Shown: positions 1 to 64,000 of the stretch, piece by piece
Position numbering within the stretch: position 1 is the first letter of the stretch
Layout of the letters: every line of letters starts with the position of its first letter
Assembly (NCBI GenBank): GCA_964475215.1
Contig: CAYYVT010000187.1
Coordinates: 3,506 to 67,505, forward strand
Direction: 5' to 3'
Length of the DNA stretch: 64,000 nucleotides
From: an uncultured Nitrososphaerales archaeon
GTDB taxonomy: Archaea; Thermoproteota; Nitrososphaeria; Conexivisphaerales; DTJL01
Program-made: the position numbers and the translations under genes
The notes under the pieces: model-generated
What the model was told of the DNA's origin: nothing
Database searches by the model: none
Seen by the model: the letters and a program-made list of their open reading frames with translations, nothing else

Positions 1-1922
1 TGCCGACCGTCTTCATCTCAGAGAAGGAGTGTGGGATAACGAAGGAACGGAGGAGGAAGATGCTGCGGAAGGGTCCCAAGACCGAATTCGTAAATGTGAC
101 CCCCGAAGTTTGCGAAAACTGCCGGGAGTGCACTATGAACACGGGATGCCCTGGTCTGGCTCTCACCGACACCATCTATGGCCAGAAGGTCGCCATTGAC
201 CTCTCCATTTGCACCGAGGACGCCTACTGCGCCAAGATTGAGGCATGTCCTTCGTTCGAGCGAGTCAAGGTCAGCTACTCGGGAGGTCTTCCCAAGGAGA
301 GGTTGCCTGACGGCGAGCTGGCGGACATCCCCGAGCCCGCCAAAAAGATCGACTTTGAGGACACCTACTCTATCTACACGGGCTCGTTTGGAGGGATGGG
401 GGGAGGGCTCAACACGGTGATTTTGGCAAGGGCGGCCGCAAAGCAGGGATACAATAGAGGGCAATGGATAGGGCATGACAAGAAGGGATTGGCCGTTAGG
501 AACGGGGGAGTCTACAGTCATGTCATATTTCAGAAGGGGAAGACGAATACGTCGCCGGTGATTTCCGCGGGAAGGGCGAACCTCATCAACGGCCTCGACA
601 AACTCGAAGGAACTAGGGGCATGAAGTATGCCAACGAATCTACAGTTTTCATATCCAACGAAACGGCACTTCCCACCATACCGATGCTCGCCGGCGAAGA
701 GGACTATCCCGACGACGTCGACGAAAGAATCAGGGGAAAGGTGGGCAAGGACGATTACTTCGGTCTCCCGGTGTCGGAGATAACCGAGTTCTACCTCGGG
801 AGCAAGATCTATTCCAACATGGTCATGCTCGGGATGACGTATCAGTTGGGATTGCTTCCGCTGGACCTAGTCAACCTCGAAGATTCAATCGTCCAATCCG
901 CCAAGGCGGGAAAGCAGACTAACATCAGGGCGTTCAGGCTCGGGAGGAAGCTCGTCGCCGACAGGAGCTTCGCCGACAAGCTGACCAACAACCCTGAATT
1001 CCTTCTCTTGTATGACGAAAGAGAATGGTTTTCAAGGTTGACTTTGGACGACGTGATCAGGGAGAAGAAGGAGTATATCCGCGATTATTACTTCTTCAAG
1101 TCAAGAGGGGAGAAGGCTGCCAGAGAATACCAGGCATTGATCGAATCCACCGCTTCCAAGATGGCGCTCGATGTCACCGATACCAAGGATTTGGCGGTGC
1201 GTGCCTATGATCTGATTAGATGGGGAAACCTCGAGTATGCAAAGAAATACGTCCAGAGGGTCTCGGAAGTCCATGCTATCGACAGCCGGGAGAACGGATT
1301 CACAGCTACAAAGGCCGTCCTGCGTAACCTCTACAAAGTCATGGCGATCAAAGACGAACTCTGGGTTGCCGAATTGCTTCTGGCTAAAGAGAAGACTGAT
1401 AGGGATAGGGTTAGGTATAACGTCGATTTCAGCAGGGGAGACTCCATTGAATACATCCATCTTAACCGTCCACAGCTGGACATATATGTCGGCAGCGTGC
1501 TTGCTCGAGGCTTCGGGGCGCTAACAAAACGCATCCCGAATCCGACCGGTAAGAGGATCGAGCTAGGCGTTTCGAAGAACGAGCTGAGGGTGAGGTTCGA
1601 TATGAACACGTCGACCTTCTCGCTCAAGTCCATCAGACGCCTCAAGTTCCTGAGAGGAGTTATTTTCAGGCACAAGAAAGAGGAGACCTTCAGGGATTGG
1701 TATGCGGGAGAAGTAATCGACCAGTTCATAAGAGGCTCTTACAAGGATTACCAAGCCGCCGTCAACACGCTGAGCATGCCGCTGGAGCTAAGCGTGCCCA
1801 ATCATGCAAAAGGAGTGACAGGCTTCAGAGAGGTCATCTATCCCAAGATGGAGCTTGCGAAATATGTGTACACGGCAAGCCTCAGGTCCGCGAAGGACGT
1901 GCCCCAGATACTCAGCCGTTGA
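1..1922 (+). CDS. indolepyruvate/2-oxoacid:ferredoxin oxidoreductase, fused large type (5' end cut by window edge)
   Basis: Frame 3 is open from nt 3 with no stop before the first ATG at 60, so the gene continues upstream. Cys-rich ferredoxin-like block (CENCRECTMNTGCPG...CAKIEACPS) is followed by a POR/IOR gamma-type domain (GSFGGMGGGLNTVILARAAAKQGY). Confidence 0.75.
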   Translation, partial: PTVFISEKECGITKERRRKMLRKGPKTEFVNVTPEVCENCRECTMNTGCPGLALTDTIYGQKVAIDLSICTEDAYCAKIEACPSFERVKVSYSGGLPKERLPDGELADIPEPAKKIDFEDTYSIYTGSFGGMGGGLNTVILARAAAKQGYNRGQWIGHDKKGLAVRNGGVYSHVIFQKGKTNTSPVISAGRANLINGLDKLEGTRGMKYANESTVFISNETALPTIPMLAGEEDYPDDVDERIRGKVGKDDYFGLPVSEITEFYLGSKIYSNMVMLGMTYQLGLLPLDLVNLEDSIVQSAKAGKQTNIRAFRLGRKLVADRSFADKLTNNPEFLLLYDEREWFSRLTLDDVIREKKEYIRDYYFFKSRGEKAAREYQALIESTASKMALDVTDTKDLAVRAYDLIRWGNLEYAKKYVQRVSEVHAIDSRENGFTATKAVLRNLYKVMAIKDELWVAELLLAKEKTDRDRVRYNVDFSRGDSIEYIHLNRPQLDIYVGSVLARGFGALTKRIPNPTGKRIELGVSKNELRVRFDMNTSTFSLKSIRRLKFLRGVIFRHKKEETFRDWYAGEVIDQFIRGSYKDYQAAVNTLSMPLELSVPNHAKGVTGFREVIYPKMELAKYVYTASLRSAKDVPQILSR

Positions 1923-2162
1923 AATTGTGTCATCCTTGTGGCCGTTCTCCCGGAGGGGTTGAGAGCCGGTTCACCACGTATCGTAGTATTCCATAGGCTA
2001 CAACGGAGAGCTCGAATAACACGATGATAATCACAATTGTAAACAGGGTATCGTTAAGGGACACAGAGTTTGGCTACTGGGCGCAGCTTAAAAGCTCAGC
2101 GGGAATGGCAGCATGTGTAATTTCATGCGGTTTCGACTCTTGCGATGACTGGCCAAGGTGCA

Positions 2163-2250
2163 TGGTGCGGGGGGTGGGATTCGAACCCACGAACTCCTAC
2201 GAGATGAGGTCCTGAGCCTCACGCCTTTGACCAGGCTGGGCGACCCCCGC
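2163..2250 (-). tRNA. tRNA-Leu(CAG), class II, intronless, CCA encoded
   Basis: Reverse complement reads GCGGGGG UC GCC CAGCCUGGUCAAA GGC G UGAGG CUCAGGA CCUCA, then a long variable arm, GUGGG UUCGAAU CCCAC CCCCCGC A CCA. Anticodon loop is CUCAGGA. Confidence 0.9.
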
Positions 2251-2436
2251 CTAGGCCTAGACCTCGAAGAATCTGGTTGTAAAAGCTTTTTGTGAAGGGT
2301 CCTGACTTAAACCTTCAAGTTAGGTGCTGAAAATATGTAAACCAATGGTGGTCAAGCTTGCCCAAGTATTTTGTGAGTTGATGTTGACCCCAAGGGGTAT
2401 ATCGAAGAAGGCCCCCAAATTGCCTGCGAAGCAAAT

Positions 2437-2895
2437 TTGGACACGTGGCTATACATCGCCATAGCGGTCGCAGCCTTAATCATAATCGCGCTCGCCGTGT
2501 CGCTAGGTTATAGAAGCAGATCCAAGGCAGCCCCGATGGCCGCCGGACCTGCGCCTGTTTCTACCTTGGCGCCTCCGGCTCCAATGGCTGCCCAACCGGC
2601 TCCTGAGCCCATCAAAGAAGAAACACAACCGCCGCAACCAGAGCCCGTCCCGGAGCCGGTTCACGTGGTTGAGGCGCCAGTAGCTCCTGCGCCAGCGCCT
2701 GAGCCCGTGGTCGAGAAGCCGATTGAAGTCACTCCGGTGATGGCCGCCCCCGAACCCGTCGTAGAGACAGCACCTGCGATGCAAACGATGGATTCAACCC
2801 CTGCACCAGAGCCCAAGCCTGCCATAAAGAGAGTCAGGAGCACGAAGCCCCGCAAGCCGCGGACCACTAAGGCGAAAAAAGGGACAAAGACATAA
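2437..2895 (+). CDS. membrane-anchored Pro/Ala/Glu-rich low-complexity protein with basic C-terminal tail
   Basis: TTG start. One N-terminal hydrophobic helix (WLYIAIAVAALIIIALAVSLGY), about 100 aa of PAPEPV-type low complexity, then KRVRSTKPRKPRTTKAKKGTKT. Confidence 0.55.
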   Translation: MDTWLYIAIAVAALIIIALAVSLGYRSRSKAAPMAAGPAPVSTLAPPAPMAAQPAPEPIKEETQPPQPEPVPEPVHVVEAPVAPAPAPEPVVEKPIEVTPVMAAPEPVVETAPAMQTMDSTPAPEPKPAIKRVRSTKPRKPRTTKAKKGTKT

Positions 2896-2946
2896 GCTGG
2901 CTAATGCGTAAAGCAGATGGCTCGATGTGCATGGCTACGTTGTGTG

Positions 2947-3297
2947 ATGGAGGAAGGCAACTTGAAGAGCAAGAAGATTGACCGGGAGCTCGTCTATTCG
3001 CTTACTAAGCAAGTACCAAAGGGAATGGTCACCAGCTATGGAGGCCTGGCGGCCGCGGTGGGGAGACCAGAAGCTGCCAGGGCCATAGGAAGCATCATGC
3101 ACGTCAATCCCTATGCCCCGATTGTCCCATGCCATAGAGTGGTGCATAAGGACGGCCGAATTGGAGGATTCGGCGATAAGCGAGGCGTAGCTAGGAAGAT
3201 TGAACTGCTTGCTTCAGAAGGGGTGTTCGTGGAAAACGGAAGGATCAAGGGCTTCGAAAAAATTTACTTTGACAGATTCCGGATACGGGAACAATAG
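2947..3297 (+). CDS. ogt: methylated-DNA-protein-cysteine methyltransferase (MGMT/Ogt) DNA-binding/active-site domain protein
   Basis: Active-site motif IVPCHRVV in the expected context (GGLAAAVGRPEAARAIGSIMHVNPYAPIVPCHRVVHKDGRIGGF). The ORF opens at 2917, but ATG 2947 is the more likely start. Confidence 0.8.
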   Translation: MEEGNLKSKKIDRELVYSLTKQVPKGMVTSYGGLAAAVGRPEAARAIGSIMHVNPYAPIVPCHRVVHKDGRIGGFGDKRGVARKIELLASEGVFVENGRIKGFEKIYFDRFRIREQ

Positions 3298-3329
3298 CCT
3301 CATGGGCCGCATAGGTACCGGGTCTGGGA

Positions 3330-5477
3330 TTACAGCTTAAGCAGTATCCTAGCGTCCAGCGCTTTGCATCCCTTCCCGTCTTCAAAGACCACGAATGGGT
3401 TGACGTCCAGCTCGTTGACCCTCTGAAGTTCAACGGCCATCTGTGAAAGCCTTTCGAGATATTCTATCAGCTTGTCGGTGTCACCTTTCTTGGCCCCTCT
3501 GAATCCGGCAAGGAGTTGGCTTGCCTTCGTTGAATTGATCATGTTCTGGGCCCCCAGTTCTCTAATGGGGGCAAGTCGAAAGGATACGTCCTTGTAGAGC
3601 TCCACTGCGGTGCCCCCCGTGCCGAATACGATGATGGGGCCGAATTGAGGGTCCCTCCTCATGCCGAGGAGTGTCTCTATACCCTTCCCGGCCATCGCGT
3701 AGACTCCTACCCCCCAGATGTCAGCCTTGGGGCAGTTTGTCTTGACTGAGGTAATGATGTCTTCGTAGGCGTGCCGTAATCCGTCAGGATCTTGGACTCC
3801 GACCTTGACCCCGCCTACATCGGTCTTGTGGACGATGTCGGGCGAGACGACCTTCAGGACGACTGGGTATCCTATTCTCTGTGCCTTCTCAAGCGCGTCT
3901 TCGAGGTTCCTGCCAAGGGCATGTTTAGGAACGTCGAATCTGTATGCTTCAAGCACGTCATATGCCTCTAGGTCGGTCATCACTTCCCTCCTCTCTTTAA
4001 TCACCTCGTTGATGATTCTCTCTGCCTTCGCCCTGTCGACGTCTCGAAACGTCCTCACCTCGGTCCTACGGCGAAGGACCCAGCTTTCGTATCTCTGCAT
4101 CATGGCGAGGGCCCTCACCGCGGACTCGGAGAACTCGTAGACTGGGACCTTGTTATCTTCGTTGTTTTCTAGGAGGACTACCCCTTCATCGTCAGCTGGA
4201 GCACCGGGGAACGAAGCCATTACCGTCTTTTCGGTCTTGCCGGCTGCCTTAGCTATGGCTCTTGCGATGGCCTTGGTGTCCGTCATCAGCTGCCTGGTGG
4301 CTATGATGATGAGAGAATCTACGTTGGGTTCCTTGACCATGGCCTGGATGGTCCTTTCATAGCGAACTTCGTCAGCATCTCCGATCATGTCAACAGGGTT
4401 GTTCAGGGCAGCAGCCGGAGGGAGGAAGGATTTTAGCAACGAAATTGTTTCAGGTGATAACGCGGGTATGGACATGCCGTACCTTATGCATGCATCGGTC
4501 GTTAGGATGCCAGGGCCGCCCGCATTGGTGACTATTCCCACCCTGTTGCTCTTAGGGATAGGTTGCCTTGCAAAGGCTATCGCATAATCAAAGAGCTCAG
4601 CGGTGAATTCGACTCGCAGGACGCCACTTTGCAGGAAGATAGCGTCGTACACCTCGTCAGAGCCCGTCAGTGATCCCGTGTGAGAAGAGGCAGCCTTGGC
4701 GCCAGCTGCCGTGCGTCCTGCCTTTAGAGCCAATATGGGTTTTCCGATGGTGTCCGTCACAGTCCTTGCAGTCTCAATGAAACCCCGACCGTCCACGAGG
4801 TCCTCTAGGTAGAGCAGAATCACCTTCGTGAGGGGATCGTTGGCCAACGCCTTCAGGAGGTCCAGCTCGTTGAGCACTGCCTTGTTTCCCAAGCTTACGA
4901 CCTTGGATATGCCTATGTTGCGTGACGAAGCGTAATCCATCAGCGACACGCCTAGGGCGCCGCTTTGTGAAACGATGGCTATGTTGCCTGACCTAGGGAT
5001 TCGTTTAGCGAAAGTCGCATTCAGCTGAACCTTCGGGTCCATGTTGCCAAGCCCTAGGCAGTTAGGACCGATTAATGGGAGATCGTAGGATTTGGCTGCT
5101 TGTTTCACAGCTTCTTCGAGCTTAGCGCCCTCGGCACCTGTTTCCTTGAAGCCAGCGCTTATTACGACCACGCCCTTGACGCCCTTCTTCCCACATTCAA
5201 TAACGGATTGCGGGACTAGCTTGCTGGGGATGCAAACGACCACCAAGTCAACGGGGTCGGGTATGTCCAAGATAGATGGATATGCCCGTACTCCAAGGAT
5301 GGAATGGGCAGTCAGGCTGACCGGATATACAACTCCTTTGAAGGTAGCCTTCAGGATGTTGGAGAAGACTGCGTAGCCTACGCTCTCCACCTTGGGAGAC
5401 GCGCCAACCACGGCTACGGAAGTAGGGCTCATAAAGGCACCAAGCCGCTTGAAGGCGTCATCAAGGGTTGTCGACAT
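3330..5477 (-). CDS. acetyl-CoA synthetase (ADP-forming), fused alpha/beta subunits (acetate-CoA ligase, NDP-forming)
   Basis: 715 aa. N-terminal CoA-binding/succinyl-CoA-synthetase-like part (VAVVGASPK...GPNCLG...SQSGA...HTGSLTG) and a C-terminal ATP-grasp part. Confidence 0.85.
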   Translation of the reverse strand: MSTTLDDAFKRLGAFMSPTSVAVVGASPKVESVGYAVFSNILKATFKGVVYPVSLTAHSILGVRAYPSILDIPDPVDLVVVCIPSKLVPQSVIECGKKGVKGVVVISAGFKETGAEGAKLEEAVKQAAKSYDLPLIGPNCLGLGNMDPKVQLNATFAKRIPRSGNIAIVSQSGALGVSLMDYASSRNIGISKVVSLGNKAVLNELDLLKALANDPLTKVILLYLEDLVDGRGFIETARTVTDTIGKPILALKAGRTAAGAKAASSHTGSLTGSDEVYDAIFLQSGVLRVEFTAELFDYAIAFARQPIPKSNRVGIVTNAGGPGILTTDACIRYGMSIPALSPETISLLKSFLPPAAALNNPVDMIGDADEVRYERTIQAMVKEPNVDSLIIIATRQLMTDTKAIARAIAKAAGKTEKTVMASFPGAPADDEGVVLLENNEDNKVPVYEFSESAVRALAMMQRYESWVLRRRTEVRTFRDVDRAKAERIINEVIKERREVMTDLEAYDVLEAYRFDVPKHALGRNLEDALEKAQRIGYPVVLKVVSPDIVHKTDVGGVKVGVQDPDGLRHAYEDIITSVKTNCPKADIWGVGVYAMAGKGIETLLGMRRDPQFGPIIVFGTGGTAVELYKDVSFRLAPIRELGAQNMINSTKASQLLAGFRGAKKGDTDKLIEYLERLSQMAVELQRVNELDVNPFVVFEDGKGCKALDARILLKL

Positions 5478-5582
5478 CTTCAGCCCTCCATGCCCCTCAC
5501 GCGTCGTGTGGCTTTAACCGTAACCGTCGAGACGGGGTGTAAGGTAAATATACCGTCAGTATGTAGGGACGTCTGCCGGGAG

Positions 5583-5711
5583 GCCGGGATTCAGCGTCAG
5601 GCCCGACAGCTCAGCCTGGTTAGAGCGCCAGCCTCCATCGAAGGCGATACTCATAATCTGGAGGTGGACGCGTGCCACCAGAAGTCGAGGGTTCGAAACC
5701 CTCTCCCGGCA
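5583..5711 (+). tRNA. tRNA-Met/Ile2(CAU) interrupted by three introns (5591-5607, 5632-5648, 5664-5683)
   Basis: Acceptor GCCGGGA (5583-5589) pairs with UCCCGGC (5704-5710). D arm is GCUC-AGCCUGGUUA-GAGC, anticodon loop CUCAUAA, T arm GAGGG-UUCGAAA-CCCUC. Removing the three segments gives a canonical 75-nt cloverleaf, and each junction lies in a bulge-helix-bulge with a perfect 4-bp central helix (details in findings). Confidence 0.75.
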
Positions 5712-5785
5712 CCTCCCTACTTCTGATGTGTTTGCAGTTGTAAGCTTTAATAATTGTAGAGGTCGAGGGAGATGTTGCTTGATAT

Positions 5786-5896
5786 ATGTCCCCAGCTGAT
5801 TTCTTCTCGTTTGCAGGGACGATGACGTTTGCTATCTTGGTGGCGGCCGTCATAGCCCTATTCATCTACGAGCATTACGCCGCGAAGAAGAAGTAA
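5786..5896 (+). CDS. possible 36-aa single-pass membrane mini-protein
   Basis: ATG ORF MSPADFFSFAGTMTFAILVAAVIALFIYEHYAAKKKK, a hydrophobic helix plus a basic tail, in otherwise empty intergenic space. Too short for the ORF track. Supported by sequence appearance only. Confidence 0.25.
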   Translation: MSPADFFSFAGTMTFAILVAAVIALFIYEHYAAKKK

Positions 5897-5907
5897 GACA
5901 CTGATCA

Positions 5908-8619
5908 ATGTTGGCGATGGCCGCCGATCAAGCTTTTCATATCCTCCTTTCTAGGGCAGGAATAAGCACCCCTACTCCGATTCAGAAAAAGGCTTGGCCC
6001 GTGGTGGTCAGACGAAAGAATTCCCTCATTTCAGCGCCGACCGGCTCGGGGAAGACCGAAGCCGCTATGTTCCCCGTGCTGGTGACCCTAGCTGCCACTG
6101 GAAGAACTGGAGGAATTCGAGCGATTTACATAACCCCGTTGAGGGCCCTGAACCGTGATCTTCTGGTTAGGCTGACTGAATACACAGAATCGGTCGGGCT
6201 AAAGGTGGCAGTCAGGCATGGCGACTCCTCCGAATCGGCTAGACGGAAGAGCCTAGTTAACCCTCCAGACCTTTTGATAACGACGCCAGAGACGCTGGGA
6301 ATCCTGTTATCCTCCAGAAAATTCAAGGAGAACCTGAAATCCGTAGAGTGGGTCGTGGTGGACGAAGTCCATGAGCTCGTGAACAACAAGAGAGGTGCCC
6401 ACTTGGCTCTCAGCCTCGAGCGTCTCTGTGAACTTGCTCAGAAGACCCCCGTCAGGATTGGAATTTCCGCTACAGTTGGAGACCTCAACCAAGCGGCTAG
6501 GTTTATAGTCGGCAGTCGGGGGGATTATTCCATAATAACGGATCCCGTGCCAAGGGAATATGATATACAGCCAATTCTGCTCAACGGGGATCTCAGGGCA
6601 GTTGCGAATTACATCGTGAGAGACGTAGCCGAGAAGGATTATGGTACGGTTCTGGTCTTCGCCAATACTAGGGACGAAGTCGAAATAATCGCCGCTCTCA
6701 TCAAGGAAAAGGGTGAACCCGGTGTCGGCGTTCATCATGGATCGCTCTCGAAAGAGATAAGGGAGGAGGCGGAAAGCCTTCTGAAGACAGGGAAGCTCAG
6801 GATCGTCGTAGCGACTTCTTCGCTCGAACTAGGGTTGGATATCGGAGACATCGCTAACGTCTATCAGGTCAACTCGCCGAGGCAAGTCGTGAAGCTCGCT
6901 CAACGAATAGGGAGGAGCTTTCATGAGGTCGGACACAGAGCCCAGGGGACCATCCTATGCACCGACGCTGACAACTACGTTGAGAGTCTGGCTTTGGTTA
7001 AGCGTCTAAAGGAAGGTAGCATCGAGAGGGTCGGGCCCTTGACTCAGCCTCTTGATGTCTTGGCCCACCAAGTAGTCGGTACCACCATCGAGAGATGGAA
7101 GCTTTCAAGTGTCGACTTCCTGACCATGGTAAGGCGAGCATATCAATACGAGGACTTGGACGACAAGACCTTCGAAGATGTTACGACGATTCTGTCGGGT
7201 AATTACCTGATTTGGAGGGATGGAGAAATCATCAAGGGACGCGGGAAGAAGACGTACGAGTTCTATTTCTCAAACGTATCAATGATTCCTGAGGTGGAAA
7301 ATTATGATGTAGTAGAACTCCTGAGCAGGAAGAGGGTGGGTTCGCTGGATGAGAAGTTCGTAGCGGAGAACGTAGAGCAGAGCCAATCAATCATACTCCG
7401 CGGCGAACCTTGGCATGTCGTCTCGATTGATGATCATGAGGCAAGAGTGTTTGTCGAACGGACTAAGACGATGGCGGGAGCCATCCCAATATGGTCGGGC
7501 GAAATGATTCCCGTCGAACGGGAGACCGCAGAGATGGTCGGGGAGATGAGGAGACAGGCCCCAGGAGAGGATGATGACCTGCGAAAGTACTGTGACGGGA
7601 TTACGAGAGAGCTGGGCATGGTCCCAAGTCCGAGCAACATTGTGATTGAAGTAGGAAGAGGAGGTGCTGTGATACATTCCTGCTTTGGAACCAGGATAAA
7701 CAGCACGCTAGAGAAGGTGGTCTCCGCAATGATTAGGGGATTATTTGGCGGCATGCCACAATCGATGAGCGATCCTTACAGGATTCTGATTGTAAGTCAG
7801 CCTTCCATCAGCGGAGAGAGGTTGAAAGAGCTCATCTTGCAGGTGAAGGACTTGGAGGCCGTTGCCATCCCGGAGATTACTTCTTACAGGGTGTTTCAGT
7901 ACACGATATGGCAGGTCGCCAAGCGGTTTGGCCTATTGGATAGAACGGCCAAGTACGATAGAAGGGCCGCGAAGGTGATAATGGAGAGATATATCCACAC
8001 TCCGGTCTACATCGAAGCCCTCAACGAAGTCCTGCAGAGGAAGTATGATTTCGAGGGAACAAGGGACATCCTGAGTCGTGTGCAAGACGGCCGGATTGGA
8101 ATGAATGTAATTGAGGTTGAGCGTTACTCGTCGTTGGCCTCAAGAATTGTGGATGATGCGATCGACCGCGGCGTTGAAGGCCCAGAGAGGGCCGTTGAAA
8201 AGCTGAAGGAGAGGTTAAGCGTGCGCCATGTAAAGCTGGTTTGCCTCACGTGCGGCCGGTGGAGCAGTGTCGTAAAGGCCTTCGAGGCTCCAGACCGTTT
8301 AAGATGCAAGATTTGCGGATCCAAGATGATAGCCATAACTTCACCTTATGATACGATGACGGAGAAGGTCGCGGAGAAGAAGGCGAAGAAGAAACCGCTG
8401 GCTGATGAAGAAGACAAACGGTTTAGGAAGGCTTGGAAGGCGGCGGCCCTAGGTATCTCCTTCGGACGAAAGGCGGCGATTGCGATGTCCTGCTATGGAG
8501 TGGGGGAAGATACGGCCGCACGAATCCTGCGGCAATCCGCTACCGAGGAGGATATGTTCTTGAACCTCTACTATGCGGAAAGGAACTTCCTCCTGTATCG
8601 CCAATACTGGGACAGCTAG
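5908..8619 (+). CDS. lhr: Lhr-type large ATP-dependent DEAD/DEAH-box helicase
   Basis: 903 aa. Motif I APTGSGKTEAA; motif II VVVDEVHELVNNKRGAHLALSLERL, typical of the Lhr core; C-terminal Cys4 ribbon (CLTCGRW...CKICGSK). Confidence 0.8.
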   Translation: MLAMAADQAFHILLSRAGISTPTPIQKKAWPVVVRRKNSLISAPTGSGKTEAAMFPVLVTLAATGRTGGIRAIYITPLRALNRDLLVRLTEYTESVGLKVAVRHGDSSESARRKSLVNPPDLLITTPETLGILLSSRKFKENLKSVEWVVVDEVHELVNNKRGAHLALSLERLCELAQKTPVRIGISATVGDLNQAARFIVGSRGDYSIITDPVPREYDIQPILLNGDLRAVANYIVRDVAEKDYGTVLVFANTRDEVEIIAALIKEKGEPGVGVHHGSLSKEIREEAESLLKTGKLRIVVATSSLELGLDIGDIANVYQVNSPRQVVKLAQRIGRSFHEVGHRAQGTILCTDADNYVESLALVKRLKEGSIERVGPLTQPLDVLAHQVVGTTIERWKLSSVDFLTMVRRAYQYEDLDDKTFEDVTTILSGNYLIWRDGEIIKGRGKKTYEFYFSNVSMIPEVENYDVVELLSRKRVGSLDEKFVAENVEQSQSIILRGEPWHVVSIDDHEARVFVERTKTMAGAIPIWSGEMIPVERETAEMVGEMRRQAPGEDDDLRKYCDGITRELGMVPSPSNIVIEVGRGGAVIHSCFGTRINSTLEKVVSAMIRGLFGGMPQSMSDPYRILIVSQPSISGERLKELILQVKDLEAVAIPEITSYRVFQYTIWQVAKRFGLLDRTAKYDRRAAKVIMERYIHTPVYIEALNEVLQRKYDFEGTRDILSRVQDGRIGMNVIEVERYSSLASRIVDDAIDRGVEGPERAVEKLKERLSVRHVKLVCLTCGRWSSVVKAFEAPDRLRCKICGSKMIAITSPYDTMTEKVAEKKAKKKPLADEEDKRFRKAWKAAALGISFGRKAAIAMSCYGVGEDTAARILRQSATEEDMFLNLYYAERNFLLYRQYWDS

Positions 8620-10079
8620 CTTCGTATGTGTTCGATGGACGAGTAGTCTCTAAGCTCTATAGAGTGGTTTCCTCTGCTGTCGGTCCTAGGGACAGCACCG
8701 TATATGAACAGCCTAGCCCCTGGCAGAAGGCCACTTAGCACCCCGGAAAGGTTGCGCCAAGCGGTGAGCTTGCTTTCGCCAGTCTCATCTCCCACCAACA
8801 CTTCGCTAAGTGTGGTCGTCCTTCCGTCCCTCAGGACAATCTCCCTAGTAGATGGCTTGGCGAGTACGACGAGTTCGATTAGACCGGCCGAGTCCATGTT
8901 CGGAAGATCTTGAATCTTGAACTTGAATCCGTCCAGCTTATCCTTCGAACTGCTCAGGAGTTGAAGGTCAGCCTCCGTGAGACCCGGGACAAAGATTTCG
9001 TCCCCCTTAGTAGAATAATTGCTTAACCTGATCTGGTCGCCTGAGTCAATACTGTCGAAAAGTCGTGCCGATGTGTCCGCGGTCGCAAGCAGAAAGGTCC
9101 GTTTGCCCTTCCCTAGCAAGATAGACCTCCGCTGCCTTCCGCCGACGTCGTTCATGGGACCTACGGAGATGACTAGAAATGGTTCCTCTTCGTTCACAGA
9201 GCCCTGATCAGCCGCAGGAGAGGCTAACAGCTCAATGGTTGTGTCCTCGTTACCATGAAGCTCGCAGGTACCGTCTGGCTGTAACTTGGACTCGATGTTG
9301 ATAAGCCGGATTTCCATCCTAGGCTTAAGCTGTGACTCGTATTCGGGACGAGATGACCAAAGTACAAGCCGCATAGCCGGCTCGGAGGACGCCTTCTCAG
9401 ACAGCATGAGCTGGAGCACCTTGCCCTGCGACCCGTCCTGTCTCTGGAAGGATATGAGCCTAGGGTCGTTAACCACGAAACCCCTGACTACAAGGCCCCT
9501 TCTTGCGAACTTTATTTCGGACGACTTTAGGGTGATCGAATCTAGCTTCTTGAATCCGTAAGCATGAGAATCAAGCAACTCTATCTTCGTTTGGGGGTTG
9601 GAGTGGATTTCAAGCAGGTTATCCCGGCCAGTGCGCGTTGCGGCATTCGATATCCTAAGAGGTTCTCCAATCGAAATCGTGGCAAAGGAGGACTCTTTGG
9701 CTAGCGTATCCCAGAGCATGAGCTTCACGCTGATGCCATCGTCAAAAAGGAATACCGACCGATAGTTTCCGGTCGATCCGTCCTTTCTGTTGAAAGTTCT
9801 GGTGCCGGAGGCTGCCAAGAAATAGGCCTTGACGTTGATAGACACCATCCCGGGTCCTAGATCTTTTAGCGAATAATCGTTCAAGCTCATGTTGTTGAGG
9901 TCGATGTTCAGTTCGCTCGCAACTAGATAACTAGCTCCGGCGTCCGTCAGGAATCCGGAACCGACTTTCTTCTTCTTTTCTGCGATGAGGTCGAGAAGCT
10001 GCTCCTTGGTCAGGTCGCTCCGCTGTCTGATCATCTCGTCCAGAATCTTGTCGAGTTTGTCGTCAGGCAAGGGAGCCAA
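8616..10079 (-). CDS. replication protein A-like ssDNA-binding protein with about four OB folds
   Basis: TTG start. The N-terminal helical module (TKEQLLDLIAEKKKKVGSGFLTDAGASYLVASELNIDL) resembles archaeal RPA N-termini. It is followed by four repeats of the OB pattern (V...G.V...R.F.R.DG..G....L.DETG...L.W). No zinc finger seen. Confidence 0.6.
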   Translation of the reverse strand: MAPLPDDKLDKILDEMIRQRSDLTKEQLLDLIAEKKKKVGSGFLTDAGASYLVASELNIDLNNMSLNDYSLKDLGPGMVSINVKAYFLAASGTRTFNRKDGSTGNYRSVFLFDDGISVKLMLWDTLAKESSFATISIGEPLRISNAATRTGRDNLLEIHSNPQTKIELLDSHAYGFKKLDSITLKSSEIKFARRGLVVRGFVVNDPRLISFQRQDGSQGKVLQLMLSEKASSEPAMRLVLWSSRPEYESQLKPRMEIRLINIESKLQPDGTCELHGNEDTTIELLASPAADQGSVNEEEPFLVISVGPMNDVGGRQRRSILLGKGKRTFLLATADTSARLFDSIDSGDQIRLSNYSTKGDEIFVPGLTEADLQLLSSSKDKLDGFKFKIQDLPNMDSAGLIELVVLAKPSTREIVLRDGRTTTLSEVLVGDETGESKLTAWRNLSGVLSGLLPGARLFIYGAVPRTDSRGNHSIELRDYSSIEHIRS

Positions 10080-10137
10080 AAAAGAGGCCGCCTGTTCGTT
10101 ATATTAACCTATACGTCCCCGTCGAACGAGACAGAGG

Positions 10138-11925
10138 TCAAAGCATCAGGACAAACGCTAACTCGACCAACAGAAGACCGAGAATGAAGGCTAGGCCATT
10201 CTTGGTGGAGTTGAGTGCTTCGGTTAAGGTCGTTTCCATCCTCTCGAGGAGGTCGGCCTTCGGGAGGTTGACCTGCGCCACCCATTCATAGATACCGACG
10301 GAGGCTTTGTTCACTTCCTCTCTGGCGCGCCCGGCTAATTCTGTGACAGCATCCGCTATTTTTGTAGGAGGAGTGATTTCGCCAAGGATAGAGTATCCCC
10401 TCTTGTTTCTAATTCTGGCCGCGTTAAAGTGGGAATCTGAGGTACAGAACTCGAGAAGACGTATCGATCTGGCAGCGAGCATAGTCTTGATTTGCTCCCT
10501 GAGCCCCACGAGAGAGTTGTTCGAATCCACGGAGACTAAGGCGTAGTCGACGCCGCCAATCTCAAGAATCAGACATGCAAGGCCCCCGGCTCCTATGTCT
10601 GCGTTGCTGATTGAGCTGAACGTGAACTGTTTGCTAGCGGAGCCGACGCTGAACTCAAATTGGGCCGCAGAAAAAAGCTCCGAAGCGACCTCTTTGATCC
10701 CTTGTAGCGCCTGAGATTGAAGGGTATCAGACGGTGTTTCACCTATAGAGTTGTGGGCGTCTACGATGATAACCCTGCGATAGCCGATTTTGGCGCAGTA
10801 GTCTCTTACAGCTTCCCTAAAACTGGAGGGGTAGTCTTCTGATCCCTTTGGCACAGAAGTGAAAATACAGAGGGAGTCTCCGAACCGCATTCCGGTGACC
10901 ATGGTGTCTCCAGATTGTTTCGACAGCGGAATCGAGATTCGCGAGCTGAATGTGCCCTCCGTCGGCGGGATAGTCAACTGCGTAAGGTACCGTTCTACGT
11001 CCTTTGAGTTGATGAGATTCATGGAGTGGTCCACGGCGCCATGAAGGACGAGGATTTCGTCACAAGCTCTTCCCTTGAGGTGCCAGTAGATTTTACCTGG
11101 GAGATCGAAGGCTCCGACGGGGGCAAATGGGCCCGGATGGACCTCCGGCACGACCAATCCAGTCTTCTTGGATGCTCCTGAGTTGAACTCAACAAGATAG
11201 GTCGCTACGGATCCGCTCTCTCTGAATCCGGAAAGCATCGACTCTAGGGGACCGCCGTCTAAATTCACCCAAGCGGCGAGGAAAGCCTTGAGGAGTCTGA
11301 ATGAAGGGATAGGTATGGACTTCCTCGCCGACCGGTTGATCCAACCCAACGTCAGGAGCATGGCAGTAAGGTAGCCGAGGCCGAGGATCAAGGAGAGGAT
11401 GTCCACAGATAGCCTTTCGTAGTAAGCGAAGAGCGCAAAGAGAAAGATGAATGGAGCTACGTTGAGTGTAGAGATGGCCAGGGCGAGGAAGACGTTATCT
11501 GCAAACACGGGCCAGAATATGAGGACTCCGAACGCCAATGCTATGAAGAACGAAAACGATGCGGCGTCTGACGCGCCGGCGGGATTGAAGCCTCTGACCA
11601 ACAAGATTATGGACGAGGCGAATAGCCAGACTGCATCTACGATGGTAAGGCTCGCAGCTAGCCTCCTTGTGGTAGCTATCGGAGACAAGTGGGAGGAGAT
11701 GATTCTTGTGACCTGTAGGACCAAGGCTTGAAGGATTAGCATACCAAATATAGAGAAGAGGGAGGAGATCGTCAAGCCATAACAGTACTCGAAAGCCAGT
11801 GCGAGTAGGAAGACGACGGCGAGTTGCGTCGCAATTATAGAATAGAGAGACTTCGGCAGGACGAAGAGAAGCTGGAACCTCTTCGCCATGCTAGCTGAAG
11901 CGTTTTCCATTGAATCCTCGTGCAC
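10138..11925 (-). CDS. polytopic membrane protein with large C-terminal soluble domain (DUF2070-like)
   Basis: 595 aa. The N-terminal half has about 7-8 hydrophobic helices and the C-terminal roughly 330 aa are soluble, with one terminal helix. The family assignment comes from memory of this architecture only. Confidence 0.5.
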   Translation of the reverse strand: MHEDSMENASASMAKRFQLLFVLPKSLYSIIATQLAVVFLLALAFEYCYGLTISSLFSIFGMLILQALVLQVTRIISSHLSPIATTRRLAASLTIVDAVWLFASSIILLVRGFNPAGASDAASFSFFIALAFGVLIFWPVFADNVFLALAISTLNVAPFIFLFALFAYYERLSVDILSLILGLGYLTAMLLTLGWINRSARKSIPIPSFRLLKAFLAAWVNLDGGPLESMLSGFRESGSVATYLVEFNSGASKKTGLVVPEVHPGPFAPVGAFDLPGKIYWHLKGRACDEILVLHGAVDHSMNLINSKDVERYLTQLTIPPTEGTFSSRISIPLSKQSGDTMVTGMRFGDSLCIFTSVPKGSEDYPSSFREAVRDYCAKIGYRRVIIVDAHNSIGETPSDTLQSQALQGIKEVASELFSAAQFEFSVGSASKQFTFSSISNADIGAGGLACLILEIGGVDYALVSVDSNNSLVGLREQIKTMLAARSIRLLEFCTSDSHFNAARIRNKRGYSILGEITPPTKIADAVTELAGRAREEVNKASVGIYEWVAQVNLPKADLLERMETTLTEALNSTKNGLAFILGLLLVELAFVLML

Positions 11926-11976
11926 CTATTGCGGATTAATATCTAATCTCTTTCGTGGAGGCTAATAATGTTTCGT

Positions 11977-12147
11977 TTACTTAAGGAAGGCCAGCACCAG
12001 CAGAGATCCTACAATCAAGGCTACACCGAAGCCGACAATCACTTCGGGGTTCATCCTAAACCCTGGTGTATCATCCTCGAAGAACCGCAACAGTCCGGCG
12101 CTCGAAGCGGGTAACGGGGCCTTGTTTTTCTGCTTCTTTGCACTCAT
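11977..12147 (-). CDS. preprotein translocase subunit Sec61-beta (archaeal SecG)
   Basis: 56-aa ORF not in the track: MSAKKQKNKAPLPASSAGLLRFFEDDTPGFRMNPEVIVGFGVALIVGSLLVLAFLK. It has the diagnostic SAGL(L/I)R(F/Y)(F/D)(E/D)(D/E) motif and a C-terminal TM anchor. Confidence 0.8.
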   Translation of the reverse strand: MSAKKQKNKAPLPASSAGLLRFFEDDTPGFRMNPEVIVGFGVALIVGSLLVLAFLK

Positions 12148-12259
12148 GGTTGATTATACGCAGCTCGCACCACCATGATCCTGAAGCCGTTCTTATACGT
12201 TTAGCCTGTGCGTCGTTCTCAAAACAGGTTAAAATGCAAGCCGAACCTATGTCCTAACC

Positions 12260-13582
12260 ATGGGAATGGATGATGCTCACGCCGATTACGACAAGGTTTT
12301 TGAGCTTCTAAAAGCTCATCACAAATGGTTCTCGGAGAGCCTCCCCCTAATCGCTTCAGAGAACGTCGTGAGCGCGGCCGTTAAGGAAGCCATCGCCTCT
12401 GACTTCGGCAACAGGTACGCGGAAGGGTGGCCGGGGGAGAGGGTCTACGCCGGATGCACCTACATTGACGAAGTCGAAAGGATTGCAATTAAACTCGCCA
12501 AGCGGTTGTTCGGGGCGGAATTTGTGGATGTACGACCGGTGTCCGGAGTCAACTCGAACGTTGTCGTGTATACCGCTTTCGCAAATCCGGGGGATACCGT
12601 GATGGCCCTGTCGATTCCAAACGGGGGTCACATTTCCTACGGACGGAGCGAGCTAGGTGGTACCGCGGGAAGCGTCCGAGGCTTGAAGGTGGAGTACTTG
12701 GTCTTCGATCAGGAATCGATGAATGTTGACGTGGACGGAACGATTGCCAAAGTGAAACGACTTGAAACCGAAGGCATCAAACCCAAGATGGTGATATTCG
12801 GGGCCTCTGTCTTCTTGTTCCCACACCCGGTTAAGGAGCTTGAATCGTTCTTCCGTTCTGTTGGCGCCACGGTCCACTATGATGGAGCTCATGTTTTAGG
12901 GTTGATAGCTGGCAAGAAGTTCCAAGACCCTCTGCATGAGGGTGTGGATGTGATGACCGGAAGCACGCATAAAACTCTGCCAGGTCCGCAGGGGGGCATC
13001 GTCCTGTCGTGGGACAGATATGGCGAAACCATCAAGAGGGCCACCTTCCCAGGCAACGTTTCCAACCATCACCTTCACCACGTCGCTGGCAAGGCTGTAG
13101 CCTTCGCGGAAATGTTGGCCTTCGGAGAGGCGTACGCAGGAGAGGTGGTAAGCAACGCCAAGGCGTTGGCAGAATCGTTACACACCAAGGGTGTATCTGT
13201 CCTCGGAGAGAAGCTAGGGTTCACCCAGTCACACCAGGTGCTGGTGGATGTGACTAGGCAGGGCGACGGCGGGACTCTTGAGAAGAAACTCGAGGCAGCT
13301 AACATAATCGCGAACAGGAACATGATTCCCAGCGACATCAAGGCGGGAAGGCATTTTGATCATCCGGGAGGCCTACGCTTTGGGGTTCAGGAGCTTACCA
13401 GGCTAGGCATGAAGAAAGATGAAATGGATCGAGTCGGTGACTTGATAGCCAGGGTGGTGGTGAAAGGAGAGGATCCCGCTAGCGTTGCGGGCGAAGTCCG
13501 GGAATTCCGCCGCGAATATCAGCGAGTCCATTTTGCTTTCGCTTGCACTAAGGACGCCTACGAATATGTGTCCTTGAGGTAA
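12260..13582 (+). CDS. glyA: serine hydroxymethyltransferase
   Basis: SENVVSAAV...NRYAEGWPGERVYAGC and the PLP-lysine motif GSTHKTLPGPQGG. Confidence 0.92.
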   Translation: MGMDDAHADYDKVFELLKAHHKWFSESLPLIASENVVSAAVKEAIASDFGNRYAEGWPGERVYAGCTYIDEVERIAIKLAKRLFGAEFVDVRPVSGVNSNVVVYTAFANPGDTVMALSIPNGGHISYGRSELGGTAGSVRGLKVEYLVFDQESMNVDVDGTIAKVKRLETEGIKPKMVIFGASVFLFPHPVKELESFFRSVGATVHYDGAHVLGLIAGKKFQDPLHEGVDVMTGSTHKTLPGPQGGIVLSWDRYGETIKRATFPGNVSNHHLHHVAGKAVAFAEMLAFGEAYAGEVVSNAKALAESLHTKGVSVLGEKLGFTQSHQVLVDVTRQGDGGTLEKKLEAANIIANRNMIPSDIKAGRHFDHPGGLRFGVQELTRLGMKKDEMDRVGDLIARVVVKGEDPASVAGEVREFRREYQRVHFAFACTKDAYEYVSLR

Positions 13583-16500
13583 TCAAGTAAAATCTACAAT
13601 TGAGGTTTGTTTCTTATACTCGGAAAGTAGGCGAAGGTTTTCTAGGGCAAGTGTCACCTTGTCCTTGGTTGGTTGAGCGATGTGGTGGGTGTTAATCAGC
13701 TCGTTCGCCAGTAAGACATACTTTTCGACCGTGGAGAGGCTAACCGATGGGATGAGTTCCTTTCCACATGTTAGGCAGGTTCCTTTGAGAGGAGGTCGTC
13801 GATACACTTCGCCGCACCCTCTGCACCTGAATTCTTGAGTAGAATAGGCGTCAAGGGTGATAATGATCTCCTTAACGAGATAGTTATTGAGAAGCGAAGA
13901 GATTAAGCCATCTACGTCAACGGTCTGGATTTTAGTTGCAGTAGCGATTTGTCTACTCACTTTGTCGGGCATGGGCCCAGGGATAGAGTATGATGATCTG
14001 GGTTGCGAGGTGACCGTTGACGTTGACCAGTGGGTGTAAAGATAGTTCCTTCCAACTCTGTTGGCTTCTGAAGTAGCTTGCAGGATGCCTTCGAGTGAAT
14101 GTACAGAAGGCCTTTCGCTTGTCCTAAGGAAGAACTCTAGAGGGTACGAATCCAATCGATCGAAGAAGGATGGCTTTCTATGACTGAATGACGGAAGGAC
14201 GACGGGCTCAATCATCACCGGAGTGTCCAGTAACCCTGTGACGTGGTCAGGGCAAAGGCTTGGAGAGAAGTTCAACAGAACGTCCATGAGGAGGGTGATA
14301 GAATCAACATCCCCTCCACAGTCGCGATACTTGGCTGCATGCCAAAATGGATGGGCATAGCAGACCCGGGCATCGGTGAAGCCTATAATCCTGCCAACAA
14401 TACCGAGCGATGCCTCGGGAGAGATTCCAACTGCAAGGGCTCCGACGAGGTCTCTCTGGCTCTGGGCATCGTAGAAAGCTTTCACCTTGAAGAATCGTGT
14501 TAAGACATCGTCGAGATAGTTGGAAAGACGCTTGAGGTGGTCTCCGGAGTCTTGGGGAAGGATTATGTCTTGGGGCTTCAGTTCTACAATCTGGTCTTCC
14601 GATTCCAGAGGCTTTCCGAATTTGTCCGTCACATAGCCGAGTTCTTGCATCGTCTTCAGGTCCAAGTGAAACTGCAAAGGCTTGAAGTGTGTCAGGGGTG
14701 CATTGACTACATCGTATCTAACCGTTCCATCCTTGAAGCAGGTCAAGTTATGCCTTTGCCGGAGTATACCTTTCTCCAACCTTTCGGGTGTGCGAGAGCG
14801 GTTGCCGAGCTGGGATACCCCCTTGAGAGGAGGGTAGGGCTGTAGCCCAACCGTATCCGAGGCGGCACGAAGAAGATCTTGTGTATGAGGGACTACGTTA
14901 GTGTAAGGTAGTGTGTCGGCCTTACAATCAGGACATTGTTCGTTCATGCGTTCTCTCTTGCAAGAGGGGCAATAGTAAAGCTGCAGAGTCTTGGCCTCGC
15001 AAAACGGGCAACTTCCGTATGGAGAACTAGCTCCACAAGACCGACAGGACCTTATGTTTAGTTCGGTTACAGAAGGGATGTGATGTGATTGGAGGACATC
15101 CCGAGACTGAATTCCCTTAGTCCCCACAGGGAATAGCACATGAACAGGAGGTCTCATCTTGCGTTCATTGGAGATCTCGACCTTGCGCATTGCTACACCT
15201 ATGTATTGTGAGGACTTCCTCCTGATTTCAACGCCGGAAAGAAATCTGAGGAGATTAAGCGTATCAGAGTAAGATGTTCCGAGGGGGATTGGTTTGTCGG
15301 GAGTGAGTGTCAGATAAGTGGCTTTTGCGTCTTCGCCGTAGAGCTTGAGCAGAGGGCCTTGAACCTTGTGAGGTATATGAGCTAATTCTAGACAACGCTT
15401 GGCGTCGACGGAGTTGGTGATTGAGAGGGCTGCGGGCTCGGGCGGGTTTTCCTGAAAGTCTACAATGGCTTCGCGTAGAAAGAAGATGTCCTTTATCGTA
15501 AGGAGATCCCAGAAGAAAGAGTAACTAGGATGAAGCGGGACTTCCAGTATGTCAGAGAATTTCAGGGCCTCCGATAATGTAGGCTTTACGGTAAGGGAAT
15601 TCTCCAGCAAAAGCGTAAGTCTATCCAAATCAAGGGACGTCGATGTCGAGAGCTGTTGCAGGTTTAGATGTCTGTCTTCCATCGCCTTTCTGACGTCGGA
15701 AATCCACCATTCTTCGACATAACCCGAGGCCTCTAGGGGCTGGTTTGAGTGTAAGAACTCGCTTGGAGATGCAAGGACGTCTCCTAAATCGATGATTTTG
15801 TCGAGATGGTTCTTGCATTGTTCGGCCTCAAGGAGGTTATTGATGTTACGTACTTCTCCGTCCTGAAGGCGAACCATCGGAGGTCGCAGAGAGTCGACAA
15901 CGCCCGCGGTCCCGATACGGTTCGCGATGCTAATTTTGATTCTAGTGCCTGTGCTAAGGGGAGAATCGAGGAGCTCGAATACCGCGGGATGGAACCCAAA
16001 TGAACCGGAACCAGTGTTCTCCGCCCGTCCATACCTAAGTCGGAAGCTTCCGGGAGCATCCGGCAGAGAGAGGACAGGCTTGCCAGGCTTAGCATTTAGA
16101 ATGTAGGCGACTTCGCCCTTTGGCTCTTTGGACATGGGGTTGCTTTTGATTTTCGCGAGCCAATCCCATTCCGGAACTTGGAGAGCTTGAGCTAGCTCAA
16201 GCACTCTAGAGTGTTTACCTACAATCCCCTCGATTAGGATCTGCAGGGCTCCACCTCTTACTCTGTTGTCTTTGATTCGCTGAAGGTTACGATGTACTAC
16301 GACCTCGGAGTCTTCAGTACCCCTCCCGTCTATCTCCACCGGAATATTCTGGAGGACAAGGCGCAGGTCCTCCTCCGTTATCCGGAAAGTTGCGGCGTCG
16401 TGTTCTCGTTGATAGATTCCGATTTCTTCGATGAATCTGGATACTTCGTCGTCGCCGACCGAGTTCACGTGGTATTTCTCTAGACCGATCATGACTCGGA

Positions 16501-17038
16501 TTCTGTCGGCTATGAGAAGCAGGAATGCGCCTTCTATGGGAGTTAGGGTACTGCCAATTTGACCGAACAGAACGGCAGGGTAAGATGTTCCGTCACCGTT
16601 TTTCTTGATTACCACAGATGTGATGTCGCTGTAGGGGATCATGCTCACAGAAGATGTCACAACACTAAGACTAGCCTGGAGTGCGAGATTCATGATCTGC
16701 TCTTTGTTTAGAAAACCAAAACGACCTAATGCGATGTCTTCTGCCGACTTGAGGGCGAGCTGGGTGGCGGATAAGGAGGAGTCCATTTTTCTCAGGGATT
16801 CCGCGAATCCTTTGATTCCAGTTATCAGCTCAAGCCGGTCCGCCATGTCACAAACCTCTTGTGACTGCGGACTTGAGTCCAAGTCCACCCCTTCCTTCTT
16901 GGCTTCGGTGGCCGCAAATTTGGCTTTAGAGTAGTCTTCCGACAAACTGTCAAAGTAGGTTCGATCAAGAGAGCTGCTTTCTTCGTTAATCGCGTCGGTG
17001 ATTGATTTGGGTAAAGGGTGGACTTGGGAGAAGCTCAT
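13583..17038 (-). CDS. DNA polymerase II (PolD) large subunit DP2
   Basis: 1151 aa, with the characteristic PolD Cys clusters (CRSCGASSPYGSCPFCEAKTLQLYYCPSCKRERMNEQCPDC; C-terminal CRGCGEVYRRPPLKGTCLTCG) and overall DP2 colinearity. Confidence 0.9.
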   Translation of the reverse strand: MSFSQVHPLPKSITDAINEESSSLDRTYFDSLSEDYSKAKFAATEAKKEGVDLDSSPQSQEVCDMADRLELITGIKGFAESLRKMDSSLSATQLALKSAEDIALGRFGFLNKEQIMNLALQASLSVVTSSVSMIPYSDITSVVIKKNGDGTSYPAVLFGQIGSTLTPIEGAFLLLIADRIRVMIGLEKYHVNSVGDDEVSRFIEEIGIYQREHDAATFRITEEDLRLVLQNIPVEIDGRGTEDSEVVVHRNLQRIKDNRVRGGALQILIEGIVGKHSRVLELAQALQVPEWDWLAKIKSNPMSKEPKGEVAYILNAKPGKPVLSLPDAPGSFRLRYGRAENTGSGSFGFHPAVFELLDSPLSTGTRIKISIANRIGTAGVVDSLRPPMVRLQDGEVRNINNLLEAEQCKNHLDKIIDLGDVLASPSEFLHSNQPLEASGYVEEWWISDVRKAMEDRHLNLQQLSTSTSLDLDRLTLLLENSLTVKPTLSEALKFSDILEVPLHPSYSFFWDLLTIKDIFFLREAIVDFQENPPEPAALSITNSVDAKRCLELAHIPHKVQGPLLKLYGEDAKATYLTLTPDKPIPLGTSYSDTLNLLRFLSGVEIRRKSSQYIGVAMRKVEISNERKMRPPVHVLFPVGTKGIQSRDVLQSHHIPSVTELNIRSCRSCGASSPYGSCPFCEAKTLQLYYCPSCKRERMNEQCPDCKADTLPYTNVVPHTQDLLRAASDTVGLQPYPPLKGVSQLGNRSRTPERLEKGILRQRHNLTCFKDGTVRYDVVNAPLTHFKPLQFHLDLKTMQELGYVTDKFGKPLESEDQIVELKPQDIILPQDSGDHLKRLSNYLDDVLTRFFKVKAFYDAQSQRDLVGALAVGISPEASLGIVGRIIGFTDARVCYAHPFWHAAKYRDCGGDVDSITLLMDVLLNFSPSLCPDHVTGLLDTPVMIEPVVLPSFSHRKPSFFDRLDSYPLEFFLRTSERPSVHSLEGILQATSEANRVGRNYLYTHWSTSTVTSQPRSSYSIPGPMPDKVSRQIATATKIQTVDVDGLISSLLNNYLVKEIIITLDAYSTQEFRCRGCGEVYRRPPLKGTCLTCGKELIPSVSLSTVEKYVLLANELINTHHIAQPTKDKVTLALENLRLLSEYKKQTSIVDFT

Positions 17039-17050
17039 CGCCTTTTGGCT

Positions 17051-17803
17051 CTACATCTTGAGGTTGTGTACAGCGAAAGCAATATGCTTTAGGGTCTTCT
17101 CAAATCTTGGTGTTTCGATGAGGTTCCCAACGACGATTATGTCAGCACCGGCCTGGACAACCTTTCGAGCGCGTTCTTCACTTCGAATGCCGCCACCTAC
17201 TATCAGTGTGCCTCCGTAGAGTGCTCTGACGGTCTTTATGGTCTTCTCTGGTATGTTGTTGCTTACCCCAGATCCTGCCTCAAGATATACGAAACTCATT
17301 CCTAAGTACTCTGCGGCCAGGGCATAAAGTGCGACGAGCTCTGGTTTGTCTTGAGGGAATGAATGAACCCTTCCTATGAAGCCAGCAGCTCCTCCTTCGC
17401 CTGCTATGATATAGCCAGTAGGTAGAGGCTCAATCTTGTACTTCCTCACTAGGTATGACCCCAAAGCCTGTGCGCCAATGATGAAATATGGGTCCGTGGA
17501 ATTAAGCAGAGACGCGAAGAGTATTGCATCGGCCTGAGGAGAGACTCCGGTCACATTCCCCGGGAACAATATCACAGGAATGGTCACAGCCCCCTTGATG
17601 CGTTTGATGATTGAAGACAACATTAACTGATCAACGGCTGTAGACCCTCCGACCAAGATTGCGTCTGCGCCCGCAGCGGCGATCTTCCTCGCGATTGATT
17701 CCGACAACCCTGGGCTGGTGTTCTCTGAATCTATCAAAGCGAAGATGAGCGCCCTCTTGTGCTTAAGCTCTCTGGTTATGTACGAGCTGACGGCATGCTT
17801 CAA
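17051..17803 (-). CDS. geranylgeranylglyceryl phosphate synthase (PcrB/GGGPS family)
   Basis: 250 aa TIM-barrel pattern: LIDSE...ADAILVGGS...FPGN...YLEAGSG...LIVGGGIRS. Confidence 0.85.
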   Translation of the reverse strand: MKHAVSSYITRELKHKRALIFALIDSENTSPGLSESIARKIAAAGADAILVGGSTAVDQLMLSSIIKRIKGAVTIPVILFPGNVTGVSPQADAILFASLLNSTDPYFIIGAQALGSYLVRKYKIEPLPTGYIIAGEGGAAGFIGRVHSFPQDKPELVALYALAAEYLGMSFVYLEAGSGVSNNIPEKTIKTVRALYGGTLIVGGGIRSEERARKVVQAGADIIVVGNLIETPRFEKTLKHIAFAVHNLKM

Positions 17804-17806
17804 GTA

Positions 17807-18043
17807 TTACGCCCCGAGCTGACCCTTGTAGAAGGCGTCGACAAAGTCGTTGAAGACGTCAATGACTTCACGGGGTCTTCCTGGGTTCGTGTCAAAAACC
17901 AGGGCGCAAGACCCACATATTACGTGAAAGCCTTCGGGCTGCTTTATGACTTTCACTGACGGCGCCCCGCATCGGGGACAATTGAAAATCTTGGGAAGGG
18001 TTTTTCGTACGGGTTTGTACACCTTTCTGCGACGTCGTCCCAT
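17807..18043 (-). CDS. elf1: transcription elongation factor Elf1 homologue (zinc ribbon)
   Basis: 78 aa. Basic N-terminus (MGRRRRKVYKP) then FNCPRCG...VICGSCALVF, the Elf1 C4 ribbon arrangement. Confidence 0.75.
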   Translation of the reverse strand: MGRRRRKVYKPVRKTLPKIFNCPRCGAPSVKVIKQPEGFHVICGSCALVFDTNPGRPREVIDVFNDFVDAFYKGQLGA

Positions 18044-18105
18044 TCATCTCACCAGATTCGTTCCTAACTAGTGATTAGGACGAGTTATAAAGATATCAGA
18101 GCTGC

Positions 18106-18555
18106 TTGCTGCAGTCCCACTTAGCACTCGATGCTATTAAATATACATTTTTGTATTATATGTGTGTGCTAGCAACAACGCTCGAGAGTAAGGTTGTGAG
18201 AGCCCTATTCCTAAGGTCTCACTTCAAACGAGGCCAGCTCGACTCTCTCTTGGTGAAACATTATGCATATGCAAACGGCTACAGGGTGAAAGACGTCCTT
18301 AACCTAAAAGATCGTCCTGCTTCGCTGGGTTCGCTCGAAAGATCTGCAGCTCAGGCTGAGAGGGTTATCAGGAAATCCACTGCTACATTGATTTTGGCGC
18401 TGTCATTAGGACTTCTTGATTATGACGTTGTAAGCTCGATTCCGAAAGTCTCCAAGGCCCTAGAGGAGTTAAAAACCCAGTCTGTTGACGATGCACAATT
18501 GAACCAATTGATTAGCATAGTTGACGCAATTTTGAGCAAGTCATCACGTAAGTGA
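18106..18555 (+). CDS. hypothetical protein
   Basis: 149-aa ORF from TTG. TATA-like AAATATAC and TATTATAT boxes at about 18128-18155 suggest a shorter product starting near GTG 18163. No recognisable motif. Confidence 0.45.
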   Translation: MLQSHLALDAIKYTFLYYMCVLATTLESKVVRALFLRSHFKRGQLDSLLVKHYAYANGYRVKDVLNLKDRPASLGSLERSAAQAERVIRKSTATLILALSLGLLDYDVVSSIPKVSKALEELKTQSVDDAQLNQLISIVDAILSKSSRK

Positions 18556-18604
18556 TTGACTGGACAACGCTTATATCACACAATCAGTCACGTCCGGTAT
18601 AGCC

Positions 18605-19213
18605 TTGACAGATTTCCTCTCGGCAGGAGCCTTGATACTCTCTGTTGCGAGCCTAGGGTCTCTGGTACTGTTTCTGTTTTACCTGCCCACCCTAAGGAGA
18701 GCAGCGAAATCTTATCGCGATAGCTCCGCCATAGTATCTGGAATGATGGAAGAATTGAATTCCAGGGCTGCGACCCAAGATAAACGGTTAGCTGACATTC
18801 AAGTCAAACTTGAGGTGTTAGAAGAGCGGTGGCTAAGAAGTGGTTGGACTCCAACCCGTGCATCTGAGGACACCGATAGTCACGCGGGGTGGCTTGGGCG
18901 CGCGCCTAGGTCATCTGGTGGCGAACCAGGTTCCCCTCATTTGGTATCCTTGCCGACGGGTTTGGGTGGGAAAGTTAGCGCCCAACAGGCAGGGTCGAAA
19001 CCAACAAGGGTTGAGCTTTTTGTACTCGAAAGGCTTACGAGTGGACGATTAACTGCCCCTCAGGTGAAGGAAATCCTTGGAAGCAGTAGAGAACACGCTG
19101 CAAGAACAATGAAATCGCTAGCCGACAAGGGCCTAGTCGTTCGGGATCTATCTAAACGTCCGTATAGCTACGAATTGAGTGATTCTGGGCGCGGAGTGGT
19201 AACGGCTAGCTGA
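18605..19213 (+). CDS. membrane-anchored coiled-coil protein with C-terminal winged-helix (MarR/TrmB-like) domain
   Basis: N-terminal TM helix (GALILSVASLGSLVLFLFYL), a heptad-like region, and a C-terminal wHTH (ELFVLERLTSGRLTAPQVKEILGSSREHAARTMKSLADKGLVVRD). Confidence 0.55.
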   Translation: MTDFLSAGALILSVASLGSLVLFLFYLPTLRRAAKSYRDSSAIVSGMMEELNSRAATQDKRLADIQVKLEVLEERWLRSGWTPTRASEDTDSHAGWLGRAPRSSGGEPGSPHLVSLPTGLGGKVSAQQAGSKPTRVELFVLERLTSGRLTAPQVKEILGSSREHAARTMKSLADKGLVVRDLSKRPYSYELSDSGRGVVTAS

Positions 19214-19251
19214 GTTGGCTCGTCTAAATAGGGTACTTGGCCCTCGGCGGC

Positions 19252-19692
19252 TTATCGATCTATGATCTTGCTGAATTGGATTCTTCTTTGTAAGTCCGAA
19301 CCTTGGGATTCAACCTCCGAAGGGGTAGGAAGACGGTAAATCCACTTTCTACCACGTTTGACTCTGCTTACTTCGCCCACATTGTTCATTCTTGATAGGT
19401 AGGTGCTAACGGCCGCGAGTTTCATCGGGTGGTGGTATCTGTTTTCAAAGGCCTCTTGGAGCTGGTCTGATGTGAATTTTTTGAATGTAAACTCCTCCGC
19501 TACGAAACGCCTTAACTGGCTGTATGTGGTGTCGTCTTGAAGCAGGTCGCTACTCTCGTTTCTCTTAGCTAGGAGGTCATACATGTCGATGATCCTTGAT
19601 ACCTTGTCCTTGGATATGTTACCTTCGAGCTTTATGGTGTAACGTTCACCGTCGGATCCTTCGAACTGAATCCGTACTGTGTTCCTTCCCAA
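19252..19692 (-). CDS. hypothetical winged-helix DNA-binding protein, origin-adjacent
   Basis: 146 aa, TTG start. C-terminal wH-like segment (MKLAAVSTYLSRMNNVGEVSRVKRGRKWIYRL). A TATA-like ATTATATG lies about 28 nt upstream on its strand. Confidence 0.55.
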   Translation of the reverse strand: MGRNTVRIQFEGSDGERYTIKLEGNISKDKVSRIIDMYDLLAKRNESSDLLQDDTTYSQLRRFVAEEFTFKKFTSDQLQEAFENRYHHPMKLAAVSTYLSRMNNVGEVSRVKRGRKWIYRLPTPSEVESQGSDLQRRIQFSKIIDR

Positions 19693-19862
19693 AGGAGTAC
19701 TATCGATGAGGGTTATCGCATATAATCGTTAACGGTGATTGAATGTTAACTTGTTGGTTAACGTTAGCTAGTTTGGCATGAAAGAGCCAGCCTCCTTGTG
19801 TCATATTCACTCGGCTTAACCAGGGCTGGCTGTGAATGCGTGGGCTTGCGTTTGTACAATGG

Positions 19863-19882
19863 TTCCAGTGGACGCATTGGGG
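19863..19882 (+). repeat. ORB-like element 1
   Basis: TTCCAGTGGACGCATTGGGG. Confidence 0.65.
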
Positions 19883-19922
19883 TGACGGGCTGGCATTAAC
19901 AAGCGTCAAGGTGTGGACAGAG

Positions 19923-19941
19923 CCCAGTGGAAACAAAGGGG
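19923..19941 (+). repeat. ORB-like element 2
   Basis: CCCAGTGGAAACAAAGGGG. Confidence 0.7.
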
Positions 19942-20040
19942 TCGGAATTGAGCTCCGATGAGCTTGGACGATGTCGTGAGTTAACGAGTCAGGTAGATCA
20001 GTCGAGAAGGTGGGTTAGCCTCCAGGGCCACCCGGGACCG

Positions 20041-20061
20041 ACCAGTGGAAACACTGTGGGG
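20041..20061 (+). repeat. ORB-like element 3
   Basis: ACCAGTGGAAACACTGTGGGG. Confidence 0.7.
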
Positions 20062-20211
20062 AATATAGTCGATTCTATTGGCTGGTCTCTGTCTACTTCT
20101 TCTAGCTTGCAGGTCATTCATGATTGGCATGGTCCTCTATCAAGGGAGCAAACCAGTTAGAAGCGATATAATTTTCCATCCGTCCATGCACTATATCTTA
20201 AGTTATATATT

Positions 20212-20237
20212 TTCCAGTGGAAATACTGGGGCGGGGG
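20212..20237 (+). repeat. ORB-like element 4 (overlaps the cdc6 promoter/5' end)
   Basis: TTCCAGTGGAAATACTGGGGCGGGGG. Confidence 0.7.
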
Positions 20238-20242
20238 CTCCA

Positions 20243-21445
20243 TTGTCCAGCCAGCCACCAGATTCCTTGAACGATATCTTCGAACGAGTCCTCACCGGGA
20301 AATCGTTATTCGCCAACAGAGACGCCCTTCGAAACGAGTTCATTCCAAGTCAAATTCACTACAGAGACGACCAGATCAAGGCCGTTGCACAAATACTCTC
20401 GCCTTCCCTCGCCGGCCACAAACCCTCGAACCTCCTAATCTACGGAAAGACCGGAACAGGCAAAACAGTCGTAACAAAATACGTTATCAACCGGCTAACC
20501 GATAAGGGAAAGACCCTTTCGGGTAGCCTCCGTACAGCTTACGTCAACGCCCGCATAGCGTCGACTGAATACCGCATACTGTCGGAACTGGCCGCCGACC
20601 TCGGGGTCAATCTTCCATTTACCGGGCTTTCACTGAGCGAAGCCTTCAACAGGATTGCTACCAAAATCAAGGAAAGTGCAGTCAAGGCCATCCTAGTCCT
20701 CGACGAAATCGATTTTCTAGTCAAGTCCTCCGGAGATAACCTTCTTTATGAATTCACAAGGGCCAACGAAGAATTCAACAATGAAGCGTTCATCACCCTT
20801 GTTGGAATATCAAACGATCTCAAGTTCAAGGAGTCGCTCGACCCGCGTGTGCTCAGCAGCCTCAACGAAGAAGAAATAGTCTTTCCACCATATACCGTCG
20901 ATGAGCTGAAGTCAATTCTACAAGAAAGAATCCAAGTAGCATTCGTTCCGGGTAAAGTTAACGATGCTGCTGTGAACTTGTGTGCAGGAATGGCTGCAGC
21001 CGAGCATGGAGACGCCAGGAGGGCCGTCGACCTGCTCCGTGTAGCCGGCGAATTAGCGGAAAGGGAAAACGCGGAATCAATCGGGGACTTCCATATAAGG
21101 GAGGCCTCCAAGAGCATCGAACGGGACCGAGTCCTAGAGGCCATTCAGTCTCTTCCCATTCACGGCAAGCTCACTCTCCTCGCCGTTTCATACTTCCAAG
21201 AAGCAGAGAACACAGGCCACGTCTATGCAAAGTATACAGATCTAGCAAAACGACTCGGCCTCGAACCTTTGACTCAGAGGAGAGTCAGCGGCCTTCTAAG
21301 TGAACTTGACCTGCTTGGCCTCGTCTCCGCTCCAGTAATCAGTAAGGGAAGAATGGGCAGATCGAAAAAGATTAAACTCGAGGTGCCCCAGCAGGCGATA
21401 ACAAACTCCTTCAAAGACGACGAGACGATGAAGACGCTGCTCTAG
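20243..21445 (+). CDS. cdc6: Orc1/Cdc6 replication initiator (AAA+ plus C-terminal winged helix)
   Basis: Walker A YGKTGTGKT, Walker B LVLDEID, and a C-terminal wH. The ORF is open from TTG 20078 and has ATG 20186. TTG 20243 is preferred because it gives the usual short N-terminus (MSSQPPDSLNDIFERV...) and leaves ORB3/4 and a TTATATAT box outside the CDS. Confidence 0.85.
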   Translation: MSSQPPDSLNDIFERVLTGKSLFANRDALRNEFIPSQIHYRDDQIKAVAQILSPSLAGHKPSNLLIYGKTGTGKTVVTKYVINRLTDKGKTLSGSLRTAYVNARIASTEYRILSELAADLGVNLPFTGLSLSEAFNRIATKIKESAVKAILVLDEIDFLVKSSGDNLLYEFTRANEEFNNEAFITLVGISNDLKFKESLDPRVLSSLNEEEIVFPPYTVDELKSILQERIQVAFVPGKVNDAAVNLCAGMAAAEHGDARRAVDLLRVAGELAERENAESIGDFHIREASKSIERDRVLEAIQSLPIHGKLTLLAVSYFQEAENTGHVYAKYTDLAKRLGLEPLTQRRVSGLLSELDLLGLVSAPVISKGRMGRSKKIKLEVPQQAITNSFKDDETMKTLL

Positions 21446-22957
21446 CTAAGCCCGCCACAAGACTTCGAACGTCGATAAATCCACTAGAGCTACCCGTCCT
21501 TGAATTCGCGACAGCGACTTCGTTCCATCGGTCCAAGAAGGGGTGGATACCATCAGAGTTCCTCTATAAACGTCTTCATCGGCGATGCCAACGTGACCAC
21601 AGTGGATGATATCCGGCACCCGCTCCATAATCAGCAAATCCCGCTTCTCCGGGGCCAAACTTATCAATCCTCCATAGGAAGGAGCAAGATGCCGGGCTTT
21701 CAGAAGCGCACGAATCCCAGACGTGGGTCGAGTCTCAGAAGCTGACTGCAACTGTTTGAAAACTTCGTCCAAGCTCTGCCCATGGTAAAGGAGGACGTTA
21801 ACCCCATGCATCTTAACCATCGATGGATTCCCAAGCATCGAAACGTTCTTCATTTCATACAACAGTTTAGCATATTTCCGAATGATGGCCGGCTGCGGCA
21901 GGGCCCCCCTCGTCGCATCCATTTCTCCTGGGACGACAAAAATGCGGACGTTACGCCGAATCCTGCTCAAATAGCCAGCTAACTCTCTATAGCAAGCCTC
22001 AACTCCACGCTCGTTCAACCAACTATCACGAGCCAAGGGATTCTCTATCAGGTCTCCGTTAAGCACAAAATAGGCAATCCTTGATACGATTTCCAGTTCC
22101 CCAAGATCTCCATTCATCCAATCTACCATCCTGCCGAAAGCCAACGCATCGAAATCTGGTGAACCCATGCGAAGATCTGAACAGAAAACGGCGTACACCT
22201 TCTGGCTGGAAGTATTCATAACCCTCTCGGGTACGTCAGGGTGATAGACATTCCTAGCGTAATATCCCCTCGGCAAGGATTCGACTTCAGCCAAAACGAA
22301 TTCATCGATTAACACTTCTTCGACCCTTCGAATAGCGTCATCAGTACACATCAATCGAAGGTATCCTGTGTCGTCCTCTAAGGTCAACGACATGTAACCT
22401 CCGGACGTCTTCTTAGACACAACGAGTCCCACTACCTTAGCAAGGACCTTCTTCCCAGACACCGGAGTCTTGATTGCATTCAACTTCTCTATTTGAAAGA
22501 AGTCCGGCCGATTTCGCATCAACGAAGACATCCGCTCAAGCCTATCACGGAAGAGAAAAACATACCCGGACGCGTCGATCGTTGGATTGATTTGGTTGGT
22601 TGGATCGAAGAGGACATCAAAAGCTGGTGCGACCGTCTCCGCTAGCCCCGGCTCGGTGGCGGGGCGAACGAATGGTTTGACGTCTCTTAATCTGACGACC
22701 AACAACTTCCCTTTTTGCCTAGGCTCAGACCGAATTATCTGTTCAAGAATCCTTAGAACCAGCTCCGGTTCTCCTTCCTGCTCCAATAGCCGCCGGACGG
22801 CTTCCGGCTCGACTTGGTACCCCATTTCCAACATCTTCCTTATTACGAATACTTCATCCTCATTCCTTGCCGCCGGCAAGCTAATGTCACCTTTACTCGA
22901 GGAGTGTCCTATTTTACGATTATATGCAAGTACATCTTCAACGAAAGCGGTTGTCAT
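21446..22957 (-). CDS. DNA polymerase II (PolD) small subunit DP1 (Mre11-like phosphoesterase/exonuclease)
   Basis: 503 aa. N-terminal helical domain, OB-like middle, and a C-terminal calcineurin-like phosphoesterase (VFCSDLRMGS...VLNGDL...VVPGEMD...YHGQS...HCGHV). Confidence 0.85.
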   Translation of the reverse strand: MTTAFVEDVLAYNRKIGHSSSKGDISLPAARNEDEVFVIRKMLEMGYQVEPEAVRRLLEQEGEPELVLRILEQIIRSEPRQKGKLLVVRLRDVKPFVRPATEPGLAETVAPAFDVLFDPTNQINPTIDASGYVFLFRDRLERMSSLMRNRPDFFQIEKLNAIKTPVSGKKVLAKVVGLVVSKKTSGGYMSLTLEDDTGYLRLMCTDDAIRRVEEVLIDEFVLAEVESLPRGYYARNVYHPDVPERVMNTSSQKVYAVFCSDLRMGSPDFDALAFGRMVDWMNGDLGELEIVSRIAYFVLNGDLIENPLARDSWLNERGVEACYRELAGYLSRIRRNVRIFVVPGEMDATRGALPQPAIIRKYAKLLYEMKNVSMLGNPSMVKMHGVNVLLYHGQSLDEVFKQLQSASETRPTSGIRALLKARHLAPSYGGLISLAPEKRDLLIMERVPDIIHCGHVGIADEDVYRGTLMVSTPSWTDGTKSLSRIQGRVALVDLSTFEVLWRA

Positions 22958-23586
22958 CGGAACACGGAGCCACGGCAGCTCTCATTCTTGCCGGCGGTCT
23001 TTCTTCACGAATGGGCGTAGAAAAGGCAATACTATCAATCAATTCAAAGCCCTTGATCAGATGGGCCTACGACGCCGCTACAAGATTCACGCCTCGTATT
23101 TACGTTTCAGTTCATGACGAAGAAACCATCATACACTATAGCCCGTTGTTGCCACCAGAGGCCACCTTCGTCAAGGACCTGTACGACGGGCCCCGTTCGG
23201 CCCTCCTAGCCCTGCTGTCAGGTTTCACTTCAATCGAGGAAGAAACCATAGCAGTAATCCCTACGGACTCACCCTTTGTTAGCGAGAAGGTAATGACTTA
23301 CATGGCTTCCAAAGCAAAAGGATTTGATCTTGTCGTGCCAATATGGCCCGACGGCAAGGTAGAAGCCATCCATGCAATCTATTCCCGGCTGCGCACTACC
23401 CCAATCCTTCAACATCTCTGGTCCGAAGGAATCCTAGAGGTAAAGGAAATTCCAAGATATACAAGAACTCTTTTCATCGGAACCGAGGATCTCCAAGAAC
23501 TAGACCCGACATTGGTATCGCTAGTCGACGCCGACACGCCAAGCGAATTCCAAACCCTGAAGTCTATCTCGGCAGGAATCCAGTAG
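22951..23586 (+). CDS. mobA: molybdenum cofactor guanylyltransferase MobA-like NTP transferase
   Basis: N-terminal ALILAGGLSSRMG signature. The ORF opens at ATG 22924, but TTG 22951 gives the typical spacing. Either start overlaps the divergent DP1 start. Confidence 0.7.
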   Translation: MSSEHGATAALILAGGLSSRMGVEKAILSINSKPLIRWAYDAATRFTPRIYVSVHDEETIIHYSPLLPPEATFVKDLYDGPRSALLALLSGFTSIEEETIAVIPTDSPFVSEKVMTYMASKAKGFDLVVPIWPDGKVEAIHAIYSRLRTTPILQHLWSEGILEVKEIPRYTRTLFIGTEDLQELDPTLVSLVDADTPSEFQTLKSISAGIQ

Positions 23587-23592
23587 TCGGCT

Positions 23593-24705
23593 CTAGCGGA
23601 TGTCCAGCTGGATGTACTTCAGATCCTTCAGTCCGACGTATTCGGCTTCTGGTCGAATCAACTTGGCCTCGTTTGATTGCTCTTCAAAATGAGCAATCCA
23701 TCCGAAGACACGGCTCATGGCAAATATCGAAGTATACAGCTTGACGGAAATTCCTATTGTCGAGAAGATTGGAGCTGCATAAAAATCCAAGTTGGCGGGA
23801 ATCCGTTTTTCCCTCCACATGACGGACTCTACCGTGGTACAAGTCTCGTAAAGCGTAGCAGCGGCAGGATGCTCCGCCGATAAACTCTTCAAGAGCCTCT
23901 TGGCTATCTGAGCTCGAGGATCTACTGTCTTGTAGATTCTGTGCCCAAAGCCAGGCACCTTTTCACCAGCTTCTAGCTTATTTTTGACCACTTTTTCAGC
24001 TTGGTCTGGGCTTCTGATTTCATTCATTAGGGAGATGACGTCCTGGTTAGCCCCTCCGTGGAGGGGTCCTTTAAGAGCAGAAAGGCCCGCTATCACTGCC
24101 GAGTAGATGTCAGCCTTTGTAGAAGCGACCACCCTCACTGTAAAGGCTGACGCGTTGAAATCGTGCTCCATATAGAGGATAAGCACCTTCTCGAAAGCAG
24201 TAGCATCTAGCTCTGAAATCCGACGCGCGAGGAGCATACGAAGGAAGTTTTCGGCATATCCATAGCGACTATTGGGGACGACCGCCCTCTGTCCCCTCCT
24301 CAACCTATGCCCACTCGCAATCATCGTCGGCATCTTTGCGGCTATTGAAAATGTGGCCGAGTCCGGATTAACCACGTTCTCCTTGGTCGCTAGTATAGAA
24401 AGCCCAGCCCGCAAGGCATCCATGGAACTAGAATCGCGAGGCAAACACCTTAGTATATCAAGCACATCTTTAGGGACTATCATGGATGCAGTGAGCTTAC
24501 TCTTGAAGTCGTCAAACTCTCTTCTAGTTGGCAGACGTTCTTTACAAATGAGATAAGCGACTTCCTCGAAATTGGAGTTCTCCACGAGGTCTTGAATGCT
24601 ATACCCACGATAGATTAAGGAGCCATCGGCGGTACTCTTGGCTATCTTCGTCTGACTTACCACGACACCGTATAGTCCTGCGGGGGCGTACACCAGATCA
24701 GGCAT
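23593..24705 (-). CDS. citrate synthase family enzyme, probably 2-methylcitrate synthase by context
   Basis: GPLHGGANQDV and GFGHRIYKTVDPRA motifs. It lies immediately downstream of prpD and prpB on the same strand. Confidence 0.85.
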   Translation of the reverse strand: MPDLVYAPAGLYGVVVSQTKIAKSTADGSLIYRGYSIQDLVENSNFEEVAYLICKERLPTRREFDDFKSKLTASMIVPKDVLDILRCLPRDSSSMDALRAGLSILATKENVVNPDSATFSIAAKMPTMIASGHRLRRGQRAVVPNSRYGYAENFLRMLLARRISELDATAFEKVLILYMEHDFNASAFTVRVVASTKADIYSAVIAGLSALKGPLHGGANQDVISLMNEIRSPDQAEKVVKNKLEAGEKVPGFGHRIYKTVDPRAQIAKRLLKSLSAEHPAAATLYETCTTVESVMWREKRIPANLDFYAAPIFSTIGISVKLYTSIFAMSRVFGWIAHFEEQSNEAKLIRPEAEYVGLKDLKYIQLDIR

Positions 24706-24734
24706 CTAACGCTCGAGGTAGCCCGAATCACGTT

Positions 24735-25646
24735 TTAAAGTGATTTCAAGACTGCTGCGGCAGACCTAGCGGCCTTTGAGTCAAACGCCTCATAGCTATA
24801 ATAATCGATGAGCCTGTATGAATCTTCCCTTGTCATCAGCCGGCCAACGAGTTCCTTTTGTGTTCCTAACCGCTTTATCTCAGAGTATACGTCCTCCATA
24901 GCCATGAGAGAGGCCCGAAGGGCCGTCATCGGGAAAATTACGATCTTGTAGCCAATCCGCTCGAGCTCAGAAGCCGTCATGTACGGAGATTTACCAAATT
25001 CCGTCATATTTGCCAACAGCGGGACGCCGACCTTCTTTGAGAACTCCCTGAACTCCTCTCGTGTCTCCAAGGCTTCCGGGAAAATCACGTCGGCTCCTGC
25101 TTCGGCATAGGCTCTAGCTCGCTCCACGGTCGCATCCATACCTTCAACAGCTCTCGCATCAGTGCGTGCAATCAAGACGATACCGTTACGTGTGCTTTCC
25201 TTAGCGGCTACAATCCGTTTTATCATTTCCTCCGTACTCACTACCTGCTTTCCAGGAAGATGACCACACTTCTTCGGCATAACCTGATCCTCTATGTGCA
25301 ATGCAGCGACATCCATATTCTCTAACTCGCGGACCACGCGCCCGATGTTGATAGCTTCGCCAAACCCCGTGTCGACGTCGACGATGAGGGGGAGTTTCAC
25401 CCTGTCGACGATATAATGGACTGCCTGAACCGTTTCACTCATCGTGATTATACCCAGGTCAGGGAGACCCATCGACATCGCAAACCCTCCTCCCGAAAAA
25501 TACAACGTACTAAACCCAACCTTTGACGCAACGAGAGCCGCAATCGGGTTGAAGACACCCGGAGCCATGATTATTCCTCTGTTCTTGAGCTTCCTCCTGA
25601 GAAGCGCGGCGTTACCATGAGCAGGGCCGGGGGACAACTTAACCAT
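24735..25646 (-). CDS. prpB: methylisocitrate lyase (isocitrate lyase/PEP mutase superfamily)
   Basis: Signature EDQVMPKKCGHLPGK, 303 aa. Overlaps the prpD stop by 8 nt. Confidence 0.8.
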   Translation of the reverse strand: MVKLSPGPAHGNAALLRRKLKNRGIIMAPGVFNPIAALVASKVGFSTLYFSGGGFAMSMGLPDLGIITMSETVQAVHYIVDRVKLPLIVDVDTGFGEAINIGRVVRELENMDVAALHIEDQVMPKKCGHLPGKQVVSTEEMIKRIVAAKESTRNGIVLIARTDARAVEGMDATVERARAYAEAGADVIFPEALETREEFREFSKKVGVPLLANMTEFGKSPYMTASELERIGYKIVIFPMTALRASLMAMEDVYSEIKRLGTQKELVGRLMTREDSYRLIDYYSYEAFDSKAARSAAAVLKSL

Positions 25647-26964
25647 CTGGCTCCAACGCGCTCATTATATCCCGAACATCATATTTTGCGAAACTCCATA
25701 ACATGCTCAAGGCACTCTTTGGGGCGCCAAGCCTAAGATACTTTGACTCTATCTCTTCGTCAGTTAATGGGTTCTTGTAGTGACCCTTCGGATAAACGAT
25801 CTCGACACTCTCGGTTCCATCTTTGAACCTCGCCGTAACCCTACTGGGCACGGCATCTGGGTAGAGCCGGTCGTAGGATGGATTGACCCTAACTTTGGTC
25901 ACCTTGAGAAGTCTTGTTACATCTTCACTTTGTATTTTCTTCATGTCATAACTATCGAGCCAGATGTCTCCATCTACGAACGCTCGATCCACGATATAGG
26001 GAAGGCTATGGTCAGCCGTCTCCTTAGTCTTCGGACGCCACTTCTCCGGATCTTTGGCGATTATCTGCCAACCCACCGTAAACGTATCTATATTCACTTC
26101 CTCGACGTCATCAGAAGCTGCCTTGTGCTTAATCTCCAGTACTGCGTCGACGGCGCTCATGGAATGATATTCAACAGGGTAGTTCTTCACATGGGTTTTA
26201 GGGAGCTTGTGGAGGCCGCCAAAACCCATCTCGAAATCTCCGGACACCTGCTTGAAAAAGCCCATTTCCCCTTCGAACACTGGCGATGGGCCGGTCATGC
26301 CATGCTTGGCTAGCAGGGCTGCAAAAACCCCATTCCTAGTTGCATTGGCTGCTGCACAGCCTTTCCACATAGAGAGTTCTCCAGCCCGTGTCTGCCTTAA
26401 TGCTATGTTGGGCGTCGCGGCGAGATTTACGGCCTGAACTAGCTGTTCAATATTCAACGACATTATACGCCCAGCCCCAACGGCAGAAGATATCGCAATA
26501 TACGTCACATGGTCCCAACCCCTGTCCCTAATCGAAGACGCGTCAGCCAAGGCGCAAGCTACATCGTAAGCCAGCACGATTCCCAGTACGGCATCCTTAC
26601 CACTCCTTCCTTCAGTTTCCGCCACTGCTAGCATCGCGGGAATGTTATCGCTTGGGTGCATGGCCTCCTTTGAAAGGTATGTGTCGTTGAAGTCAAGGTA
26701 TCTGACGGCAGAGCCATTCGCGAAAGCAGCCAGCTCCGCCGAAGTTTTCACCCTCGAGCCTAGGACCGACGCTTGATCTCTTGAGTCAGACTTAGTGGCC
26801 ATGGACCGGGCAATCCTCACTGGAATTGCGTCTAGGGCAGCAAACGAGACTCCAATCGAGTCAATAATTCGCCGCTCGGCCTCCCTAATTACTTCAAAAT
26901 CCAAATCCTCATAGGATACAGAATCAACATATTCAGCTATCTTGCGAGCCAGCATGCCCAACAC
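25639..26964 (-). CDS. prpD: 2-methylcitrate dehydratase (MmgE/PrpD family)
   Basis: 441 aa with PrpD-like colinearity (IDSIGVSFAA...FANGSAVRYLDFNDT...HPSDNIPA...). Operon with prpB. Confidence 0.75.
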   Translation of the reverse strand: MLGMLARKIAEYVDSVSYEDLDFEVIREAERRIIDSIGVSFAALDAIPVRIARSMATKSDSRDQASVLGSRVKTSAELAAFANGSAVRYLDFNDTYLSKEAMHPSDNIPAMLAVAETEGRSGKDAVLGIVLAYDVACALADASSIRDRGWDHVTYIAISSAVGAGRIMSLNIEQLVQAVNLAATPNIALRQTRAGELSMWKGCAAANATRNGVFAALLAKHGMTGPSPVFEGEMGFFKQVSGDFEMGFGGLHKLPKTHVKNYPVEYHSMSAVDAVLEIKHKAASDDVEEVNIDTFTVGWQIIAKDPEKWRPKTKETADHSLPYIVDRAFVDGDIWLDSYDMKKIQSEDVTRLLKVTKVRVNPSYDRLYPDAVPSRVTARFKDGTESVEIVYPKGHYKNPLTDEEIESKYLRLGAPKSALSMLWSFAKYDVRDIMSALEPDG

Positions 26965-27130
26965 CGCTTGTTGATGAAATGCAATATAAACAGTGATTCA
27001 TCGAACCGTCCCATTGAACCAAGAATCTCGTCAAGACGTTCAACGACCGGCGGGACCCAAGGTCTGCACACTCAAAAACAATCTAACGACGAAGATGAAA
27101 GGGGCTCGGCCAACTATTATTTCAAATGAG

Positions 27131-27259
27131 TGCGGGGGGTGGGATTCGAACCCACGAAGGCCTACGCCAGCAGATCTTGAGTTTGGGCTTACGGACGTCG
27201 TTTCTGCCCCCTTTTGTCGCCCAATTCGAGAGGCTTTGGCCTGGCTCGGGGACCCCCGC
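27131..27259 (-). tRNA. tRNA-Leu(CAA), class II, with two introns (about 27212-27234 in the D arm; 27183-27203 at 30/31)
   Basis: The reverse complement has the same acceptor and T arm as tRNA-Leu(CAG). Removing 23 nt and 21 nt yields GCGGGGG UC CCC GAGCCAGGCCAAA GGG G GCAGA CUCAAGA UCUGC UGGCGUAGGCCUUC GUGGG UUCGAAU CCCAC CCCCCGC A (85 nt). The second intron has a perfect BHB; the boundaries of the first are uncertain. Confidence 0.7.
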
Positions 27260-27420
27260 AGTCCTCAACTCACATTCATGCTCGCTTTATGCTTTACCTT
27301 CGCCAGAGGGGCAGCTATCCCCCAATCAAGGCGTTTCAGAAACGGTCGCAGGTTCGGCAAACAGATAGCCTTTTCAGACGAAGGTTGGGCCTATACGTCG
27401 ACCCTCTGAAATTCCCGGTT

Positions 27421-28098
27421 CTACACTACCACCAGCGTGCCAATCAATTCCCCCTGTATCGCCTTCCTAATGGCAGAGGGATCACATTTCAGAATGACCG
27501 TCCGTATCTTGGATCGCTCTATGATGTTAACCGCCAATAAATCAAGCAGCTCGTACGTTCCTGCATGCATTTGGCCGTTTCCGAACATCTTCTTGAGCTG
27601 CGACGTCGTAACCCTATCAAGTTTCTTTGCACGTGGATTCTTGTTTGGGTCAGAGGTGTAAACTCCGTCTACATCTGTTGCATTTACAAACAGGTTTGCA
27701 TGGACTCTTTCGGCGATGAGAGCAGCTACCGCATTAGTACTGTGACCAGGATGGAAGCCACCAACGACCACCACTTTGCCAGTGGTAAAGGCTTCTGCCA
27801 CTTGATTCATGTCCTCAGGCACAGTTGGGTAAGCCGCATCCCCAAGCCCGCCCACCAACAGCTCGGCGTTAAGGCGGGCAGCCCTGAGACCCAAGTCATC
27901 TAGCATCGATTCATCCATTCCCAGTTTCCGGCCGGTTCCGATATAATGCCTAGCCGTCTCGCCTCCCCCGGCCACGAGAACCAACCTTTCCCTCTTCGAA
28001 GCGAGATCCCTGAAAAGCCTAACGAGAGGAGGAAGACTCCTATCGATGCCATCCCAATAAAATACAGAACCGCTAATTTTAATTACTGTTCCTTTCAA
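27421..28098 (-). CDS. pyrH: uridylate (UMP) kinase, archaeal type
   Basis: TTG start. VIKISGS...LVLVAGGGETARHYI...VVVGGFHPGHSTNAVAAL amino-acid-kinase fold pattern. Confidence 0.85.
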   Translation of the reverse strand: MKGTVIKISGSVFYWDGIDRSLPPLVRLFRDLASKRERLVLVAGGGETARHYIGTGRKLGMDESMLDDLGLRAARLNAELLVGGLGDAAYPTVPEDMNQVAEAFTTGKVVVVGGFHPGHSTNAVAALIAERVHANLFVNATDVDGVYTSDPNKNPRAKKLDRVTTSQLKKMFGNGQMHAGTYELLDLLAVNIIERSKIRTVILKCDPSAIRKAIQGELIGTLVVV

Positions 28099-28161
28099 GG
28101 CTTTCCCATAAGTTCATCTAACCCTTCAATAAAAAGTTGAGGGTAAGGGTGACGATTCTGA

Positions 28162-29409
28162 GTGGCTGAGTATGACTCCGTAGCAATGTACCGAGTGAGG
28201 AAGTTACTCGCGGAGCTCGGCAGCAAACAAGGCCGAGGAACAGAACTCATATCTCTATACATACCACCCAAGAGACCTATCTACGACGTTATCGCCAATC
28301 TAAGAGACGAATATGGCACTGCTTCTAACATCAAGAGCGACACTACACGTAACCATGTACAGGACGCACTTACTCGCGTACAACAACGACTCAAACTTTA
28401 CAGGACGGCCCCTCCCAATGGGCTTGTCATCTTCTGCGGCGCCTTGCCGGTGAGTGGCCCTAACACCGAGGTCATCCAACTATTCGAAATAGAGCCTCCC
28501 AAACCCATCAGCGTATATCTTTACAGGTGCGACGATCACTTTCATCTAGACCTGCTTAGAGAAACAATCAGGGAGCAAGAAGCCATCGGAATACTAACCA
28601 TCGATACTGCTGAGGCGGCCTTGGGCCTTCTGACGGGGGATAAGGTCTCCGTAATTGAAGAAATGACGTCGGGCGTCGCCGGCAAACACCGACAAGGAGG
28701 CCAATCTGCAAGGAGATTTGAGAGGCTTAGAGCTAACGAGATCAACGACTTTTTCAACCGTATAGCCGCCCACGCCTACAAAGCCTTCATAGAGGTTTCG
28801 CCAGTAAAGAAACTGATTTTGGGTGGGCCAGGGCCTACGAAAGACACATTCTTCAAGGGAGAGTATCTCGATTATCGGCTACAAAACGGCGTCATCGGCT
28901 TGGTAGACATATCCTATGCAGGCGAGGCCGGAATAAGGGAAACTGTCGAGAAGGCTGGACCTCTTCTTCAGGACATACGCTTCGTTCAAGAAAAGAGCAT
29001 CATAAACAAATTCATCGGAGAAGCGTCTAAAGACTATGGGCTGGCAGTGTACGGCTTAGAGAACGTTCTTTATAGCCTGAAGAATAACTCTGCCAGCATG
29101 ATCATAGTCTCAGAGGAACTCGACCTAACCAGACTAGAATTCAGGTGCAGGAAGTGCGGCTATGAAACGGAGAGATACGTGAAGCAGAGCGACATCTTCT
29201 CTGAAAAGACAGAAGCGATGGGAAAGAACTGCCCATCCTGCAACGCCAACGAGTGGGACTACTCGCAGCAAGACATAGTCGACTATCTCTTCGACCAAGC
29301 TTCGGCAATTGGCGCATCGGTGGAAGTCGTCAGCGCGAAGACTGAGCATGGACAGATGTTCAAAAGCTTTGGCGGAATTGGCGCCCTTCTAAGGTACAGG
29401 ACCAAATAG
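28162..29409 (+). CDS. prf1: peptide chain release factor aRF1
   Basis: NIKS motif (TASNIKSD), GGQ motif (KHRQGGQSARRFERLR), and a C-terminal Cys4 insert (CRKCG...CPSCN). GTG start. Confidence 0.92.
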   Translation: MAEYDSVAMYRVRKLLAELGSKQGRGTELISLYIPPKRPIYDVIANLRDEYGTASNIKSDTTRNHVQDALTRVQQRLKLYRTAPPNGLVIFCGALPVSGPNTEVIQLFEIEPPKPISVYLYRCDDHFHLDLLRETIREQEAIGILTIDTAEAALGLLTGDKVSVIEEMTSGVAGKHRQGGQSARRFERLRANEINDFFNRIAAHAYKAFIEVSPVKKLILGGPGPTKDTFFKGEYLDYRLQNGVIGLVDISYAGEAGIRETVEKAGPLLQDIRFVQEKSIINKFIGEASKDYGLAVYGLENVLYSLKNNSASMIIVSEELDLTRLEFRCRKCGYETERYVKQSDIFSEKTEAMGKNCPSCNANEWDYSQQDIVDYLFDQASAIGASVEVVSAKTEHGQMFKSFGGIGALLRYRTK

Positions 29410-29463
29410 ACCATTGGCAAGCCAAACTTTTAAGAGACTCATCGAGGGAGGCTAGCTACAACA

Positions 29464-31821
29464 ATGGAAGCCGCCTCCTTCAAGCCCACAATCGAAGAGA
29501 AGGCATGGAATCAAGGGCTCGAAGAGCAGATGTTCAGGGCTTGGTCCGACGAACGGATTTACAAATTTGACCTGACATCCAAGAAACCTGTCTACAGCAT
29601 CGACACTCCACCACCATATATCAACACCCCGGTCCACATCGGTCAAGCACACACCTACACCTGCATGGACGCCATTGCTAGGTTCAAGCGGATGTCTGGC
29701 TACAACGTGCTCTTTCCCATCGGCCTAGACCGAAACGGCCTCCCCATAGAGGTCCAAGCAGAGAAGGAGTTCAAGATCAGCATTAGAAACACACCTAGGG
29801 CGGAATTCATCCAAAGAGCCCAGAGTCTATTGGACCGCTACGAAGGCATCTCACTAGCGACCTTCCAAAAGCTTGGCCTCAGCGTCAGCGAATGGGATAA
29901 GAAGTACCGCATAGGCGGGGCCTATGAAACGGATGACCCAGAATACAGGCGACTCACTCAGGAGACCTTCATCAAACTGTACCAAACTGGCCTAATATAC
30001 GAAGGAGAAAAGACGGCCAACTACTGTCCCGTATGTCGTACCACCATATCGGATGCCGAGGTAGAATATGCTGAACATACAGCCAGCCTGAACTTCATCA
30101 GGTTCGCCTTAGTGGGTGGCGGCGAAATCACTGTGGCCACCACTAGGCCTGAACTACTCGCGGCGTGTAAGATCATCATCTTTAACCCAGAGGACAAACG
30201 TTTTGTTGACCTCTCAGGACGGGAGGCCACAGTTCCCATCTTCGGAAAGACGGTCAAAATCACCCCCCACCCCTATGCTAAACCCGAGTACGGTTCAGGC
30301 GTAGTCATGATTTGCAGCTATGGTGATTACAACGACATACGCATTCTCAGAGAACTATCCATCCCTCCCACATATGTCATAGACCAAGACGGACGAATGA
30401 CCGACGAAGCAAATCCATATTCAGGACTAACAATCAAGGAGGCCCGAAGGAAGATCGTAGAAGATTTGCGGCTCAATGGCTCTCTGTTGAAAGTGGAACA
30501 AGCCCCTCATCGCGAACCAATATGCTGGCGCAGCAAGAACCCCATCGAATTCATACCCACCAGAGAAATCTACCTGAAACAGGTAGCGTTCAAAGAGGAT
30601 CTCCTCAAAATCACCAATTCGATGACCTTCCACTCTCCCCGCAGCAAGGACCTATTGATAGACTGGATTAACAGTGTCTCCGTAGACTGGGTTCTTTCGC
30701 GAAGACGTTTCTATGGAACGGAAATTCCGTTATGGTACTGCCTCAATTGCGGAGAAATCATCCTCCCCCCTGTCGGACGCTATTACCAACCATGGAAGGA
30801 GAGTCCCCCCGTCGAAAAATGCCCTCGCTGCGGAAGCAAGGAGTTCAGAGGAGAAGAAAGAATCTTCGACACCTGGTTCGATTCAAGCAATAGCCAGCAG
30901 TATATTTCGGGCTACCTCTGGGACAAACCATTCTTCGAAAAGAACTACCCTTGTTCGCTGAGGCCTCAAGGTAAGGAAATTGTAAGGAGCTGGCTCTACT
31001 TCACCGTGCTCAAATCTTATCTCCAGTTCAGGAAGCCTCCATTCAAAGATGTTTGGATTAATCATCATGTGGTGGACGAAGCCGGGGAAAAGATGAGCAA
31101 GAGCCTTGGAAACGTCATCGACCCGCAGGAGGTCATCAAACGATATGGCGCTGAAGCATTTAGGACATGGGTGTTCTTGGAAGGGGACATAACCGACGGT
31201 GACGTCAAGTACTCATACGCTAGGACGGAGGGCTCAAGGAAGTTCCTGACGAAACTCTGGAACATATCTAGGCTCACCTCTTCCTTTCCAAAGGGGAATG
31301 GCAGAACGACCACATCTAGCGAAGAATGGATGCTCGCTGAACTTTCGTCGACGATATCCAAGACCAAGGCCGACTACGAAGATTACTCCTTTAGCCGAGC
31401 CGCATCTAATCTTAGATATTTTGTCTGGAACGTCTTCGCCGATCATTATGTGGAGATGGTTAAGCCACGGGCATACGGTGGACCCGGAATCCTTGGGGAG
31501 GAGCAAGAGGCAGCGTGGTACGGTCTACACACAGGGCTCAAGAACATCTTGCTCATGATGGCCCCCTTGACACCTTTCATAACGGATTATCTTTGGAGGA
31601 GGCTCTACGGCTCTTCTAGCATACACTTGGAAAGATTTCCGACGTTTAGCTTTGAATCAAAACACGCAGGCCTCACGCAACAACTGACAGATTTCAATTC
31701 GAAGATTTGGAACACGAAGAAAGCCCAGGGGCTCTCCTTGAAGGACCCAATTACAATAATGGTACCACCAGAGCTCGAGCCGTTCAGACCGGACCTCTAT
31801 CGCATGCATCACATTCAGTGA
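29464..31821 (+). CDS. valS: class Ia aminoacyl-tRNA synthetase, most likely valine-tRNA ligase
   Basis: 785 aa. N-terminal PPPYINTPVHIGQAH (variant HIGH), editing-domain-length insert, KMSKSLGN. Size and colinearity fit archaeal ValRS better than IleRS or LeuRS. Confidence 0.7.
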   Translation: MEAASFKPTIEEKAWNQGLEEQMFRAWSDERIYKFDLTSKKPVYSIDTPPPYINTPVHIGQAHTYTCMDAIARFKRMSGYNVLFPIGLDRNGLPIEVQAEKEFKISIRNTPRAEFIQRAQSLLDRYEGISLATFQKLGLSVSEWDKKYRIGGAYETDDPEYRRLTQETFIKLYQTGLIYEGEKTANYCPVCRTTISDAEVEYAEHTASLNFIRFALVGGGEITVATTRPELLAACKIIIFNPEDKRFVDLSGREATVPIFGKTVKITPHPYAKPEYGSGVVMICSYGDYNDIRILRELSIPPTYVIDQDGRMTDEANPYSGLTIKEARRKIVEDLRLNGSLLKVEQAPHREPICWRSKNPIEFIPTREIYLKQVAFKEDLLKITNSMTFHSPRSKDLLIDWINSVSVDWVLSRRRFYGTEIPLWYCLNCGEIILPPVGRYYQPWKESPPVEKCPRCGSKEFRGEERIFDTWFDSSNSQQYISGYLWDKPFFEKNYPCSLRPQGKEIVRSWLYFTVLKSYLQFRKPPFKDVWINHHVVDEAGEKMSKSLGNVIDPQEVIKRYGAEAFRTWVFLEGDITDGDVKYSYARTEGSRKFLTKLWNISRLTSSFPKGNGRTTTSSEEWMLAELSSTISKTKADYEDYSFSRAASNLRYFVWNVFADHYVEMVKPRAYGGPGILGEEQEAAWYGLHTGLKNILLMMAPLTPFITDYLWRRLYGSSSIHLERFPTFSFESKHAGLTQQLTDFNSKIWNTKKAQGLSLKDPITIMVPPELEPFRPDLYRMHHIQ

Positions 31822-31891
31822 AGGGCGGAGCTACCTCGGTCGAAATTCTTAAAAACTCCCGTTGAGTCGTGGCTTCAAGAGCCCCGTGAGT

Positions 31892-32001
31892 GCCCCGGTA
31901 CCTCACTGCCTGAGGCTGGAGAGCATAGCGGTCTAATGCGCTTCCTTGGTAAGCCTAACCCAAAGAGGAAGAGACCGCGGGTTCAAATCCCGCCCGGGGC
32001 T
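31892..32001 (+). tRNA. tRNA-Thr(GGU) with two introns (about 31901-31922 at 9/10; canonical 31952-31965 at 37/38)
   Basis: GCCCCGG UA [22 nt] GCAU AGCGGUCUA AUGC G CUUCC UUGGUA [14 nt] A GGAAG AGACC GCGGG UUCAAAU CCCGC CCGGGGC U. The canonical intron has a textbook BHB: UUGG/CCAA helix with UAA and AGA bulges. Confidence 0.8.
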
Positions 32002-32123
32002 CTCAAAATCATTTGGAGATTACTTTCCACCTTCGCCCGATTGACGACACGTCATAGACCCCAAGGCGTTACTCTGAAAAGGTTAATACAAAGGACAATT
32101 AATCCAAAGGAAGAGCGCACTAG

Positions 32124-33230
32124 TTGGCTAGACGTGCCCGCGGTGCCAGAAAGAGCCAGTCACTTCAGCTATCAAACAGGCCGGATTCGCTGGTTGGCAC
32201 CTCCGACGTTACGCGGCAGGATTACGGTCAGGAACTTCTCTCCGTCAACAACCTTTCCGTCGATTTCGTCTCGGTGGACGGGCGGGTAAGAATCCTCAAC
32301 GGTGTCTCTTTGAAGATTTCGAAGGGAGAAGTAGTCGGCGTAGTTGGAGAAAGCGGATCGGGAAAGACAACCCTCTGTTCGACCATCCTCGGCCTTCTCG
32401 ATTCCCCGCCTGCCCAGATTTCAAATGGTGAAATAATCTTCGAAGGGCAGGACCTCCTCAAGCTGGACGCAGATGCGATGCAAAGAATACGCGGAACGAG
32501 AATCAACATGGTCTTCCAGGAACCTCTTGATTCCCTTAATCCGGTTTACAAGGTCGAATCCCAAATCAAGGAATCCCTTGAGACCAAAGATGAGGCAAAC
32601 GGTGATGAACCAGCCAAGAGGAGCGGGAGCGACTCGAACCGGCTCATGGCCGAGCTGCTCAAGAACCTCTGCATCGACGAGCCTGACGAAGTGCTAAAAG
32701 AATATCCGCACGAGCTTTCGGGCGGAATGAGGCAGAGGATCTCAATCTCGATGTCAATAATAGAATCCCCAAGGCTCTTGATCGCCGACGAACCGACAAC
32801 AGGGCTTGACGCATATGTCCAAAACAGAATCTTGAGAATCTTGACTGATATGCGAAAGTCCGGGATGACATTACTCTATGTTACTCATGACCTCACGGTT
32901 GCCTCGCAAGTATGCGACAGACTTTACATAATGTACGCAGGACGTTTAATGGAAGTCGGCAACACAAAAGAGGTCCTAGAGAATTCCTTCCACCCGTACA
33001 CGACGACCTTAATTGCTTCAGTGCCCCGAGGGTTCGAAGATTCCCCTCCACTTCCCGTGCAGCTCGGTGAACCGCCAGACCTGAAGAGACTGCCCACCGG
33101 TTGCAAGTTCCACCCGCGATGTCCACACGCAAAGGAAATCTGCAAACGCGAAGAGCCCATGTTGAAGGAAGTCGCGCCAGGAAGGTCTGCCGCGTGCTGG
33201 AAGTTCGATTCAGATGGCAGATTTAGTTGA
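32124..33230 (+). CDS. oligopeptide/dipeptide ABC transporter ATP-binding protein (OppD/DppD type)
   Basis: Walker A GESGSGKTT, signature LSGGMRQR, Walker B LLIADEPTTGLD, and the C-terminal Opp-type Cys/His tail (CKFHPRCPHAKEIC). TTG 32124 is the only canonical in-frame start. Confidence 0.88.
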   Translation: MARRARGARKSQSLQLSNRPDSLVGTSDVTRQDYGQELLSVNNLSVDFVSVDGRVRILNGVSLKISKGEVVGVVGESGSGKTTLCSTILGLLDSPPAQISNGEIIFEGQDLLKLDADAMQRIRGTRINMVFQEPLDSLNPVYKVESQIKESLETKDEANGDEPAKRSGSDSNRLMAELLKNLCIDEPDEVLKEYPHELSGGMRQRISISMSIIESPRLLIADEPTTGLDAYVQNRILRILTDMRKSGMTLLYVTHDLTVASQVCDRLYIMYAGRLMEVGNTKEVLENSFHPYTTTLIASVPRGFEDSPPLPVQLGEPPDLKRLPTGCKFHPRCPHAKEICKREEPMLKEVAPGRSAACWKFDSDGRFS

Positions 33231-34167
33231 CATAGATAACCTGACAGTCAGTTTTGGGTCAAGGAAGCGCACGAGCCTATTCGCCCGAGGAATCCCCCCC
33301 ACAAAGGCTCTAGATGACGTTTCCTTATCCATCAAAGAGGGAGAAAGCTTCGGTTTAACAGGCGAAACTGGATCAGGGAAGTCAACCCTTGCAAAAGTAT
33401 TGGTCGGACTTTACAAACCCAGCTCAGGCACTATCAAGCTGAACGGGCGAAGCATTAACTACAACAACAAAGCCGATATCTCCTACCTAAGACAAAACAT
33501 AGGGATCGTCCTGCAAGACCCCGTAAGGTCTCTCAACCCCCGCCTCACGGTCCAAGAAATCATAGCGGAGGCCCTCATCGCCAGTTCCATTCCCAAGAGG
33601 AAGTTTGGTGAAAGAATCGATTACATAATCCACCGAGTGGGGGTGACCTCCGACCTCCTACAATCTCATCCTAGGGAGTTGAGCGGGGGGCAGAAGCAGA
33701 GGGTTAGCTTGGCGAGGGCGCTGGTGGTTCCGAAGAAGCTACTCATCCTCGATGAACCAACTAGTTCGCTCGATGTCTCCATCCAAGCCCAAGTCCTTAA
33801 CACTCTCAAAAGGCTGAAAACCGAGCTCGATTTGTCGTATCTCTTCATTACGCATGACATCAACGTGATAAAATACGTAAGTCACAGATTGGGGGTGCTG
33901 TTTTACGGAAAGCTGGTCGAAGTTGGAGATACTCGCGCGATAGCACTCCAACCCAAACATCCCTATACGCAGAGCCTAATGTCTAACGTCCTGACCCTAA
34001 GGAGGGCACGGCACCAGACGACGACCCTCTCTGAACATCGCCCAGCGCCAACGGGTTGCAGATATCGTATCGTCTGCCCCCATGTTTTCGAGAAATGCAT
34101 GGAGATCCCTCCTGCGGTAGAGTTGGGCGACGGGCATAGCGTGTCTTGCTTTCTAGCACAATCATAG
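33214..34167 (+). CDS. oligopeptide/dipeptide ABC transporter ATP-binding protein (OppF/DppF type)
   Basis: GETGSGKST, LSGGQKQRV, LLILDEPTSSLD, and C-terminal CRYRIVCPHVFEKC. Confidence 0.88.
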   Translation: MADLVDIDNLTVSFGSRKRTSLFARGIPPTKALDDVSLSIKEGESFGLTGETGSGKSTLAKVLVGLYKPSSGTIKLNGRSINYNNKADISYLRQNIGIVLQDPVRSLNPRLTVQEIIAEALIASSIPKRKFGERIDYIIHRVGVTSDLLQSHPRELSGGQKQRVSLARALVVPKKLLILDEPTSSLDVSIQAQVLNTLKRLKTELDLSYLFITHDINVIKYVSHRLGVLFYGKLVEVGDTRAIALQPKHPYTQSLMSNVLTLRRARHQTTTLSEHRPAPTGCRYRIVCPHVFEKCMEIPPAVELGDGHSVSCFLAQS

Positions 34168-34225
34168 GACCAGGCGGGTCGGGGGGCCACCGAAAGCAAG
34201 CACAAATATCCTAGGGCCTAATCAC

Positions 34226-35146
34226 TTAATCGGATGCCGGGCTCGTCTTTGCCGAATCCTCTAGGGCTTCCAGTGGCTTGCTTCTAAGGAGGATATGGGG
34301 CCTGAGCTTAACATCTAGAGATTCTCTGAGGCCCTCTCCCAAGAAACTAAACCCTGCCACAATCACCATTACGATGACGGCAGGAATGATGACCTGCCAT
34401 GGGTAGGTATAGAGGTTATACGATATACTGGAAACCATCTTGCCGAGTTCCGGCATCTCCGGAGGGATACCAATCCCTAAGTAGCCCAATGTGGAAAGCG
34501 TCGCCAGCGCAGAGCCGATGTCCGTCGTGGCGTATACGATGACACTAGGCAGTACATTCGGTATGGCATCCTTCCGCATTATGTAGAAGAACGACGAGTT
34601 GAGGGCCTTAGAAACAGACACAAAATCTTCGGCAGCCACTTCCAACACGGAACCGCGGACCAGCCTGACATATGGCGGCCACCAAACAAAGATAAGGGAG
34701 ATTGTAGCGTTCAACAAGCTCGGCCCCAACGTTGCCGCTATGGCTAAACTCATGATTATGGTAGGAAACGCAAGAAACATATCCGTCACTCTCATTATGA
34801 CTTCGTCGCACCAACCTCTGAAATATCCTGCCACAGTGCCCAATATGATTCCAAGGACAGCGGAAACCAGCACAACAACAATGGGGATGCCGATATCCAC
34901 TGGGAGGCACGCTATGACCTGAGAGAAGATGTCTCTGCCTTCAAAGTCAGTTCCGAATAAATGCGCGAGAGAAGGAAGGACGTTCGTCTGTTGGAAGTTG
35001 GCGGCATAAGGGCCATACGGAGTGATTCTACCGAATGTCACCACTTCCAAGAAGGCTAGGAGTACGAAGATCCCCACTGTTATTACTCCGAACGTCGAAA
35101 GATAGTTCGCGAAGAGGAGCCTCCGTAGCCTATTGACGTCGCTCAT
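34226..35146 (-). CDS. peptide ABC transporter permease (OppC/DppC type)
   Basis: 306 aa, 6 predicted TM helices, and an EAA-loop-like VAAEDFVSVSKALNSSFFYIMRKDAIPN. Confidence 0.85.
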   Translation of the reverse strand: MSDVNRLRRLLFANYLSTFGVITVGIFVLLAFLEVVTFGRITPYGPYAANFQQTNVLPSLAHLFGTDFEGRDIFSQVIACLPVDIGIPIVVVLVSAVLGIILGTVAGYFRGWCDEVIMRVTDMFLAFPTIIMSLAIAATLGPSLLNATISLIFVWWPPYVRLVRGSVLEVAAEDFVSVSKALNSSFFYIMRKDAIPNVLPSVIVYATTDIGSALATLSTLGYLGIGIPPEMPELGKMVSSISYNLYTYPWQVIIPAVIVMVIVAGFSFLGEGLRESLDVKLRPHILLRSKPLEALEDSAKTSPASD

Positions 35147-36180
35147 GCAGACTCTCCCAGCGTTATCCTAGGATCGAGGACGCAGTAGGCGACATCAGCG
35201 ATGAAATTCGCTACAATGACTCCCGCCGTGAAGACCAGCACAACGGCCACTAACACGGGATAGTTGTCCGCTATGATGGCCTGGTACCCAAACTGCCCTA
35301 TCCCAGGCCACGCGAAAACCTGTTCGATGATGACCGTGTCTGAAAGCAACCAGCCGAACATCATAGCAACCATTGTATTGGTATCGATGAGAGCGTTCCT
35401 CAGGATGTGCCTTGACCATACTTTGCCTTCCGTAAGTCCTCTAGCCCTTGCCGCTTTCACATGGGTCGACCATCTCACATCAAGAACCGACGACCGCATG
35501 ATTCTAGCAATTATCCCAAAATTCAGCAATGCCAAAGCCATCGCAGGGAGAATCAGATGCCATATTCCGGAAGCGAACGCTGCGATGTTCCCTTCTATGA
35601 GTGAATCCAAGACGAAGATGCCAGTGATTGTCGAGGGTGGCACTATCGACTGTGAATACATCCCACCAGAAGGAAAAATCGGAACGTAACTCGTGAATAC
35701 CAAGACGGCGACGATAGCACCTAGGAATGTGGGGGTGGACCATGTGAAGAGGTAAAACACTCTTATCGCCGAGTCACTCTTCTTGCTGAACCGCATTCCA
35801 GAAAGGTACCCGAGTCCCACCCCCAAGACGACCACGATTAGAAATGAAGCGAGGACGAGCTCCAAGGTATTGGGTAGATAGAACGCGACTTCGGAAGCAA
35901 TAGAGCGTCCGGTCTGCGGATCGGTCCCGAAGTTGCCACTCAAGTAGCTGGAGAAGAAATAATAGAGTTGGACCTGAATCGGCTGATTCAGATGATACAA
36001 CGCTTTGACGGCCTCCAGCGTAGACTCCTTGGCCTTCGAACCAGCCCAAAGCTGCGCCGGATCTGGACTCAGAACATGGGATATGAAGAAGATGATGAGA
36101 GCTACCCCAGCGAGGACCAGGACAGAACCTATAGCCCTCTTTCCTAGGTAAGAAAGTAAGTCTTTGAGGTAAACCGTTTG
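35143..36180 (-). CDS. peptide ABC transporter permease (OppB/DppB type); start codon unresolved
   Basis: The track starts at TTG 36000, but the same frame stays open to 36207 and encodes the conserved N-terminal helix (LLSYLGKRAIGSVLVLAGVALIIFFISHVLSPDPAQLW). No ATG, GTG or TTG lies in that stretch (see findings). Confidence 0.75.
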   Translation of the reverse strand, partial: QTVYLKDLLSYLGKRAIGSVLVLAGVALIIFFISHVLSPDPAQLWAGSKAKESTLEAVKALYHLNQPIQVQLYYFFSSYLSGNFGTDPQTGRSIASEVAFYLPNTLELVLASFLIVVVLGVGLGYLSGMRFSKKSDSAIRVFYLFTWSTPTFLGAIVAVLVFTSYVPIFPSGGMYSQSIVPPSTITGIFVLDSLIEGNIAAFASGIWHLILPAMALALLNFGIIARIMRSSVLDVRWSTHVKAARARGLTEGKVWSRHILRNALIDTNTMVAMMFGWLLSDTVIIEQVFAWPGIGQFGYQAIIADNYPVLVAVVLVFTAGVIVANFIADVAYCVLDPRITLGESA

Positions 36181-36194
36181 TGCTTCCCAGCTTG

Positions 36195-38030
36195 CTACCC
36201 CGTGTAGTTAATCGTGTTGTAATACAAGAAGTACCCAGCACCCGATCCTGCCGGATTCGGTATCATCCCCGTGATGTCGTTCTGATTAATTGCCAACTGG
36301 TTCGGCACATAGAGCCAGATGTCAACATAGTTGTTGTACATCAGCTGCGTGATGTTCTGGAAACTCTGGATGATCGTGGAGTTGTCGAAGGCAGTCGCCG
36401 CTGCCACCGTCAAATTCATGGCCTGAGGGTCTTGGTAGGCTGAGGAGCCGACATAGTTAGCGGACGTGAAGTAATACACATAGTCAATGCTAGCGGTGTA
36501 GTCTTCGCTGTAGAAACCGATGCCCATCGGGTAGGTGGTGTTGTCAGTGCTGGGGGAGTATAGCGCTGTGGAATATGTCTTGAACGGAAGCGGGGATAGG
36601 TTGACTTTGATTCCGATTGAAGCAAGGTTTGTCTGGATTACCTGGGCGGCTTGTGTGTCTGTGGGTGAATCGGAGTCGAACAGAAAGTTGACGCTTGGGA
36701 AAGCCCGACCGCCAGGATTCAGCGTGGTCCCGTTGGGCAAATGAGATTCATAACCAGCTTGGGCTAACAAGGTCGCCGCCATCACAGGGTCATATTGATA
36801 AGGACTCAATCCGTTTGTAGCTTCGTCGTAGAATGGGAAGCCGGGTGGCACAGGGCCGATCCACTTGCTCGCAAGGCCGCCGAATACGACCTGTATGATG
36901 CTGTCATAGTCGATGCCGTAGGCCACGGCTTGCCTGACCGTAACGTCGTTGAACGCTTGGAAGGCCGCTGTGTCCATATACAGGTAATACACGCCTTCCG
37001 CCGAGCCGAACGCATCGGACAGAATGGTCGTGGATACTCCCGGCATGGCCGTCGTCACATTGTAGTAAGTGGCGGGCGCCATGATAATCTGTGCGAAACC
37101 GGACTTCAAGTCGGCGATACGGGTGGCCGCCGTCTTGTAGTATATGGTGACGGTATTGAGAATCGCAGGAGAAATTGCGCTGTTGAGCTCCGAGGGAGAA
37201 AGCGAGTCGCCCCAATAGTTGGCACTCTTGACCATGCTGACGCTCTGGCCTTCAATCCAAGATTGGAGCTTATAGAAGCCGGTGCCGAGCGCACTGTTCT
37301 GCATCTTGGAATTGGGCTGACCGGCGACCACCCCTCCATTCCTAATCACATATGCAGGGTCTACAGCCATTGCCATCGGCGTCGCCAAAGTGGCCAAGAA
37401 GGCGGAATATGGCCCGTCGCCGTTATACCCGTACCCCAAATTGAGCTCCACCTCGTACTGGTTAATCACTTGCACTGACTGGCTAGGGTATTCCATTATC
37501 GTGATGTTTTCAGCAGAGGGCGCGAAGTAGTTGATGGAGTTCAGCATCGAGTCGGTCACTGTGAAGTTCCCTCCGTTCGTGGCTGCAAGGTTCTGGCCAA
37601 GTATCCACGCGGGCGCTTGGTTCATCACCAACGTCCTGTAGATTGAAAACCACAGCACGTAGGCGTTGAACGGGTCTCCGTTGCTGAAAGTCACATTCTG
37701 TCTGAGGGTAAACGTGTAGTTCATTCCGTCATTGGAAACAGTCCAGTTCTGGGCGAGAACACCTTGATACGTCGAAGTGCTCGTCCCATTGGCTGATACG
37801 AGCCCCTGATAGATCTGTTCGACTACCTCCCAACCTGGAGTCACATAGGTCACGGCCGGGTCCAAAGTGTCAGGCTGGGACTCTTCCTCGACCACAATCG
37901 ACGATTTCGATTGGCCCTGTGCTCCGCCTCCTTCAAGAACCAAATATCCGCCGACAGCTACCAGAAGGACGACCACCACGACGATGACCAGAACCGTTCT
38001 AGAAACACCCTTACGCGCGGAGAGTTTCAC
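36195..38030 (-). CDS. ABC transporter substrate-binding protein, family 5 (peptide/nickel), membrane-anchored glycoprotein candidate
   Basis: 611 aa with an N-terminal TM anchor (VLVIVVVVVLLVAVGGYLVL) and family-5 SBP length. At least a dozen N-x-S/T sequons (NGTS, NWTV, NYTF, NVTF, NFTV, NITI, NVTT, NGTT, NTTY, NLTV, NSTI, NITQ, NYTG). Confidence 0.8.
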   Translation of the reverse strand: MKLSARKGVSRTVLVIVVVVVLLVAVGGYLVLEGGGAQGQSKSSIVVEEESQPDTLDPAVTYVTPGWEVVEQIYQGLVSANGTSTSTYQGVLAQNWTVSNDGMNYTFTLRQNVTFSNGDPFNAYVLWFSIYRTLVMNQAPAWILGQNLAATNGGNFTVTDSMLNSINYFAPSAENITIMEYPSQSVQVINQYEVELNLGYGYNGDGPYSAFLATLATPMAMAVDPAYVIRNGGVVAGQPNSKMQNSALGTGFYKLQSWIEGQSVSMVKSANYWGDSLSPSELNSAISPAILNTVTIYYKTAATRIADLKSGFAQIIMAPATYYNVTTAMPGVSTTILSDAFGSAEGVYYLYMDTAAFQAFNDVTVRQAVAYGIDYDSIIQVVFGGLASKWIGPVPPGFPFYDEATNGLSPYQYDPVMAATLLAQAGYESHLPNGTTLNPGGRAFPSVNFLFDSDSPTDTQAAQVIQTNLASIGIKVNLSPLPFKTYSTALYSPSTDNTTYPMGIGFYSEDYTASIDYVYYFTSANYVGSSAYQDPQAMNLTVAAATAFDNSTIIQSFQNITQLMYNNYVDIWLYVPNQLAINQNDITGMIPNPAGSGAGYFLYYNTINYTG

Positions 38031-38284
38031 GATAACATCCTCAGATACTGCCTTGTAATCGTTAAGCGATATTTATGTCTTATATGGTGGAGATGAATAG
38101 ACCGTCCTCATTAGCCGGGCGTTCCGTTGGTTAGCCATATCTACGCGAGACGTATGACGGAGACAAGATACTCGAAATCCAGTTTAGATCATCGGACTAC
38201 AAGTTAGCCAAGATGTCCGCCTATGTTGGAGAAAGGTCATCCACGCTGGCGCTCATCAAAGCGCTCTCCATCGTCCTTTAGGAA

Positions 38285-38540
38285 GTGCCTGAGAACGAAG
38301 CTGCGATGATCATCAAGGCGATTCAAGGCTTCCTGGTGGAGGAAGGCCGACCTGATTTCGAATTCACGCTAGATGGTCGGAAGATAATTGTGACCGGCGA
38401 CACGCAGTGCCTGCTAATGAGCAAACAAGCAGGACTCGCCTTCTGGGCTCCCGTCCGGAGTCCTTCATTGTCATCACTGCGGGAAAATTTTCACCGCCGA
38501 AGAAGAGCCCAACGCCCACATCCTGATTCATTACTTTTGA
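38285..38540 (+). pseudogene. possible frameshifted small C2H2 zinc-finger gene
   Basis: The GTG ORF (frame 2) reads MPENEAAMIIKAIQGFLVEEGRPDFEFTLDGRKIIVTGDTQCLLMSKQ... and then runs on through tRNA-Pro. Frame 0 (38421-38540, no start codon) encodes ...VLHCHHCGKIFTAEEEPNAHILIHYF*, an exact C-X2-C-X12-H-X3-H finger. Confidence 0.3.
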
Positions 38541-38605
38541 CCTCTTCCGCAAACACTTATCTTCATGCTGCATCTGAGCAGCCGCAAGAGTGCTTCACTC
38601 CGTTG

Positions 38606-38681
38606 GGGGCCGTGGGCTAGCCTGGTCTACGCTACCAGCCTTGGGCGCTGGTGATCGGCGGTTCAAATCCGCCCGGCCCCA
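38606..38681 (+). tRNA. tRNA-Pro(UGG), intronless
   Basis: GGGGCCG/CGGCCCC acceptor, anticodon arm CCAGC CUUGGGC GCUGG, T arm GGCGG UUCAAAU CCGCC, discriminator A. No encoded CCA. Confidence 0.88.
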
Positions 38682-39424
38682 CTTCCTTTCTTCGGAAATA
38701 GAACTTCTGATGCCCTCCCTCTTGCGACCCTGTGTAACTCTAGATCCATCATCTCGAAATCATATCGATTAATGTCAAGTCGGTTAAGGAACGGAGCAAT
38801 GGTCATCGGAGGGCCTGGTTGGTAGCCAGCTCGAGAAGCATACCGGTTGAAATGTGGGAGGAACACAATCTCTCTTGGTCGCCCTCTTTTCCTATTCATG
38901 AGCTTCAACCAAACAGGTGCCCAGCCGCCGTCAAGCATAAGTTGGGGGTGTAGATGACCGGAGACAACACCATCGTATGATTCAATCGATTGCGACAGCC
39001 TAGGCAGGGAATGACCGTGGATGAAGGCGACCCGATCTAGTTCGAGCCCCTCCTTCCCAATTACTCTGACCCTAGGATCCATCACCTCCTCCACTCCATA
39101 ATCATGGTTGCCTTTCATAATCCACACTTCGAACGTCTTAACAAGCTCTTCAGTCATGGCCCGCAGGGCCTTCTTCTCGTATGGGCTGGGCTCAAAGAGC
39201 CCGTGTTTGATATCTCCAAGCACTATAAGGTTATTTGCTCCCGTTTCGCTGCTGGCAGTGGTCAGGCGAGCGCAATCCTCTAATGCTTCTTCTTCCGGGA
39301 GCGGCCTCCTAATGCCCAACCTATCGGTCAGGCCTAGGTGGACGTCGCCAATCACTAGGAAAAGCCTGCCGTCGTCGGCGAAGGCACTCAGAATCGCATC
39401 TCCCTTCAGAGGTTTCAGTTTCAA
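38663..39424 (-). CDS. calcineurin-like metallophosphoesterase
   Basis: Motifs VIGDVHLG, VLGDIKHG, KGNHD, IHGHS, SGHLHP. Its last 19 nt overlap tRNA-Pro on the opposite strand. Confidence 0.8.
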   Translation of the reverse strand: MKLKPLKGDAILSAFADDGRLFLVIGDVHLGLTDRLGIRRPLPEEEALEDCARLTTASSETGANNLIVLGDIKHGLFEPSPYEKKALRAMTEELVKTFEVWIMKGNHDYGVEEVMDPRVRVIGKEGLELDRVAFIHGHSLPRLSQSIESYDGVVSGHLHPQLMLDGGWAPVWLKLMNRKRGRPREIVFLPHFNRYASRAGYQPGPPMTIAPFLNRLDINRYDFEMMDLELHRVARGRASEVLFPKKGSGAGRI

Positions 39425-39491
39425 TGGGACAGTCCCGCTTCCTCCTAACGATTAAATCACCCTTTCTTATAGATACAAATTATTGTCCGCG

Positions 39492-39830
39492 ATGTCCACT
39501 CCGAGGGATCAACTGCTTTCGAAAGCTAAGGACATCGTCGACGCTGCCGGCGTCAAAAAACACGTCTTCTTACCCAGCCGCACGGAAATCTGGACGGTCG
39601 TGGGCGTCGAAGGAGAATACCTCGTATCTGGCGACCCTCCTCTCTGCGCGTGTCCCGCCTTCTACTTCGCGCTAACCCACGGAAGGAAGAAGGAATGCCA
39701 TCACTTAGTCGCACTGAAATTAGCTATACAAGACCAGCGGTTCTCCACCATCATAGGCCATGACGATGAGGTACCAGTATTTCTCCGGTTGCTCTGGGGG
39801 AGTCAGCGCAAACCCACGCAGTCAGATTAA
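39492..39830 (+). CDS. SWIM zinc-finger domain protein
   Basis: CxC...CxH signature: YLVSGDPPLCACPAFYFALTHGRKKECHHLVALKLAI. Confidence 0.65.
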   Translation: MSTPRDQLLSKAKDIVDAAGVKKHVFLPSRTEIWTVVGVEGEYLVSGDPPLCACPAFYFALTHGRKKECHHLVALKLAIQDQRFSTIIGHDDEVPVFLRLLWGSQRKPTQSD

Positions 39831-39950
39831 TGAACTACCGTATTCCTTGGCACGACGGGGCTATGAGATACATGTACCTCGAGGATTCTCGGTTCCAGAA
39901 TATGACCGATTCAAGTTTCGAGCCTCACCAAAACCACCCTAGCTCTTTGA

Positions 39951-40487
39951 TCATCTCCGCCTGAGCCAACCGTCGTAACGATCATCGTCCGGGCCGCAGT
40001 ATATTACGGCCGGTTCTGGGTCGAGGTCGTTGCCCGTAAAGCTGTCCTTTCTACTCATGATGGCCAGCTCTTCGGCCCCGATCTGTTCGAAATGGACACC
40101 GTCGTCCAGCCATATCCTGTAGCCTCGAATCTCCTTCACCTTGCCTCCTGTTTCAGGGTCGTATTGATCGGTGAAGCTCCTTAAGACCATCGCCATGACC
40201 TTATCTTGCTCCAGAATGCTCACGAGGCGAATCGGAAACAGTTTCGTGTGTTCAGCTCTGGTTCCAAAGGACCAGCTTAGTGGTGTTTTCTTAACGTTCC
40301 AAGACGCGGGGCCGTAGGCCTCAGAATATAACGTGATGACTCCTCTGCTCCGCACATGCCCGCAAACCTCAACAAGGAGTTGCTGAACTCCACGTGGCTC
40401 GGATGACTCGTCTCCAAGCCCTGATGAACCATTCTCCATCGATTTCACCAGACCTCCAAACATCTCTCCCCTTATCAGCACCCACAT
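39951..40487 (-). CDS. hypothetical protein
   Basis: 178-aa ATG ORF with no recognisable motif. It lies just outside the left repeat of the islet. Confidence 0.5.
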   Translation of the reverse strand: MWVLIRGEMFGGLVKSMENGSSGLGDESSEPRGVQQLLVEVCGHVRSRGVITLYSEAYGPASWNVKKTPLSWSFGTRAEHTKLFPIRLVSILEQDKVMAMVLRSFTDQYDPETGGKVKEIRGYRIWLDDGVHFEQIGAEELAIMSRKDSFTGNDLDPEPAVIYCGPDDDRYDGWLRRR

Positions 40488-40540
40488 ATCTAGAAATGGT
40501 TAGAGAGATTACTCACTTTGTTACGACGCCAACGTGAATT

Positions 40541-40557
40541 AGGAGCCTCGGAGGGGC
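40541..40557 (+). repeat. 17-bp direct repeat, distal copy (displaced tRNA-Thr 3'-end fragment, att-like)
   Basis: AGGAGCCTCGGAGGGGC, identical to 43972-43988. Confidence 0.7.
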
Positions 40558-40957
40558 CTACAACTTAGGGTAGAAAGACACCGAAATCGTCTCAGATTCA
40601 AGCTTGGGGGGACACCTACCCAAAAGAACCCATTCCTCCATGCCAAGGTGCGGACTGGGGGGGTGTCCACACTCAATCGAGCATGAGTCCGGCGCTCAAT
40701 ACGACGGAAAAGGTCGTCTGGCCAAGGAATCCGACTTCTGGCTCAATCACTGGTGAAGGCATGCTAACTTGTTCTCTCCCCAGCCGCCTCTTAGATCAAG
40801 CTAGACGTGATTTTGGGGGGCCTTTCAATAGCTTAATCTCTTCATGCTCTGGAGGACAATTTGATAATCGCGTAGCCAAACGGTGGAGGACTGCGATGCA
40901 AAATGAGTCGTCCTGCCCGATGCAGGCCGACTTGTACATCTCTCGGAGGAACGCTAG

Positions 40958-41659
40958 TCATTTGCCTCGTTGAATGATTAATGATGTTTTGCCGTCGGAG
41001 GTGTTCTTCGCGGAGAGGAGCCGGTGTCCCAGGAGGCGCGCGAGCGAAGGGAGGTCCTCCTTTGCCGCAGGGTCCCGGGTGGTGACCTCGAGCAAGCTAC
41101 CGACTGGAACACCCTCAATCTGATGACGGAACTCTTCCGGGAGTCCACTTGAGCATCCGAGGTCCCCCGCGTCGAAGAAACGCACGTCTTTGATTAGTTC
41201 TCGTGCCTCCGGACGATGCCCAGAGCAGAGCAGGTCCATCGAAACTATGTGCCCTTCGTAGAGATCGCAATAGGCATCCTGCTCGATCGTTTCTGACTCG
41301 CCGTCTGAGTATCGCTCTTTGAAGCGATACCTGATGTGGAGGCGATCACCGACGCGGTAGACGTTCTTCTCGAGGACCTGAATGCTTTCTGCTTCAGCGA
41401 ACCAGGAGGTGAAACGAGCTGCGACGGCCGATGGCCCATCTTGCTCCTGATATCCCTTGGGAACGAGGGCCCGCAGCCTTATCTCCGGATGGAAGCATGC
41501 CTTAAGTCTCTCCGGATTGCGGTCCGACAGAGCGACTATAAAGTCCTCCCCTGTGGCTTCCCCTACACCCATTGTCAAGGTTGGCCGGGTTCCCGGCTTG
41601 TCTTTCCCTGAAGATACTGGCAAACGGCACCACTCTCCTTCTTTGCTTTTCTCAGGCAA
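40958..41659 (-). CDS. NTF2/SnoaL-like domain fused to a TusA/SirA-like sulfur-carrier domain
   Basis: The C-terminal roughly 75 aa match the TusA fold pattern (FDAGDLGCSSGLPEEFRHQIEGVPVGSLLEVTTRDPAAKEDLPSLARLLGHRLL) with the Cys retained but no CPxP. The N-terminal roughly 130 aa look like an NTF2-like cone. Confidence 0.5.
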   Translation of the reverse strand: MPEKSKEGEWCRLPVSSGKDKPGTRPTLTMGVGEATGEDFIVALSDRNPERLKACFHPEIRLRALVPKGYQEQDGPSAVAARFTSWFAEAESIQVLEKNVYRVGDRLHIRYRFKERYSDGESETIEQDAYCDLYEGHIVSMDLLCSGHRPEARELIKDVRFFDAGDLGCSSGLPEEFRHQIEGVPVGSLLEVTTRDPAAKEDLPSLARLLGHRLLSAKNTSDGKTSLIIQRGK

Positions 41660-42023
41660 AGCTGGTGGTCGTCGCTCCCATGGCTATCTCTTCGACGACC
41701 TTGGCGGCTCCCACGATGGTCGCGCCGTTGGCGAGCTGTGCGTCGGTGATACCTCTAGGCTTTGCGCAGGCCCCGCAGAGCCACACCTTTCCGCCCTTGG
41801 AGACGAAGTCGGAGTAGATCTTGGAGAGAGAATCGAGCCCCTTTGACGCGATGCCGTCCGTGCCTCCTTTGGTCCCCAGCCAGACGCCTTCGATTGTCAA
41901 AAAGACGATGGCCTCCTGGCCAGCGGCCGCTGCGACGTTGCCTGCAACGAATGGCAGGGAGGCACGCTCGGGGTCCTCCTTCCCATAAGTGCCGTTGAAG
42001 ATGAGCTTGGTTGGCAAACTCAA
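41652..42023 (-). CDS. DsrE/DsrF-like sulfur-relay family protein
   Basis: 123 aa: LIFNGTYGKEDPERASLPFVAGNVAAAAGQEAIVFLTIEGV...GGKVWLCGACAKPRGI. Overlaps the downstream TusA-fusion gene by 8 nt. Confidence 0.6.
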   Translation of the reverse strand: MSLPTKLIFNGTYGKEDPERASLPFVAGNVAAAAGQEAIVFLTIEGVWLGTKGGTDGIASKGLDSLSKIYSDFVSKGGKVWLCGACAKPRGITDAQLANGATIVGAAKVVEEIAMGATTTSFA

Positions 42024-42181
42024 TCAGGCACTCCGTACCGGAATTGCGTCCAGAGCTATTCTGCTCATAGCCGCCTGAATCATTCTGGGAATGATATAAC
42101 TAGGGCGGGAGGGCCGCGCCGGAAATCCACAATCGGCGGCACCTGAGGAGCTTATATCGAACGGCCTGCGGATATCTCACG

Positions 42182-43129
42182 TTGGACTCCACTGACATTC
42201 GCATCTTCTGCGAGCTGGCGTTCAGGGACCTTGGATACGTTGAGTTCGAAGAGAGGCATCCCAGCGCGGCCAGCTTGGGGAAGAAGCTCGGCCTTGACGA
42301 GAAGACAGTGCGGGTCCGAGTGAAGCGTATGGAGGATTCGGGCTTCATCAAGTACTACCAGGCAATGCCCAATCTCTCCCTGTTCGGGATGCGCGTGGTG
42401 TCTGTATTCAGGTTCGAGGCGTTGAATCTCTCGACCAAGAACGCACTCATCAACCACCTTCACGAAGTGCCCAAGCTCGTCGAGTTCTCCGACTACCTTG
42501 GGCCTTTTGTGACGGGCAGCATCGCAGGTTCGACGCGGGAGGATGCCAGGAGCGGGGCGGACTACCTGGCATCGAGGTACGAGATGGGGATATCAGTGCT
42601 CGGTAGTCGGGCGATTGAGGAACCGACCGCCGGAATCGACAATCTGGACTGGCAGCTCATCAAGTCTCTGAGGTACGACGCGCGGTCTAACGACAGCAGC
42701 CTTGCGCAGCGCCTCTCGGTCACGCAGCGCATGGTGGGCTACCGAGTCTCGAGGTTGCTGCGATCTGGAGCCCTCAGCACCAAGGCTGTTATCGACCCTA
42801 GGAAGCAGGCGGGCCTCGTCTTCTTCGAGCTCGAGCTCGCCATTGACCCAGAGAAGAGGGGAGCGATTTCGAGCTGGCTGGCCGAGAAGTATGGCGAGAG
42901 CCTCTGGAGCCTGTACAGCCCTACCGCCGACATGGTCGTGGCAAGCCTGTTCGGGTTCACCATCGCCGAGCCTGAAGAGGTGGCCATCCAAGCGCTGAAG
43001 CTCGATGGGGTTAAACGTTGCTTGCTGTACATCCTCAAGGAAGTCATCGAACCCAAACGTCCGAACTGGATTGATGGGCTCATAGAATCGAAGCTTCGGC
43101 TAAGAGGCAAAGGGAAAGCCCCCGACTAG
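42182..43129 (+). CDS. tandem Lrp/AsnC-type winged-HTH transcriptional regulator
   Basis: Two HTH_AsnC-like modules (DSTDIRIFCEL...LGKKLGLDEKTVRVRVKRMEDSGFIKYY and LDWQLIKSLRYDARSNDSSLAQRLSVTQRMVGYRVSRLLRSGAL). Divergent from the DsrE/TusA pair. Confidence 0.65.
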   Translation: MDSTDIRIFCELAFRDLGYVEFEERHPSAASLGKKLGLDEKTVRVRVKRMEDSGFIKYYQAMPNLSLFGMRVVSVFRFEALNLSTKNALINHLHEVPKLVEFSDYLGPFVTGSIAGSTREDARSGADYLASRYEMGISVLGSRAIEEPTAGIDNLDWQLIKSLRYDARSNDSSLAQRLSVTQRMVGYRVSRLLRSGALSTKAVIDPRKQAGLVFFELELAIDPEKRGAISSWLAEKYGESLWSLYSPTADMVVASLFGFTIAEPEEVAIQALKLDGVKRCLLYILKEVIEPKRPNWIDGLIESKLRLRGKGKAPD

Positions 43130-43144
43130 GCGAGGAAGCCCGCC

Positions 43145-43300
43145 TTAGAATTCCTTGATATGAGTCATGAGCTCTTCTGGCGTCATGACCGTTTCCGGAT
43201 GAACCTCTTTCATGTGCATAATCGCATGCTTCTTCACGTCTTCGATCCCCTGAGGAGAGACTATCGTCCACCCGCAAGGGCATGTCCCTATGGCACCCAT
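43145..43300 (-). CDS. DUF1059-like small metal-binding protein
   Basis: 51-aa ORF absent from the track: MGAIGTCPCGWTIVSPQGIEDVKKHAIMHMKEVHPETVMTPEELMTHIKEF. The listed 43080..43310 ORF is in another frame and looks spurious. Confidence 0.5.
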   Translation of the reverse strand: MGAIGTCPCGWTIVSPQGIEDVKKHAIMHMKEVHPETVMTPEELMTHIKEF

Positions 43301-43444
43301 TCGGGTTCACTCTCTTTGCCGAGTATTTATATCAAGAGGCGAATCATCATTTCTTCGTTCAGGACCCAGCTCTTGCCGCCGTCCAATGACTCTCCAAATG
43401 CCACCTGAAGGAGGAGGCCGCGGTGTTCGAGAAGACCCACCACA

Positions 43445-43921
43445 TCAATAAGCCCTGATCTGGCTATCTCCTTTCACGGCAAAGTTCGATTTCCTTTCTT
43501 CATCCACGGTCCTGTCCATCAATCTTACGGGGCCGTCCAACACCACACCGCACCCGCTTCTTGCTGGTGTACGACTAACAGCCCCGAGACACCTAACGGT
43601 TCCGTACTTGGTCACAACTTCATGCATAATCCGTACAAGGGCGCGAAGGCGGAGGAGATTCTCCTTAGGCAGGGGGCCCTGGAGGAGTTCGGTGGTATAG
43701 GCAAGGATAGGGCGACATCCTTGGCTGCCAAGATCGACATACGGACTACAGCGCAAGCCACTGCTCGTGATATCGTTGGGGCACATCAGAAGGAAGTCCG
43801 CCGTCGACGAGTGGAGGCCAATGAATCGGCTGTAGGAAGTGAAGAAAGCGTAGGGCTTCCCACCGCTGTAGAATACATGATTGTTGCGTACCTCGAGCGA
43901 GTACTTGGCAACATCGTGCAT
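43445..43921 (-). CDS. hypothetical protein (next to the tRNA-proximal repeat)
   Basis: 158-aa ATG ORF with no recognisable motif and no tyrosine-recombinase R..HxxR..Y pattern. Confidence 0.4.
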   Translation of the reverse strand: MHDVAKYSLEVRNNHVFYSGGKPYAFFTSYSRFIGLHSSTADFLLMCPNDITSSGLRCSPYVDLGSQGCRPILAYTTELLQGPLPKENLLRLRALVRIMHEVVTKYGTVRCLGAVSRTPARSGCGVVLDGPVRLMDRTVDEERKSNFAVKGDSQIRAY

Positions 43922-43971
43922 AGATAATACGATATCCCTTAATATGATGTACAGAAATTACAATAATTTGC

Positions 43972-43988
43972 AGGAGCCTCGGAGGGGC
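43972..43988 (+). repeat. 17-bp direct repeat, tRNA-proximal copy (att-like)
   Basis: AGGAGCCTCGGAGGGGC. Its reverse complement GCCCCTCCGAGGCTCCT equals tRNA nt 60-73 plus 3 nt of trailer. Confidence 0.7.
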
Positions 43989-44049
43989 TTCGCTCCCCTG
44001 ACCCACAGCTTACAAGGCTGTTGCTCTAACTAGGCTGAGCTACCGAGGC
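43975..44049 (-). tRNA. tRNA-Thr(UGU) with atypical T-loop (possibly impaired)
   Basis: GCCUCGG UA GCUC AGCCUAGUUA GAGC A ACAGC CUUGUAA GCUGU GGGUC AGGGG AGCGAAG CCCCU CCGAGGC U. A perfect cloverleaf except that the T-loop begins AG instead of UU (positions 54 and 55). Confidence 0.7.
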
Positions 44050-44158
44050 CCTCGAACAAGTCTCCCTCGGAGACGATTATATACTTCACCACGTGTGGTA
44101 CGCGTTCATGTTTCGAGACGGCAACACATTTTTAACCACAACATCTTGAGCCAAACTC

Positions 44159-45052
44159 ATGTTTCTTGTGCCAGGGTCCGGAAATAAACCTCTGGGACTC
44201 GAGATTGCAAAAGCCCTGACCTGTCCCGTAATCGACTTCGAATCTAGGAAGTTCCCCGACGGCGAAAGATATCTGAGGTTCGTCGACGATTTGCCGCATG
44301 ATACTGCCGTAATCACACAATCACTATACAAGAATCCCGATGAACTCATGATCGAATATCTCTTCCTAGCCAAGACCGCGTTGGACTTGGGCGCAAAGGA
44401 CATCGTCGGAGTCTTCCCATATATGGCTTATCTGAGGCAGGACAACCGCTTCAAATCAGGGGAAGCTGTAAGCGCTCACATCGTCAGCAGCATCATCGAA
44501 GCCGCTCCAACTTCAGCCGTATTAACGTTGGACAGTCATCTCCATAGAATTCACAATCTTGACGGGTTATTCGGTGTTCCTGCCGTCAACCTTTCTGCCA
44601 TCCCCTCGTTAGCAGAAAGGTTAGCCTCCGATTGCGTTCTTAGGGATCCCGTCGTAGTAGCTCCGGATGGCGAGGCGGCCCAGTGGGCAGATTTGGCGGC
44701 GCCTATACTCGGCGCAGATTCGGTGGTGATGCAGAAGGTTAGGCGCGGGGACACATCTGTAGAGATCGACCTCGGGCGCGTAGCCCCTAACGGCCGCGAC
44801 ATCGTGCTTGTTGATGATATAATCAGCACGGGAGGGACGATTGCTGAGGTGGCCCAGCGGTTGAAGGGCAAGGGAGCTAATCACATATATGCTTTAATCA
44901 CTCATGGCCTCTTTGTCGAGGGGGCATACGAAAGGGTCGTCAGAGCGGGTGTAGAACACTTGATAACCTCTGACTCCGTGCCGAACCGCTTCGGCAAGGT
45001 GAGCGTTTCACCGGTGTTCGCTACGGCCCTCAAAAACCTCGTACTTGCATAG
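44159..45052 (+). CDS. prs: ribose-phosphate pyrophosphokinase (PRPP synthetase)
   Basis: RKFPDGERYLRF near the N-terminus and the PRPP-binding loop VLVDDIISTGGTI. Confidence 0.88.
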   Translation: MFLVPGSGNKPLGLEIAKALTCPVIDFESRKFPDGERYLRFVDDLPHDTAVITQSLYKNPDELMIEYLFLAKTALDLGAKDIVGVFPYMAYLRQDNRFKSGEAVSAHIVSSIIEAAPTSAVLTLDSHLHRIHNLDGLFGVPAVNLSAIPSLAERLASDCVLRDPVVVAPDGEAAQWADLAAPILGADSVVMQKVRRGDTSVEIDLGRVAPNGRDIVLVDDIISTGGTIAEVAQRLKGKGANHIYALITHGLFVEGAYERVVRAGVEHLITSDSVPNRFGKVSVSPVFATALKNLVLA

Positions 45053-45057
45053 CACAG

Positions 45058-45219
45058 TCAGGAGCTGCTTGTGACTTGGACGTCAAATTCGTCTGGGTTC
45101 AGCCTGGCACCGCACTTCTTGCAAAGACCTTTGTACAGACGAAGTATCTGCTTTGGTGATTTCACTTCGTCGCCCGCATAAATCTTTGCACCGCATTTCG
45201 AGCATACTATCTCGAACAT
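45058..45219 (-). CDS. 53-aa zinc-ribbon mini-protein (unassigned)
   Basis: ATG ORF not in the track: MFEIVCSKCGAKIYAGDEVKSPKQILRLYKGLCKKCGARLNPDEFDVQVTSSS, with two CxxCG knuckles. Confidence 0.5.
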   Translation of the reverse strand: MFEIVCSKCGAKIYAGDEVKSPKQILRLYKGLCKKCGARLNPDEFDVQVTSSS

Positions 45220-45293
45220 CCTCGGGGAACCTGCGGTCAGGTATGATTTAAATATAAAAGGACCATGTGGGCGAAGTCATCTCTGCTTTCCAA

Positions 45294-47393
45294 ATGTCCG
45301 GACTACCTGAAAACTATACGCTTATTGTGGCAGAGAAACCGGATGCTGCAAGGCGAATAGCTTCAGCCCTTGGACAAAGCTCGACCGGGTTAAAAGGCCA
45401 CCCCGAGTACTTCCTATGCCCGGGCAAGACGAACTACGTCGTTGTACCCGCCGTAGGGCACATCTTTGCGCTAGCACCTACCTATTCGAAACGTGACGTA
45501 TATCCGGCCCTTGATCTCCGCTGGGTCCCTCTTTCGCTGGTCGACAAAAGACGGAAGGATGTGGACAAGAGAATAAAGGCCTTCAAGTCCATCTCGAAGA
45601 AGGCTTCAAAGCTAATCGTCGCCTGCGACTACGACGCAGAAGGCGATACCATAGGTTACAACATCCTGAAGTATGCATGCGGGGTAAAGAACGTGGAAGC
45701 ATTCAGAGCCAAGTTCTCGACTCTTACCAACGGCGAACTATCGAAATCACTCTCGGAACCCGTCTGGCAGGAGAAATGGCCGATGGCCGAGGCAGGTCGA
45801 ACGCGCCATTTTCTCGATTTCGCATGGGGGGTCAACCTCTCGAGAGCTTTGACCGAGTGCCTTCTGGAGGCTGGTGGCAGGTACACGACTCTGAGCATAG
45901 GGCGCGTTCAAGGACCGACGATTCATTATATACACGAAAGAGAAGTCGAGATCAGGACTCATGTTCCCGTACCTTACTGGCATGCGGACGCAGAGGTCGA
46001 AGCTGATAGGAACCATTTTCGCATGGACTATTCAATCCACAGGATAGGCACAAAAGTCGAGGCCTTCTTAGTCAAGCGAGAGGTCGAGGGAAAAACAGGC
46101 ACCGTCGAGGAGGCCATAAAGAGCCAATTCATGATTCCGCCACCGCCACCATTCAATCTGGGAGATCTCCAACATGAAGCCTTCCGGTTGTTCTCCCTCG
46201 CTCCTTCTCAAACCCTTTTGATGGCGGAGAGGCTCTATCTTCAAGCGGTGATATCTTACCCAAGGACCTCTTCCCAGCAGCTTCCAAACACCATCGGCTA
46301 CTCGAGCATATTGGAGGGCCTCTCCAAGCAAGAAACTTTCAAATCTATAGTGCTTTCCATGCTCAAGGGAAAGCTGACCCCCAGCCAAGGTCAGAAATCG
46401 GATTCCGCACATCCTGCCATCTTCCCCACAGGAGAGTTTCCTTACAACCTCGAACCTAACGAAAGGCGGCTCTACGAACTTATAGTGCGCCGGTTCCTGT
46501 CGTCGTTCTTAGAGGCCGAAGTCAAGAACAAGTACTTTCTTAGGGTCACATGTGGTAAGCATGCCTTTCACACTTCATCGACCACCACCCAGTCGCCGGG
46601 GTGGTCGGCAGTGTACAACGTCAACGATGTCAGGCAAGCCTTGACGCTTCCTCCGATGGCTGAGGGCTCAAAGGTCACATTCATCTCAGTAGAGGTGAAA
46701 GAAGCGTTCGACTCTCCTCCCTCAAGATACAACCAGAGCACGCTTCTCGAACGAATGGAAAGTGACAACATAGGAACGAAGGCTACCAGGGCGGAGATCA
46801 TATCCACTTTGATTCAGAGAGGCTACGTCTCCGGAGGCGGCATGGAGCTTTCAGACCTTGGGTTCGCCATAGTAGAAACCATGTCCAAATACCTACCCTC
46901 CATTCTGTCGCCCGACATGACTAGGTCAATCGAAGCACAGCTAGAGGGCGTCGAAGCTGGCACCTCGGCCCCGAAGGAAGTAGCCGTGACTGGCGTGGAC
47001 CAACTGCTCTCCTGCCTCCGCCGTCTCGAAGCTAACAGGTCTGAGGTCGGGAAGGCGATGCACCTTGCAGCCGCCGAAACAATCAAGGCGAAGTCAGCTT
47101 TAGGGCCCTGCCCCGTATGCCACAACGGTCAGTTGATCATGATACGCTCCCGCAGGACGGGGAAACGTTTTGTAGGTTGCAGTAACTACAAGAGAGGCTG
47201 CAAGGCCGTCGCGCCCCTTCCTCAAAAGGGAACCGTTAGGGCTGCCAGATACCCTTGCAAGACATGTGGCTGGCCTGTCGTGCTGGTGTTTGCACTGTAC
47301 GGCGAAAGGCCTTGGCGGCTCTGTATCAATCCGACTTGCCCCTCTAAAGTCACTACCACGAAAGGAGGGGCTCACGGGGGGCCCGTCGATTGA
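45294..47393 (+). CDS. topA: DNA topoisomerase, type IA (TopA/Topo III-like) with C-terminal zinc ribbons
   Basis: Toprim (LIVAEKPDAARRIA, ACDYDAEGD), active-site region ISYPRTSSQ, and C-terminal CPVCHNG...CSNYKRGC...CKTCGWP...CINPTCP. The track starts at GTG 45267. ATG 45294 fits better behind the TTTAAATATAAAA box at 45247-45259. Confidence 0.88.
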   Translation: MSGLPENYTLIVAEKPDAARRIASALGQSSTGLKGHPEYFLCPGKTNYVVVPAVGHIFALAPTYSKRDVYPALDLRWVPLSLVDKRRKDVDKRIKAFKSISKKASKLIVACDYDAEGDTIGYNILKYACGVKNVEAFRAKFSTLTNGELSKSLSEPVWQEKWPMAEAGRTRHFLDFAWGVNLSRALTECLLEAGGRYTTLSIGRVQGPTIHYIHEREVEIRTHVPVPYWHADAEVEADRNHFRMDYSIHRIGTKVEAFLVKREVEGKTGTVEEAIKSQFMIPPPPPFNLGDLQHEAFRLFSLAPSQTLLMAERLYLQAVISYPRTSSQQLPNTIGYSSILEGLSKQETFKSIVLSMLKGKLTPSQGQKSDSAHPAIFPTGEFPYNLEPNERRLYELIVRRFLSSFLEAEVKNKYFLRVTCGKHAFHTSSTTTQSPGWSAVYNVNDVRQALTLPPMAEGSKVTFISVEVKEAFDSPPSRYNQSTLLERMESDNIGTKATRAEIISTLIQRGYVSGGGMELSDLGFAIVETMSKYLPSILSPDMTRSIEAQLEGVEAGTSAPKEVAVTGVDQLLSCLRRLEANRSEVGKAMHLAAAETIKAKSALGPCPVCHNGQLIMIRSRRTGKRFVGCSNYKRGCKAVAPLPQKGTVRAARYPCKTCGWPVVLVFALYGERPWRLCINPTCPSKVTTTKGGAHGGPVD

Positions 47394-47605
47394 CCTGCTC
47401 GATTTGTGGTAAGGAATCCGCCACGCCTGCCGAGTTATGTAAGAACCATGAAGCCGCCAGGAAGAACCTAGCAAAAGCATACGAGGGATGGCAAATCGCA
47501 TACGGAACGATGGAATGGATGGACTTCTTGCAAAGGGTCCCGGGACTAGAGGGTTGCGGCCAATGGGCACAAGAGGTAGCGAAATACCTTGTTCAAAAGA
47601 GCTAG
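47390..47605 (+). CDS. 71-aa Cys-containing small protein, translationally coupled to topA
   Basis: The TTG start overlaps the topA stop (TTGA). MTCSICGKESATPAELCKNHEAARKNL.... Its TAG stop overlaps the tfs stop on the other strand within CTAG. Confidence 0.45.
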   Translation: MTCSICGKESATPAELCKNHEAARKNLAKAYEGWQIAYGTMEWMDFLQRVPGLEGCGQWAQEVAKYLVQKS

Positions 47606-47946
47606 GAGTATTGCCGCCATGTATAACCACACTTAGTGCACCTGTAGAATTGCGTGGGCGGCTCGTCTCCACTCCTCGTTTGGACGAACCACCACTCGGC
47701 CTCGTTGTTGTGACAACGTGGGCACTCGACCGTAGTTGTAGGCATGGTCCGAATATGATTCGCTTCGTCGCCTACCACTTTAATCGGAGCCGAGCTCTCC
47801 GACTCCTCTTCCATTCTGACGTTCTCCTCCTTGACGCTCTTGGAGAAGTATCCGCACTTGTCGCAGGTCAACGCCATGAAGCTATCTTTGTCCGTCTTCA
47901 CCAGCTTCACTTTGAGCCAGCTGCCGCAATTCGGGCAGAACTTCAT
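47602..47946 (-). CDS. tfs: transcription factor S (TFS, RpoM-like)
   Basis: N-terminal ribbon FCPNCGS...CDKCG and a C-terminal TFIIS-type ribbon CPRCHNNEAEWWFVQTRSGDEPPTQFYRCTKCGYTWR. Confidence 0.9.
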   Translation of the reverse strand: MKFCPNCGSWLKVKLVKTDKDSFMALTCDKCGYFSKSVKEENVRMEEESESSAPIKVVGDEANHIRTMPTTTVECPRCHNNEAEWWFVQTRSGDEPPTQFYRCTKCGYTWRQYS

Positions 47947-47968
47947 TCCAAGACACCAGCTACTATGA

Positions 47969-48250
47969 TCAGGCCCTCTCCATTACTTTGCCGAGCAGGG
48001 TAATCGTTTCTCTGGTCCTCTGTACGGCCTTTTCACAGCCTTCACTGAAAACTTTCTTGGGATCTCCTTCTTTCACTGCTATCCGCATGGTCTGATTCTT
48101 CAAGAGAGGGTGCGGCCTGTTGTAAGCTGCAAATGCCACTCGCCTGTCGTTCAACAACTCCTCCTGTATTATCTGAAGCAACGATTGGTCGGCGCCCGTG
48201 ACGTCGATCTCTAAGCTAGTAGAATCTTCTTTGAGAATCTTTACCTGCAT
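47969..48250 (-). CDS. rpoL: DNA-directed RNA polymerase subunit L (Rpo11)
   Basis: 93 aa: KILKEDSTSLEIDVTGADQSLLQIIQEELLNDRRVAFAAYNRPHPLL. Confidence 0.85.
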   Translation of the reverse strand: MQVKILKEDSTSLEIDVTGADQSLLQIIQEELLNDRRVAFAAYNRPHPLLKNQTMRIAVKEGDPKKVFSEGCEKAVQRTRETITLLGKVMERA

Positions 48251-48297
48251 ATCTACGATTGAGTGTCTTAGACGATGTATGTTTAAGGTTTTCCTTT

Positions 48298-48984
48298 TTA
48301 TCGGTCTTCGTAACGTCGACGAGGCCGGCCATAGCTCCTTCTATGTGGTCCACCATAGCGACGCCCCCTTCGGTCGTCATGGCGCCTTCCGCCGTACCGC
48401 CTCGGCCTTTCTCGGAATTCATGCAATTCCTCGAACCCGGCCATCTTCCTGTATTCAATGTTGCCGCAGACAGAGCACTTGGCCTTCCCTCCGCTCATTC
48501 CTTCCATAAGCCCTCCACAAAGGGAGCACCAAGTCTTGATGACGCCGAGTTCCATCTCTCTGAATCCCAGAAAAATCATCCCGTTTGCCGTGCTCGTGAC
48601 TGCTGCACGTACAACATCGCCAGGCTTGCTCGGGCTGGATGCCCTTGTCCGCGTGAGCAGCATTCCCATCAGATTGTTGTTGACCTCCATGTCGTTCACT
48701 GAATATATTCGAATCTGCAGGCCAGCGCCCTGCTGAGCTTCGACCACCCCCAAAATGATGTCTCCTCTGACTGGCACAGGGCTCTTTGTCCCCTTGCTGA
48801 TGACGCTCACTTCCCTCTTGGCCGAATCATACTCGACCTTCCCGGCGAAGAGTGATTTCACCTCGCCGCCTTCCTCATATGTTCCTCTCGAACCCGTGAA
48901 CTCTTCGATGACCGATAGCCGGTCCCCTGGTGCGGCCACCTCTGCTCTAGCTTTCTTCGCTGTTGTCAACTGCTTCACACCCAA
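48298..48984 (-). CDS. csl4: exosome RNA-binding subunit Csl4 with an Arg-rich C-terminal extension
   Basis: N-terminal domain plus S1 core, a zinc ribbon (CSLCGG...CSVCGN), then about 45 extra residues RERPRRYGGRRHDDRRGRRYGGPHRRSYGRPRRRYEDR. Confidence 0.8.
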   Translation of the reverse strand: MGVKQLTTAKKARAEVAAPGDRLSVIEEFTGSRGTYEEGGEVKSLFAGKVEYDSAKREVSVISKGTKSPVPVRGDIILGVVEAQQGAGLQIRIYSVNDMEVNNNLMGMLLTRTRASSPSKPGDVVRAAVTSTANGMIFLGFREMELGVIKTWCSLCGGLMEGMSGGKAKCSVCGNIEYRKMAGFEELHEFRERPRRYGGRRHDDRRGRRYGGPHRRSYGRPRRRYEDR

Positions 48985-49982
48985 AATCCTGAACCGAACA
49001 TATCCCCCAATTCTCTCCCTTCTAATAACCTTATCAAGCCAAGCGCTTGTTCATACGAAAGCATTGGGCGATTGAACTCCTCATTGTCCAAGGCGACCCT
49101 AGGGCAGGCAGTTTCCACGAAAGCATCGACTCCTCGGATTGCGGCTATCCTTTGTGGGGTCACCTCTCGCATGTGGAAGAGATACGTCTTCTTGCCAAGC
49201 CTATTCAGCTTGCTCTTGACCTCATCAGCTTGTTTCCTAAACAATTGTCCTTCTTTCATGCTCACTACGATTCCTATCTTCTCAGCGTCCTTTGCCTTCA
49301 GGACAGAAAGTATGGCCTTTCGTTCCATGTGCTCGGCTTCCTTTGCCATGTCTTCGATTAGGTTGAAAAAGGGATCCAGCATGTAAGTCGGCTTGCGTGT
49401 GTTCAGTCTAACACCTACAGCGTGGAATCTGCTTTGCCCTAGGAAGAAGAACGCCTCGACATCCTTCGCGATGTTCCGGGCGCTGTAGTAGTTACAGCCG
49501 AACACTTGGCCATCGAAAAGCACTCCCTCACTTTCGCCTTTGATAGCATGAAGGCCCTTTTCATTTAGGTACGCAATGGCCATGTCGAGCTGCGCCTTGT
49601 GGTTACTTATTGTCACCACCCCGACCTTGGAAAACGCATCCTTGAATCGTCCTATCGCTTGGTCTAGCACAGGCTTGAAATCTACGTTGTACTCCACATC
49701 TACGAGATAAGTGAACTTCCCAACCCTGCCCACGCCCACCGAATGACCAAGGTTTAGAATCAAGTCCAGCCCCAGCCGTTTCACATCGAGATTCATGAGG
49801 TCACATGTTCCGTAGCTCGGATCGAACAAAATCATCGTCTCCACTGCATGTTTCTGCTCTAACCTTTCAGCAAGCTCCAAGACGACGTTAAGCAGCCCGT
49901 CCGGAGCTTGGATTCCGATTTTCCTGGGCTTTTGCTCTGCGATTATTCGAGCTATCTGGTCTTCTCTTATGGATATGCTCAC
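48975..49982 (-). CDS. dph2: diphthamide biosynthesis enzyme Dph2 (2-(3-amino-3-carboxypropyl)histidine synthase)
   Basis: IGIQAPDGLL start region and Dph2 colinearity with conserved Cys residues. The long ORF (to 50069) overlaps rpl10e. GTG 49982 or 49991, just after the rpl10e stop, is the likely start. Confidence 0.8.
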   Translation of the reverse strand: MSISIREDQIARIIAEQKPRKIGIQAPDGLLNVVLELAERLEQKHAVETMILFDPSYGTCDLMNLDVKRLGLDLILNLGHSVGVGRVGKFTYLVDVEYNVDFKPVLDQAIGRFKDAFSKVGVVTISNHKAQLDMAIAYLNEKGLHAIKGESEGVLFDGQVFGCNYYSARNIAKDVEAFFFLGQSRFHAVGVRLNTRKPTYMLDPFFNLIEDMAKEAEHMERKAILSVLKAKDAEKIGIVVSMKEGQLFRKQADEVKSKLNRLGKKTYLFHMREVTPQRIAAIRGVDAFVETACPRVALDNEEFNRPMLSYEQALGLIRLLEGRELGDMFGSGFWV

Positions 49983-49983
49983 G

Positions 49984-50505
49984 TCAAGCACCAGAAGCCT
50001 CGGCTGGTGACTCAATGGTCTCCAGTCGGGTCTTGACAGGCAGCTTGCTGGAAGCGACCTTGATGGCATCTTTCGCCTGCTGTACGTTCTTCCCCTTTAT
50101 CCCGAGCTCTAGAAGGACGCTGCCATCCTCAACTCTAGCAGCTAGACCCACGGGCTTGCCAAACGCACGTCTCATTCCCTCGGAAAGCCTGTCTGCCCCC
50201 GCCGTAGCGACCACCTTGTTTTCACGCAAAATGACGTGAGGAAAGGCCTTGACAGAGAGGTAGTAGTTCCCCTCTCCAAGAGAGGTGGCGAGCTTGTTAA
50301 CAGACACCCTGGCGGCTTCAAGTGCGTTATGCCTAATCTGGGCCCTTTCGCATGATATCAGTCTGAAAACATAGTCATAGTCTTCGCTTGGATTGCCTAT
50401 GGTAAATTTCGCAATCTTGGGCTGAGGATGCCCCTTGATATACTCGCCCCTGGTGTAGGGTTGTCCTTTGACTTCTCTGTAGTTTCGTCCTTTCAAGCTA
50501 ATCAA
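49984..50505 (-). CDS. rpl10e: 50S ribosomal protein L10e (uL16)
   Basis: TTG start; RNYREVKGQPYTRGEYIKGHPQPKI...RMRRAFGKP. Confidence 0.9.
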   Translation of the reverse strand: MISLKGRNYREVKGQPYTRGEYIKGHPQPKIAKFTIGNPSEDYDYVFRLISCERAQIRHNALEAARVSVNKLATSLGEGNYYLSVKAFPHVILRENKVVATAGADRLSEGMRRAFGKPVGLAARVEDGSVLLELGIKGKNVQQAKDAIKVASSKLPVKTRLETIESPAEASGA

Positions 50506-50545
50506 CCTCGTAGGTTGATGTCCAGTTTAAAAGTATATTGGTTTC

Positions 50546-51244
50546 CTAAAACCGTCGCTCCAAAGCGAGATCGAGCTTTCTAAAGGCCCCGATTAGCATC
50601 ACGACTTCCTCCTGCGTGAGGCCAGATCGTATCACCGCCTGGCCGAGCGTTCTGACTGCCAATCTTCTTTTGTATGCAGGATATTTGCCCAAGCTCAATG
50701 CCATCGAGAAATACTCCAGCAGCCTATCAGAATACAAGCGGCTGACCCGGTGAATTCTCTTTGGCTTTGCAGACCTCAGGCCATATAGCAAGATGGCCAA
50801 TGCATGAGAAATGTTCAACGTTGGATAGGATGTCCCTGTGCCCAAGTGCAGCACCAGGTCACACGCTCGAAGCTCAGAAGCTGTGAGCCCAGTCGTATCT
50901 CTTCCAAGGACTATTACCGTGCTTGCTGGGTCCATTCCCACCGAGATCAAATCATCCAACGTAACAGTCTTCCTAGCAGGGTTCCTCCCGTTTCCTCCGA
51001 CTATGGCGGTGGTTCCGACGACCACGTCAAACCGTTGTCTGAGTTCATCCAAGCTTAGTACCTGGGCATTTCTGATTACATCCGCTCCATGTGAAGCGAA
51101 ACGGTAGGCGGAGGGAGGCATGCCTTCCCTTCCAATGATGAACAGGCGACCCACTCCGAAATTCTTCATGGTCCTCGCGACATAACCAACGTTAAGGCCA
51201 AACCTTGGCTCGACCATGGCCACACTAAGGCGCTCTAGCTTCAT
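50546..51244 (-). CDS. SpoU/TrmH-family RNA 2'-O-methyltransferase (TrmJ-like)
   Basis: VAMVEPRFGLNVGYVARTMKNFGV...VLGRDTTGLT...LNISHALAILLY, the SPOUT knot motifs. Confidence 0.65.
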   Translation of the reverse strand: MKLERLSVAMVEPRFGLNVGYVARTMKNFGVGRLFIIGREGMPPSAYRFASHGADVIRNAQVLSLDELRQRFDVVVGTTAIVGGNGRNPARKTVTLDDLISVGMDPASTVIVLGRDTTGLTASELRACDLVLHLGTGTSYPTLNISHALAILLYGLRSAKPKRIHRVSRLYSDRLLEYFSMALSLGKYPAYKRRLAVRTLGQAVIRSGLTQEEVVMLIGAFRKLDLALERRF

Positions 51245-51283
51245 CTCGTTCCGAGGGGAACATTAAAAACAGGGATTTAACCA

Positions 51284-52399
51284 TTGGTTCAGCCAAGTCG
51301 CCAGTTGCCAACGAACCTCACAGCTGAGGCTAGAGCCCGCTGGGCCCAAGCTCGCGCTGCAAAGAATCCCAAGGAGAAGGTGAAGCTCCTGCGCGAATTC
51401 TATTCACTGATGCCGCATCACAAATCGACGGAAAGGCTGGAGGTCTCCATAAAGAAACAGATATCGAGCCTTGAAGACGAAATCCAGACAGCGAAATCCA
51501 GGAAGACGGGTAGCACCCGTGTCGAATGGCAGGTGGAGAAGGGCATATTCCCACAGATTGCCCTCAGCGGACCCTTTGAAACCGCCGCCTCTCTATTCAG
51601 GAGGCTCACCGGACTTCAGACGTCTCTATTTGAAACTCACAGGGGTCCGGTAGTGGGCGCCTATCATTTAGGTGGTCTCACCCTGCAGATGATGCTAACA
51701 CCTTATGACCGGAGCATCGGTCGTCAGGTACAAGAAAGGCTCCTATATCTAATCAGAACTTCGGACCTGCTTTTGATAGACCTTCCACAGAATTCATGGA
51801 AGGAATACTGGGCCGAGTTCAAACAATGGACGCTTGAGCATAACTTGGAGGTCTCGCCGAAGCAGGCCGCCGTCGAGCTAAGGAACATGCCCACGGGCGG
51901 AGTGAGACTCATAGGTAGGGCGGACACCTTCGACGAAAGCGAACTGGTTTCGTTTCTTCGAGGCTATAACATCTTGAATTGCATCGTCAGGGTATCGCCT
52001 GACGCTACCCTGGACGATGTTGAGGCCGTAATCTTCGGTAGAGCTTTCAAGAAGTGCGCCTTCCTGACGCCTCTTCGGGCTCCTCCCATAGATGGAGTGA
52101 CAGCGGCATCCTTCGCTACTGATGACATATTCTCCTCACCATCTAGGTTTGTGGACTCACTCCTGGCAAATATGGAGCTGGTCCGCATCAACACCAGGTC
52201 TGCCAGCGGGACGGTCGCCGAACGACCGCTCTTGGTCAGGCGCAACACCAGGGTTATTGAAGTGGCAAGGGACATCCACAAAGACCTTTGGCGTAATTTC
52301 AAATATGCAAAAGTCTGGCGGGGCCAAGAGGGGCCGCCGATTAGGGTCGGAAAGGATTTCAGGGTCGCCAACGGCGACGTCATCGAGATTTTCGATTGA
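51284..52399 (+). CDS. DRG-family protein with degenerate GTPase motifs and an intact C-terminal TGS domain
   Basis: Colinear with archaeal DRG, but G1 is ALSGPFETAAS (not GxPxxGKS), G3 is LTPYD (not DxPG) and no NKxD is present. The C-terminal TGS-like region is RPLLVRRNTRVIEVARDIHKDLWRNFKYAKVWR...RVANGDVIEIF. Confidence 0.65.
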   Translation: MVQPSRQLPTNLTAEARARWAQARAAKNPKEKVKLLREFYSLMPHHKSTERLEVSIKKQISSLEDEIQTAKSRKTGSTRVEWQVEKGIFPQIALSGPFETAASLFRRLTGLQTSLFETHRGPVVGAYHLGGLTLQMMLTPYDRSIGRQVQERLLYLIRTSDLLLIDLPQNSWKEYWAEFKQWTLEHNLEVSPKQAAVELRNMPTGGVRLIGRADTFDESELVSFLRGYNILNCIVRVSPDATLDDVEAVIFGRAFKKCAFLTPLRAPPIDGVTAASFATDDIFSSPSRFVDSLLANMELVRINTRSASGTVAERPLLVRRNTRVIEVARDIHKDLWRNFKYAKVWRGQEGPPIRVGKDFRVANGDVIEIFD

Positions 52400-52940
52400 C
52401 AGTTCCTTTGATTGCCATGAAGGCGATGAGTTCCTCGAAGAAGAGCTTCATGGCGTTCAGCTCGGTCACGTCGATTCCAACATCGTGTAGCAACTTGGAT
52501 AAACCATCGATGTCGGACGAGCTCGAGGCTAGGAAGACTAGTCTTCCTGTCTTGGCCAAAGCCCTGTAGGAACTAACCGCCATGTCATATGTCACCTCTA
52601 CACCTGTTTTGCCGCCAGAAGTTGCCAAGTCTTCTTCTCCCTCATTTATGAGGTAAGGAGGGTTGAAGAAAACCATCCGAAATGAGCCCTCCCTCAAGCA
52701 GTCGCATGATCGGCAACGCACATATTCGGTCGAATTGGAAGGATCCATGTTGTGTGCCATCTTTAATGCCTTAGCATTCAAGTCCGTACCCAGGGCTAGG
52801 TCCGGTGCGTTGGCGTTGACGTAGTGGCGAAGGACGAAGCCGGACCCCACACCTACTTCGGCTACCCTATCTGCCCGAACCTTCACCACCTCTCTGTATA
52901 GGAAAAGGCTGTCGTCACTTGGCTGATAGACATCGGTCAA
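52380..52940 (-). CDS. HemK/PrmC/Mtq2-like N5-glutamine protein methyltransferase
   Basis: VYQPSDDS start region, SAM motif VAEVGVGSG, and catalytic NPPY (VFFNPPYL). The TTG start at 52940 overlaps the ksgA stop (TTGA). The longer ORF in the track would overlap ksgA by 106 nt. Confidence 0.75.
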   Translation of the reverse strand: MTDVYQPSDDSLFLYREVVKVRADRVAEVGVGSGFVLRHYVNANAPDLALGTDLNAKALKMAHNMDPSNSTEYVRCRSCDCLREGSFRMVFFNPPYLINEGEEDLATSGGKTGVEVTYDMAVSSYRALAKTGRLVFLASSSSDIDGLSKLLHDVGIDVTELNAMKLFFEELIAFMAIKGTVNRKSR

Positions 52941-53680
52941 CTTGACGCCATCCCACGAATCACGTTCAAGGCCTCCTGTGGCGAGAGATCTTCTACCCGT
53001 TTCACAAGTAACCCCTCGTCCAATTCCGTCAAACCTTCCCACAACCGTCTCCTCTTAGAATCTCTTACGAAAGAACGTACGCGCCTTCCCCGGTAACTGA
53101 AAAGCAATTTCAACTTCAAAGCGACTAAACCCGCGTTAGAAAAGGTCCTCAGGCGTTCCAATTTCAGCGCAGAAGAATACACCTTCGGCCGTGGCTCAAA
53201 GGCCATGGGAGGTATGACAAACAATTCCTTCATCCGAAAGCAGTAACAGGCTAAAACTGAGTATGTACCATATTTACGACTTCCCGGCTTCGAACTGATT
53301 TTGTCTACGAAATCCTTCTGAAGCACAACCAAGCCTAATGGAGTGGAGGAGGCGGCGAACCACTCCACGAAACTTCTTGAAGCATAGTATGGGAGGCTAG
53401 ACACCACTACATCATGTCTTTCGTCATCAGAGAATCCGTCTCCCAAGATAAGTCTTAATCTGGGATTTCCCATGATGCGTTCTCTTGCTATCGAATACAG
53501 TCTGCTGTCCAGCTCGTAGCCTATCACTTTGAATCCGGCTTGAAGCAGCCTCTCTGTCAATCGTCCGTCTCCCACCCCTATTTCTAGCACCTCCTTGGTT
53601 TCAGGTGGCACTTGCTCAACCAAATCCTCTAGCACTCGATTATCAGTCAAGAAGTGCTGCCCAAGCTTGGCCGACTTCAT
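52937..53680 (-). CDS. ksgA: 16S rRNA (adenine1518/1519-N6)-dimethyltransferase KsgA/Dim1
   Basis: LGQHFLTD, VLEIGVGDGRLT, SSLPYYAS. Confidence 0.88.
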   Translation of the reverse strand: MKSAKLGQHFLTDNRVLEDLVEQVPPETKEVLEIGVGDGRLTERLLQAGFKVIGYELDSRLYSIARERIMGNPRLRLILGDGFSDDERHDVVVSSLPYYASRSFVEWFAASSTPLGLVVLQKDFVDKISSKPGSRKYGTYSVLACYCFRMKELFVIPPMAFEPRPKVYSSALKLERLRTFSNAGLVALKLKLLFSYRGRRVRSFVRDSKRRRLWEGLTELDEGLLVKRVEDLSPQEALNVIRGMASS

Positions 53681-53683
53681 AGC

Positions 53684-54247
53684 CTATTTCCTGATGAATA
53701 TGTTGATGCGTGTCTGGCCGGTGAGTTCGTCGTATACTCTCTTCGCTATCTGTTTTGCAGGTTCTTTCAAGCCCACTCTGGCTTGAATGTCGGCGAATGA
53801 TTCGAAGGGTTTTCGGTCTCTCGCGTCCAAGATTTCTACTGTTAATGTCTTCCCGATTCCTGGGATCAACTCTAGCGCATGCAGCCTAGGCGTTATCGGC
53901 TGAAGATTGTTAAAGTAACTGACGTACTTCTGCTCTCCATCCCTGACCAAGGCTTCGATTACGAGCGGGAGTTCGTTCTTGGCCCCCTGCGTGAGGTCTT
54001 CGTAGTTGAGCTTGCCCAAAACACTGATGACTTTGTCCCGACGGTCCTTTCCAATGTATACCTTTTCCTCCTGTGCGAATTGAGCGTTATTGAAAGCTAG
54101 CAGTTCCAGGAGTGTCAGGTACTCCTCTCCTAGGGCTTGGACGATGAAGCCTTCCCTGTTGTGAACTATTTTCGAGCGGGCCCTAGGCATGAAATCGAGG
54201 ACATACGAATACTCTTCATACTTCTTGATTTGAGGTTGAAAGGTCAT
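53684..54247 (-). CDS. DUF655 family protein (OB plus HhH, conserved neighbour of ksgA in archaea)
   Basis: YEEYSYVLDFMPRARS...QALGEEYLTLLEL...PITPRLHALELIPGIGKTL. The internal ATG at 54247 is the likely start. Confidence 0.7.
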   Translation of the reverse strand: MTFQPQIKKYEEYSYVLDFMPRARSKIVHNREGFIVQALGEEYLTLLELLAFNNAQFAQEEKVYIGKDRRDKVISVLGKLNYEDLTQGAKNELPLVIEALVRDGEQKYVSYFNNLQPITPRLHALELIPGIGKTLTVEILDARDRKPFESFADIQARVGLKEPAKQIAKRVYDELTGQTRINIFIRK

Positions 54248-54383
54248 TTGGCTATCCACTTGTCTCTTCGTTTTAGAATTGCAGATGGCAGCCTGGGCGG
54301 GAAAACGAGCTGTCGACGTCATATGTTCCCATCGAGCCCACTTCGTCAGACATGAAAGAAACGTCGGAACTAAGATTTAAAGA

Positions 54384-54737
54384 TTAAGACGAGGCTTTGG
54401 GCCGCCGAGAATTCAGGATACTCAGTATTTTATCCAAAACGTCAGTTGGAGTCAATTTCCTCCAACCCACCGTGAACGTCCGGAGCTCCTCACGGGTCTT
54501 CGGCATTATGTTGACAACTTCGACGGCCTCCTGCTCCGTCAGACCTGTCTCCTTGACCAACTCCCTTACCATCGCCCTAGCATCTTCGCCGTCGATGCTA
54601 GAGAACTTGGTCACGTAATCCAATGTTCTTTTCTGAATCTGGTCGGCCTTCTCAGGATCAACTTTCTCCAGCAGTTTCTTGGCTTCATGGATTGTAAGTG
54701 GTTTCCGTTCCATTTCTTCAACCAAGAACCCATTCAC
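54384..54737 (-). CDS. rpoF: DNA-directed RNA polymerase subunit F (Rpo4)
   Basis: 117 aa: LTIHEAKKLLEKV...QKRTLDYVTKFS...LTEQEAVEVVNIMPKTREELR. Confidence 0.8.
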   Translation of the reverse strand: MNGFLVEEMERKPLTIHEAKKLLEKVDPEKADQIQKRTLDYVTKFSSIDGEDARAMVRELVKETGLTEQEAVEVVNIMPKTREELRTFTVGWRKLTPTDVLDKILSILNSRRPKASS

Positions 54738-55012
54738 TTGATTGGTTTGACGTGTTCCAAGCGCGCTATTATCCTTTTGGTCTTGTCTCCGACCGGGACG
54801 TCGACTACTACAGCCCGCGGCCTGACTTCTTGGATGACACCAACCAAGCCTTGGAACCTCCGGTGGGGCATGCCTTTGGGCTGACTCGGCTCGATGTCTA
54901 TGGCGACCTTCTGACCCACACTATACTCAATCATAAGCCTAGAGAGCCCTGGTCTGGCTTTCGATGTCAGCAGGCTTCTGGTCTTGCGTCTGACTCCTTT
55001 ATGGTGTGGCAA
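54734..55012 (-). CDS. rpl21e: 50S ribosomal protein L21e
   Basis: MPHHKGVRRKTRSLL...GQKVAIDIEPS...GMPHRRFQGLVGVI. Confidence 0.9.
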   Translation of the reverse strand: MPHHKGVRRKTRSLLTSKARPGLSRLMIEYSVGQKVAIDIEPSQPKGMPHRRFQGLVGVIQEVRPRAVVVDVPVGDKTKRIIARLEHVKPIK

Positions 55013-55074
55013 TGAACTCTCACGGTTGCTTGCTTACAGCAGGCCTCCTTGCTCCCCATAATTAATGCTTTTCC

Positions 55075-56256
55075 TCAGTCGCTAACCCTATGAAATCCGA
55101 CAACATCGCTTTCCGCCATCAAGACCCGGTTCGTGGGCAACAGGTCTGCAAAGCTAGGCTGAATCTCCGCTGCCTTGCCTTCCGCGCCCGTCTTGATGGC
55201 GAGTAGCTGTTTGAGGCTTATCCTATTGTCCAAGAGGAAGCGCATTCTTGCTCTTCTCCCTGAGTTGAAAACTACCAATTCGTGGACCCTGTTGGGCTTG
55301 GACCTCCTGTCACCAAGTACATTCAAGTCCCTTTTCTTGTATGCCTGCTCCAATAGCCTGATATCGGCGGCGCTCAGTTCGGATTCGAAGTCTGCGGTAA
55401 CAAAGACTTCTTTACTCAAGTCCTCTATCTTGTTCCTTTCCAACGGAGCGAGTTCTACCCGGGTGAATTGGACGCCCACGGTGGGTGTCATGTTAAGCTG
55501 GAAGAGGCCCGATTCTCTTCTGCTCGGAGCTACCACCTCTAGGTAGGTCGGCCTTCCGCCTCCCAAGATCAAGGTGGAATCTTCCTCTATTCCAGACCAG
55601 CTGATCCTAACCTTTGCGCCAGCGAAGGCCTTCAGGAAGGCGTTCACCAAAGCGGCTTCCACACTTGGCTCATCCCTCACTATGCCCGTCCAGCCACATT
55701 CCCCGCAACCTTCACCCCGGCAGGTTAGACATGCCGTTGCCCTGACCGGAATCCCTCTTTTCAGCTTGAGGTATTCTGCATAGATGGTGATGGGCTTGCA
55801 TTCAACTATGATGGATTCTTCCGGGAGGCCGATTCTTACCGTTACTTCCGGATTCCTCAAAGAAGGAGTCTTATGTAGTCGCTCGGCCAGATCCCGCCTG
55901 AACATCGTCGTCAACCCCTTCTTCAAAGTGATTCCGCTACTCAGTCTAAGCTTGGACCTCATCTCATCTTCATTGTCTACAGAATCATTGGACAACATTA
56001 CTCCAACTTGAAATGTCGAGAACTCGATTTCGCAAAGTTCGTCGACTACACGGCTTTCAATTTCCTTTCGCCGCTCGAAGACATTGCCACAAAACTCGCA
56101 CGTCTTGGAGGGCGTCAAGCCGAACTTCTTCGCAATCAGGGAGCCGACCCTTTCTATTTCGCCCTGTGAAGATGCGTATTGTCTGCCTAGACACCAAGTG
56201 CATAACGCCTTTTCTCCAAGTATGCTCTTGGCTGACGCCTTCGTTGCACCTCTCAT
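55075..56256 (-). CDS. pus10: tRNA pseudouridine(54/55) synthase Pus10
   Basis: N-terminal zinc module (CTWCLGRQ...CEFCGN), second Cys cluster (CLTCRGEGCGECGWTG), and Pus10 length and colinearity. Confidence 0.8.
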   Translation of the reverse strand: MRGATKASAKSILGEKALCTWCLGRQYASSQGEIERVGSLIAKKFGLTPSKTCEFCGNVFERRKEIESRVVDELCEIEFSTFQVGVMLSNDSVDNEDEMRSKLRLSSGITLKKGLTTMFRRDLAERLHKTPSLRNPEVTVRIGLPEESIIVECKPITIYAEYLKLKRGIPVRATACLTCRGEGCGECGWTGIVRDEPSVEAALVNAFLKAFAGAKVRISWSGIEEDSTLILGGGRPTYLEVVAPSRRESGLFQLNMTPTVGVQFTRVELAPLERNKIEDLSKEVFVTADFESELSAADIRLLEQAYKKRDLNVLGDRRSKPNRVHELVVFNSGRRARMRFLLDNRISLKQLLAIKTGAEGKAAEIQPSFADLLPTNRVLMAESDVVGFHRVSD

Positions 56257-57588
56257 CTAGACTAGGCCGCTCCCCTTGAGCTGCTTTAAGAGCTGCTTGT
56301 TCATCCGCATGCTCTTCGCGTTCTTCATCATTTTCTTTCCTTGCTCGAAGGCAGTCAGCATATCTTTCACATCCTTCTCTGAAACCCCTGATCCTTTGGC
56401 GATCCTCTTGGTCCTAGACGAGTTAATCAAGTTAGGATCTTTGCGCTCCCTTGGGGTCATGCCCCTGATTATTGCCCTCCATTTCTTGAATTTCTGTTCC
56501 ATTTCTTCTGCAGCCCCCTCTTCCAGTTTGGGCAGGCCGGGCATCATCTCCATTATCTTCTGCAGAGGGCCTAGCTTGTTCAGTTGCTCCATTTGGGCGT
56601 AGAAGTCCTCTAGGGTCATCTTTCCCGAAGTAATCCTCTTGGCGGTGGCTTCATCCACTTCCGTCCCGGCCATTTTGACCTTCTCGATGAGGCCATGAAG
56701 GTCTCCCATCCCTAGCATTCTGCCCGCGAAACGGCTCGGCGAGAACTCCTCCAAGTCATCTATACGCTCGCCGGCAGACACGAAGACAATCTTCGCACCA
56801 GTAGCAGCGGCTGCAGCCAGGGCTCCGCCTCCCTTGGCTGTTCCATCCATCTTCGTGACTATAATTCCACCCACCTTCGTGGTTGCGTTGAAGGCTGCGG
56901 CTTGGGCATAGGCCTGTTGGCCGATTGTTCCATCAATCACCAAAAGCACCATGTCAGGCCGAAGGCGATTCTCTATCCTTTTCATTTCCTCCAGCAATGA
57001 CTTCTCTTCCTTGTGCCGGCCAGCGGTGTCAACCAATATGAGCCGTTGACCTTCACCGACAAAGTGTTTCCTTCCGTCAACCGCTATATCCTCTGGATTC
57101 TTCTTCTCCTCCCAGAACACTTCTGTCTGAGTCCTTTCTCCCAGAGTCTTTAGCTGATCGTAGGCTCCAGCTCGAAACGTATCAGCGCATACAAGACCCA
57201 CCTTGAACCCCCTCCGCGTGAAATATCTCGCTAGCTTCCCAGCCGCAGTCGTCTTGCCGGAGCCTTGGATTCCGATCAGTAGAATCGTGTAGGGTTCGGT
57301 GGAAGGAGGATTGAGCTTCGTTTCGGTCCCCATGATTTTCGTAAGTTCATCGTAGAGCACCGAAATGGCTTGCTCCTTTAGGGAAACACCCGGCTTCAAC
57401 CTTTCGGCCATAAGACGATCCTCAACCCTCTTGCTGAGCTCAAAGACCACCCTGACATTGACGTCAGCTTGAATCAGGGCTCGCTGTATGTCTTTGACGA
57501 ATTCCTTGATTGCGACTTCGTCTACGACATCGGCATCAAACAGCCTCTTCACTGCCGACTGTAGGCTTTCTCTAATCTTCTCAAACAT
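56257..57588 (-). CDS. srp54: signal recognition particle protein SRP54
   Basis: [20 protein letters not shown], and a Met-rich M domain (MEMMPGLPK...[10 protein letters not shown]). Confidence 0.92.
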
Positions 57589-58300
57589 CAGCGGTTTTGT
57601 CTCTCAGAATAGCCTTTTTAATACTTAGTGTCCCTTCGCCTCGATTCCAAGATTTCTCCGCTTCTGTGATGACAATCCTCTTCTTGAACAGGGGCATGTC
57701 TAGAACGAACGTCTCTCCCTCTCCCCCCTCAAGAGATGGATTGAACCTGTTCCTTCTCGCGAGAGAAATTAGTTCCTCTATCTTCTCTGCGTCCAGCTCG
57801 GCTCCTACCCATTCTGGACCTAGCCCCAGCGCAGCTACTCGTGTGACAATCGCCCTGAAGCCCGCAGGCACCAATCTCCTAAGGTATCTCTCTTCATCGG
57901 CCCCCCAGAGGGGGCTTAGCCCTTCCAAACCATTAAGCTCGAATACCCTACCGAACTTATCCATTTGATACCTACTTTTCACTGCCCCCGTGACGACGCC
58001 GACCACCTCAAATCGATTCTTCGCATCGGCGACCATTTCAGACAGACAGCGTATTTCATCTTGGCCTTGTTCGACATACTGCGCCAAGAGGGGGATTTCA
58101 AGCGATTCAGCCTGCAGCCCGGTCAGCTCGGTGTTGGGAAAATGAAAGAGCATGCTTTCCACGTTGGCCGGCCTTATGGAAAGAAGACAAGCAATCTTGA
58201 ACCCCGCGTTCACAGCCTCGAATAGAGCGTAGTTGCTGTCCTTGCCGCCCGAATACAGGACAGCCACCCTCGCTGGGTTGTGGGACCTCTCATCACTCAT
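57581..58300 (-). CDS. dph6: diphthine-ammonia ligase (Dph6, MJ0570-type ATP pyrophosphatase)
   Basis: PP-loop VAVLYSGGKDSNYAL and family colinearity. Overlaps the srp54 start by 8 nt. Confidence 0.75.
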   Translation of the reverse strand: MSDERSHNPARVAVLYSGGKDSNYALFEAVNAGFKIACLLSIRPANVESMLFHFPNTELTGLQAESLEIPLLAQYVEQGQDEIRCLSEMVADAKNRFEVVGVVTGAVKSRYQMDKFGRVFELNGLEGLSPLWGADEERYLRRLVPAGFRAIVTRVAALGLGPEWVGAELDAEKIEELISLARRNRFNPSLEGGEGETFVLDMPLFKKRIVITEAEKSWNRGEGTLSIKKAILRDKTADV

Positions 58301-58415
58301 AATCTACATCACAGGTGTCAGCCGGCTCTTCCGTGTAATCATTGAGGCCGGGCTAGTCCTCGCCCGCTCCGTTCATTAACTTAACTGCCCGGATGTAGAA
58401 TGACAGATTTATTAA

Positions 58416-59279
58416 ATGCCTGCCTCAACACCTAGTTCGATGGTCCTGGCGGCTAAGGTAGTGAAGAACGTCGCCGTGGTTTCGAAGACGAGCGTCATAG
58501 GCACGCCAGCTCTGAACGAAATCATCGACGTCCTTACCGCCCATTTCGATGTCTCCCTCGTGGCTCCTGCCAGACACCGCAATTGCAAAGACCTCCCTTC
58601 GCTTCAAGCGGTGGCGTTCGACAAACAAGATCTCGTTTTGAGCTTAGGTGGCGATGGGACTCTCCTCACCGTCGTACGCGGCCTGAGGAAGCAAATGCCG
58701 ATCTTGGGCCTCAATCTAGGAGGGCGGGGAGTTCTCAACGAGCTTGAACTAGGAGACCTTCCGATTGCCGTCGAGAGGTTGAAGTCTGGCGATTACTACA
58801 TTGAACGACGCATCAGGCTTAGAACGAAGGCTAACAAGAAGACTTTACCGGACGCACTTAACGAGGTATATCTCGCCAGGCCGCATCACGATGTTACTCC
58901 GTCATTCTTATTACGGTTCCTTGATAGGTCGATGTCGTCCAAGATGGATGGATTAATAATCTCGACGCCGACAGGGTCGACTGGCTATTCTTATTCGGCA
59001 GGCGGTCCGGTCGTGTTTGAGTCGCTTGAGGTCTTCATAGTTGCTCCGGTGTTACCCATAAACCGGATCCCTCCCGTGGTCCTCCCTGTTCAGGACATCA
59101 AGGTATCCTCGAACTCCGCCTTTGACGTTACCATAGATGGGCAACAGGTATTCGATGCAAAGGAAGGAGACGAGATTCACGTTTCACTCGCCCCCGAGCC
59201 GGCCCTTTTTGTAAGGTTCAGCCCCCAGCCTTTCAAGCAACTTTCAAAGTTATTGAGTGAAAATGTCATACAACAATAA
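58416..59279 (+). CDS. nadK: NAD kinase
   Basis: LSLGGDGTLL, NLGGRG, and ISTPTGSTGYSYSAGGP motifs. Confidence 0.88.
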   Translation: MPASTPSSMVLAAKVVKNVAVVSKTSVIGTPALNEIIDVLTAHFDVSLVAPARHRNCKDLPSLQAVAFDKQDLVLSLGGDGTLLTVVRGLRKQMPILGLNLGGRGVLNELELGDLPIAVERLKSGDYYIERRIRLRTKANKKTLPDALNEVYLARPHHDVTPSFLLRFLDRSMSSKMDGLIISTPTGSTGYSYSAGGPVVFESLEVFIVAPVLPINRIPPVVLPVQDIKVSSNSAFDVTIDGQQVFDAKEGDEIHVSLAPEPALFVRFSPQPFKQLSKLLSENVIQQ

Positions 59280-59790
59280 GGAACGCACCCTGGTCCTCGA
59301 CACATCGGCTGTCATAGCAGGTCTACTACAGTCAGGCATAGACCTGAAGATGTACACCACACCTTCGGTTATCGATGAGGCAAGAGGAAGAGGCTATTCG
59401 TCATTCCTCCGTAAGGAAGCGCAGAATGCAAGAGATCTAGCCGTAATGGAGGCCACGCCTGACATCATGAACACGGTAAAGGCCAAAATTAGACAGATGG
59501 GAGAGGGCGCTAGGCTTTCCGACACAGACATCTCTGTCATCAGCCTTGCGATCTATCTTAGGAACGAAGGTCATGCCGATGTCACGATCATGTCCGACGA
59601 TTACTCGCTTCAGAACGTGGCTTCCTCCATGGGTCTGACTACAAAGTCGTCCAACACTCAAGGGATTTCAAAGCAGTTCGAATGGTCATACTATTGCCCT
59701 GCCTGTTTCAAGAGCTACAGCAAACCCCCCAAGGACATGTTGTGTAGGCTTTGTGGCACCAAGCTAAAAAGGAAGCCCATCAAGACCTAA
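59257..59790 (+). CDS. nob1: Nob1 endonuclease (PIN domain plus zinc ribbon)
   Basis: PIN start LVLDTSAVIAG, acidic residues (SDTD, MSDDYSLQN), and a C-terminal ribbon CPACF...CRLCG. Confidence 0.8.
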   Translation: MKMSYNNKERTLVLDTSAVIAGLLQSGIDLKMYTTPSVIDEARGRGYSSFLRKEAQNARDLAVMEATPDIMNTVKAKIRQMGEGARLSDTDISVISLAIYLRNEGHADVTIMSDDYSLQNVASSMGLTTKSSNTQGISKQFEWSYYCPACFKSYSKPPKDMLCRLCGTKLKRKPIKT

Positions 59791-59807
59791 ATGAGGTTGC
59801 GAAGCAT

Positions 59808-60269
59808 TTGGTGAAGGCTAAGGCTGTCAGTTCTCAGCTTCCACCATCCGGGATTTACGCGAAGGGCAGCCTGAATTACGACGAGCTCATGGCCACGACA
59901 GTGAACTTGGTCAAGGGAACGTCTGGCGCCGTCGCTTCATACATCGGACTCGTCAAGGCTTCAGGCCTCGGCAAGAGGGAGGTCGAGGAGCTAGTAATTG
60001 AAACCTATCCACAATACTCCGACAAGATGCTTCTGAAGATATGCGAAGAAATAAAGCGAAAATACAAGCTCCAACTTGCCGTCATCTACCATTTCGAAGG
60101 AAGTTTCAGGGTGGGGGAGACTCTTGTAATGGTGATTGTCGCAGGCAAAAGTCGAAATATCGTCTTCCCCGCTGTCGAAGAAGCCATCCGCAGGTACAAG
60201 ACCGAACCCGCTATCTGGAAGAAGGAAATCTATGGCGGCGGGAGGTCGAAGTGGGTCAACCACCCATAG
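59808..60269 (+). CDS. moaE: molybdopterin synthase catalytic subunit MoaE
   Basis: GAVASYIGLVK...VGETLVMVIVAGKSRNIVFPAVEEAIRRYKTEPAIWKKE. Start taken as TTG 59808 or GTG 59811, after the nob1 stop. Confidence 0.7.
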   Translation: MVKAKAVSSQLPPSGIYAKGSLNYDELMATTVNLVKGTSGAVASYIGLVKASGLGKREVEELVIETYPQYSDKMLLKICEEIKRKYKLQLAVIYHFEGSFRVGETLVMVIVAGKSRNIVFPAVEEAIRRYKTEPAIWKKEIYGGGRSKWVNHP

Positions 60270-60330
60270 ACGGGGGACTGACCCTACTTTCCCGACGAAG
60301 AAACACATGAGCGCGTCGGGTCATAATGGA

Positions 60331-61356
60331 TTAAGGAATCACAGCCTTCTCTATGCTCCTATAGGCTATAGCCTCCGCCGTGGCCTGCCGCTTGATAGCC
60401 TTGGCCGCGTTCATCAAGCTCGACGTGACATTATCTTGTTTAAAGCATAGCTGTCTAAGGGCTTCGTCAATCTCCGACCAGCCGTTAGCCACGGCTCGAA
60501 ACGATTCGGCTACCACCATCAACTCTCCGTTGTTAAGAACAGCGGACGCTTCGTCGAGGAAGCAAGCGAAAAGGTTCCGGAAGCCACCACGTGCCTCGCC
60601 ATCTCCCTCCCATGCTACGTAATGGTTCAATAGTTGGTATCCGAAGTTTGGATTTTTCCACCATCCAGCTACACGTTCGGCGAACCTTTCGATGCCCTTA
60701 ACGCCAGAGAAGGTGGAGCCCCCGTAGAGCATCTGCGCCGCCGTCTTGGTAAGAGCACTCTTCAAGGCACCCTCAAAATTGAGAGGAGGTCTCCATTCAT
60801 AATAAAGACCGAGGTTCTTTGAAGCCATGAAACCTTTCGCCGATCTCGCCCGTTCAATGCTCTGCAGACTAGGCTTTCGTACTTCTTGACTTCCCACGTC
60901 GACCACATAAAGGCTCGATTCGTCGTACCCACAGGCGGTCAAGTAGTGTGCATTGAAATGAGAATTCTTCTCGATGTAGTTCAGATAGAACCGGTCTAGC
61001 TTTAGGCCATACGGCTTGCCACAGTCGAGCCTTCTGAGCAAGTTCGCCCAAGCCTGACTCCGACTGACGGTTTCTTCTATGATGAGCTTTGGACCCAGAA
61101 CCTCGCCCAAGTTCTTGGCCATTTCTCCCGGCCTCGCGGTGCATAGCACCACAGGTTCGCGCATGCCCGTCCTCCTATCGTACCTATCCATATATGTGAA
61201 GCCGATGCCAGAGCCAAGCCCGAAGATCATCGGCTCCGAAAGCTCGTGGCCTTCGGATGCGAGCAGATTCCTGCAGGTGGTCGATTCACATTGCACGCCG
61301 GTGAGTGGTTTGAATCCAGCGACGATCACGACCAGATACCACCCAAGTACGCGCAA
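60331..61356 (-). CDS. BtrH_N/DUF4872-like protein (papain-fold, peptidase-C39-like N-terminal domain)
   Basis: FKPLTGVQCESTTCRNLLASEGHELSEPMIFGLGSGIGFTY matches the BtrH N-terminal signature as I recall it. The C-terminal helical half is like DUF4872. Confidence 0.45.
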   Translation of the reverse strand: MRVLGWYLVVIVAGFKPLTGVQCESTTCRNLLASEGHELSEPMIFGLGSGIGFTYMDRYDRRTGMREPVVLCTARPGEMAKNLGEVLGPKLIIEETVSRSQAWANLLRRLDCGKPYGLKLDRFYLNYIEKNSHFNAHYLTACGYDESSLYVVDVGSQEVRKPSLQSIERARSAKGFMASKNLGLYYEWRPPLNFEGALKSALTKTAAQMLYGGSTFSGVKGIERFAERVAGWWKNPNFGYQLLNHYVAWEGDGEARGGFRNLFACFLDEASAVLNNGELMVVAESFRAVANGWSEIDEALRQLCFKQDNVTSSLMNAAKAIKRQATAEAIAYRSIEKAVIP

Positions 61357-61408
61357 ACGGTATTAAACTAACTACGAGCTTGTTTTTGAAACGCAATTCG
61401 CAGATTGG

Positions 61409-61483
61409 TGGTGGACTGGGGGGGACTCGAACCCCCGACCTCTCCCATGCCAAGGGAGTATTCTACCTCTGAACTACCAGCCC
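61409..61483 (-). tRNA. tRNA-Ala(GGC), intronless, CCA encoded
   Basis: GGGCUGG UA GUUC AGAGGUA GAAU A CUCCC UUGGCAU GGGAG AGGUC GGGGG UUCGAGU CCCCC CCAGUCC A CCA. The G3:U70 identity pair is present. Confidence 0.9.
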
Positions 61484-61590
61484 TCGGTGAGAGCTTCTCT
61501 GGGTGTCACTATATATTTCCTTCGTTGGCCTCAAAAGCCCTCGCGGGACATCCTCGCACCTTCACATGGCCGAATCCGGCAAAAGATTCC

Positions 61591-63171
61591 TTACCGGTGA
61601 ACCATGCTCACGGTCATCCAGTCGAGCTTGGATCTGTTGGCCCAGCTGAACTTCCTCTGCATCGTCTTTGGGTACAAGGCCTGCCAATTGAAGCCCACGT
61701 GGTCGGCCCACGCCTTGTACACCCTTGGATCGATATAGTTCTTGAGAGATGTATTCAGGTTGTAATCTCTAGTCTTCCTGGCTATCTCCAAGGACAACTC
61801 CGCCTTGCGAAGGCGTCTCTCGGATGCCTCTGCCTGCTTGTCCGTCCCTGGTCGGCCAATCTTCAGCTCTCTGACCCTTTCCTCCTTCCTCCTAAGGCTT
61901 TCATCCCAGCTCTTGGGCGGGGTCCTTTTGTGGTTACACAGCACCGCGGCTTGAAGGTTGGCCATCTTCGCGAGATAGAGGTCAAGCTCGAGGTCGTCTT
62001 CCTCTGCCTTACCCTCGACCGATGACAGGTAGTCTCTGACGACGTTAGTCGCATGATAGGTCCTGAAAACCTTAGCCGTCAGGCCGCGAACGATGCCCCC
62101 CAAATATGAGTTGACCTTCGACGACGTCACTCCATCAAACACGAGCTCCTCGGGCTTCTTTCCCGTCAGGAACTCCTCGAAGTTCGCAATTACCCGTGGC
62201 TTAACATCTCGGAGAACCTTCAGCCATCTTACACTATCCTTGCCCAAGAAGTCAAACAAGATGTCTCCGTCCTTTATGGTCACGTGCTCTACCCTTAGCG
62301 TTGTGGCGCCGACCGTGTCCGCTTCGTCTTCATCCTTCTCGTCACCCACCCTCATACACAATCGATCTATCAGATAGCAGACTGTGGCAACCTTTCGTGT
62401 TTGCTTGTCGCGACTGGCTAGACCCATTTCTATCCTCTTCCGAACGCGACTTATAGTCTGTTCAAGCTTGAGTGCCTTGTCGTACTTGGACCTGTTCTTC
62501 TCTTGGGCCAGGAAGCTGCTTTCATGAGGCCAAACGTACTTGACCTTCCCTGACAAGCCGTCCACCCAAGAGGCTAGCCACATGCAAGAAGGCTCGTGGA
62601 CTATCTTTCCCCAGTTGCCGGGAGGCGCTTTGGCAGTTCGATCTAGGTTAAGCGTAATATCCCGCTCTTCAATTCTCGGCTTCCATCTCCCTCTCATGGG
62701 ATGGCTGCCCCTGCCCTGGAAGATACCAGGAGGCTCGACCACCCAATTCTGAATCTCGACTCTCTTGCCGTCAATCCGGGCGTAGCCGTAGTTCTCCTTT
62801 AACGCCTCCTTTGCCTTCTTTCGCTCAGATGCCAGCCTTCTCTTCTCCGCTTTGCCAAGCGTTTCCCTCTGTTTCTTTTCGGAGTCGACTTGATTGTTGA
62901 ATTCCATAAAATCGAGGTCGTTTAGGGAGGCTGACCTGTGTTCAGCCGGCAGTTCTCTGGAGAAATCCTTCCAGAAGTTGCTGACGTATACGGGGTCACT
63001 GACGTATGCCGTATCCTTCTTCTTGGCCCATGAGTAGGCCATTTCCTCAGCCAGAGGGCTCAATGAGAAGAATTCACCCTTGAACCTCAGCCTTAGGTTT
63101 CGTGGCTCGTATGGAGGGGTAAAGACCACGCCGTTATGACTGAGACTGTGCCAATAGCCCGCCTTGGGCAT
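61591..63171 (-). CDS. DNA topoisomerase IB (eukaryote/poxvirus type)
   Basis: 526 aa. N-terminal WHSLSHNGVVFPPPYEP, core KVFRTYHATN, and a C-terminal active-site context NTSLKNYIDPRVY (S-x-x-N-Y-I-D-P-R). Confidence 0.88.
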   Translation of the reverse strand: MPKAGYWHSLSHNGVVFTPPYEPRNLRLRFKGEFFSLSPLAEEMAYSWAKKKDTAYVSDPVYVSNFWKDFSRELPAEHRSASLNDLDFMEFNNQVDSEKKQRETLGKAEKRRLASERKKAKEALKENYGYARIDGKRVEIQNWVVEPPGIFQGRGSHPMRGRWKPRIEERDITLNLDRTAKAPPGNWGKIVHEPSCMWLASWVDGLSGKVKYVWPHESSFLAQEKNRSKYDKALKLEQTISRVRKRIEMGLASRDKQTRKVATVCYLIDRLCMRVGDEKDEDEADTVGATTLRVEHVTIKDGDILFDFLGKDSVRWLKVLRDVKPRVIANFEEFLTGKKPEELVFDGVTSSKVNSYLGGIVRGLTAKVFRTYHATNVVRDYLSSVEGKAEEDDLELDLYLAKMANLQAAVLCNHKRTPPKSWDESLRRKEERVRELKIGRPGTDKQAEASERRLRKAELSLEIARKTRDYNLNTSLKNYIDPRVYKAWADHVGFNWQALYPKTMQRKFSWANRSKLDWMTVSMVHR

Positions 63172-63317
63172 AGCCTAGCGCCTGATTCAAGACCTTTTAA
63201 GTTGTTCCTTTTATGTCCTCACGCCGCCTCTATCTGCTTTGACCCAACGGCCACTTTCGGATAGAGCGTAAACTAGACTTAAATATCGTCTTCCGAAGCC
63301 TAAGCCTGAAGGCCCTT

Positions 63318-64000
63318 TTGTCAACCGACAAGAGGCTGGGCCTAGCCCTCCTCGTCATTTTCCTCGTTCTGCCTTTGGCCGCAGCTTACGCTTCAAACCC
63401 GGTCGAACTTGAAGCGGGATGGAATGAAGGCAAGGGGAGCCTTCTTCTTGTGTTAGTTTTCGTGGCAATCGAGGGCCTAGATGCCACGTACAGAATGAAT
63501 AAGACCAAGCTGGCACTAGCCCTCGCCTGTTCCATCTTCCTCTCCCTGATCTTCTACTACGATCCTAGCTCGTTGCAGTTCATCACCCAAGCTGGCACCT
63601 ACTTCGGCGTCGCCCCCAGCCTTCTCATTTACAGCTGGCATGAATTCTGGGTTACGGTGGTGTACCTTGCCTTGGTGTTGGCATTGATTGTCGACCTGAC
63701 CGGGCTTGGGCAATTCAGGGCCTTCCTGTTCACACTTGTGTATACGGTCCTGATGGCGATCGTCCTCTTGTTGGACGCCATCTTCCCATATAACGAATTG
63801 GGACCGCTGCAGGCTTTCGTGCCCGTGCTCGTGGGCATCGCCACCTACATCATGAAGGCAACTAAGCTTGTCAACGTTACATCCTTCGGGAACATCATGC
63901 TCATCAACGCGGGAGGGACGGTGAAGGCGCTCGTCGTCTACTGGCCTTCTGCAGGCGTTGACAGCTTCCTGATATTCACTGGAATAGCAATCGCATTCCT
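63318..64000 (+). CDS. polytopic membrane protein, exosortase/archaeosortase-like (3' end cut by window edge)
   Basis: ORF absent from the track because no stop lies before the window end. TTG 63318 is the first canonical start after the in-frame TGA at 63240. At least 6 hydrophobic helices. The segment VVYWPSAGVDSFLIFTGIAIAF resembles the sortase active-site helix. Confidence 0.45.
   Translation, partial: MSTDKRLGLALLVIFLVLPLAAAYASNPVELEAGWNEGKGSLLLVLVFVAIEGLDATYRMNKTKLALALACSIFLSLIFYYDPSSLQFITQAGTYFGVAPSLLIYSWHEFWVTVVYLALVLALIVDLTGLGQFRAFLFTLVYTVLMAIVLLLDAIFPYNELGPLQAFVPVLVGIATYIMKATKLVNVTSFGNIMLINAGGTVKALVVYWPSAGVDSFLIFTGIAIAF

Follow-up and report, generated by a model that had tools for sequence, protein, structure and literature searches.

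We analysed a 64-kb stretch of DNA, hereafter called the window, in which the forward strand at 5583-5711 carries what is very probably a functional tRNA gene with the anticodon CAU. Three archaeal bulge-helix-bulge (BHB) introns divide the gene, at positions 8/9, 30/31, and 45/46. Exon 1 (5583-5590, GCCGGGAT) supplies tRNA nt 1-8 and is followed by intron 1 (5591-5607, 17 nt) at position 8/9. Exon 2 (5608-5631) holds nt 9-30, comprising the D arm and the 5' part of the anticodon stem, and is separated by intron 2 (5632-5648, 17 nt, position 30/31) from exon 3 (5649-5663, nt 31-45), which contains the anticodon loop CTCATAA with the anticodon CAT at 5651-5653. Beyond intron 3 (5664-5683, 20 nt, position 45/46), exon 4 (5684-5711) provides nt 46-73 with the T arm, the 3' acceptor strand, and the discriminator A73. 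All of these features lie on the forward strand. The acceptor halves are GCCGGGA (5583-5589) and TCCCGGC (5704-5710), and no CCA is encoded at the 3' end. Public gene callers have annotated hypothetical ORFs across this locus.

Removal of the three introns resulted in a tRNA of 75 nt, GCCGGGATAGCTCAGCCTGGTTAGAGCGCCAGACTCATAATCTGGAGGTCGAGGGTTCGAAACCCTCTCCCGGCA, with the exons joined as predicted at GCCGGGAU/AGCUC, GCCAG/ACUCAU, and CUGGAG/GUCGAG. ARAGORN classified the spliced 75-mer as tRNA-Met(cat), with cloverleaf stems of 7/4/5/5 bp. Once the introns are taken out, U8, A14, G18G19, U33, the GTTCGAA T loop, and the discriminator are all found in the product.

Splice-site geometry and tRNA identity

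In the canonical archaeal BHB, pairing joins the four exon bases that precede the first bulge to the four intron bases that precede the second one; each bulge has 3 nt and is cleaved after its second nucleotide, and one or both flanking helices are present (hBHBh', hBH, or HBh'). In intron 1, the central helix is formed by CGGG (5585-5588) and CCCG (5602-5605) with 4/4 pairs; the bulges are ATT/ACA, the inner helix has 1 bp, and the outer helix of 3 bp brings G1, C2, and the leader base G-1 together with G10, C11, and U12. The central helix of intron 2 also has 4/4 pairs, between CGCC (5626-5629) and GGCG (5643-5646), with bulges AGC/ATA, an outer helix GAG/CTC of 3 bp (5623-5625 with 5650-5652), and an inner helix of 0 bp. 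Intron 3 pairs CTGG (5658-5661) with CCAG (5678-5681), again 4/4, with bulges AGG/AAG and an inner helix TGG/CCA of 3 bp (5665-5667 with 5675-5677), and its outer helix is absent. Introns 1, 2, and 3 are relaxed motifs of the types hBH, hBH, and HBh', respectively. With no outer helix in intron 3 and no real inner helix in introns 1 and 2, all three require a broad-specificity enzyme. Endonucleases of the alpha2beta2 type that accept hBH/HBh' motifs are described from Thaumarchaeota (PMC4090602), and this type accepts relaxed motifs at any position (PMC4090602, PMC4033280).

When the introns were shuffled, a 4/4 central helix in the exact register was obtained at rates of 0.045 for intron 1, 0.0036 for intron 2, and 0.037 for intron 3, which gives a joint value of 6e-6. 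For introns 1 and 2, homology to intron-less genes allows only one position for each junction, and that position is the BHB cut site. For intron 3, the sequence leaves a choice of 1 nt (45/46 or 46/47), which the BHB rule resolves. The same register is followed by the textbook 37/38 intron of the window's tRNA-Thr(GGU), with UUGG/CCAA, and by the distinct 30/31 introns across the phylum, among which 55 of 57 have 4/4 pairs and the other two have 3/4 (among the matches listed). The original prediction had specified the coordinates, the strings, the three intron removals, and the 75-nt tRNA, all of which match the sequence base for base. It had also claimed BHB geometry for every junction and a register that reproduces the textbook tRNA-Thr(GGU) intron, and both claims were borne out, with 4/4 central pairs and 3-nt bulges in register at all three introns.

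Regarding the decoding identity, archaeal initiator tRNA-Met is characterized by A1:U72 and by a run of three G:C pairs in its anticodon stem (29-31:39-41). The gene at 5583-5711 has G1:C72 and the anticodon stem C27 C28 A29 G30 A31 / U39 C40 U41 G42 G43; because of G1:C72 and the missing G:C triplet, the initiator identity was excluded. Archaeal tRNA-Ile genes start with GGGCC, and elongator Met genes start with GCCGGG or GCCCGG. The acceptor stem GCCGGGA/TCCCGGC presumably resembles that of archaeal elongator Met and not the GGGCC type of Ile. On the basis of these acceptor stems, elongator tRNA-Met is favoured as the probable identity.

The main competitor is tRNA-Ile2(CAU), in which C34 is modified to agmatidine and the codon AUA is read; the gene structure would be the same, and the decoding identity would differ. 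We consider this reading unlikely, on grounds that are not decisive: the acceptor stem seems to be like that of elongator Met, and about 100 Nitrosopumilaceae genomes each gave this gene type as a match (among the matches listed). Both the anticodon CAU and A73 are common to Ile2 and elongator Met. Neither a tRNA-Ile nor a second CAU gene is available for comparison in the window or the fetched loci, and an ARAGORN scan of 119 loci found no tRNA-Ile gene. The literature searched on TiaS states that this enzyme contacts the acceptor arm and the anticodon stem-loop, and lists no determinants.

Conservation and history of the introns

A pattern scan of the GTDB species genomes recovered the same tRNA in at least 119 loci. 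A metagenome search with the pattern GCCGGGRT N{8,30} AGCTCAGCSKGG was too unspecific; it returned 120 loci, mostly chance matches in GC-rich bacterial genes, of which only L126, L140, L175, L186, L197, and L205 were useful. Synteny with the window extends along the entire length (3.6-12 kb) of four loci, at a nucleotide identity of 68-75%: L041 (uncultured Nitrososphaerota archaeon MFD01476.bin.2.93), L073 (Conexivisphaerales archaeon isolate SPRUCE 7), and the metagenome contigs L140 and L175, with the first three at 72-75%. The neighbouring gene for ADP-forming acetyl-CoA synthetase is identical on a JGI contig (3300018088) and an ENA contig, both of which are 99.98% identical to the window. 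The valyl-tRNA synthetase (ValRS) of the window shares 59-61% identity with its counterparts in Conexivisphaera calida and a Conexivisphaerales MAG. The window organism is an uncultured Conexivisphaerales-related member of the Nitrososphaerota from soil or peat metagenomes and does not belong to the Thermoproteales.

Four syntenic lineages, namely the window, L041, L140, and L073/L175, were combined in one alignment. All 75 of the 75 exon positions are invariant in it, through exons 1 to 4, as are the promoter, the leader, and every BHB strand and bulge; substitutions and indels are confined to the three intron loops. Homologues without a given intron are contiguous exactly at the predicted junction (L078, L095, L111, L039, L117, L101, L025, and L126). 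The 8/9 intron, for instance, is precisely missing in L039, L117, L078, L095, and about 50 others.

Among the matches listed, 59 distinct genes fit the full-gene pattern; the frequencies that follow describe this sample and are not a census. The 30/31 intron is the only one in 50 of these genes, such as that of a hot-spring Conexivisphaera sp. (L111). All three introns are present in four genes, those of the window clade, whereas two combine 8/9 with 30/31 (L025 and L126), one combines 30/31 with 45/46 (L039), and two have no intron (L078 and L095). The 30/31 intron is thus present in 57 of the 59 genes across the Nitrososphaerota. Two Bathyarchaeia genes lie outside the full-gene pattern; one carries 30/31 and 45/46 (L117), and the other carries 45/46 only (L101).

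The central helix of the 30/31 intron covaries, with UGCC/GGCA in 45 genes and CGCC/GGCG in 10 (among the matches listed), which represents a compensatory change from U-A to C-G. Over the 18 distinct 30/31 junction types, 98.4% of the cells are paired, versus 29-51% when the partner is slid. At position 45/46, L039, L117, and L101 have unrelated intron sequences, and the inner helix is built from unrelated sequences in each lineage. This distribution indicates that the 30/31 intron is ancient in the Nitrososphaerota and that the 8/9 and 45/46 introns are patchy additions. The comparative series offers a dated view of intron gain: the 30/31 intron occurs throughout the phylum and is the only one in the thermophilic Conexivisphaera sp., and the peat clade added those at 8/9 and 45/46.

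These data also bear on the possibility that the locus is a decaying pseudogene in which three insertions are never spliced. Such a reading could explain why standard finders reject the locus and why public callers put hypothetical ORFs over it. However, the exons are 100% identical where the flanking genes are 72-75% identical, the promoter is invariant, and the insertions sit in perfect BHB register, one of them conserved phylum-wide with covariation. Because of the exon and BHB conservation, the exact intron-free junctions, and the covariation, a pseudogene, which we regard as very improbable, or a chance resemblance can be set aside for practical purposes. The reading as a three-intron tRNA(CAU), put forward in the original prediction, agrees with the cloverleaf, the BHB register, the intron-free homologues, the invariant exons with variable loops, and the one compensatory helix change.

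Promoter, leader, and processing of the precursor

An archaeal promoter with the BRE/TATA-like sequence AAGGTAAATATAC was found on the forward strand at 5541-5553, and its TATA box TAAATATA (5545-5552) ends 22 nt before G5575. Since the distance from the TATA end to +1 is 27 nt in three uninterrupted control tRNA genes of the window, the start was placed about 22-23 nt after the TATA box, and transcription would begin about 22 nt downstream of it, at or beside G5575. A leader/trailer helix of GTAGGGA (5563-5569) with TCCCTAC (5714-5720) was rejected as probably irrelevant, because transcription is predicted to start further downstream than GTAGGGA, and L073 does not retain the complement.

We infer the enzymes, the order of events, and the expression of the tRNA(CAU) gene as follows. 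In the precursor, each intron would give a 4-nt strand that pairs with the four exon bases immediately 5' of its 5' splice site, namely tRNA nt 3-6 for intron 1, 25-28 for intron 2, and 40-43 for intron 3. Because the central helices borrow these bases, the acceptor, D, and anticodon stems would not exist in the precursor as long as the BHBs do, and the two halves of the anticodon stem would each be held by their own intron (2 and 3). A heterotetrameric (alpha-beta)2 splicing endonuclease, as the literature suggests, would cut after the second bulge nucleotide on each side, and an RtcB-type ligase would probably join the exons. RNase P would then remove the 8-nt leader, RNase Z would trim the 3' end, and CCA would be added. 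The genes for the endonuclease and the ligase, like the rest of the tRNA set, would lie beyond the 64 kb.

The leader itself contains a candidate element. At the predicted transcript start, positions 5575-5582 of the forward strand carry GCCGGGAG, a near-copy of the 5' acceptor strand in exon 1. This putative decoy is complementary to CTCCCGGC (5703-5710) in the 3' acceptor strand. A decoy is present in all Met(CAU) genes with an 8/9 intron (window, L041, L073, L140, L126, L025, and L205), although these Met lineages are not phylogenetically independent. Its spacing differs among them: it lies at -8 in the window clade, at -14 in L126, at -11 in L025 (GTCGGGA, with one G.U pair), and four bases upstream of the real start in L205. 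In contrast, among the Met homologues without an 8/9 intron, a 7/7 match to the decoy was found in 0 of 78 and a 6/7 match in two (among the matches listed).

As a control, we determined the longest Watson-Crick duplex between the 30-nt leader and nt 65-73. In 163 control genes, this duplex had a median length of 3, and it reached at least 7 in only two, one of them an ascertainment artefact. The lengths in the genes with an 8/9 intron were 9, 7, 7, 7, and 5. Two counter-examples were found: the decoy is missing from a heavily split tRNA with an 8/9 intron (L186/L197), whereas L034 has a decoy-like leader without an 8/9 intron.

The tRNA-Thr(GGU) gene of the window (31892-32001) has two introns, the textbook one at 37/38 and a second at 8/9 (31900-31921). 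Its decoy, AGCCCCG at 31880-31886, is able to base-pair with nt 67-73. Five syntenic relatives, whose ValRS identity goes down to 68%, retain this decoy as (A/G)GCC(C/U)CG(G); the spacer of 3-5 nt is free to vary, and the TATA box remains 24-25 nt upstream. None of the substitutions seen in the decoys breaks the pairing (changes of C to U or of A to G yield G.U). The candidate intron-less comparators for Thr(GGU), L247-L250, which include Conexivisphaera calida, had no tRNA downstream of ValRS.

When the natural leader was included, RNAfold gave the decoy helix a probability of about 1.0 in Met and 0.2-0.6 in Thr; the real acceptor stem reached about 1.0 once the decoy was mutated or removed. 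The BHB of intron 1 received a probability of at most 0.008, and the minimum-free-energy fold pairs the freed 5' strand otherwise; since this BHB is not predicted, nearest-neighbour folding neither supports nor refutes the intron 1 step.

Because of the conservation in two unrelated tRNA families, the controls, and the folding predictions, we propose that the decoy sequesters the 3' acceptor strand. It would pair with this strand and out-compete the real acceptor stem until splicing is done, so that nt 3-6 would be available to the intron 1 BHB; through coaxial stacking, the decoy may also lengthen the outer helix of this BHB. Once the exons are ligated, the real acceptor stem would form, and RNase P would remove the decoy. 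The general claim, that pre-tRNAs with an 8/9 intron begin with a selected decoy 5' acceptor strand acting as an undescribed cis-acting folding switch in archaeal tRNA splicing, is tentative, and we would put it on the doubtful side. If the decoy is functional, it shows how a BHB that competes with a very stable acceptor stem can form at all. No description of such a leader element was found in the literature searched, and the decoy is the part of the system that could be new.

A different role for the upstream copy, as exon 1 itself or an alternative to it, joined to A5608 by way of the CCCG strand of intron 1, with the downstream copy inside a longer intron of 25 nt, is extremely improbable. 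The BHB would be equally good by eye (CGGG/CCCG, bulges AGG/ACA, and a 2-bp inner helix), but the product would have G8 instead of the near-universal U8. In L126, L025, L205, and the Thr(GGU) family, U8 is never found in the upstream copy, which is often mismatched at 7:66, whereas the downstream copy pairs perfectly in the acceptor stem in every case and has U8 after it.

Detection by tRNA finders and relation to known systems

The unspliced tRNA(CAU) locus was submitted to two common search methods. ARAGORN called no tRNA, with or without the intron option, and Rfam gave no match at the gathering threshold. In a permissive Rfam search, the tRNA model scored 20.4 bits for 5601-5711, against a gathering score of 29. 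The expectation that standard finders would miss the gene proved right for ARAGORN and Rfam; tRNAscan-SE 2.0 is designed for such cases, with a Thaumarchaeota-specific BHB model and iteration for two or three introns (PMC8450103). Since multi-intron tRNA genes of this kind escape ARAGORN and Rfam and are overlaid by spurious ORFs, MAGs of the clade will seem to be without essential tRNAs.

Genes with up to three introns per tRNA have been documented mostly from Pyrobaculum and Thermofilum (PMC3218864, PMC4033280). This literature accords with the statement in the original prediction that three-intron tRNAs are known mainly from Thermoproteales, although the window lineage itself belongs to the Conexivisphaerales/Nitrososphaerota. 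The gene at 5583-5711 is like the three-intron tRNAs of Thermoproteales in its short non-canonical BHB introns, its relaxed hBH/HBh' motifs, and its escape from simple finders (PMC4033280, PMC3218864, PMC8450103). Processing that depends on an (alpha-beta)2 enzyme would also be common to both, as far as it can be deduced for the window gene. In contrast to them, this gene comes from peat or soil Nitrososphaerota rather than from hyperthermophilic Crenarchaeota, and its 30/31 intron is old and phylum-wide and does not stem from a recent transposition. With it, the range of three-intron tRNA genes reaches past the hyperthermophilic Thermoproteales and includes a mesophilic soil or peat branch of the Nitrososphaerota near Conexivisphaera. 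Split genes of such a kind are already known; such an intron density is unreported for this lineage and habitat. The literature searched showed no link between Conexivisphaera and tRNA introns.

Closer at hand, multiple non-canonical introns are documented in Thaumarchaeota such as Cenarchaeum and Nitrosopumilus, which belong to the same phylum (PMC8450103). The 30/31 intron of this tRNA occurs in about 50 distinct genes of Nitrosopumilaceae and Nitrososphaerales (among the matches listed), with the same bulges (AG/N and AN/A) and the outer helix GAG/CTC. Those genes have one intron of 18-42 nt, whereas the window lineage adds those at 8/9 and 45/46 and has the 30/31 intron shortened to 17 nt.

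In the split and permuted tRNAs of Nanoarchaeum, Caldivirga, and Thermofilum, flanking sequence is likewise selected to pair so that the endonuclease substrate forms (PMC3218864, PMC4090602). However, the window gene is contiguous, and its decoy does not form a BHB itself but is a copy of the 5' acceptor strand with a predicted pairing to the 3' strand. Among eukaryotes, an elongator tRNA-Met and a tRNA-Cys with three introns (PMC4090602) and the tRNA-Ile(UAU) of Cyanidioschyzon merolae (PMC9602550) are similar in having three ectopic BHB-type introns, in the D, anticodon, and T/variable regions. These eukaryotic three-intron tRNAs are nuclear or nucleomorph genes with other positions and enzymes.

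The tRNA(CAU) gene is not the only multi-intron tRNA gene of the window. Three of the seven tRNA genes in the 64 kb are of this type, namely Met with three introns, Thr(GGU) with two, and Leu(CAA) (27131-27259) with about two, which amounts to about seven introns in all. For the D-arm insertion of Leu(CAA), ARAGORN accepts many alternative deletions, so its borders are not unique. An informal look at the window's tRNAs noticed no similar intron sequences among them. The window lineage is intron-rich, with a density comparable with the 0.84 introns per tRNA gene given for Thermoproteales (PMC8450103).

Putative leader decoy and flanking elements of tRNA-Met(CAU)

At the predicted transcription start of the tRNA-Met(CAU) gene (window 5583-5711), the leader carries GCCGGGAG (5575-5582). 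This putative decoy nearly duplicates the 5' acceptor strand of the tRNA and is the complement of its 3' acceptor strand. A corresponding decoy was found in the four loci syntenic with the window (L041, L073, L140, and L175) and in three further comparison loci (L126, L025, and L205). Among the Met(CAU) genes compared, it is confined to those with an 8/9 intron, a decoy-like leader in L034 aside.

In L034, a thaumarchaeal Met(CAU) gene (minus strand, near 2067), the 30/31 intron is the sole intron, yet the leader reads CCGGGGG, which can pair over 7 bp with the 3' acceptor end of that gene. The options for this leader are a decoy in a gene that lacks the 8/9 intron, a relic, and a chance match.

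Two flanking elements were unchanged in the four lineages aligned around the gene (the window, L041, L140, and L073/L175). GTAGGGA (5563-5569) follows the TATA box and precedes the predicted start; it is possibly a promoter-proximal element. The window trailer TCCCTAC (5714-5720) is complementary to it; this trailer complement is not conserved in L073. The second element, GTTGTAAGCTTTAAT (5737-5751), lies 3' of the tRNA and probably serves the next gene, for an Lhr-type helicase (5908-8619), as its BRE/TATA promoter.

Other split tRNAs

The tRNA-Thr(GGU) of the window (31892-32001, plus strand) contains two introns, not one. The 8/9 intron (31900-31921) has 22 nt, with a central helix paired at 3/4 positions, an outer helix of 4 bp, and an inner helix of 5 bp, and the 37/38 intron (31952-31965) is canonical, with 14 nt. 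The Rfam match covers model positions 9-63 only. A leader decoy, AGCCCCG (31880-31886), is also present here and is kept in five syntenic relatives (L242-L246).

A tRNA-Leu(CAA) gene of 129 nt was identified at 27131-27259 (minus strand), where neither ARAGORN nor Rfam gave a call. It matches tRNA-Leu(CAG) (2166-2250) base for base in the T arm and the acceptor stem. A clean 21-nt intron occupies position 30/31 (GGGC/GCCC, 4/4), and the D arm harbors an additional insertion of about 23 nt with approximate borders.

Additional heavily split tRNAs came from three metagenome contigs. The Met(CAU) gene of L205 (minus strand, gene start near base 237 of the reverse complement) has insertions at 8/9, at 30/31, and in the T loop, a three-intron combination that differs from that of the window Met(CAU) gene. 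The split tRNA of L186 and L197 has at least three insertions, 8/9 and the T loop among them, and lacks the leader decoy despite its 8/9 insertion.

Annotation errors

Public gene calls show hypothetical proteins of 81 and 36 aa over the Met(CAU) locus, neither with a Pfam match. The calls across it run at window 5620-5865 (minus) and 5304-5726 (plus), and at 2613-2858 in L002 and 2582-2692 in L001. Evidently, the public annotation pipelines missed the split gene. ARAGORN also reported a 'tmRNA*' at 38589-39094 (plus strand), overlapping tRNA-Pro(UGG) (38606-38682). Rfam did not find a tmRNA there, and the host being an archaeon, the call is almost certainly false.

Follow-up and report, generated by a model that had tools for sequence, protein, structure and literature searches.

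Does the non-coding gap 5′ of an archaeal cdc6 gene represent the chromosomal replication origin, and do its binding boxes all point one way or face each other across an AT-rich DUE? We examined these questions for a gap at 19.7–20.25 kb of a 64-kb window, the window being the whole stretch of DNA analyzed. The host is an uncultured Nitrososphaerota (thaumarchaeal) lineage, and a cdc6-side origin of this kind is typical of archaea; the encoded Cdc6 is 55–57% identical to proteins named Conexivisphaerales or Nitrososphaerales. The gap is very probably the chromosomal oriC, of the classical Orc1/Cdc6–ORB type, because four boxes occur beyond chance, the adjoining gene encodes an Orc1/Cdc6 of the ORB-binding class, and a skew switch falls at the locus. 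The initial annotation had proposed an oriC upstream of cdc6, and the motif statistics, the Orc1-1-class gene, the conserved architecture and the skew switch bear it out. The joint proposition, that the locus is oriC and that ORB3 is an inverted partner across the DUE, is likely.

ORB boxes cluster beside an orc1/cdc6 gene

The motif CCAGTGGA occurs five times in the 64 kb, against 2.22 copies expected in the whole window. Four copies lie on the plus strand of the gap, at 19865, 19924, 20042 and 20214, within 357 bp (P for at least four in 357 bp, ~1e-9), and one lies elsewhere, so that the motif does not occur at similar density in the rest of the window. All four box sequences quoted in the initial annotation were found at their positions, as clustered boxes (dyad TCCAnTGGAAA plus G-string) in non-coding DNA. 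A PWM trained only on relatives scored ORB1, ORB4 and ORB2, in this order, above shuffled windows, whose mean maximum was 12.5 bits (Table 1). Moreover, the boxes are identical at 17–19 of 23 positions to the published archaeal ORB consensus CTTCCAGTGGAAACGAAAGGGGT (from Pelve et al., quoted in PMC4153887).

Table 1 Features of the cdc6 locus, in window coordinates
Feature	Coordinates	Strand	Basis or remarks
Winged-helix gene, 146 aa, divergent, left border of origin	19252..19692	-	AF2, Foldseek and synteny
Putative TATA-like box ATTATATG of wHTH gene	19720..19727	-	28–35 nt upstream of TTG start
Three GTTAAC palindromes (19728, 19745, 19757)	19728..19762		Beside putative wHTH promoter
ORB1 TTCCAGTGGACGCATTGGGGT	19863..19883	+	34.4-bit PWM match; kept in 7/7 relatives; 17/23 consensus identities
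ORB2 GCCCAGTGGAAACAAAGGGGT	19922..19942	+	59 bp from ORB1; 26.4 bits; 19/23 consensus identities
GTTAAC palindrome between ORB2 and ORB3	19980..19985		TTAAC invariant in all 7 alignment sequences
ORB3, minus-strand reading GTTTCCACTGG-TCGGTCCC-GGGTGGCCC	20025..20052	-	Dyad 20042–20052; G-string 20025–20033
Candidate DUE, AT-rich, ORB3 to ORB4	20053..20202		59% AT versus 48% window mean
DUE-internal conserved element AGCGATATAATTTTCCATC, family consensus CGGTATATTT	20162..20180	+	Comparison of loci
cdc6 TATA box TTATATAT	20203..20210	+	33–40 nt upstream of start codon
ORB4 TTCCAGTGGAAATACTGGGGCGGGGG, double G-string	20212..20237	+	32.0 bits; kept in 7/7; between TATA box and start codon
orc1/cdc6 initiator, 400 aa, TTG start	20243..21445	+	Pfam Cdc6_lid, Cdc6_C, AAA; TIGR02928
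PolD small subunit	21446..22957	-	Pfam DNA_pol_E_B; convergent with cdc6; in conserved synteny

The gene downstream of the gap is, judged by its sequence, a bona fide Orc1/Cdc6 of the predicted ORB-binding (Orc1-1/Cdc6-1) class. Its product matches NCBIfam TIGR02928 at 396 bits, and its closest solved relatives in the PDB are Aeropyrum ORC1 (2V1U, E=5e-107) and Sulfolobus Orc1-1 (2QBY_A, E=9e-106). The TATA box and the TTG start were both found where the initial annotation had put them. The start is further backed by a 100% identical 400-aa protein (P0001) for which the same start is called, and it aligns with an ATG in the relative L001. No second cdc6 was found in the 64-kb window; among the replication genes claimed nearby, both PolD subunits, Lhr, Topo IA and Topo IB were confirmed.

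Open reading frames within the gap (19700–19936 on the minus strand, 19927–20160 on the plus strand, and an extended 455-aa cdc6 frame from 20078) were considered as genes and rejected, since relatives have no equivalent ORFs, conservation is confined to motifs, and the aligned start codon lies at 20243. An Rfam search of the gap gave zero matches at E≤1, which excludes an RNA gene as far as Rfam goes. A scan for sigma-70 promoters and terminators, a model inapplicable to archaea, returned counts at the shuffle level.

The layout of the gap is conserved

In the layout suggested by sequence comparison, ORB1(+), ORB2(+) and ORB3(−) are followed by an AT-rich gap of ~150 bp, the TATA box, ORB4(+) and cdc6. 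The full layout is kept in seven close relatives (66–87% Cdc6 identity) and in distant loci (~50–56% identity), and the AT-rich cdc6 loci L010 and L022 have the same order (+, +, −, DUE, +). A metagenome scan with a Cdc6 alignment, based on patterns of low specificity (Walker A, EHGDARRA), returned only relatives of 45–56% identity. The conserved items comprise the ORB1–ORB2 distance of 59 bp (59–64 bp across relatives), ORB3, the AT-enriched ORB3–ORB4 spacing (151–210 bp box to box, corresponding to a gap of 136–195 bp that is AT-enriched in every relative examined), and the succession of TATA box, ORB4 and start codon. The TATA box and ORB4 are invariant in six of seven relatives and near-identical in the seventh.

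There is good support for the earlier placement of a DUE between the third and fourth boxes, and for that of ORB4 3′ of the TATA box and ahead of the cdc6 start. The stretch at 20160–20211, between ORB3 and ORB4, is 69% AT, compared with the window mean of 48%. The candidate DUE as a whole is only moderately AT-rich (59%), and the window has a 100-nt stretch of higher AT content. Within the DUE, 9 of 12 loci carry CG[GA]TAT at 47–53 nt 5′ of the ORB4 core, against a background of 2.5% per 70-nt window.

Polarity of ORB3

The boxes had initially been read as all lying in the same orientation, with no inverted copy; comparison with relatives supports neither statement. The dyad is palindromic except for its central base, and the G-string therefore sets the polarity of an ORB. 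CCAGTGG does read on the plus strand in all four boxes, but the central base is G, C, A or T among relatives and does not define polarity: ORB2 of L090 has CCACTGG, L096 has CCAATGG throughout, and ORB3 of L092 carries CCAGTGG on the minus strand.

The alternative is a functional but unidirectional origin, with Orc1 bound in the plus orientation at each of the four ORBs, ORB3 included. Besides the four plus-strand cores, this reading can draw on ORB3 itself, where TGGAAAC is followed by GGGG on the plus strand. ORB3 is weak both ways in this genome, with the plus reading slightly better (PWM scores of 14.4 versus 9.2 bits; consensus identities of 16/23 versus 13/23). The plus-strand G-run (20058–20061), however, is separated by a 9-nt spacer rather than the 7 nt of ORB1, ORB2 and ORB4, and is present only in the window, being missing from all six close relatives. 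In contrast, the C-string on the left flank (20025–20033) amounts to a minus-strand G-string 8 nt from the dyad, in the same geometry as ORB1; it is kept in 7/7 close relatives and is canonical in 11/11 distant Nitrososphaerota loci. The unidirectional arrangement is thus not conserved in sister genomes, the ORB3 G-string lying on the minus strand in 18/18 related loci. A leave-one-out PWM likewise placed the minus reading above the plus reading in six of seven genomes. Binding of all boxes in the plus orientation, which we consider unlikely, would mean that two opposed MCM hexamers are loaded in some non-canonical way.

Although the polarity of ORB3 would be ambiguous from this genome alone, its conservation suggests that ORB3 probably acts as the inverted partner of ORB4 across the DUE. 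Because the comparisons point to such a partner, the origin would have the inverted architecture of characterized origins: an AT-rich DUE lies between ORBs of presumably opposite polarity, as judged from the minus-strand G-string of ORB3. The methodological lesson is that ORB polarity must be taken from the G-string and checked in relatives, not read from the dyad.

A compositional switch at the locus

A strand-independent switch in GC skew is best placed at 20,000 of the 64-kb window, with a side effect of −0.074±0.010 at all sites and −0.112±0.015 at third codon positions (t = −7.4). Within the 64 kb examined, the switch at ~20 kb has a polarity opposite to the bacterial convention. The plus strand is G-/T-rich to the left of the switch and C-/A-rich to the right, so that the leading strands would be C/A-rich. 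Four relatives have the same polarity, and the skew is stronger in them. By the bacterial rule, such a polarity would be read as a terminus. We searched the literature for the skew polarity of thaumarchaea and found no mention of it.

Taken at face value, that rule would make the switch a replication terminus at which the ORB/cdc6 cluster lies by coincidence, and the polarity of the GC skew, like that of the AT skew, is the one expected of a bacterial terminus. We regard this as most improbable. An origin is recognized by such features as ORB boxes, an Orc1-1-class gene, a DUE and PolD genes. At the experimentally mapped Ori3 of H. volcanii, too, the cumulative GC skew of third positions and non-coding DNA has a local maximum (PMC12999951). 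Furthermore, skew polarity and magnitude differ by lineage among homologous wHTH–cdc6 loci, and the bacterial rule is therefore not simply transferable. With its strength and reversed polarity, the skew is a natural case in which to test the effect of archaeal replication on base composition.

The switch also bears on the possibility that the ORB cluster is mainly an operator array for cdc6 and the divergent wHTH gene, at a dormant or dispensable origin. Like some Thermococcales and Haloferax strains, the organism would then start replication at another site or through recombination. ORB4 does overlap the cdc6 promoter, and some archaea are documented to replicate independently of origins (PMC5663688 and PMC11005403). 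Nevertheless, the sharp, strand-independent switch falls exactly at the locus and is conserved in relatives, a sign that the site has long served as a replication boundary, and a conserved DUE with a putative inverted ORB pair is not required of a promoter operator alone. An operator array without an active origin is thus very unlikely.

Proposed mechanism of initiation

Initiator monomers bind ORBs, each made up of a dyad and a G-string, with a defined polarity (PMC6742236). For this particular genome, we propose a plausible course from Orc1 binding through MCM loading to origin firing and autoregulation, given the ORB3 orientation presumed above. First, the Orc1/Cdc6 encoded just downstream would bind the boxes as monomers, its winged-helix domain on the TCCAnTGGA dyad and its AAA+/ISM region on the G-string. 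The functional core would consist of ORB3 (minus) and ORB4 (plus) around the ~150 bp AT-rich DUE, with both dyads adjoining the DUE and the G-strings on the far sides, so that two Orc1 molecules would face each other across it. This dyads-toward-DUE geometry is that of characterized origins (PMC6742236) and of the ORB3–DUE–ORB2 core of S. islandicus (PMC12141716). MCM might then be loaded between the two facing Orc1 molecules, leading to bidirectional replication, while ORB1 and ORB2, both in plus orientation and 59 bp apart, may serve as accessory upstream sites. Finally, because ORB4 is flanked by the cdc6 TATA box and a near-leaderless start, Orc1 occupancy should repress cdc6 transcription, providing autoregulation.

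Comparison with known origins

Pelve et al. reportedly mapped, in 2013, a single origin in Nitrosopumilus maritimus by marker-frequency analysis. ORB repeats upstream of cdc6 are known in N. maritimus and, at a predicted origin, in Ca. Nitrosocaldus cavascurensis; these belong to the same phylum as the present lineage and, as here, have the repeats directly 5′ of a single orc1/cdc6 (PMC5797428). The ORB consensus that the present boxes match derives in part from the N. maritimus origin. Compared with both organisms, the lineage studied here is uncultured and more GC-rich, and its ORB3 is partly degenerate.

The oriC1 of Sulfolobus/Saccharolobus contains ORB1, ORB2 and ORB3, with an essential ORB3–DUE–ORB2 core next to orc1-1 (PMC12141716). 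It resembles the present locus, on the proposed orientation of ORB3, in having an inverted ORB pair around a DUE of ~130–150 bp beside an Orc1-1-class gene, with one or more extra ORBs on one side (PMC12141716), and its initiator, 2QBY_A, is a close relative of the Cdc6 described here. Whereas Sulfolobus has ucm/UBP, the present locus carries a conserved DUE element of its own, CGGTATATTT, together with GTTAAC palindromes; and in contrast to the three origins of Sulfolobus, there is a single cdc6 here and probably a single origin.

Aeropyrum pernix oriC1 has four ORBs arranged as two inverted pairs, and 2V1U is the crystal structure of its ORC1 on ORB4. The present locus shares with it the number of boxes and has 2V1U as its closest solved initiator; unlike the 2 + 2 arrangement of A. 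pernix, the boxes here are placed 3 + 1, ORB4 standing alone across the DUE from ORB1, ORB2 and ORB3.

In haloarchaea, oriC1 is flanked by orc1 and a divergent oapABC (origin-associated protein) cluster (PMC7002104). Both there and here, a conserved divergent intergenic region separates the initiator gene from one or more conserved genes of unknown function (PMC7002104). The partner here differs from oapABC in being one small wHTH gene of a seemingly different, uncharacterized family.

Unremarkable as an origin, the locus adds an uncultured Nitrososphaerota lineage from soil or sediment to those with the well-known ORB/Orc1 architecture. In metagenomes, it can be relied on to orient contigs, to set the genome start and to anchor growth-rate (peak-to-trough) estimates. 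The by-products of the analysis, namely the wHTH–cdc6 pairing, the extra conserved origin motifs and the strong reversed skew, may outweigh the original claim.

Accessory motifs and the divergent winged-helix gene

The TATA-like box at 19720–19727 may be the promoter of the wHTH gene; the block GCATATAATCGTTAAC around it is invariant between the window and L001. The three GTTAAC copies listed initially are present, and a fourth, at 19980, had been missed. Their offsets from ORB1 are conserved in relatives for the first three (−137, −120 and −108), and in six of seven for the fourth (+115). Beyond the close clade, GTTAAC is enriched 3.3-fold, like AT-rich palindromes in intergenic DNA, and for this reason we claim no universal role for it. 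Two copies of GGGCTGGC and one GCCAGCC, also listed initially, do occur in the gap; they are not conserved in L001 (87% Cdc6 identity), and their significance was rejected, as they most likely arose by chance.

It is conceivable, if doubtful, that GTTAAC and the CGGTATATTT element form a second, lineage-conserved cis layer in a clade with C/A-rich leading strands, read by the wHTH protein as a dedicated origin-accessory factor. If so, this protein would have a function analogous to that of UBP/ucm in Sulfolobales or of oapABC in haloarchaea.

The AF2 model of the wHTH protein (63 sequences) has a pLDDT of 81, rising to 92–97 over the wHTH residues 56–120, and its top Foldseek matches are ArsR/SmtB, PadR, MarR and MecI regulators. 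Named members of the family come from Nitrososphaeria, Nitrosopumilus and Bathyarchaeota. In many lineages, cdc6 and this conserved, uncharacterized winged-helix gene are transcribed away from each other on either side of the origin, an arrangement seen for homologues at 52 of 78 loci.

ORBs in the gap upstream of cdc6

The 550-bp gap (19693-20242) separates a minus-strand gene encoding 146 aa (19252-19692) from a plus-strand gene with a TTG at 20243, which its sequence identifies as Orc1/Cdc6. The product has Pfam Cdc6_lid, Cdc6_C and AAA domains and matches NCBIfam TIGR02928 (396 bits); among solved structures it is closest to Aeropyrum ORC1 in complex with ORB4 (2V1U, E = 5e-107) and to Sulfolobus Orc1-1 (2QBY_A, E = 9e-106). 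The TTG start proposed in the initial annotation is supported by an identical 400-aa database protein (P0001) that begins there, and the related locus L001 has ATG at the aligned position. The best genome match is an uncultured Nitrososphaerota MAG (Cdc6 identity 87%), and remoter Cdc6 homologues carry the names Conexivisphaerales, Nitrososphaerales or Thaumarchaeota. Topo IB, encoded at 61591-63174, is of the eukaryote type, a thaumarchaeal signature. The Lhr, Topo IA, Topo IB and two PolD subunits previously reported in the window were verified, and no second cdc6 was found within these 64 kb. Two more small genes with conserved synteny lie near the origin, at 18106-18555 (+) and 18605-19213 (+); one has no family match, and the C-terminus of the other gives only sub-threshold winged-helix matches (TrmB, HVO_A0261_N).

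All four box strings quoted in the initial annotation were found in place. A motif-density check of the 64-kb window returned five copies of CCAGTGGA, four of which, on the plus strand (19865, 19924, 20042 and 20214), are concentrated within 357 bp (Poisson P ~1e-9; 2.22 expected in the whole window). With a 25-nt weight matrix trained on related genomes only, the window being left out, ORB1, ORB4 and ORB2 scored 34.4, 32.0 and 26.4 bits, respectively, against a mean best score of 12.5 for shuffled windows; ORB3 reached only 14.4 bits in the plus reading and 9.2 in the minus reading, noise level for a blind scan. The boxes are identical at 17-19 of 23 positions to the archaeal consensus CTTCCAGTGGAAACGAAAGGGGT quoted in PMC4153887, which was derived from active origins including that of N. 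maritimus.

Inferred layout of the cdc6-proximal gap
Feature	Position	Strand	Remark
ORB1	19863-19883	+	
ORB2	19922-19942	+	59 bp from ORB1
ORB3	20025-20052	-	strand probable, from conservation
AT-rich gap (candidate DUE)	20053-20202		between ORB3 and TATA box
TATA box of cdc6	20203-20210		
ORB4	20212-20237	+	double G-string
cdc6 start	20243		

Orientation of the boxes

The four boxes had been described as lying in the same orientation. Because the dyad TTCCAnTGGAA is self-reverse-complementary except at its central base, the plus-strand G common to all four is uninformative on polarity; at orthologous boxes of relatives any of the four bases can occupy this position. ORB polarity is set by the G-string. 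Our comparison covered about 80 remoter cdc6 loci and seven close relatives (Cdc6 identity 66-87%), which keep the order PolD-L/PcrB/Elf1/two small genes/wHTH/gap/cdc6/PolD-S. At the third box, the flank conserved in all seven close relatives is the left one, GGG(C/G)CACCC, corresponding to window positions 20025-20033. Read on the minus strand, this flank is GGGTGGCCC, 8 nt from CCACTGG, a geometry identical to that of ORB1 (CCAGTGG-N8-GGGTG). The right flank is not conserved, and the plus-strand G-run found there (20058-20061, 9-nt spacer) is restricted to the window. The minus strand of the third box reads TTCCAGTGGCTAGGTAGGGGTAGGG in L092, and the box is a canonical minus-strand ORB in eleven remoter loci (for example, CCAGTGGAAAGGGAGGGGTCC in L014 and CCATTGGAAGACAAGGGGTACCCC in L010). 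A leave-one-genome-out matrix favoured the minus reading in six of the seven genomes. The comparison with sister genomes does not support a uniform orientation. Judged by the window sequence by itself, ORB3 fits the published consensus slightly better when read as plus (16/23 vs 13/23 identities), so the minus orientation here draws on conservation, from which we consider it probable that ORB3 lies on the minus strand in this genome too.

With ORB3 so oriented, both boxes flanking the DUE would place the dyad on the DUE side and the G-string on the far side. Spacings are kept across relatives (ORB1-ORB2, 59-64 bp; ORB3-ORB4, 151-210 bp), and the ORB3-ORB4 gap is AT-enriched in all loci examined, exceeding the locus mean by some 5 to 23 percentage points. 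In the window this candidate DNA unwinding element (DUE) is 59% AT vs a mean of 48%, with a maximum of 69% at 20160-20211; the AT content of the window as a whole peaks elsewhere. The doubled G-string of ORB4 (20228-20237; GGGGCGGGGG, or GGGGGAGGGG in relatives) is clade-conserved and confined to the cdc6-proximal box.

[quoted passage not shown] ORB repeats upstream of cdc6 have already been described or predicted in thaumarchaeal origins (PMC4010727; PMC5797428). In sequence terms, the locus has the box, gene and DUE features expected of an ORB-type oriC and, since the unidirectional layout that might have set it apart is unsupported, it is very probably a further member of an already known origin type.

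Compositional skew

Per-gene GC skew was regressed on coding strand and side of breakpoint, with the breakpoint chosen in a 2-kb scan. The best breakpoint was 20,000 (t = -7.4), placing an inflection at the cdc6-proximal gap, where the initial annotation had put the origin. The strand-independent side effect was -0.074 ± 0.010 at all sites and -0.112 ± 0.015 at third codon positions. It is seen at all three codon positions (the third strongest), in non-ORF DNA and, with the same sign and greater size, in four relatives (L001, L090, L092 and L096), and supports a long-standing replication boundary at about 20 kb. The third-position GC effect is -0.11 in the window vs -0.17 to -0.20 in the relatives; the AT effect is +0.03 to +0.12.

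Left of the breakpoint the plus strand is enriched in G and T, and right of it in C and A. Leading strands would accordingly be rich in C and A, the opposite of the bacterial rule. Reversed polarity has a precedent in H. volcanii, where the cumulative GC skews of third positions and of non-coding DNA both reach a local maximum at the experimentally mapped Ori3 (PMC12999951). Skew sign and size differ at homologous loci of other lineages. We treat the reversed polarity as unexplained and do not read a terminus into it.

Proposed mechanism

We propose that ORB3 and ORB4 would be bound by Orc1 monomers in opposite polarity, with MCM recruited onto the DUE between them and ORB1 and ORB2 serving as accessory sites. 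ORB4 follows the TATA box and precedes the start codon, and the TATA-to-start distance of 33-40 nt implies a very short cdc6 leader; Orc1 occupancy of ORB4 should therefore occlude the cdc6 promoter, a predicted autoregulation.

Other conserved elements

The gap holds the three GTTAAC palindromes reported initially (19728, 19745 and 19757) and an additional copy at 19980, four in all vs 0.07 expected (P ~8e-7). Intergenic regions of the seven close relatives hold 25 copies where 0.4 would be expected; their offsets from ORB1 are conserved (-137, -120, -108, +30 and +115), and the one between ORB2 and ORB3 is nearly invariant. The palindrome may be recognised by a dimeric factor.

A conserved element inside the DUE (20162-20180) reads AGCGATATAATTTTCCATC, with family consensus CGGTATATTT; in 9 of 12 loci, distant AT-rich ones included, CG[GA]TAT(A)TTT is found 47-53 nt upstream of the ORB4 core. 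Part of the element, TATATTTTCCA, recurs in the TATA box taken together with the left half of ORB4. It may act as a second promoter, as a half-ORB or as a ucm-like site.

The divergent winged-helix gene

Homologues of the wHTH gene were detected by tblastn in 62 of the 78 cdc6 loci for which 1 kb or more of upstream sequence was available (L010-L015, L027, L039, L042, L047 and L059 among them), so it is not a clade-specific neighbour; in 52 of the 78 the homologue and cdc6 are divergently oriented, their start codons separated by 405-912 bp. The two genes are a conserved pair bracketing the origin, reminiscent of haloarchaeal orc1/oapABC (PMC7002104). The uncharacterised wHTH family comprises 334 clusters (E ≤ 1e-3) among 1.84 billion representatives; named members come from Nitrososphaeria, Nitrosopumilus and Bathyarchaeota, where they are annotated as 'hypothetical' or 'BlaI/MecI/CopY family'. 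The predicted fold is a generic wHTH with a β-hairpin at the N-terminus and a helix at the C-terminus. At two loci with ~60% Cdc6 identity (L097, 5987-6740; L098, 9105-10080), the homologue is on the cdc6 strand and flanked by two upstream minus-strand ORBs, which places the gene inside the ORB array.

Follow-up and report, generated by a model that had tools for sequence, protein, structure and literature searches.

Site-specific integration into the 3' ends of tRNA genes is described for several classes of elements. Cryptic integrated elements (CIE) of the Thaumarchaeota form a class defined by the integrase gene (Krupovic et al. 2019, PMC6563490). The integrated elements of this phylum span 2.6 to 98 kb and have a median att length of 17 bp, and 57% of them reside in tRNA genes, where the 3' end is the target in every case but one (PMC6563490). 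In Sulfolobales and Thermococcales, SSV-type or 'suicidal' integrase elements are found (PMC7253208, PMC8371274), in which attP lies inside int, and integration leaves the halves int(N) and int(C) at the two ends. Cis-mobilizable elements (CIMEs) have been defined in streptococci, and tandem arrays that contain them are described at the 3' ends of tRNA genes (PMC5704250). Since archaeal integrated elements are catalogued by way of their integrase genes, integrase-less islets are missed by design.

An islet of this kind is present in a window of 64 kb, the whole stretch of DNA analysed here, from an uncultured soil archaeon of the Conexivisphaerales, which belong to the non-ammonia-oxidising Nitrososphaerota. 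It probably represents a small non-autonomous integrated element, similar to CIMEs, whose recombinase has been lost or was supplied in trans.

The tRNA-Thr site and the borders of the islet

The 17-mer AGGAGCCTCGGAGGGGC occurs without mismatch at 40541-40557 and 43972-43988, on the plus strand in both places, and the pair is the longest direct repeat flanking the islet region. The target of integration is the gene for tRNA-Thr(UGU) (43973..44049, minus strand), which is detected by ARAGORN and scores 57 bits with the Rfam tRNA model, and attB lies within its 3' end. The tRNA-proximal att core (43972..43988, plus strand) corresponds to nucleotides 60-73 of the tRNA plus CCT: read on the tRNA strand, it consists of G60, the 3' strand of the T-stem (CCCCT), the 3' acceptor strand (CCGAGGC), the discriminator T and then CCT. 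The distal core (40541..40557, plus strand) lies downstream of the tRNA with respect to the direction of that gene. Beyond it the host's original trailer continues, as the sequence there aligns with the tRNA trailer of two related contigs, L006 and L007. Exact matching and ARAGORN thus agree with a first-pass annotation, in which the repeat had been read as the tRNA end plus 3 nt of trailer with a second copy downstream. The possibility that the 17-mer is dispersed does not hold for the window, where no further copy was found even with two mismatches allowed (0.02 expected).

Despite the insertion, the tRNA is intact, and the same sequence is found in L009, L010, L020 and L021; the tRNA-Thr of L006 and L007 is identical across the aligned stretch, and that of L044 has one base change. 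An Rfam scan of the islet returned the tRNA alone, besides a ctRNA match of 23.8 bits that is below the cut-off of 50.

The borders were established by comparison with related loci, which were retrieved with the ribose-phosphate pyrophosphokinase gene prs (44159..45052, plus strand, identified by Pfam) as the query. This gene marks the right flank, while the left flank is marked by a conserved hypothetical gene of 178 aa (39951..40487, minus strand), whose synteny in L009, L021, L035, L044 and L006 is supported by tblastn and blastn and which lies directly downstream of tRNA-Thr in the empty-site relatives. L006 and L007, two independent assemblies of one sister strain that is ~96-97% identical to the window, carry tRNA-Thr, a single 17-mer and then directly the flank of the 39951-40487 gene; their truncated 146-aa gene is prs according to the alignment, and their blastn segments overlap each other by exactly 17 nt. 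Four more distant lineages, with prs 77-81% identical, are empty as well (L009, L021, L035/36 and L044/45). It follows that the 3,414 bp at 40558-43971 were inserted and that the duplicated 17-bp core represents attL and attR. The empty sites place these borders to the nucleotide, and the earlier proposals of an attL/attR footprint at the tRNA 3' end and of a tRNA joined directly to the left-flank gene in relatives are borne out.

Around 0.1-0.2 random 17-mer pairs are expected by calculation in 64 kb, close to the first estimate of ~0.2, so a coincidental pair in an ordinary variable intergenic stretch could be imagined. However, the repeat ends on the tRNA terminus and coincides to the nucleotide with borders set independently by the empty-site contigs, and a chance repeat is effectively refuted.

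Within the islet-bearing lineage (~99.8-99.95% identical to the window), the islet is present in all five assemblies and complete in four, which gives no hint that it is still being excised. The 53-nt spacer adjoining the distal core matches the empty allele at only 81% identity, an unusual degree of divergence, which suggests that the islet may have reached the window strain from another strain by homologous recombination and not by fresh integration. For the cassette proteins there is no 96-97% variant on record, whereas prs has one; the empty-site strain thus probably lacks the cassette altogether.

Cargo cassette and arms

The GC-rich core of the islet (40958-43300) has a GC content of 0.578, compared with 0.520 for the window (z 3.5), and ranks third among 617 overlapping 2.3-kb stretches, the richest of which, at 0.579, begins at 40601 and partly coincides with the core. 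In tetranucleotide usage, too, the core is an outlier (rank 3 of 309). The deviation is limited to the cassette, as both arms have a host-like GC content (0.52), and the foreign composition resembles that of Conexivisphaerales relatives with a higher GC content. The deviation first suspected from hand counts is thus real in GC and in tetranucleotides; three of these counts (40/60, 39/60 and 27/60) were reproduced, and the fourth is 32/60 rather than 33.

This core is a conserved cassette of four genes, with a predicted role in sulfur trafficking and regulation. The first (40958..41572, minus strand) encodes a SnoaL_2 plus TusA-domain protein (Pfam TusA 3.6e-8, SnoaL_2 1.1e-6) of 204 aa, a length that follows the gene calls in L001-L005, while the open reading frame itself reaches 41659. 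The second (41652..42023, minus strand, GC3 0.76) encodes a DsrE-family sulfur-transfer protein of 123 aa (Pfam DsrE 5e-13). Divergently transcribed from it is the third gene (42182..43129, plus strand, GC3 0.77), which encodes a 315-aa regulator with two AsnC/Lrp-type HTH domains in tandem (Pfam HTH_24 and HTH_AsnC-type, in two stretches). This regulator has 541 homologues, the top ones outside the species being 76-77% identical, and no relative among viral contigs. The fourth gene (43145..43300, minus strand) encodes a DUF1059-like protein of 51 aa (Pfam E 0.0024, below the gathering cut-off), for whose cluster members JGI uses the name 'small metal-binding protein', and adjoins the regulator in every other locus examined.

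The cassette is found in at least six other, unrelated and tRNA-free contexts in related Conexivisphaerales, with 69-76% nucleotide identity and no significant flanking repeats at these loci. Homology between the cassettes ends exactly at the cassette borders, with the left limit at 40963. The GC-rich core is a conserved cassette of a chromosomal type and not the backbone of a mobile element.

These data also bear on the idea that the 3.4 kb are ancestral and were repeatedly lost in relatives by deletion between the 17-bp repeats, which would leave one core as in L006 and L007. At least five independent precise losses would be needed (L006/7, L009, L021, L035 and L044), plus replacements by other inserts in L010 and L025; moreover, the composition of the cassette is foreign and its location in other genomes is different. 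Such a history is very improbable, and it would in any case presuppose an earlier integration as the origin of the repeat.

The arms that connect the cassette to the att cores (400 and 671 nt, ~1.1 kb) are restricted to the species. The left arm (40558..40957, GC 0.525) has no conserved open reading frame, resembles no other locus and contains three TGGGGGG runs. The inverted pair GGACACC (40610-40616) and GGTGTCC (40662-40668), which had been pointed out near this end together with the G-runs, is indeed in place but not significant, and was rejected as a meaningful hairpin, since its folding is no more stable than that of shuffled sequence (z -0.29). The right arm (43301..43971, GC 0.519) contains two overlapping reading frames, of 101 aa (43622-43927, plus strand) and 158 aa (43445-43921, minus strand), both with homologues in the same species only. 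In single-sequence AlphaFold2 models, the former is predicted to form three helices (pLDDT 69.6), the latter reaches a pLDDT of 31.4, and neither adopts a recognisable recombination-related fold class; the 101-aa frame is the more credible gene. The reconstructed attP has no arm-type repeats beyond chance.

Source of the recombinase

No recombinase domain was detected in the open reading frames of the islet with Pfam. Six-frame translations of both arms gave no match and no recombinase remnant at E<=10 (Pfam) and E<=1 (PHROGs), and the same searches revealed neither a replication gene nor another hallmark of mobile elements in the islet. Outside the islet, 20 of the largest open reading frames in the window are core-chromosome genes only according to Pfam, with no integrase among them. 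The frames that run across the repeats encode 45 aa (40539-40676, minus strand), 86 aa (43746-44006, minus strand) and 50 aa (43881-44033, plus strand). When joined as in a circle, they gain just 4 codons on the minus strand or form an open reading frame of ~75 aa on the plus strand, which rejects a split int of the SSV type, and their arm-side parts have no Pfam signal. The initial observation that neither a tyrosine or serine recombinase nor a split int is present in the islet is thus upheld by domain searches, six-frame searches for integrase remnants and frame reading alike.

Transposons, insertion sequences and casposons were also rejected, as no transposase domain was found, no inverted repeat among the 25 longest pairs listed pairs the ends, and the duplicated 17 bp are tRNA sequence instead of a transposon-type target-site duplication. 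Neither a helper element nor a free attP was found in viral contigs: the 17-mer and a 16-mer gave only chance matches in IMG/VR, to bacterial phages or high-GC contigs (L012, L037-L043), and the core-to-arm junction patterns of each arm gave no match.

We infer that a circular DNA bore an attP whose 17-bp core matched the tRNA-Thr(UGU) 3' end exactly. It would have recombined with attB, located on the chromosome within the tRNA gene, in a site-specific reaction, with a chemistry typical of tyrosine integrases. Such an integration would rebuild an intact tRNA, and the displaced 17-bp tRNA end would stay at the far side as the direct repeat. Having no recombinase gene, the element is non-autonomous today. 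There is close to an even chance that the enzyme was given in trans, by a helper element or a resident integrase that targets the same tRNA-Thr core, which includes the case of an islet left after excision of a helper, as in CIMEs.

The same integration step could have been carried out by an integrase-encoding cryptic element that was inserted at tRNA-Thr and later lost its integrase gene of ~1 kb by a clean deletion, with cargo, att cores and arms staying behind; this differs only in the source of the recombinase and is possible but somewhat doubtful. Cryptic integrated elements of the Thaumarchaeota, which go down to 2.6 kb in size, invariably carry an integrase. Integrase genes commonly sit beside the tRNA in integrated elements, which is where the 671-nt right arm lies. 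Against a decayed integrase gene speak the empty six-frame searches of both arms and the polymorphism of presence and absence among strains ~96% identical, between which decay would have had little time to erase every trace.

Further evidence is provided by other occupants of the same tRNA end. In L010, an integrase-less insert of 3.36 kb carries a ThiF-ThiS-ThiF arrangement together with a short core repeat and a diverged fragment similar to a tRNA 3' end. The contigs L025-34 have an insert of 1.43 kb with an iteron-like TGGGAGGTT array, also without an integrase. The arms of the window islet are not similar to either the L010 or the L025 insert. The L025 group has clearly suffered deletions at the site, including most of the neighbouring 178-aa gene, which speaks for a decayed element; yet none of the three occupants (window, L010, L025) keeps an integrase trace. 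Different integrase-less inserts in two other relatives mark the tRNA-Thr 3' end as a recurrent hotspot of insertion, and three different occupants of this kind at one tRNA end suggest that trans-acting recombination, or quick loss of the recombinase, is common in the clade.

The recurrent use of the site also weighs on a recombinase-independent, Campbell-type insertion, in which circular or concatemeric foreign DNA bearing the 17-bp tRNA end would enter by short-homology recombination. One crossover within the common segment would generate an identical arrangement of direct repeats, the searches detected no recombinase, and very short homologies suffice for recombination in some archaea. However, it would take a coincidence for the foreign DNA to contain the tRNA 3' end, the same end is used by at least two further unrelated inserts, and a 17-bp repeat of a tRNA 3' end is what thaumarchaeal att sites typically look like, which makes this route improbable.

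A broader scenario, which is speculative and rather unlikely as a whole, would make the tRNA-Thr(UGU) 3' end of the Conexivisphaerales clade a capture site, integron- or satellite-like, where a recombinase encoded elsewhere inserts integrase-less cassettes of ~3.4 kb with a short att-like core. The two independent sulfur-carrier cargoes, TusA/DsrE in the window and ThiF/ThiS in L010, would then be captured cassettes, and the iteron-bearing insert of L025 the remnant of a helper.

Comparison with known systems

The islet is a clean but fairly ordinary genomic islet of an already known kind. It documents, at nucleotide resolution, gene gain by site-specific integration in the barely studied Conexivisphaerales, with occupied and empty alleles that coexist among strains ~96-97% identical.

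With the thaumarchaeal CIEs, it shares the archaeal phylum, the 3' part of a tRNA as target, a 17-bp att, a size near the small end of the range, a cargo that includes winged-helix regulators and a site verified against an empty site in a relative. Unlike them, it has no integrase, replication or other mobile-element genes, and the cassette it carries is found at chromosomal loci elsewhere in the order; by the integrase gene that defines the class, the islet falls outside it. SSV-type elements are likewise archaeal, located in tRNA genes and flanked by direct repeats of tRNA sequence, but the frames through the repeats of the islet comprise only 45-86 codons and have no integrase signal. Bacterial tRNA-linked islands and islets resemble the locus in their tRNA 3'-end target, direct repeat, deviating GC, accessory cargo and presence or absence among strains; the islet is much smaller than is typical for them, integrase-less and found in an archaeal host. 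As for the hallmarks of a tRNA islet, the repeat with an intact tRNA, the empty site and, in the cassette only, the deviating composition are all present, whereas an integrase of its own is absent.

CIMEs keep attL and attR while genes for integration and transfer are absent, which is the state of the islet, and their model covers elements left behind or moved by a helper with the same att. They differ in being bacterial, derived from integrative conjugative elements (ICEs) or integrative mobilizable elements (IMEs) and served by helpers shown experimentally, whereas no helper, tandem accretion or mobilisation was observed for the islet. Mobilisation in trans, if it proves to occur, would make the islet the archaeal equivalent of a bacterial CIME or satellite and would give metabolic cassettes a means of passing between genomes.

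The repeat, its tRNA-Thr target and the empty site

The 17-mer AGGAGCCTCGGAGGGGC is present in exact copies at 40541-40557 and 43972-43988, as the first-pass annotation had recorded, and is the longest direct repeat bracketing the islet region. A third copy with up to two mismatches is absent from the window (0.02 expected). The core shared with the gene for tRNA-Thr(UGU) (43973-44049, minus strand; ARAGORN, and 57 bits with the Rfam tRNA model) is GCCCCTCCGAGGCTCC. On the tRNA strand the repeat is composed of G60, CCCCT of the 3' T-stem, CCGAGGC of the 3' acceptor strand, the discriminator T and CCT, which agrees with the earlier assignment to tRNA nucleotides 60-73 plus 3 nt. The distal copy lies downstream of the tRNA and in its orientation, also as proposed.

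The T-loop of the tRNA-Thr is non-canonical (AGCGAAG versus TTCGAAT, with A54 and G55), and its D-loop, AGCCTAGTTA, lacks the GG that is usual there, unlike the canonical tRNAs for Leu, Pro and Ala in the window. This unusual sequence is kept in relatives with 20-35% protein divergence, one base off in L044, which suggests a co-varying tertiary interaction between the D- and T-loops. In most relatives, CCA is encoded by the tRNA-Thr gene (GGCTCCA); the window, L020, L025 and the empty-site strain L006/7 have GGCTCCT instead, which indicates that CCT is native to the lineage and was not imported by the element.

Searches for exact matches to the proteins of both flanking genes, a 178-aa gene on the left (39951-40487, minus strand) and prs, encoding ribose-phosphate pyrophosphokinase, on the right (44159-45052, plus strand), retrieved assemblies of the same organism. 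The islet occurs in L001-L004 and L008, five assemblies that are about 99.8-99.95% identical to the window. The short contigs L006 (ENA ERZ27251359) and L007 (JGI 3300033977), which come from other samples, show 96-97% identity to the window; their positions 1-625 align with window 44596-43972 and those from 609 onward with 40557 downward, an overlap that is exactly the 17-mer. The order is thus tRNA-Thr, a single core and the window's distal trailer (alignment A1), and these contigs represent the attB allele, the empty chromosomal site, of a sister strain. Among more distant relatives found via prs, the orthologue of the 178-aa gene lies 50-126 nt past the tRNA in four lineages: L009 (prs identity 81%), L021 (78%), L044/45 (78%) and L035/36 (77%). 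Relatives therefore carry the empty sites that the first-pass annotation had proposed to look for, and comparison with them shows an insertion of 3,414 bp (40558-43971) plus the duplicated 17-bp core, with its borders at the tRNA terminus. The alternative of an ancestral segment shared by all these lineages would entail at least five losses and is unlikely.

The occupied and empty alleles differ in a mosaic way. The 178-aa gene differs at 5 of 537 nt, all synonymous (99.1% identity), and prs at 22 of 438 nt, while the 53-nt spacer that separates the 178-aa gene from the distal core (40488-40540; 626-676 in L006) differs at about 10 of 53 nt (about 81% identity). Given this pattern, the islet may have entered the window strain by homologous exchange with another carrier strain.

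The cargo and its relatives

According to the ORF listing and Pfam, the islet encodes a SnoaL_2 and TusA protein (40958-41572, minus strand), a DsrE-family protein (41652-42023, minus), a 315-aa regulator with two AsnC/Lrp-type HTH domains (42182-43129, plus) and a 51-aa DUF1059-like protein (43145-43300, minus). This four-gene cassette (40958-43300) has a GC content of 0.578 versus 0.520 for the window, which ranks third among 617 overlapping 2.3-kb stretches (z 3.5); the top one (0.579) starts at 40601 and overlaps the cassette. It is also an outlier by tetranucleotides, and GC3 reaches 0.76-0.77 in the DsrE and regulator genes versus 0.55-0.68 in neighbouring genes. The GC-rich core of the first-pass annotation is thereby confirmed, its hand counts being reproduced save for one base, and the inverted pair that it had pointed out near the left end is not significant. 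The arms on either side (40558-40957, 400 nt, and 43301-43971, 671 nt) have a host-like GC of 0.52 and no family match. The right arm contains ORFs of 101 aa (plus) and 158 aa (minus) that overlap each other and have homologues in the same species only. Single-sequence AlphaFold2 gives a three-helix model with pLDDT 69.6 for the former versus 31.4 for the latter, which makes the 101-aa ORF the more credible gene.

The regulator has 541 homologues, the best beyond the species being 76-77% identical. Context look-ups place the cassette in at least six distinct chromosomal neighbourhoods on contigs of Conexivisphaerales and other Nitrososphaerota (L013-15, L016, L017-19, L022, L023 and L024), often with an adjoining OsmC gene. 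The neighbourhood of the TusA-DsrE-regulator-DUF1059 set differs in every lineage examined (L013, L016, L017, L022, L023, L024). No tRNA was detected at the five loci scanned, and none of these other loci has a significant flanking repeat, from which it follows that the cassette has also been relocated by some means besides the tRNA route. Nucleotide homology between the window and the other cassettes ends exactly at 40963 and 43300, and the closest cassettes reside in hosts with a GC of 0.59-0.60. Even between orders, the DsrE and 51-aa proteins share at least 90% identity. A collection of 15 billion proteins holds no 96-97% variant of the cassette proteins, though it has one of prs, so the empty-site strain probably has no cassette altogether. 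The cassette is chromosomal-type cargo that was acquired together with the islet.

Other occupants of the tRNA-Thr end

In L010 (prs 77% identical), 3.36 kb separates the tRNA from a pseudogenised 178-aa gene with a W-to-stop change. Relative to the empty L021, the insert spans 6449-9804, the overlap being 13 nt; it carries a frameshifted ThiF, ThiS and a second ThiF, and has a GC of 0.55 versus 0.50-0.52 in its flanks. At its distal border, CGAGGCTC[C]ATC follows a diverged stem-loop that resembles a tRNA T-arm or tRNA 3' half. In another population, L025-L034, which is 76% identical and represented by ten contigs from different samples, the insert is 1.43 kb long (8380-9809 in L025), with one 66-aa ORF and iteron-like TGGGAGGTT motifs, twelve direct and three inverted; it differs among samples by indels of 20-42 nt, and the 178-aa gene has lost about three quarters of its length. 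This insert may represent what was once the origin region of a plasmid or virus, now lost. No integrase is encoded by either insert. The tRNA-Thr end is thus an insertion hotspot. Three independent assemblies of a more distant relative (prs 66% identical) break off at the tRNA-Thr gene or inside it (L046 1-10, L047 1-9, L048 1), which may reflect strain heterogeneity downstream of it; L046 and L047 stop 8-9 nt beyond the tRNA 3' end, which hints at assembly branching there.

Recombinase search and possible routes of integration

Pfam revealed no recombinase domain in any islet ORF, and six-frame translations of both arms matched nothing in Pfam at E<=10 or in PHROGs at E<=1. The frames that cross the repeats are 45-86 codons long and gain only a few codons when joined as an excised circle, which excludes an SSV-type split integrase. 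The first-pass description of the islet as integrase-less holds in both respects. Viral contigs yielded neither a helper element nor a free attP form, and arm-type repeats were not found.

Outside the islet, Pfam detected no integrase in 20 of the largest window ORFs, and the neighbourhood is core chromosome, with PolD subunits, Cdc6/Orc1, SRP54, topoisomerases and ribosomal genes. Upstream of cdc6 (20078-21445), the spacer 19690-20080 contains a recurring CCAGTGGAAAC box similar to origin recognition boxes, PolD subunit genes flank the region on both sides (13583-17038 and 21446-22957), and the cumulative GC skew has its maximum at 20237; the spacer and cdc6 likely form a replication origin. 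A permuted 'tmRNA*' called by ARAGORN at 38589-39094, overlapping tRNA-Pro and a metallophosphoesterase gene, is almost certainly a false positive since the organism is an archaeon. The topoisomerase IB at 61591-63171 (minus strand; Topoisom_I_N, Topoisom_I, Topo_C_assoc) is of the eukaryotic type, which is characteristic of Nitrososphaerota and agrees with the taxonomic position indicated by related MAGs.

An origin of the islet by site-specific integration, the interpretation first put forward, is supported by four features: the repeat, the tRNA terminus and the insertion boundary coincide exactly, the empty allele has a single core, the tRNA is reconstituted, and the site is reused. A chance repeat is an unlikely reading of this coincidence, and recombinase-free insertion via the 17-bp homology, which would need no integrase, is likewise unlikely. 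As the islet has no recombinase, two routes to site-specific integration remain. The recombinase gene may have been deleted after integration, which is conceivable; against this, none of the three site occupants keeps an integrase trace, and the occupied/empty polymorphism lies between strains 96-97% identical. On these grounds a recombinase that would have acted in trans on the islet is tentatively, and slightly, favoured.

The feature is a real tRNA-integrated, integrase-less islet, of a kind already known. In the thaumarchaeal mobilome, whose elements are defined by their integrase and are as small as 2.6 kb, the median att site is 17 bp, and 57% of integrations are in tRNA genes, all but one at the 3' end (PMC6563490).
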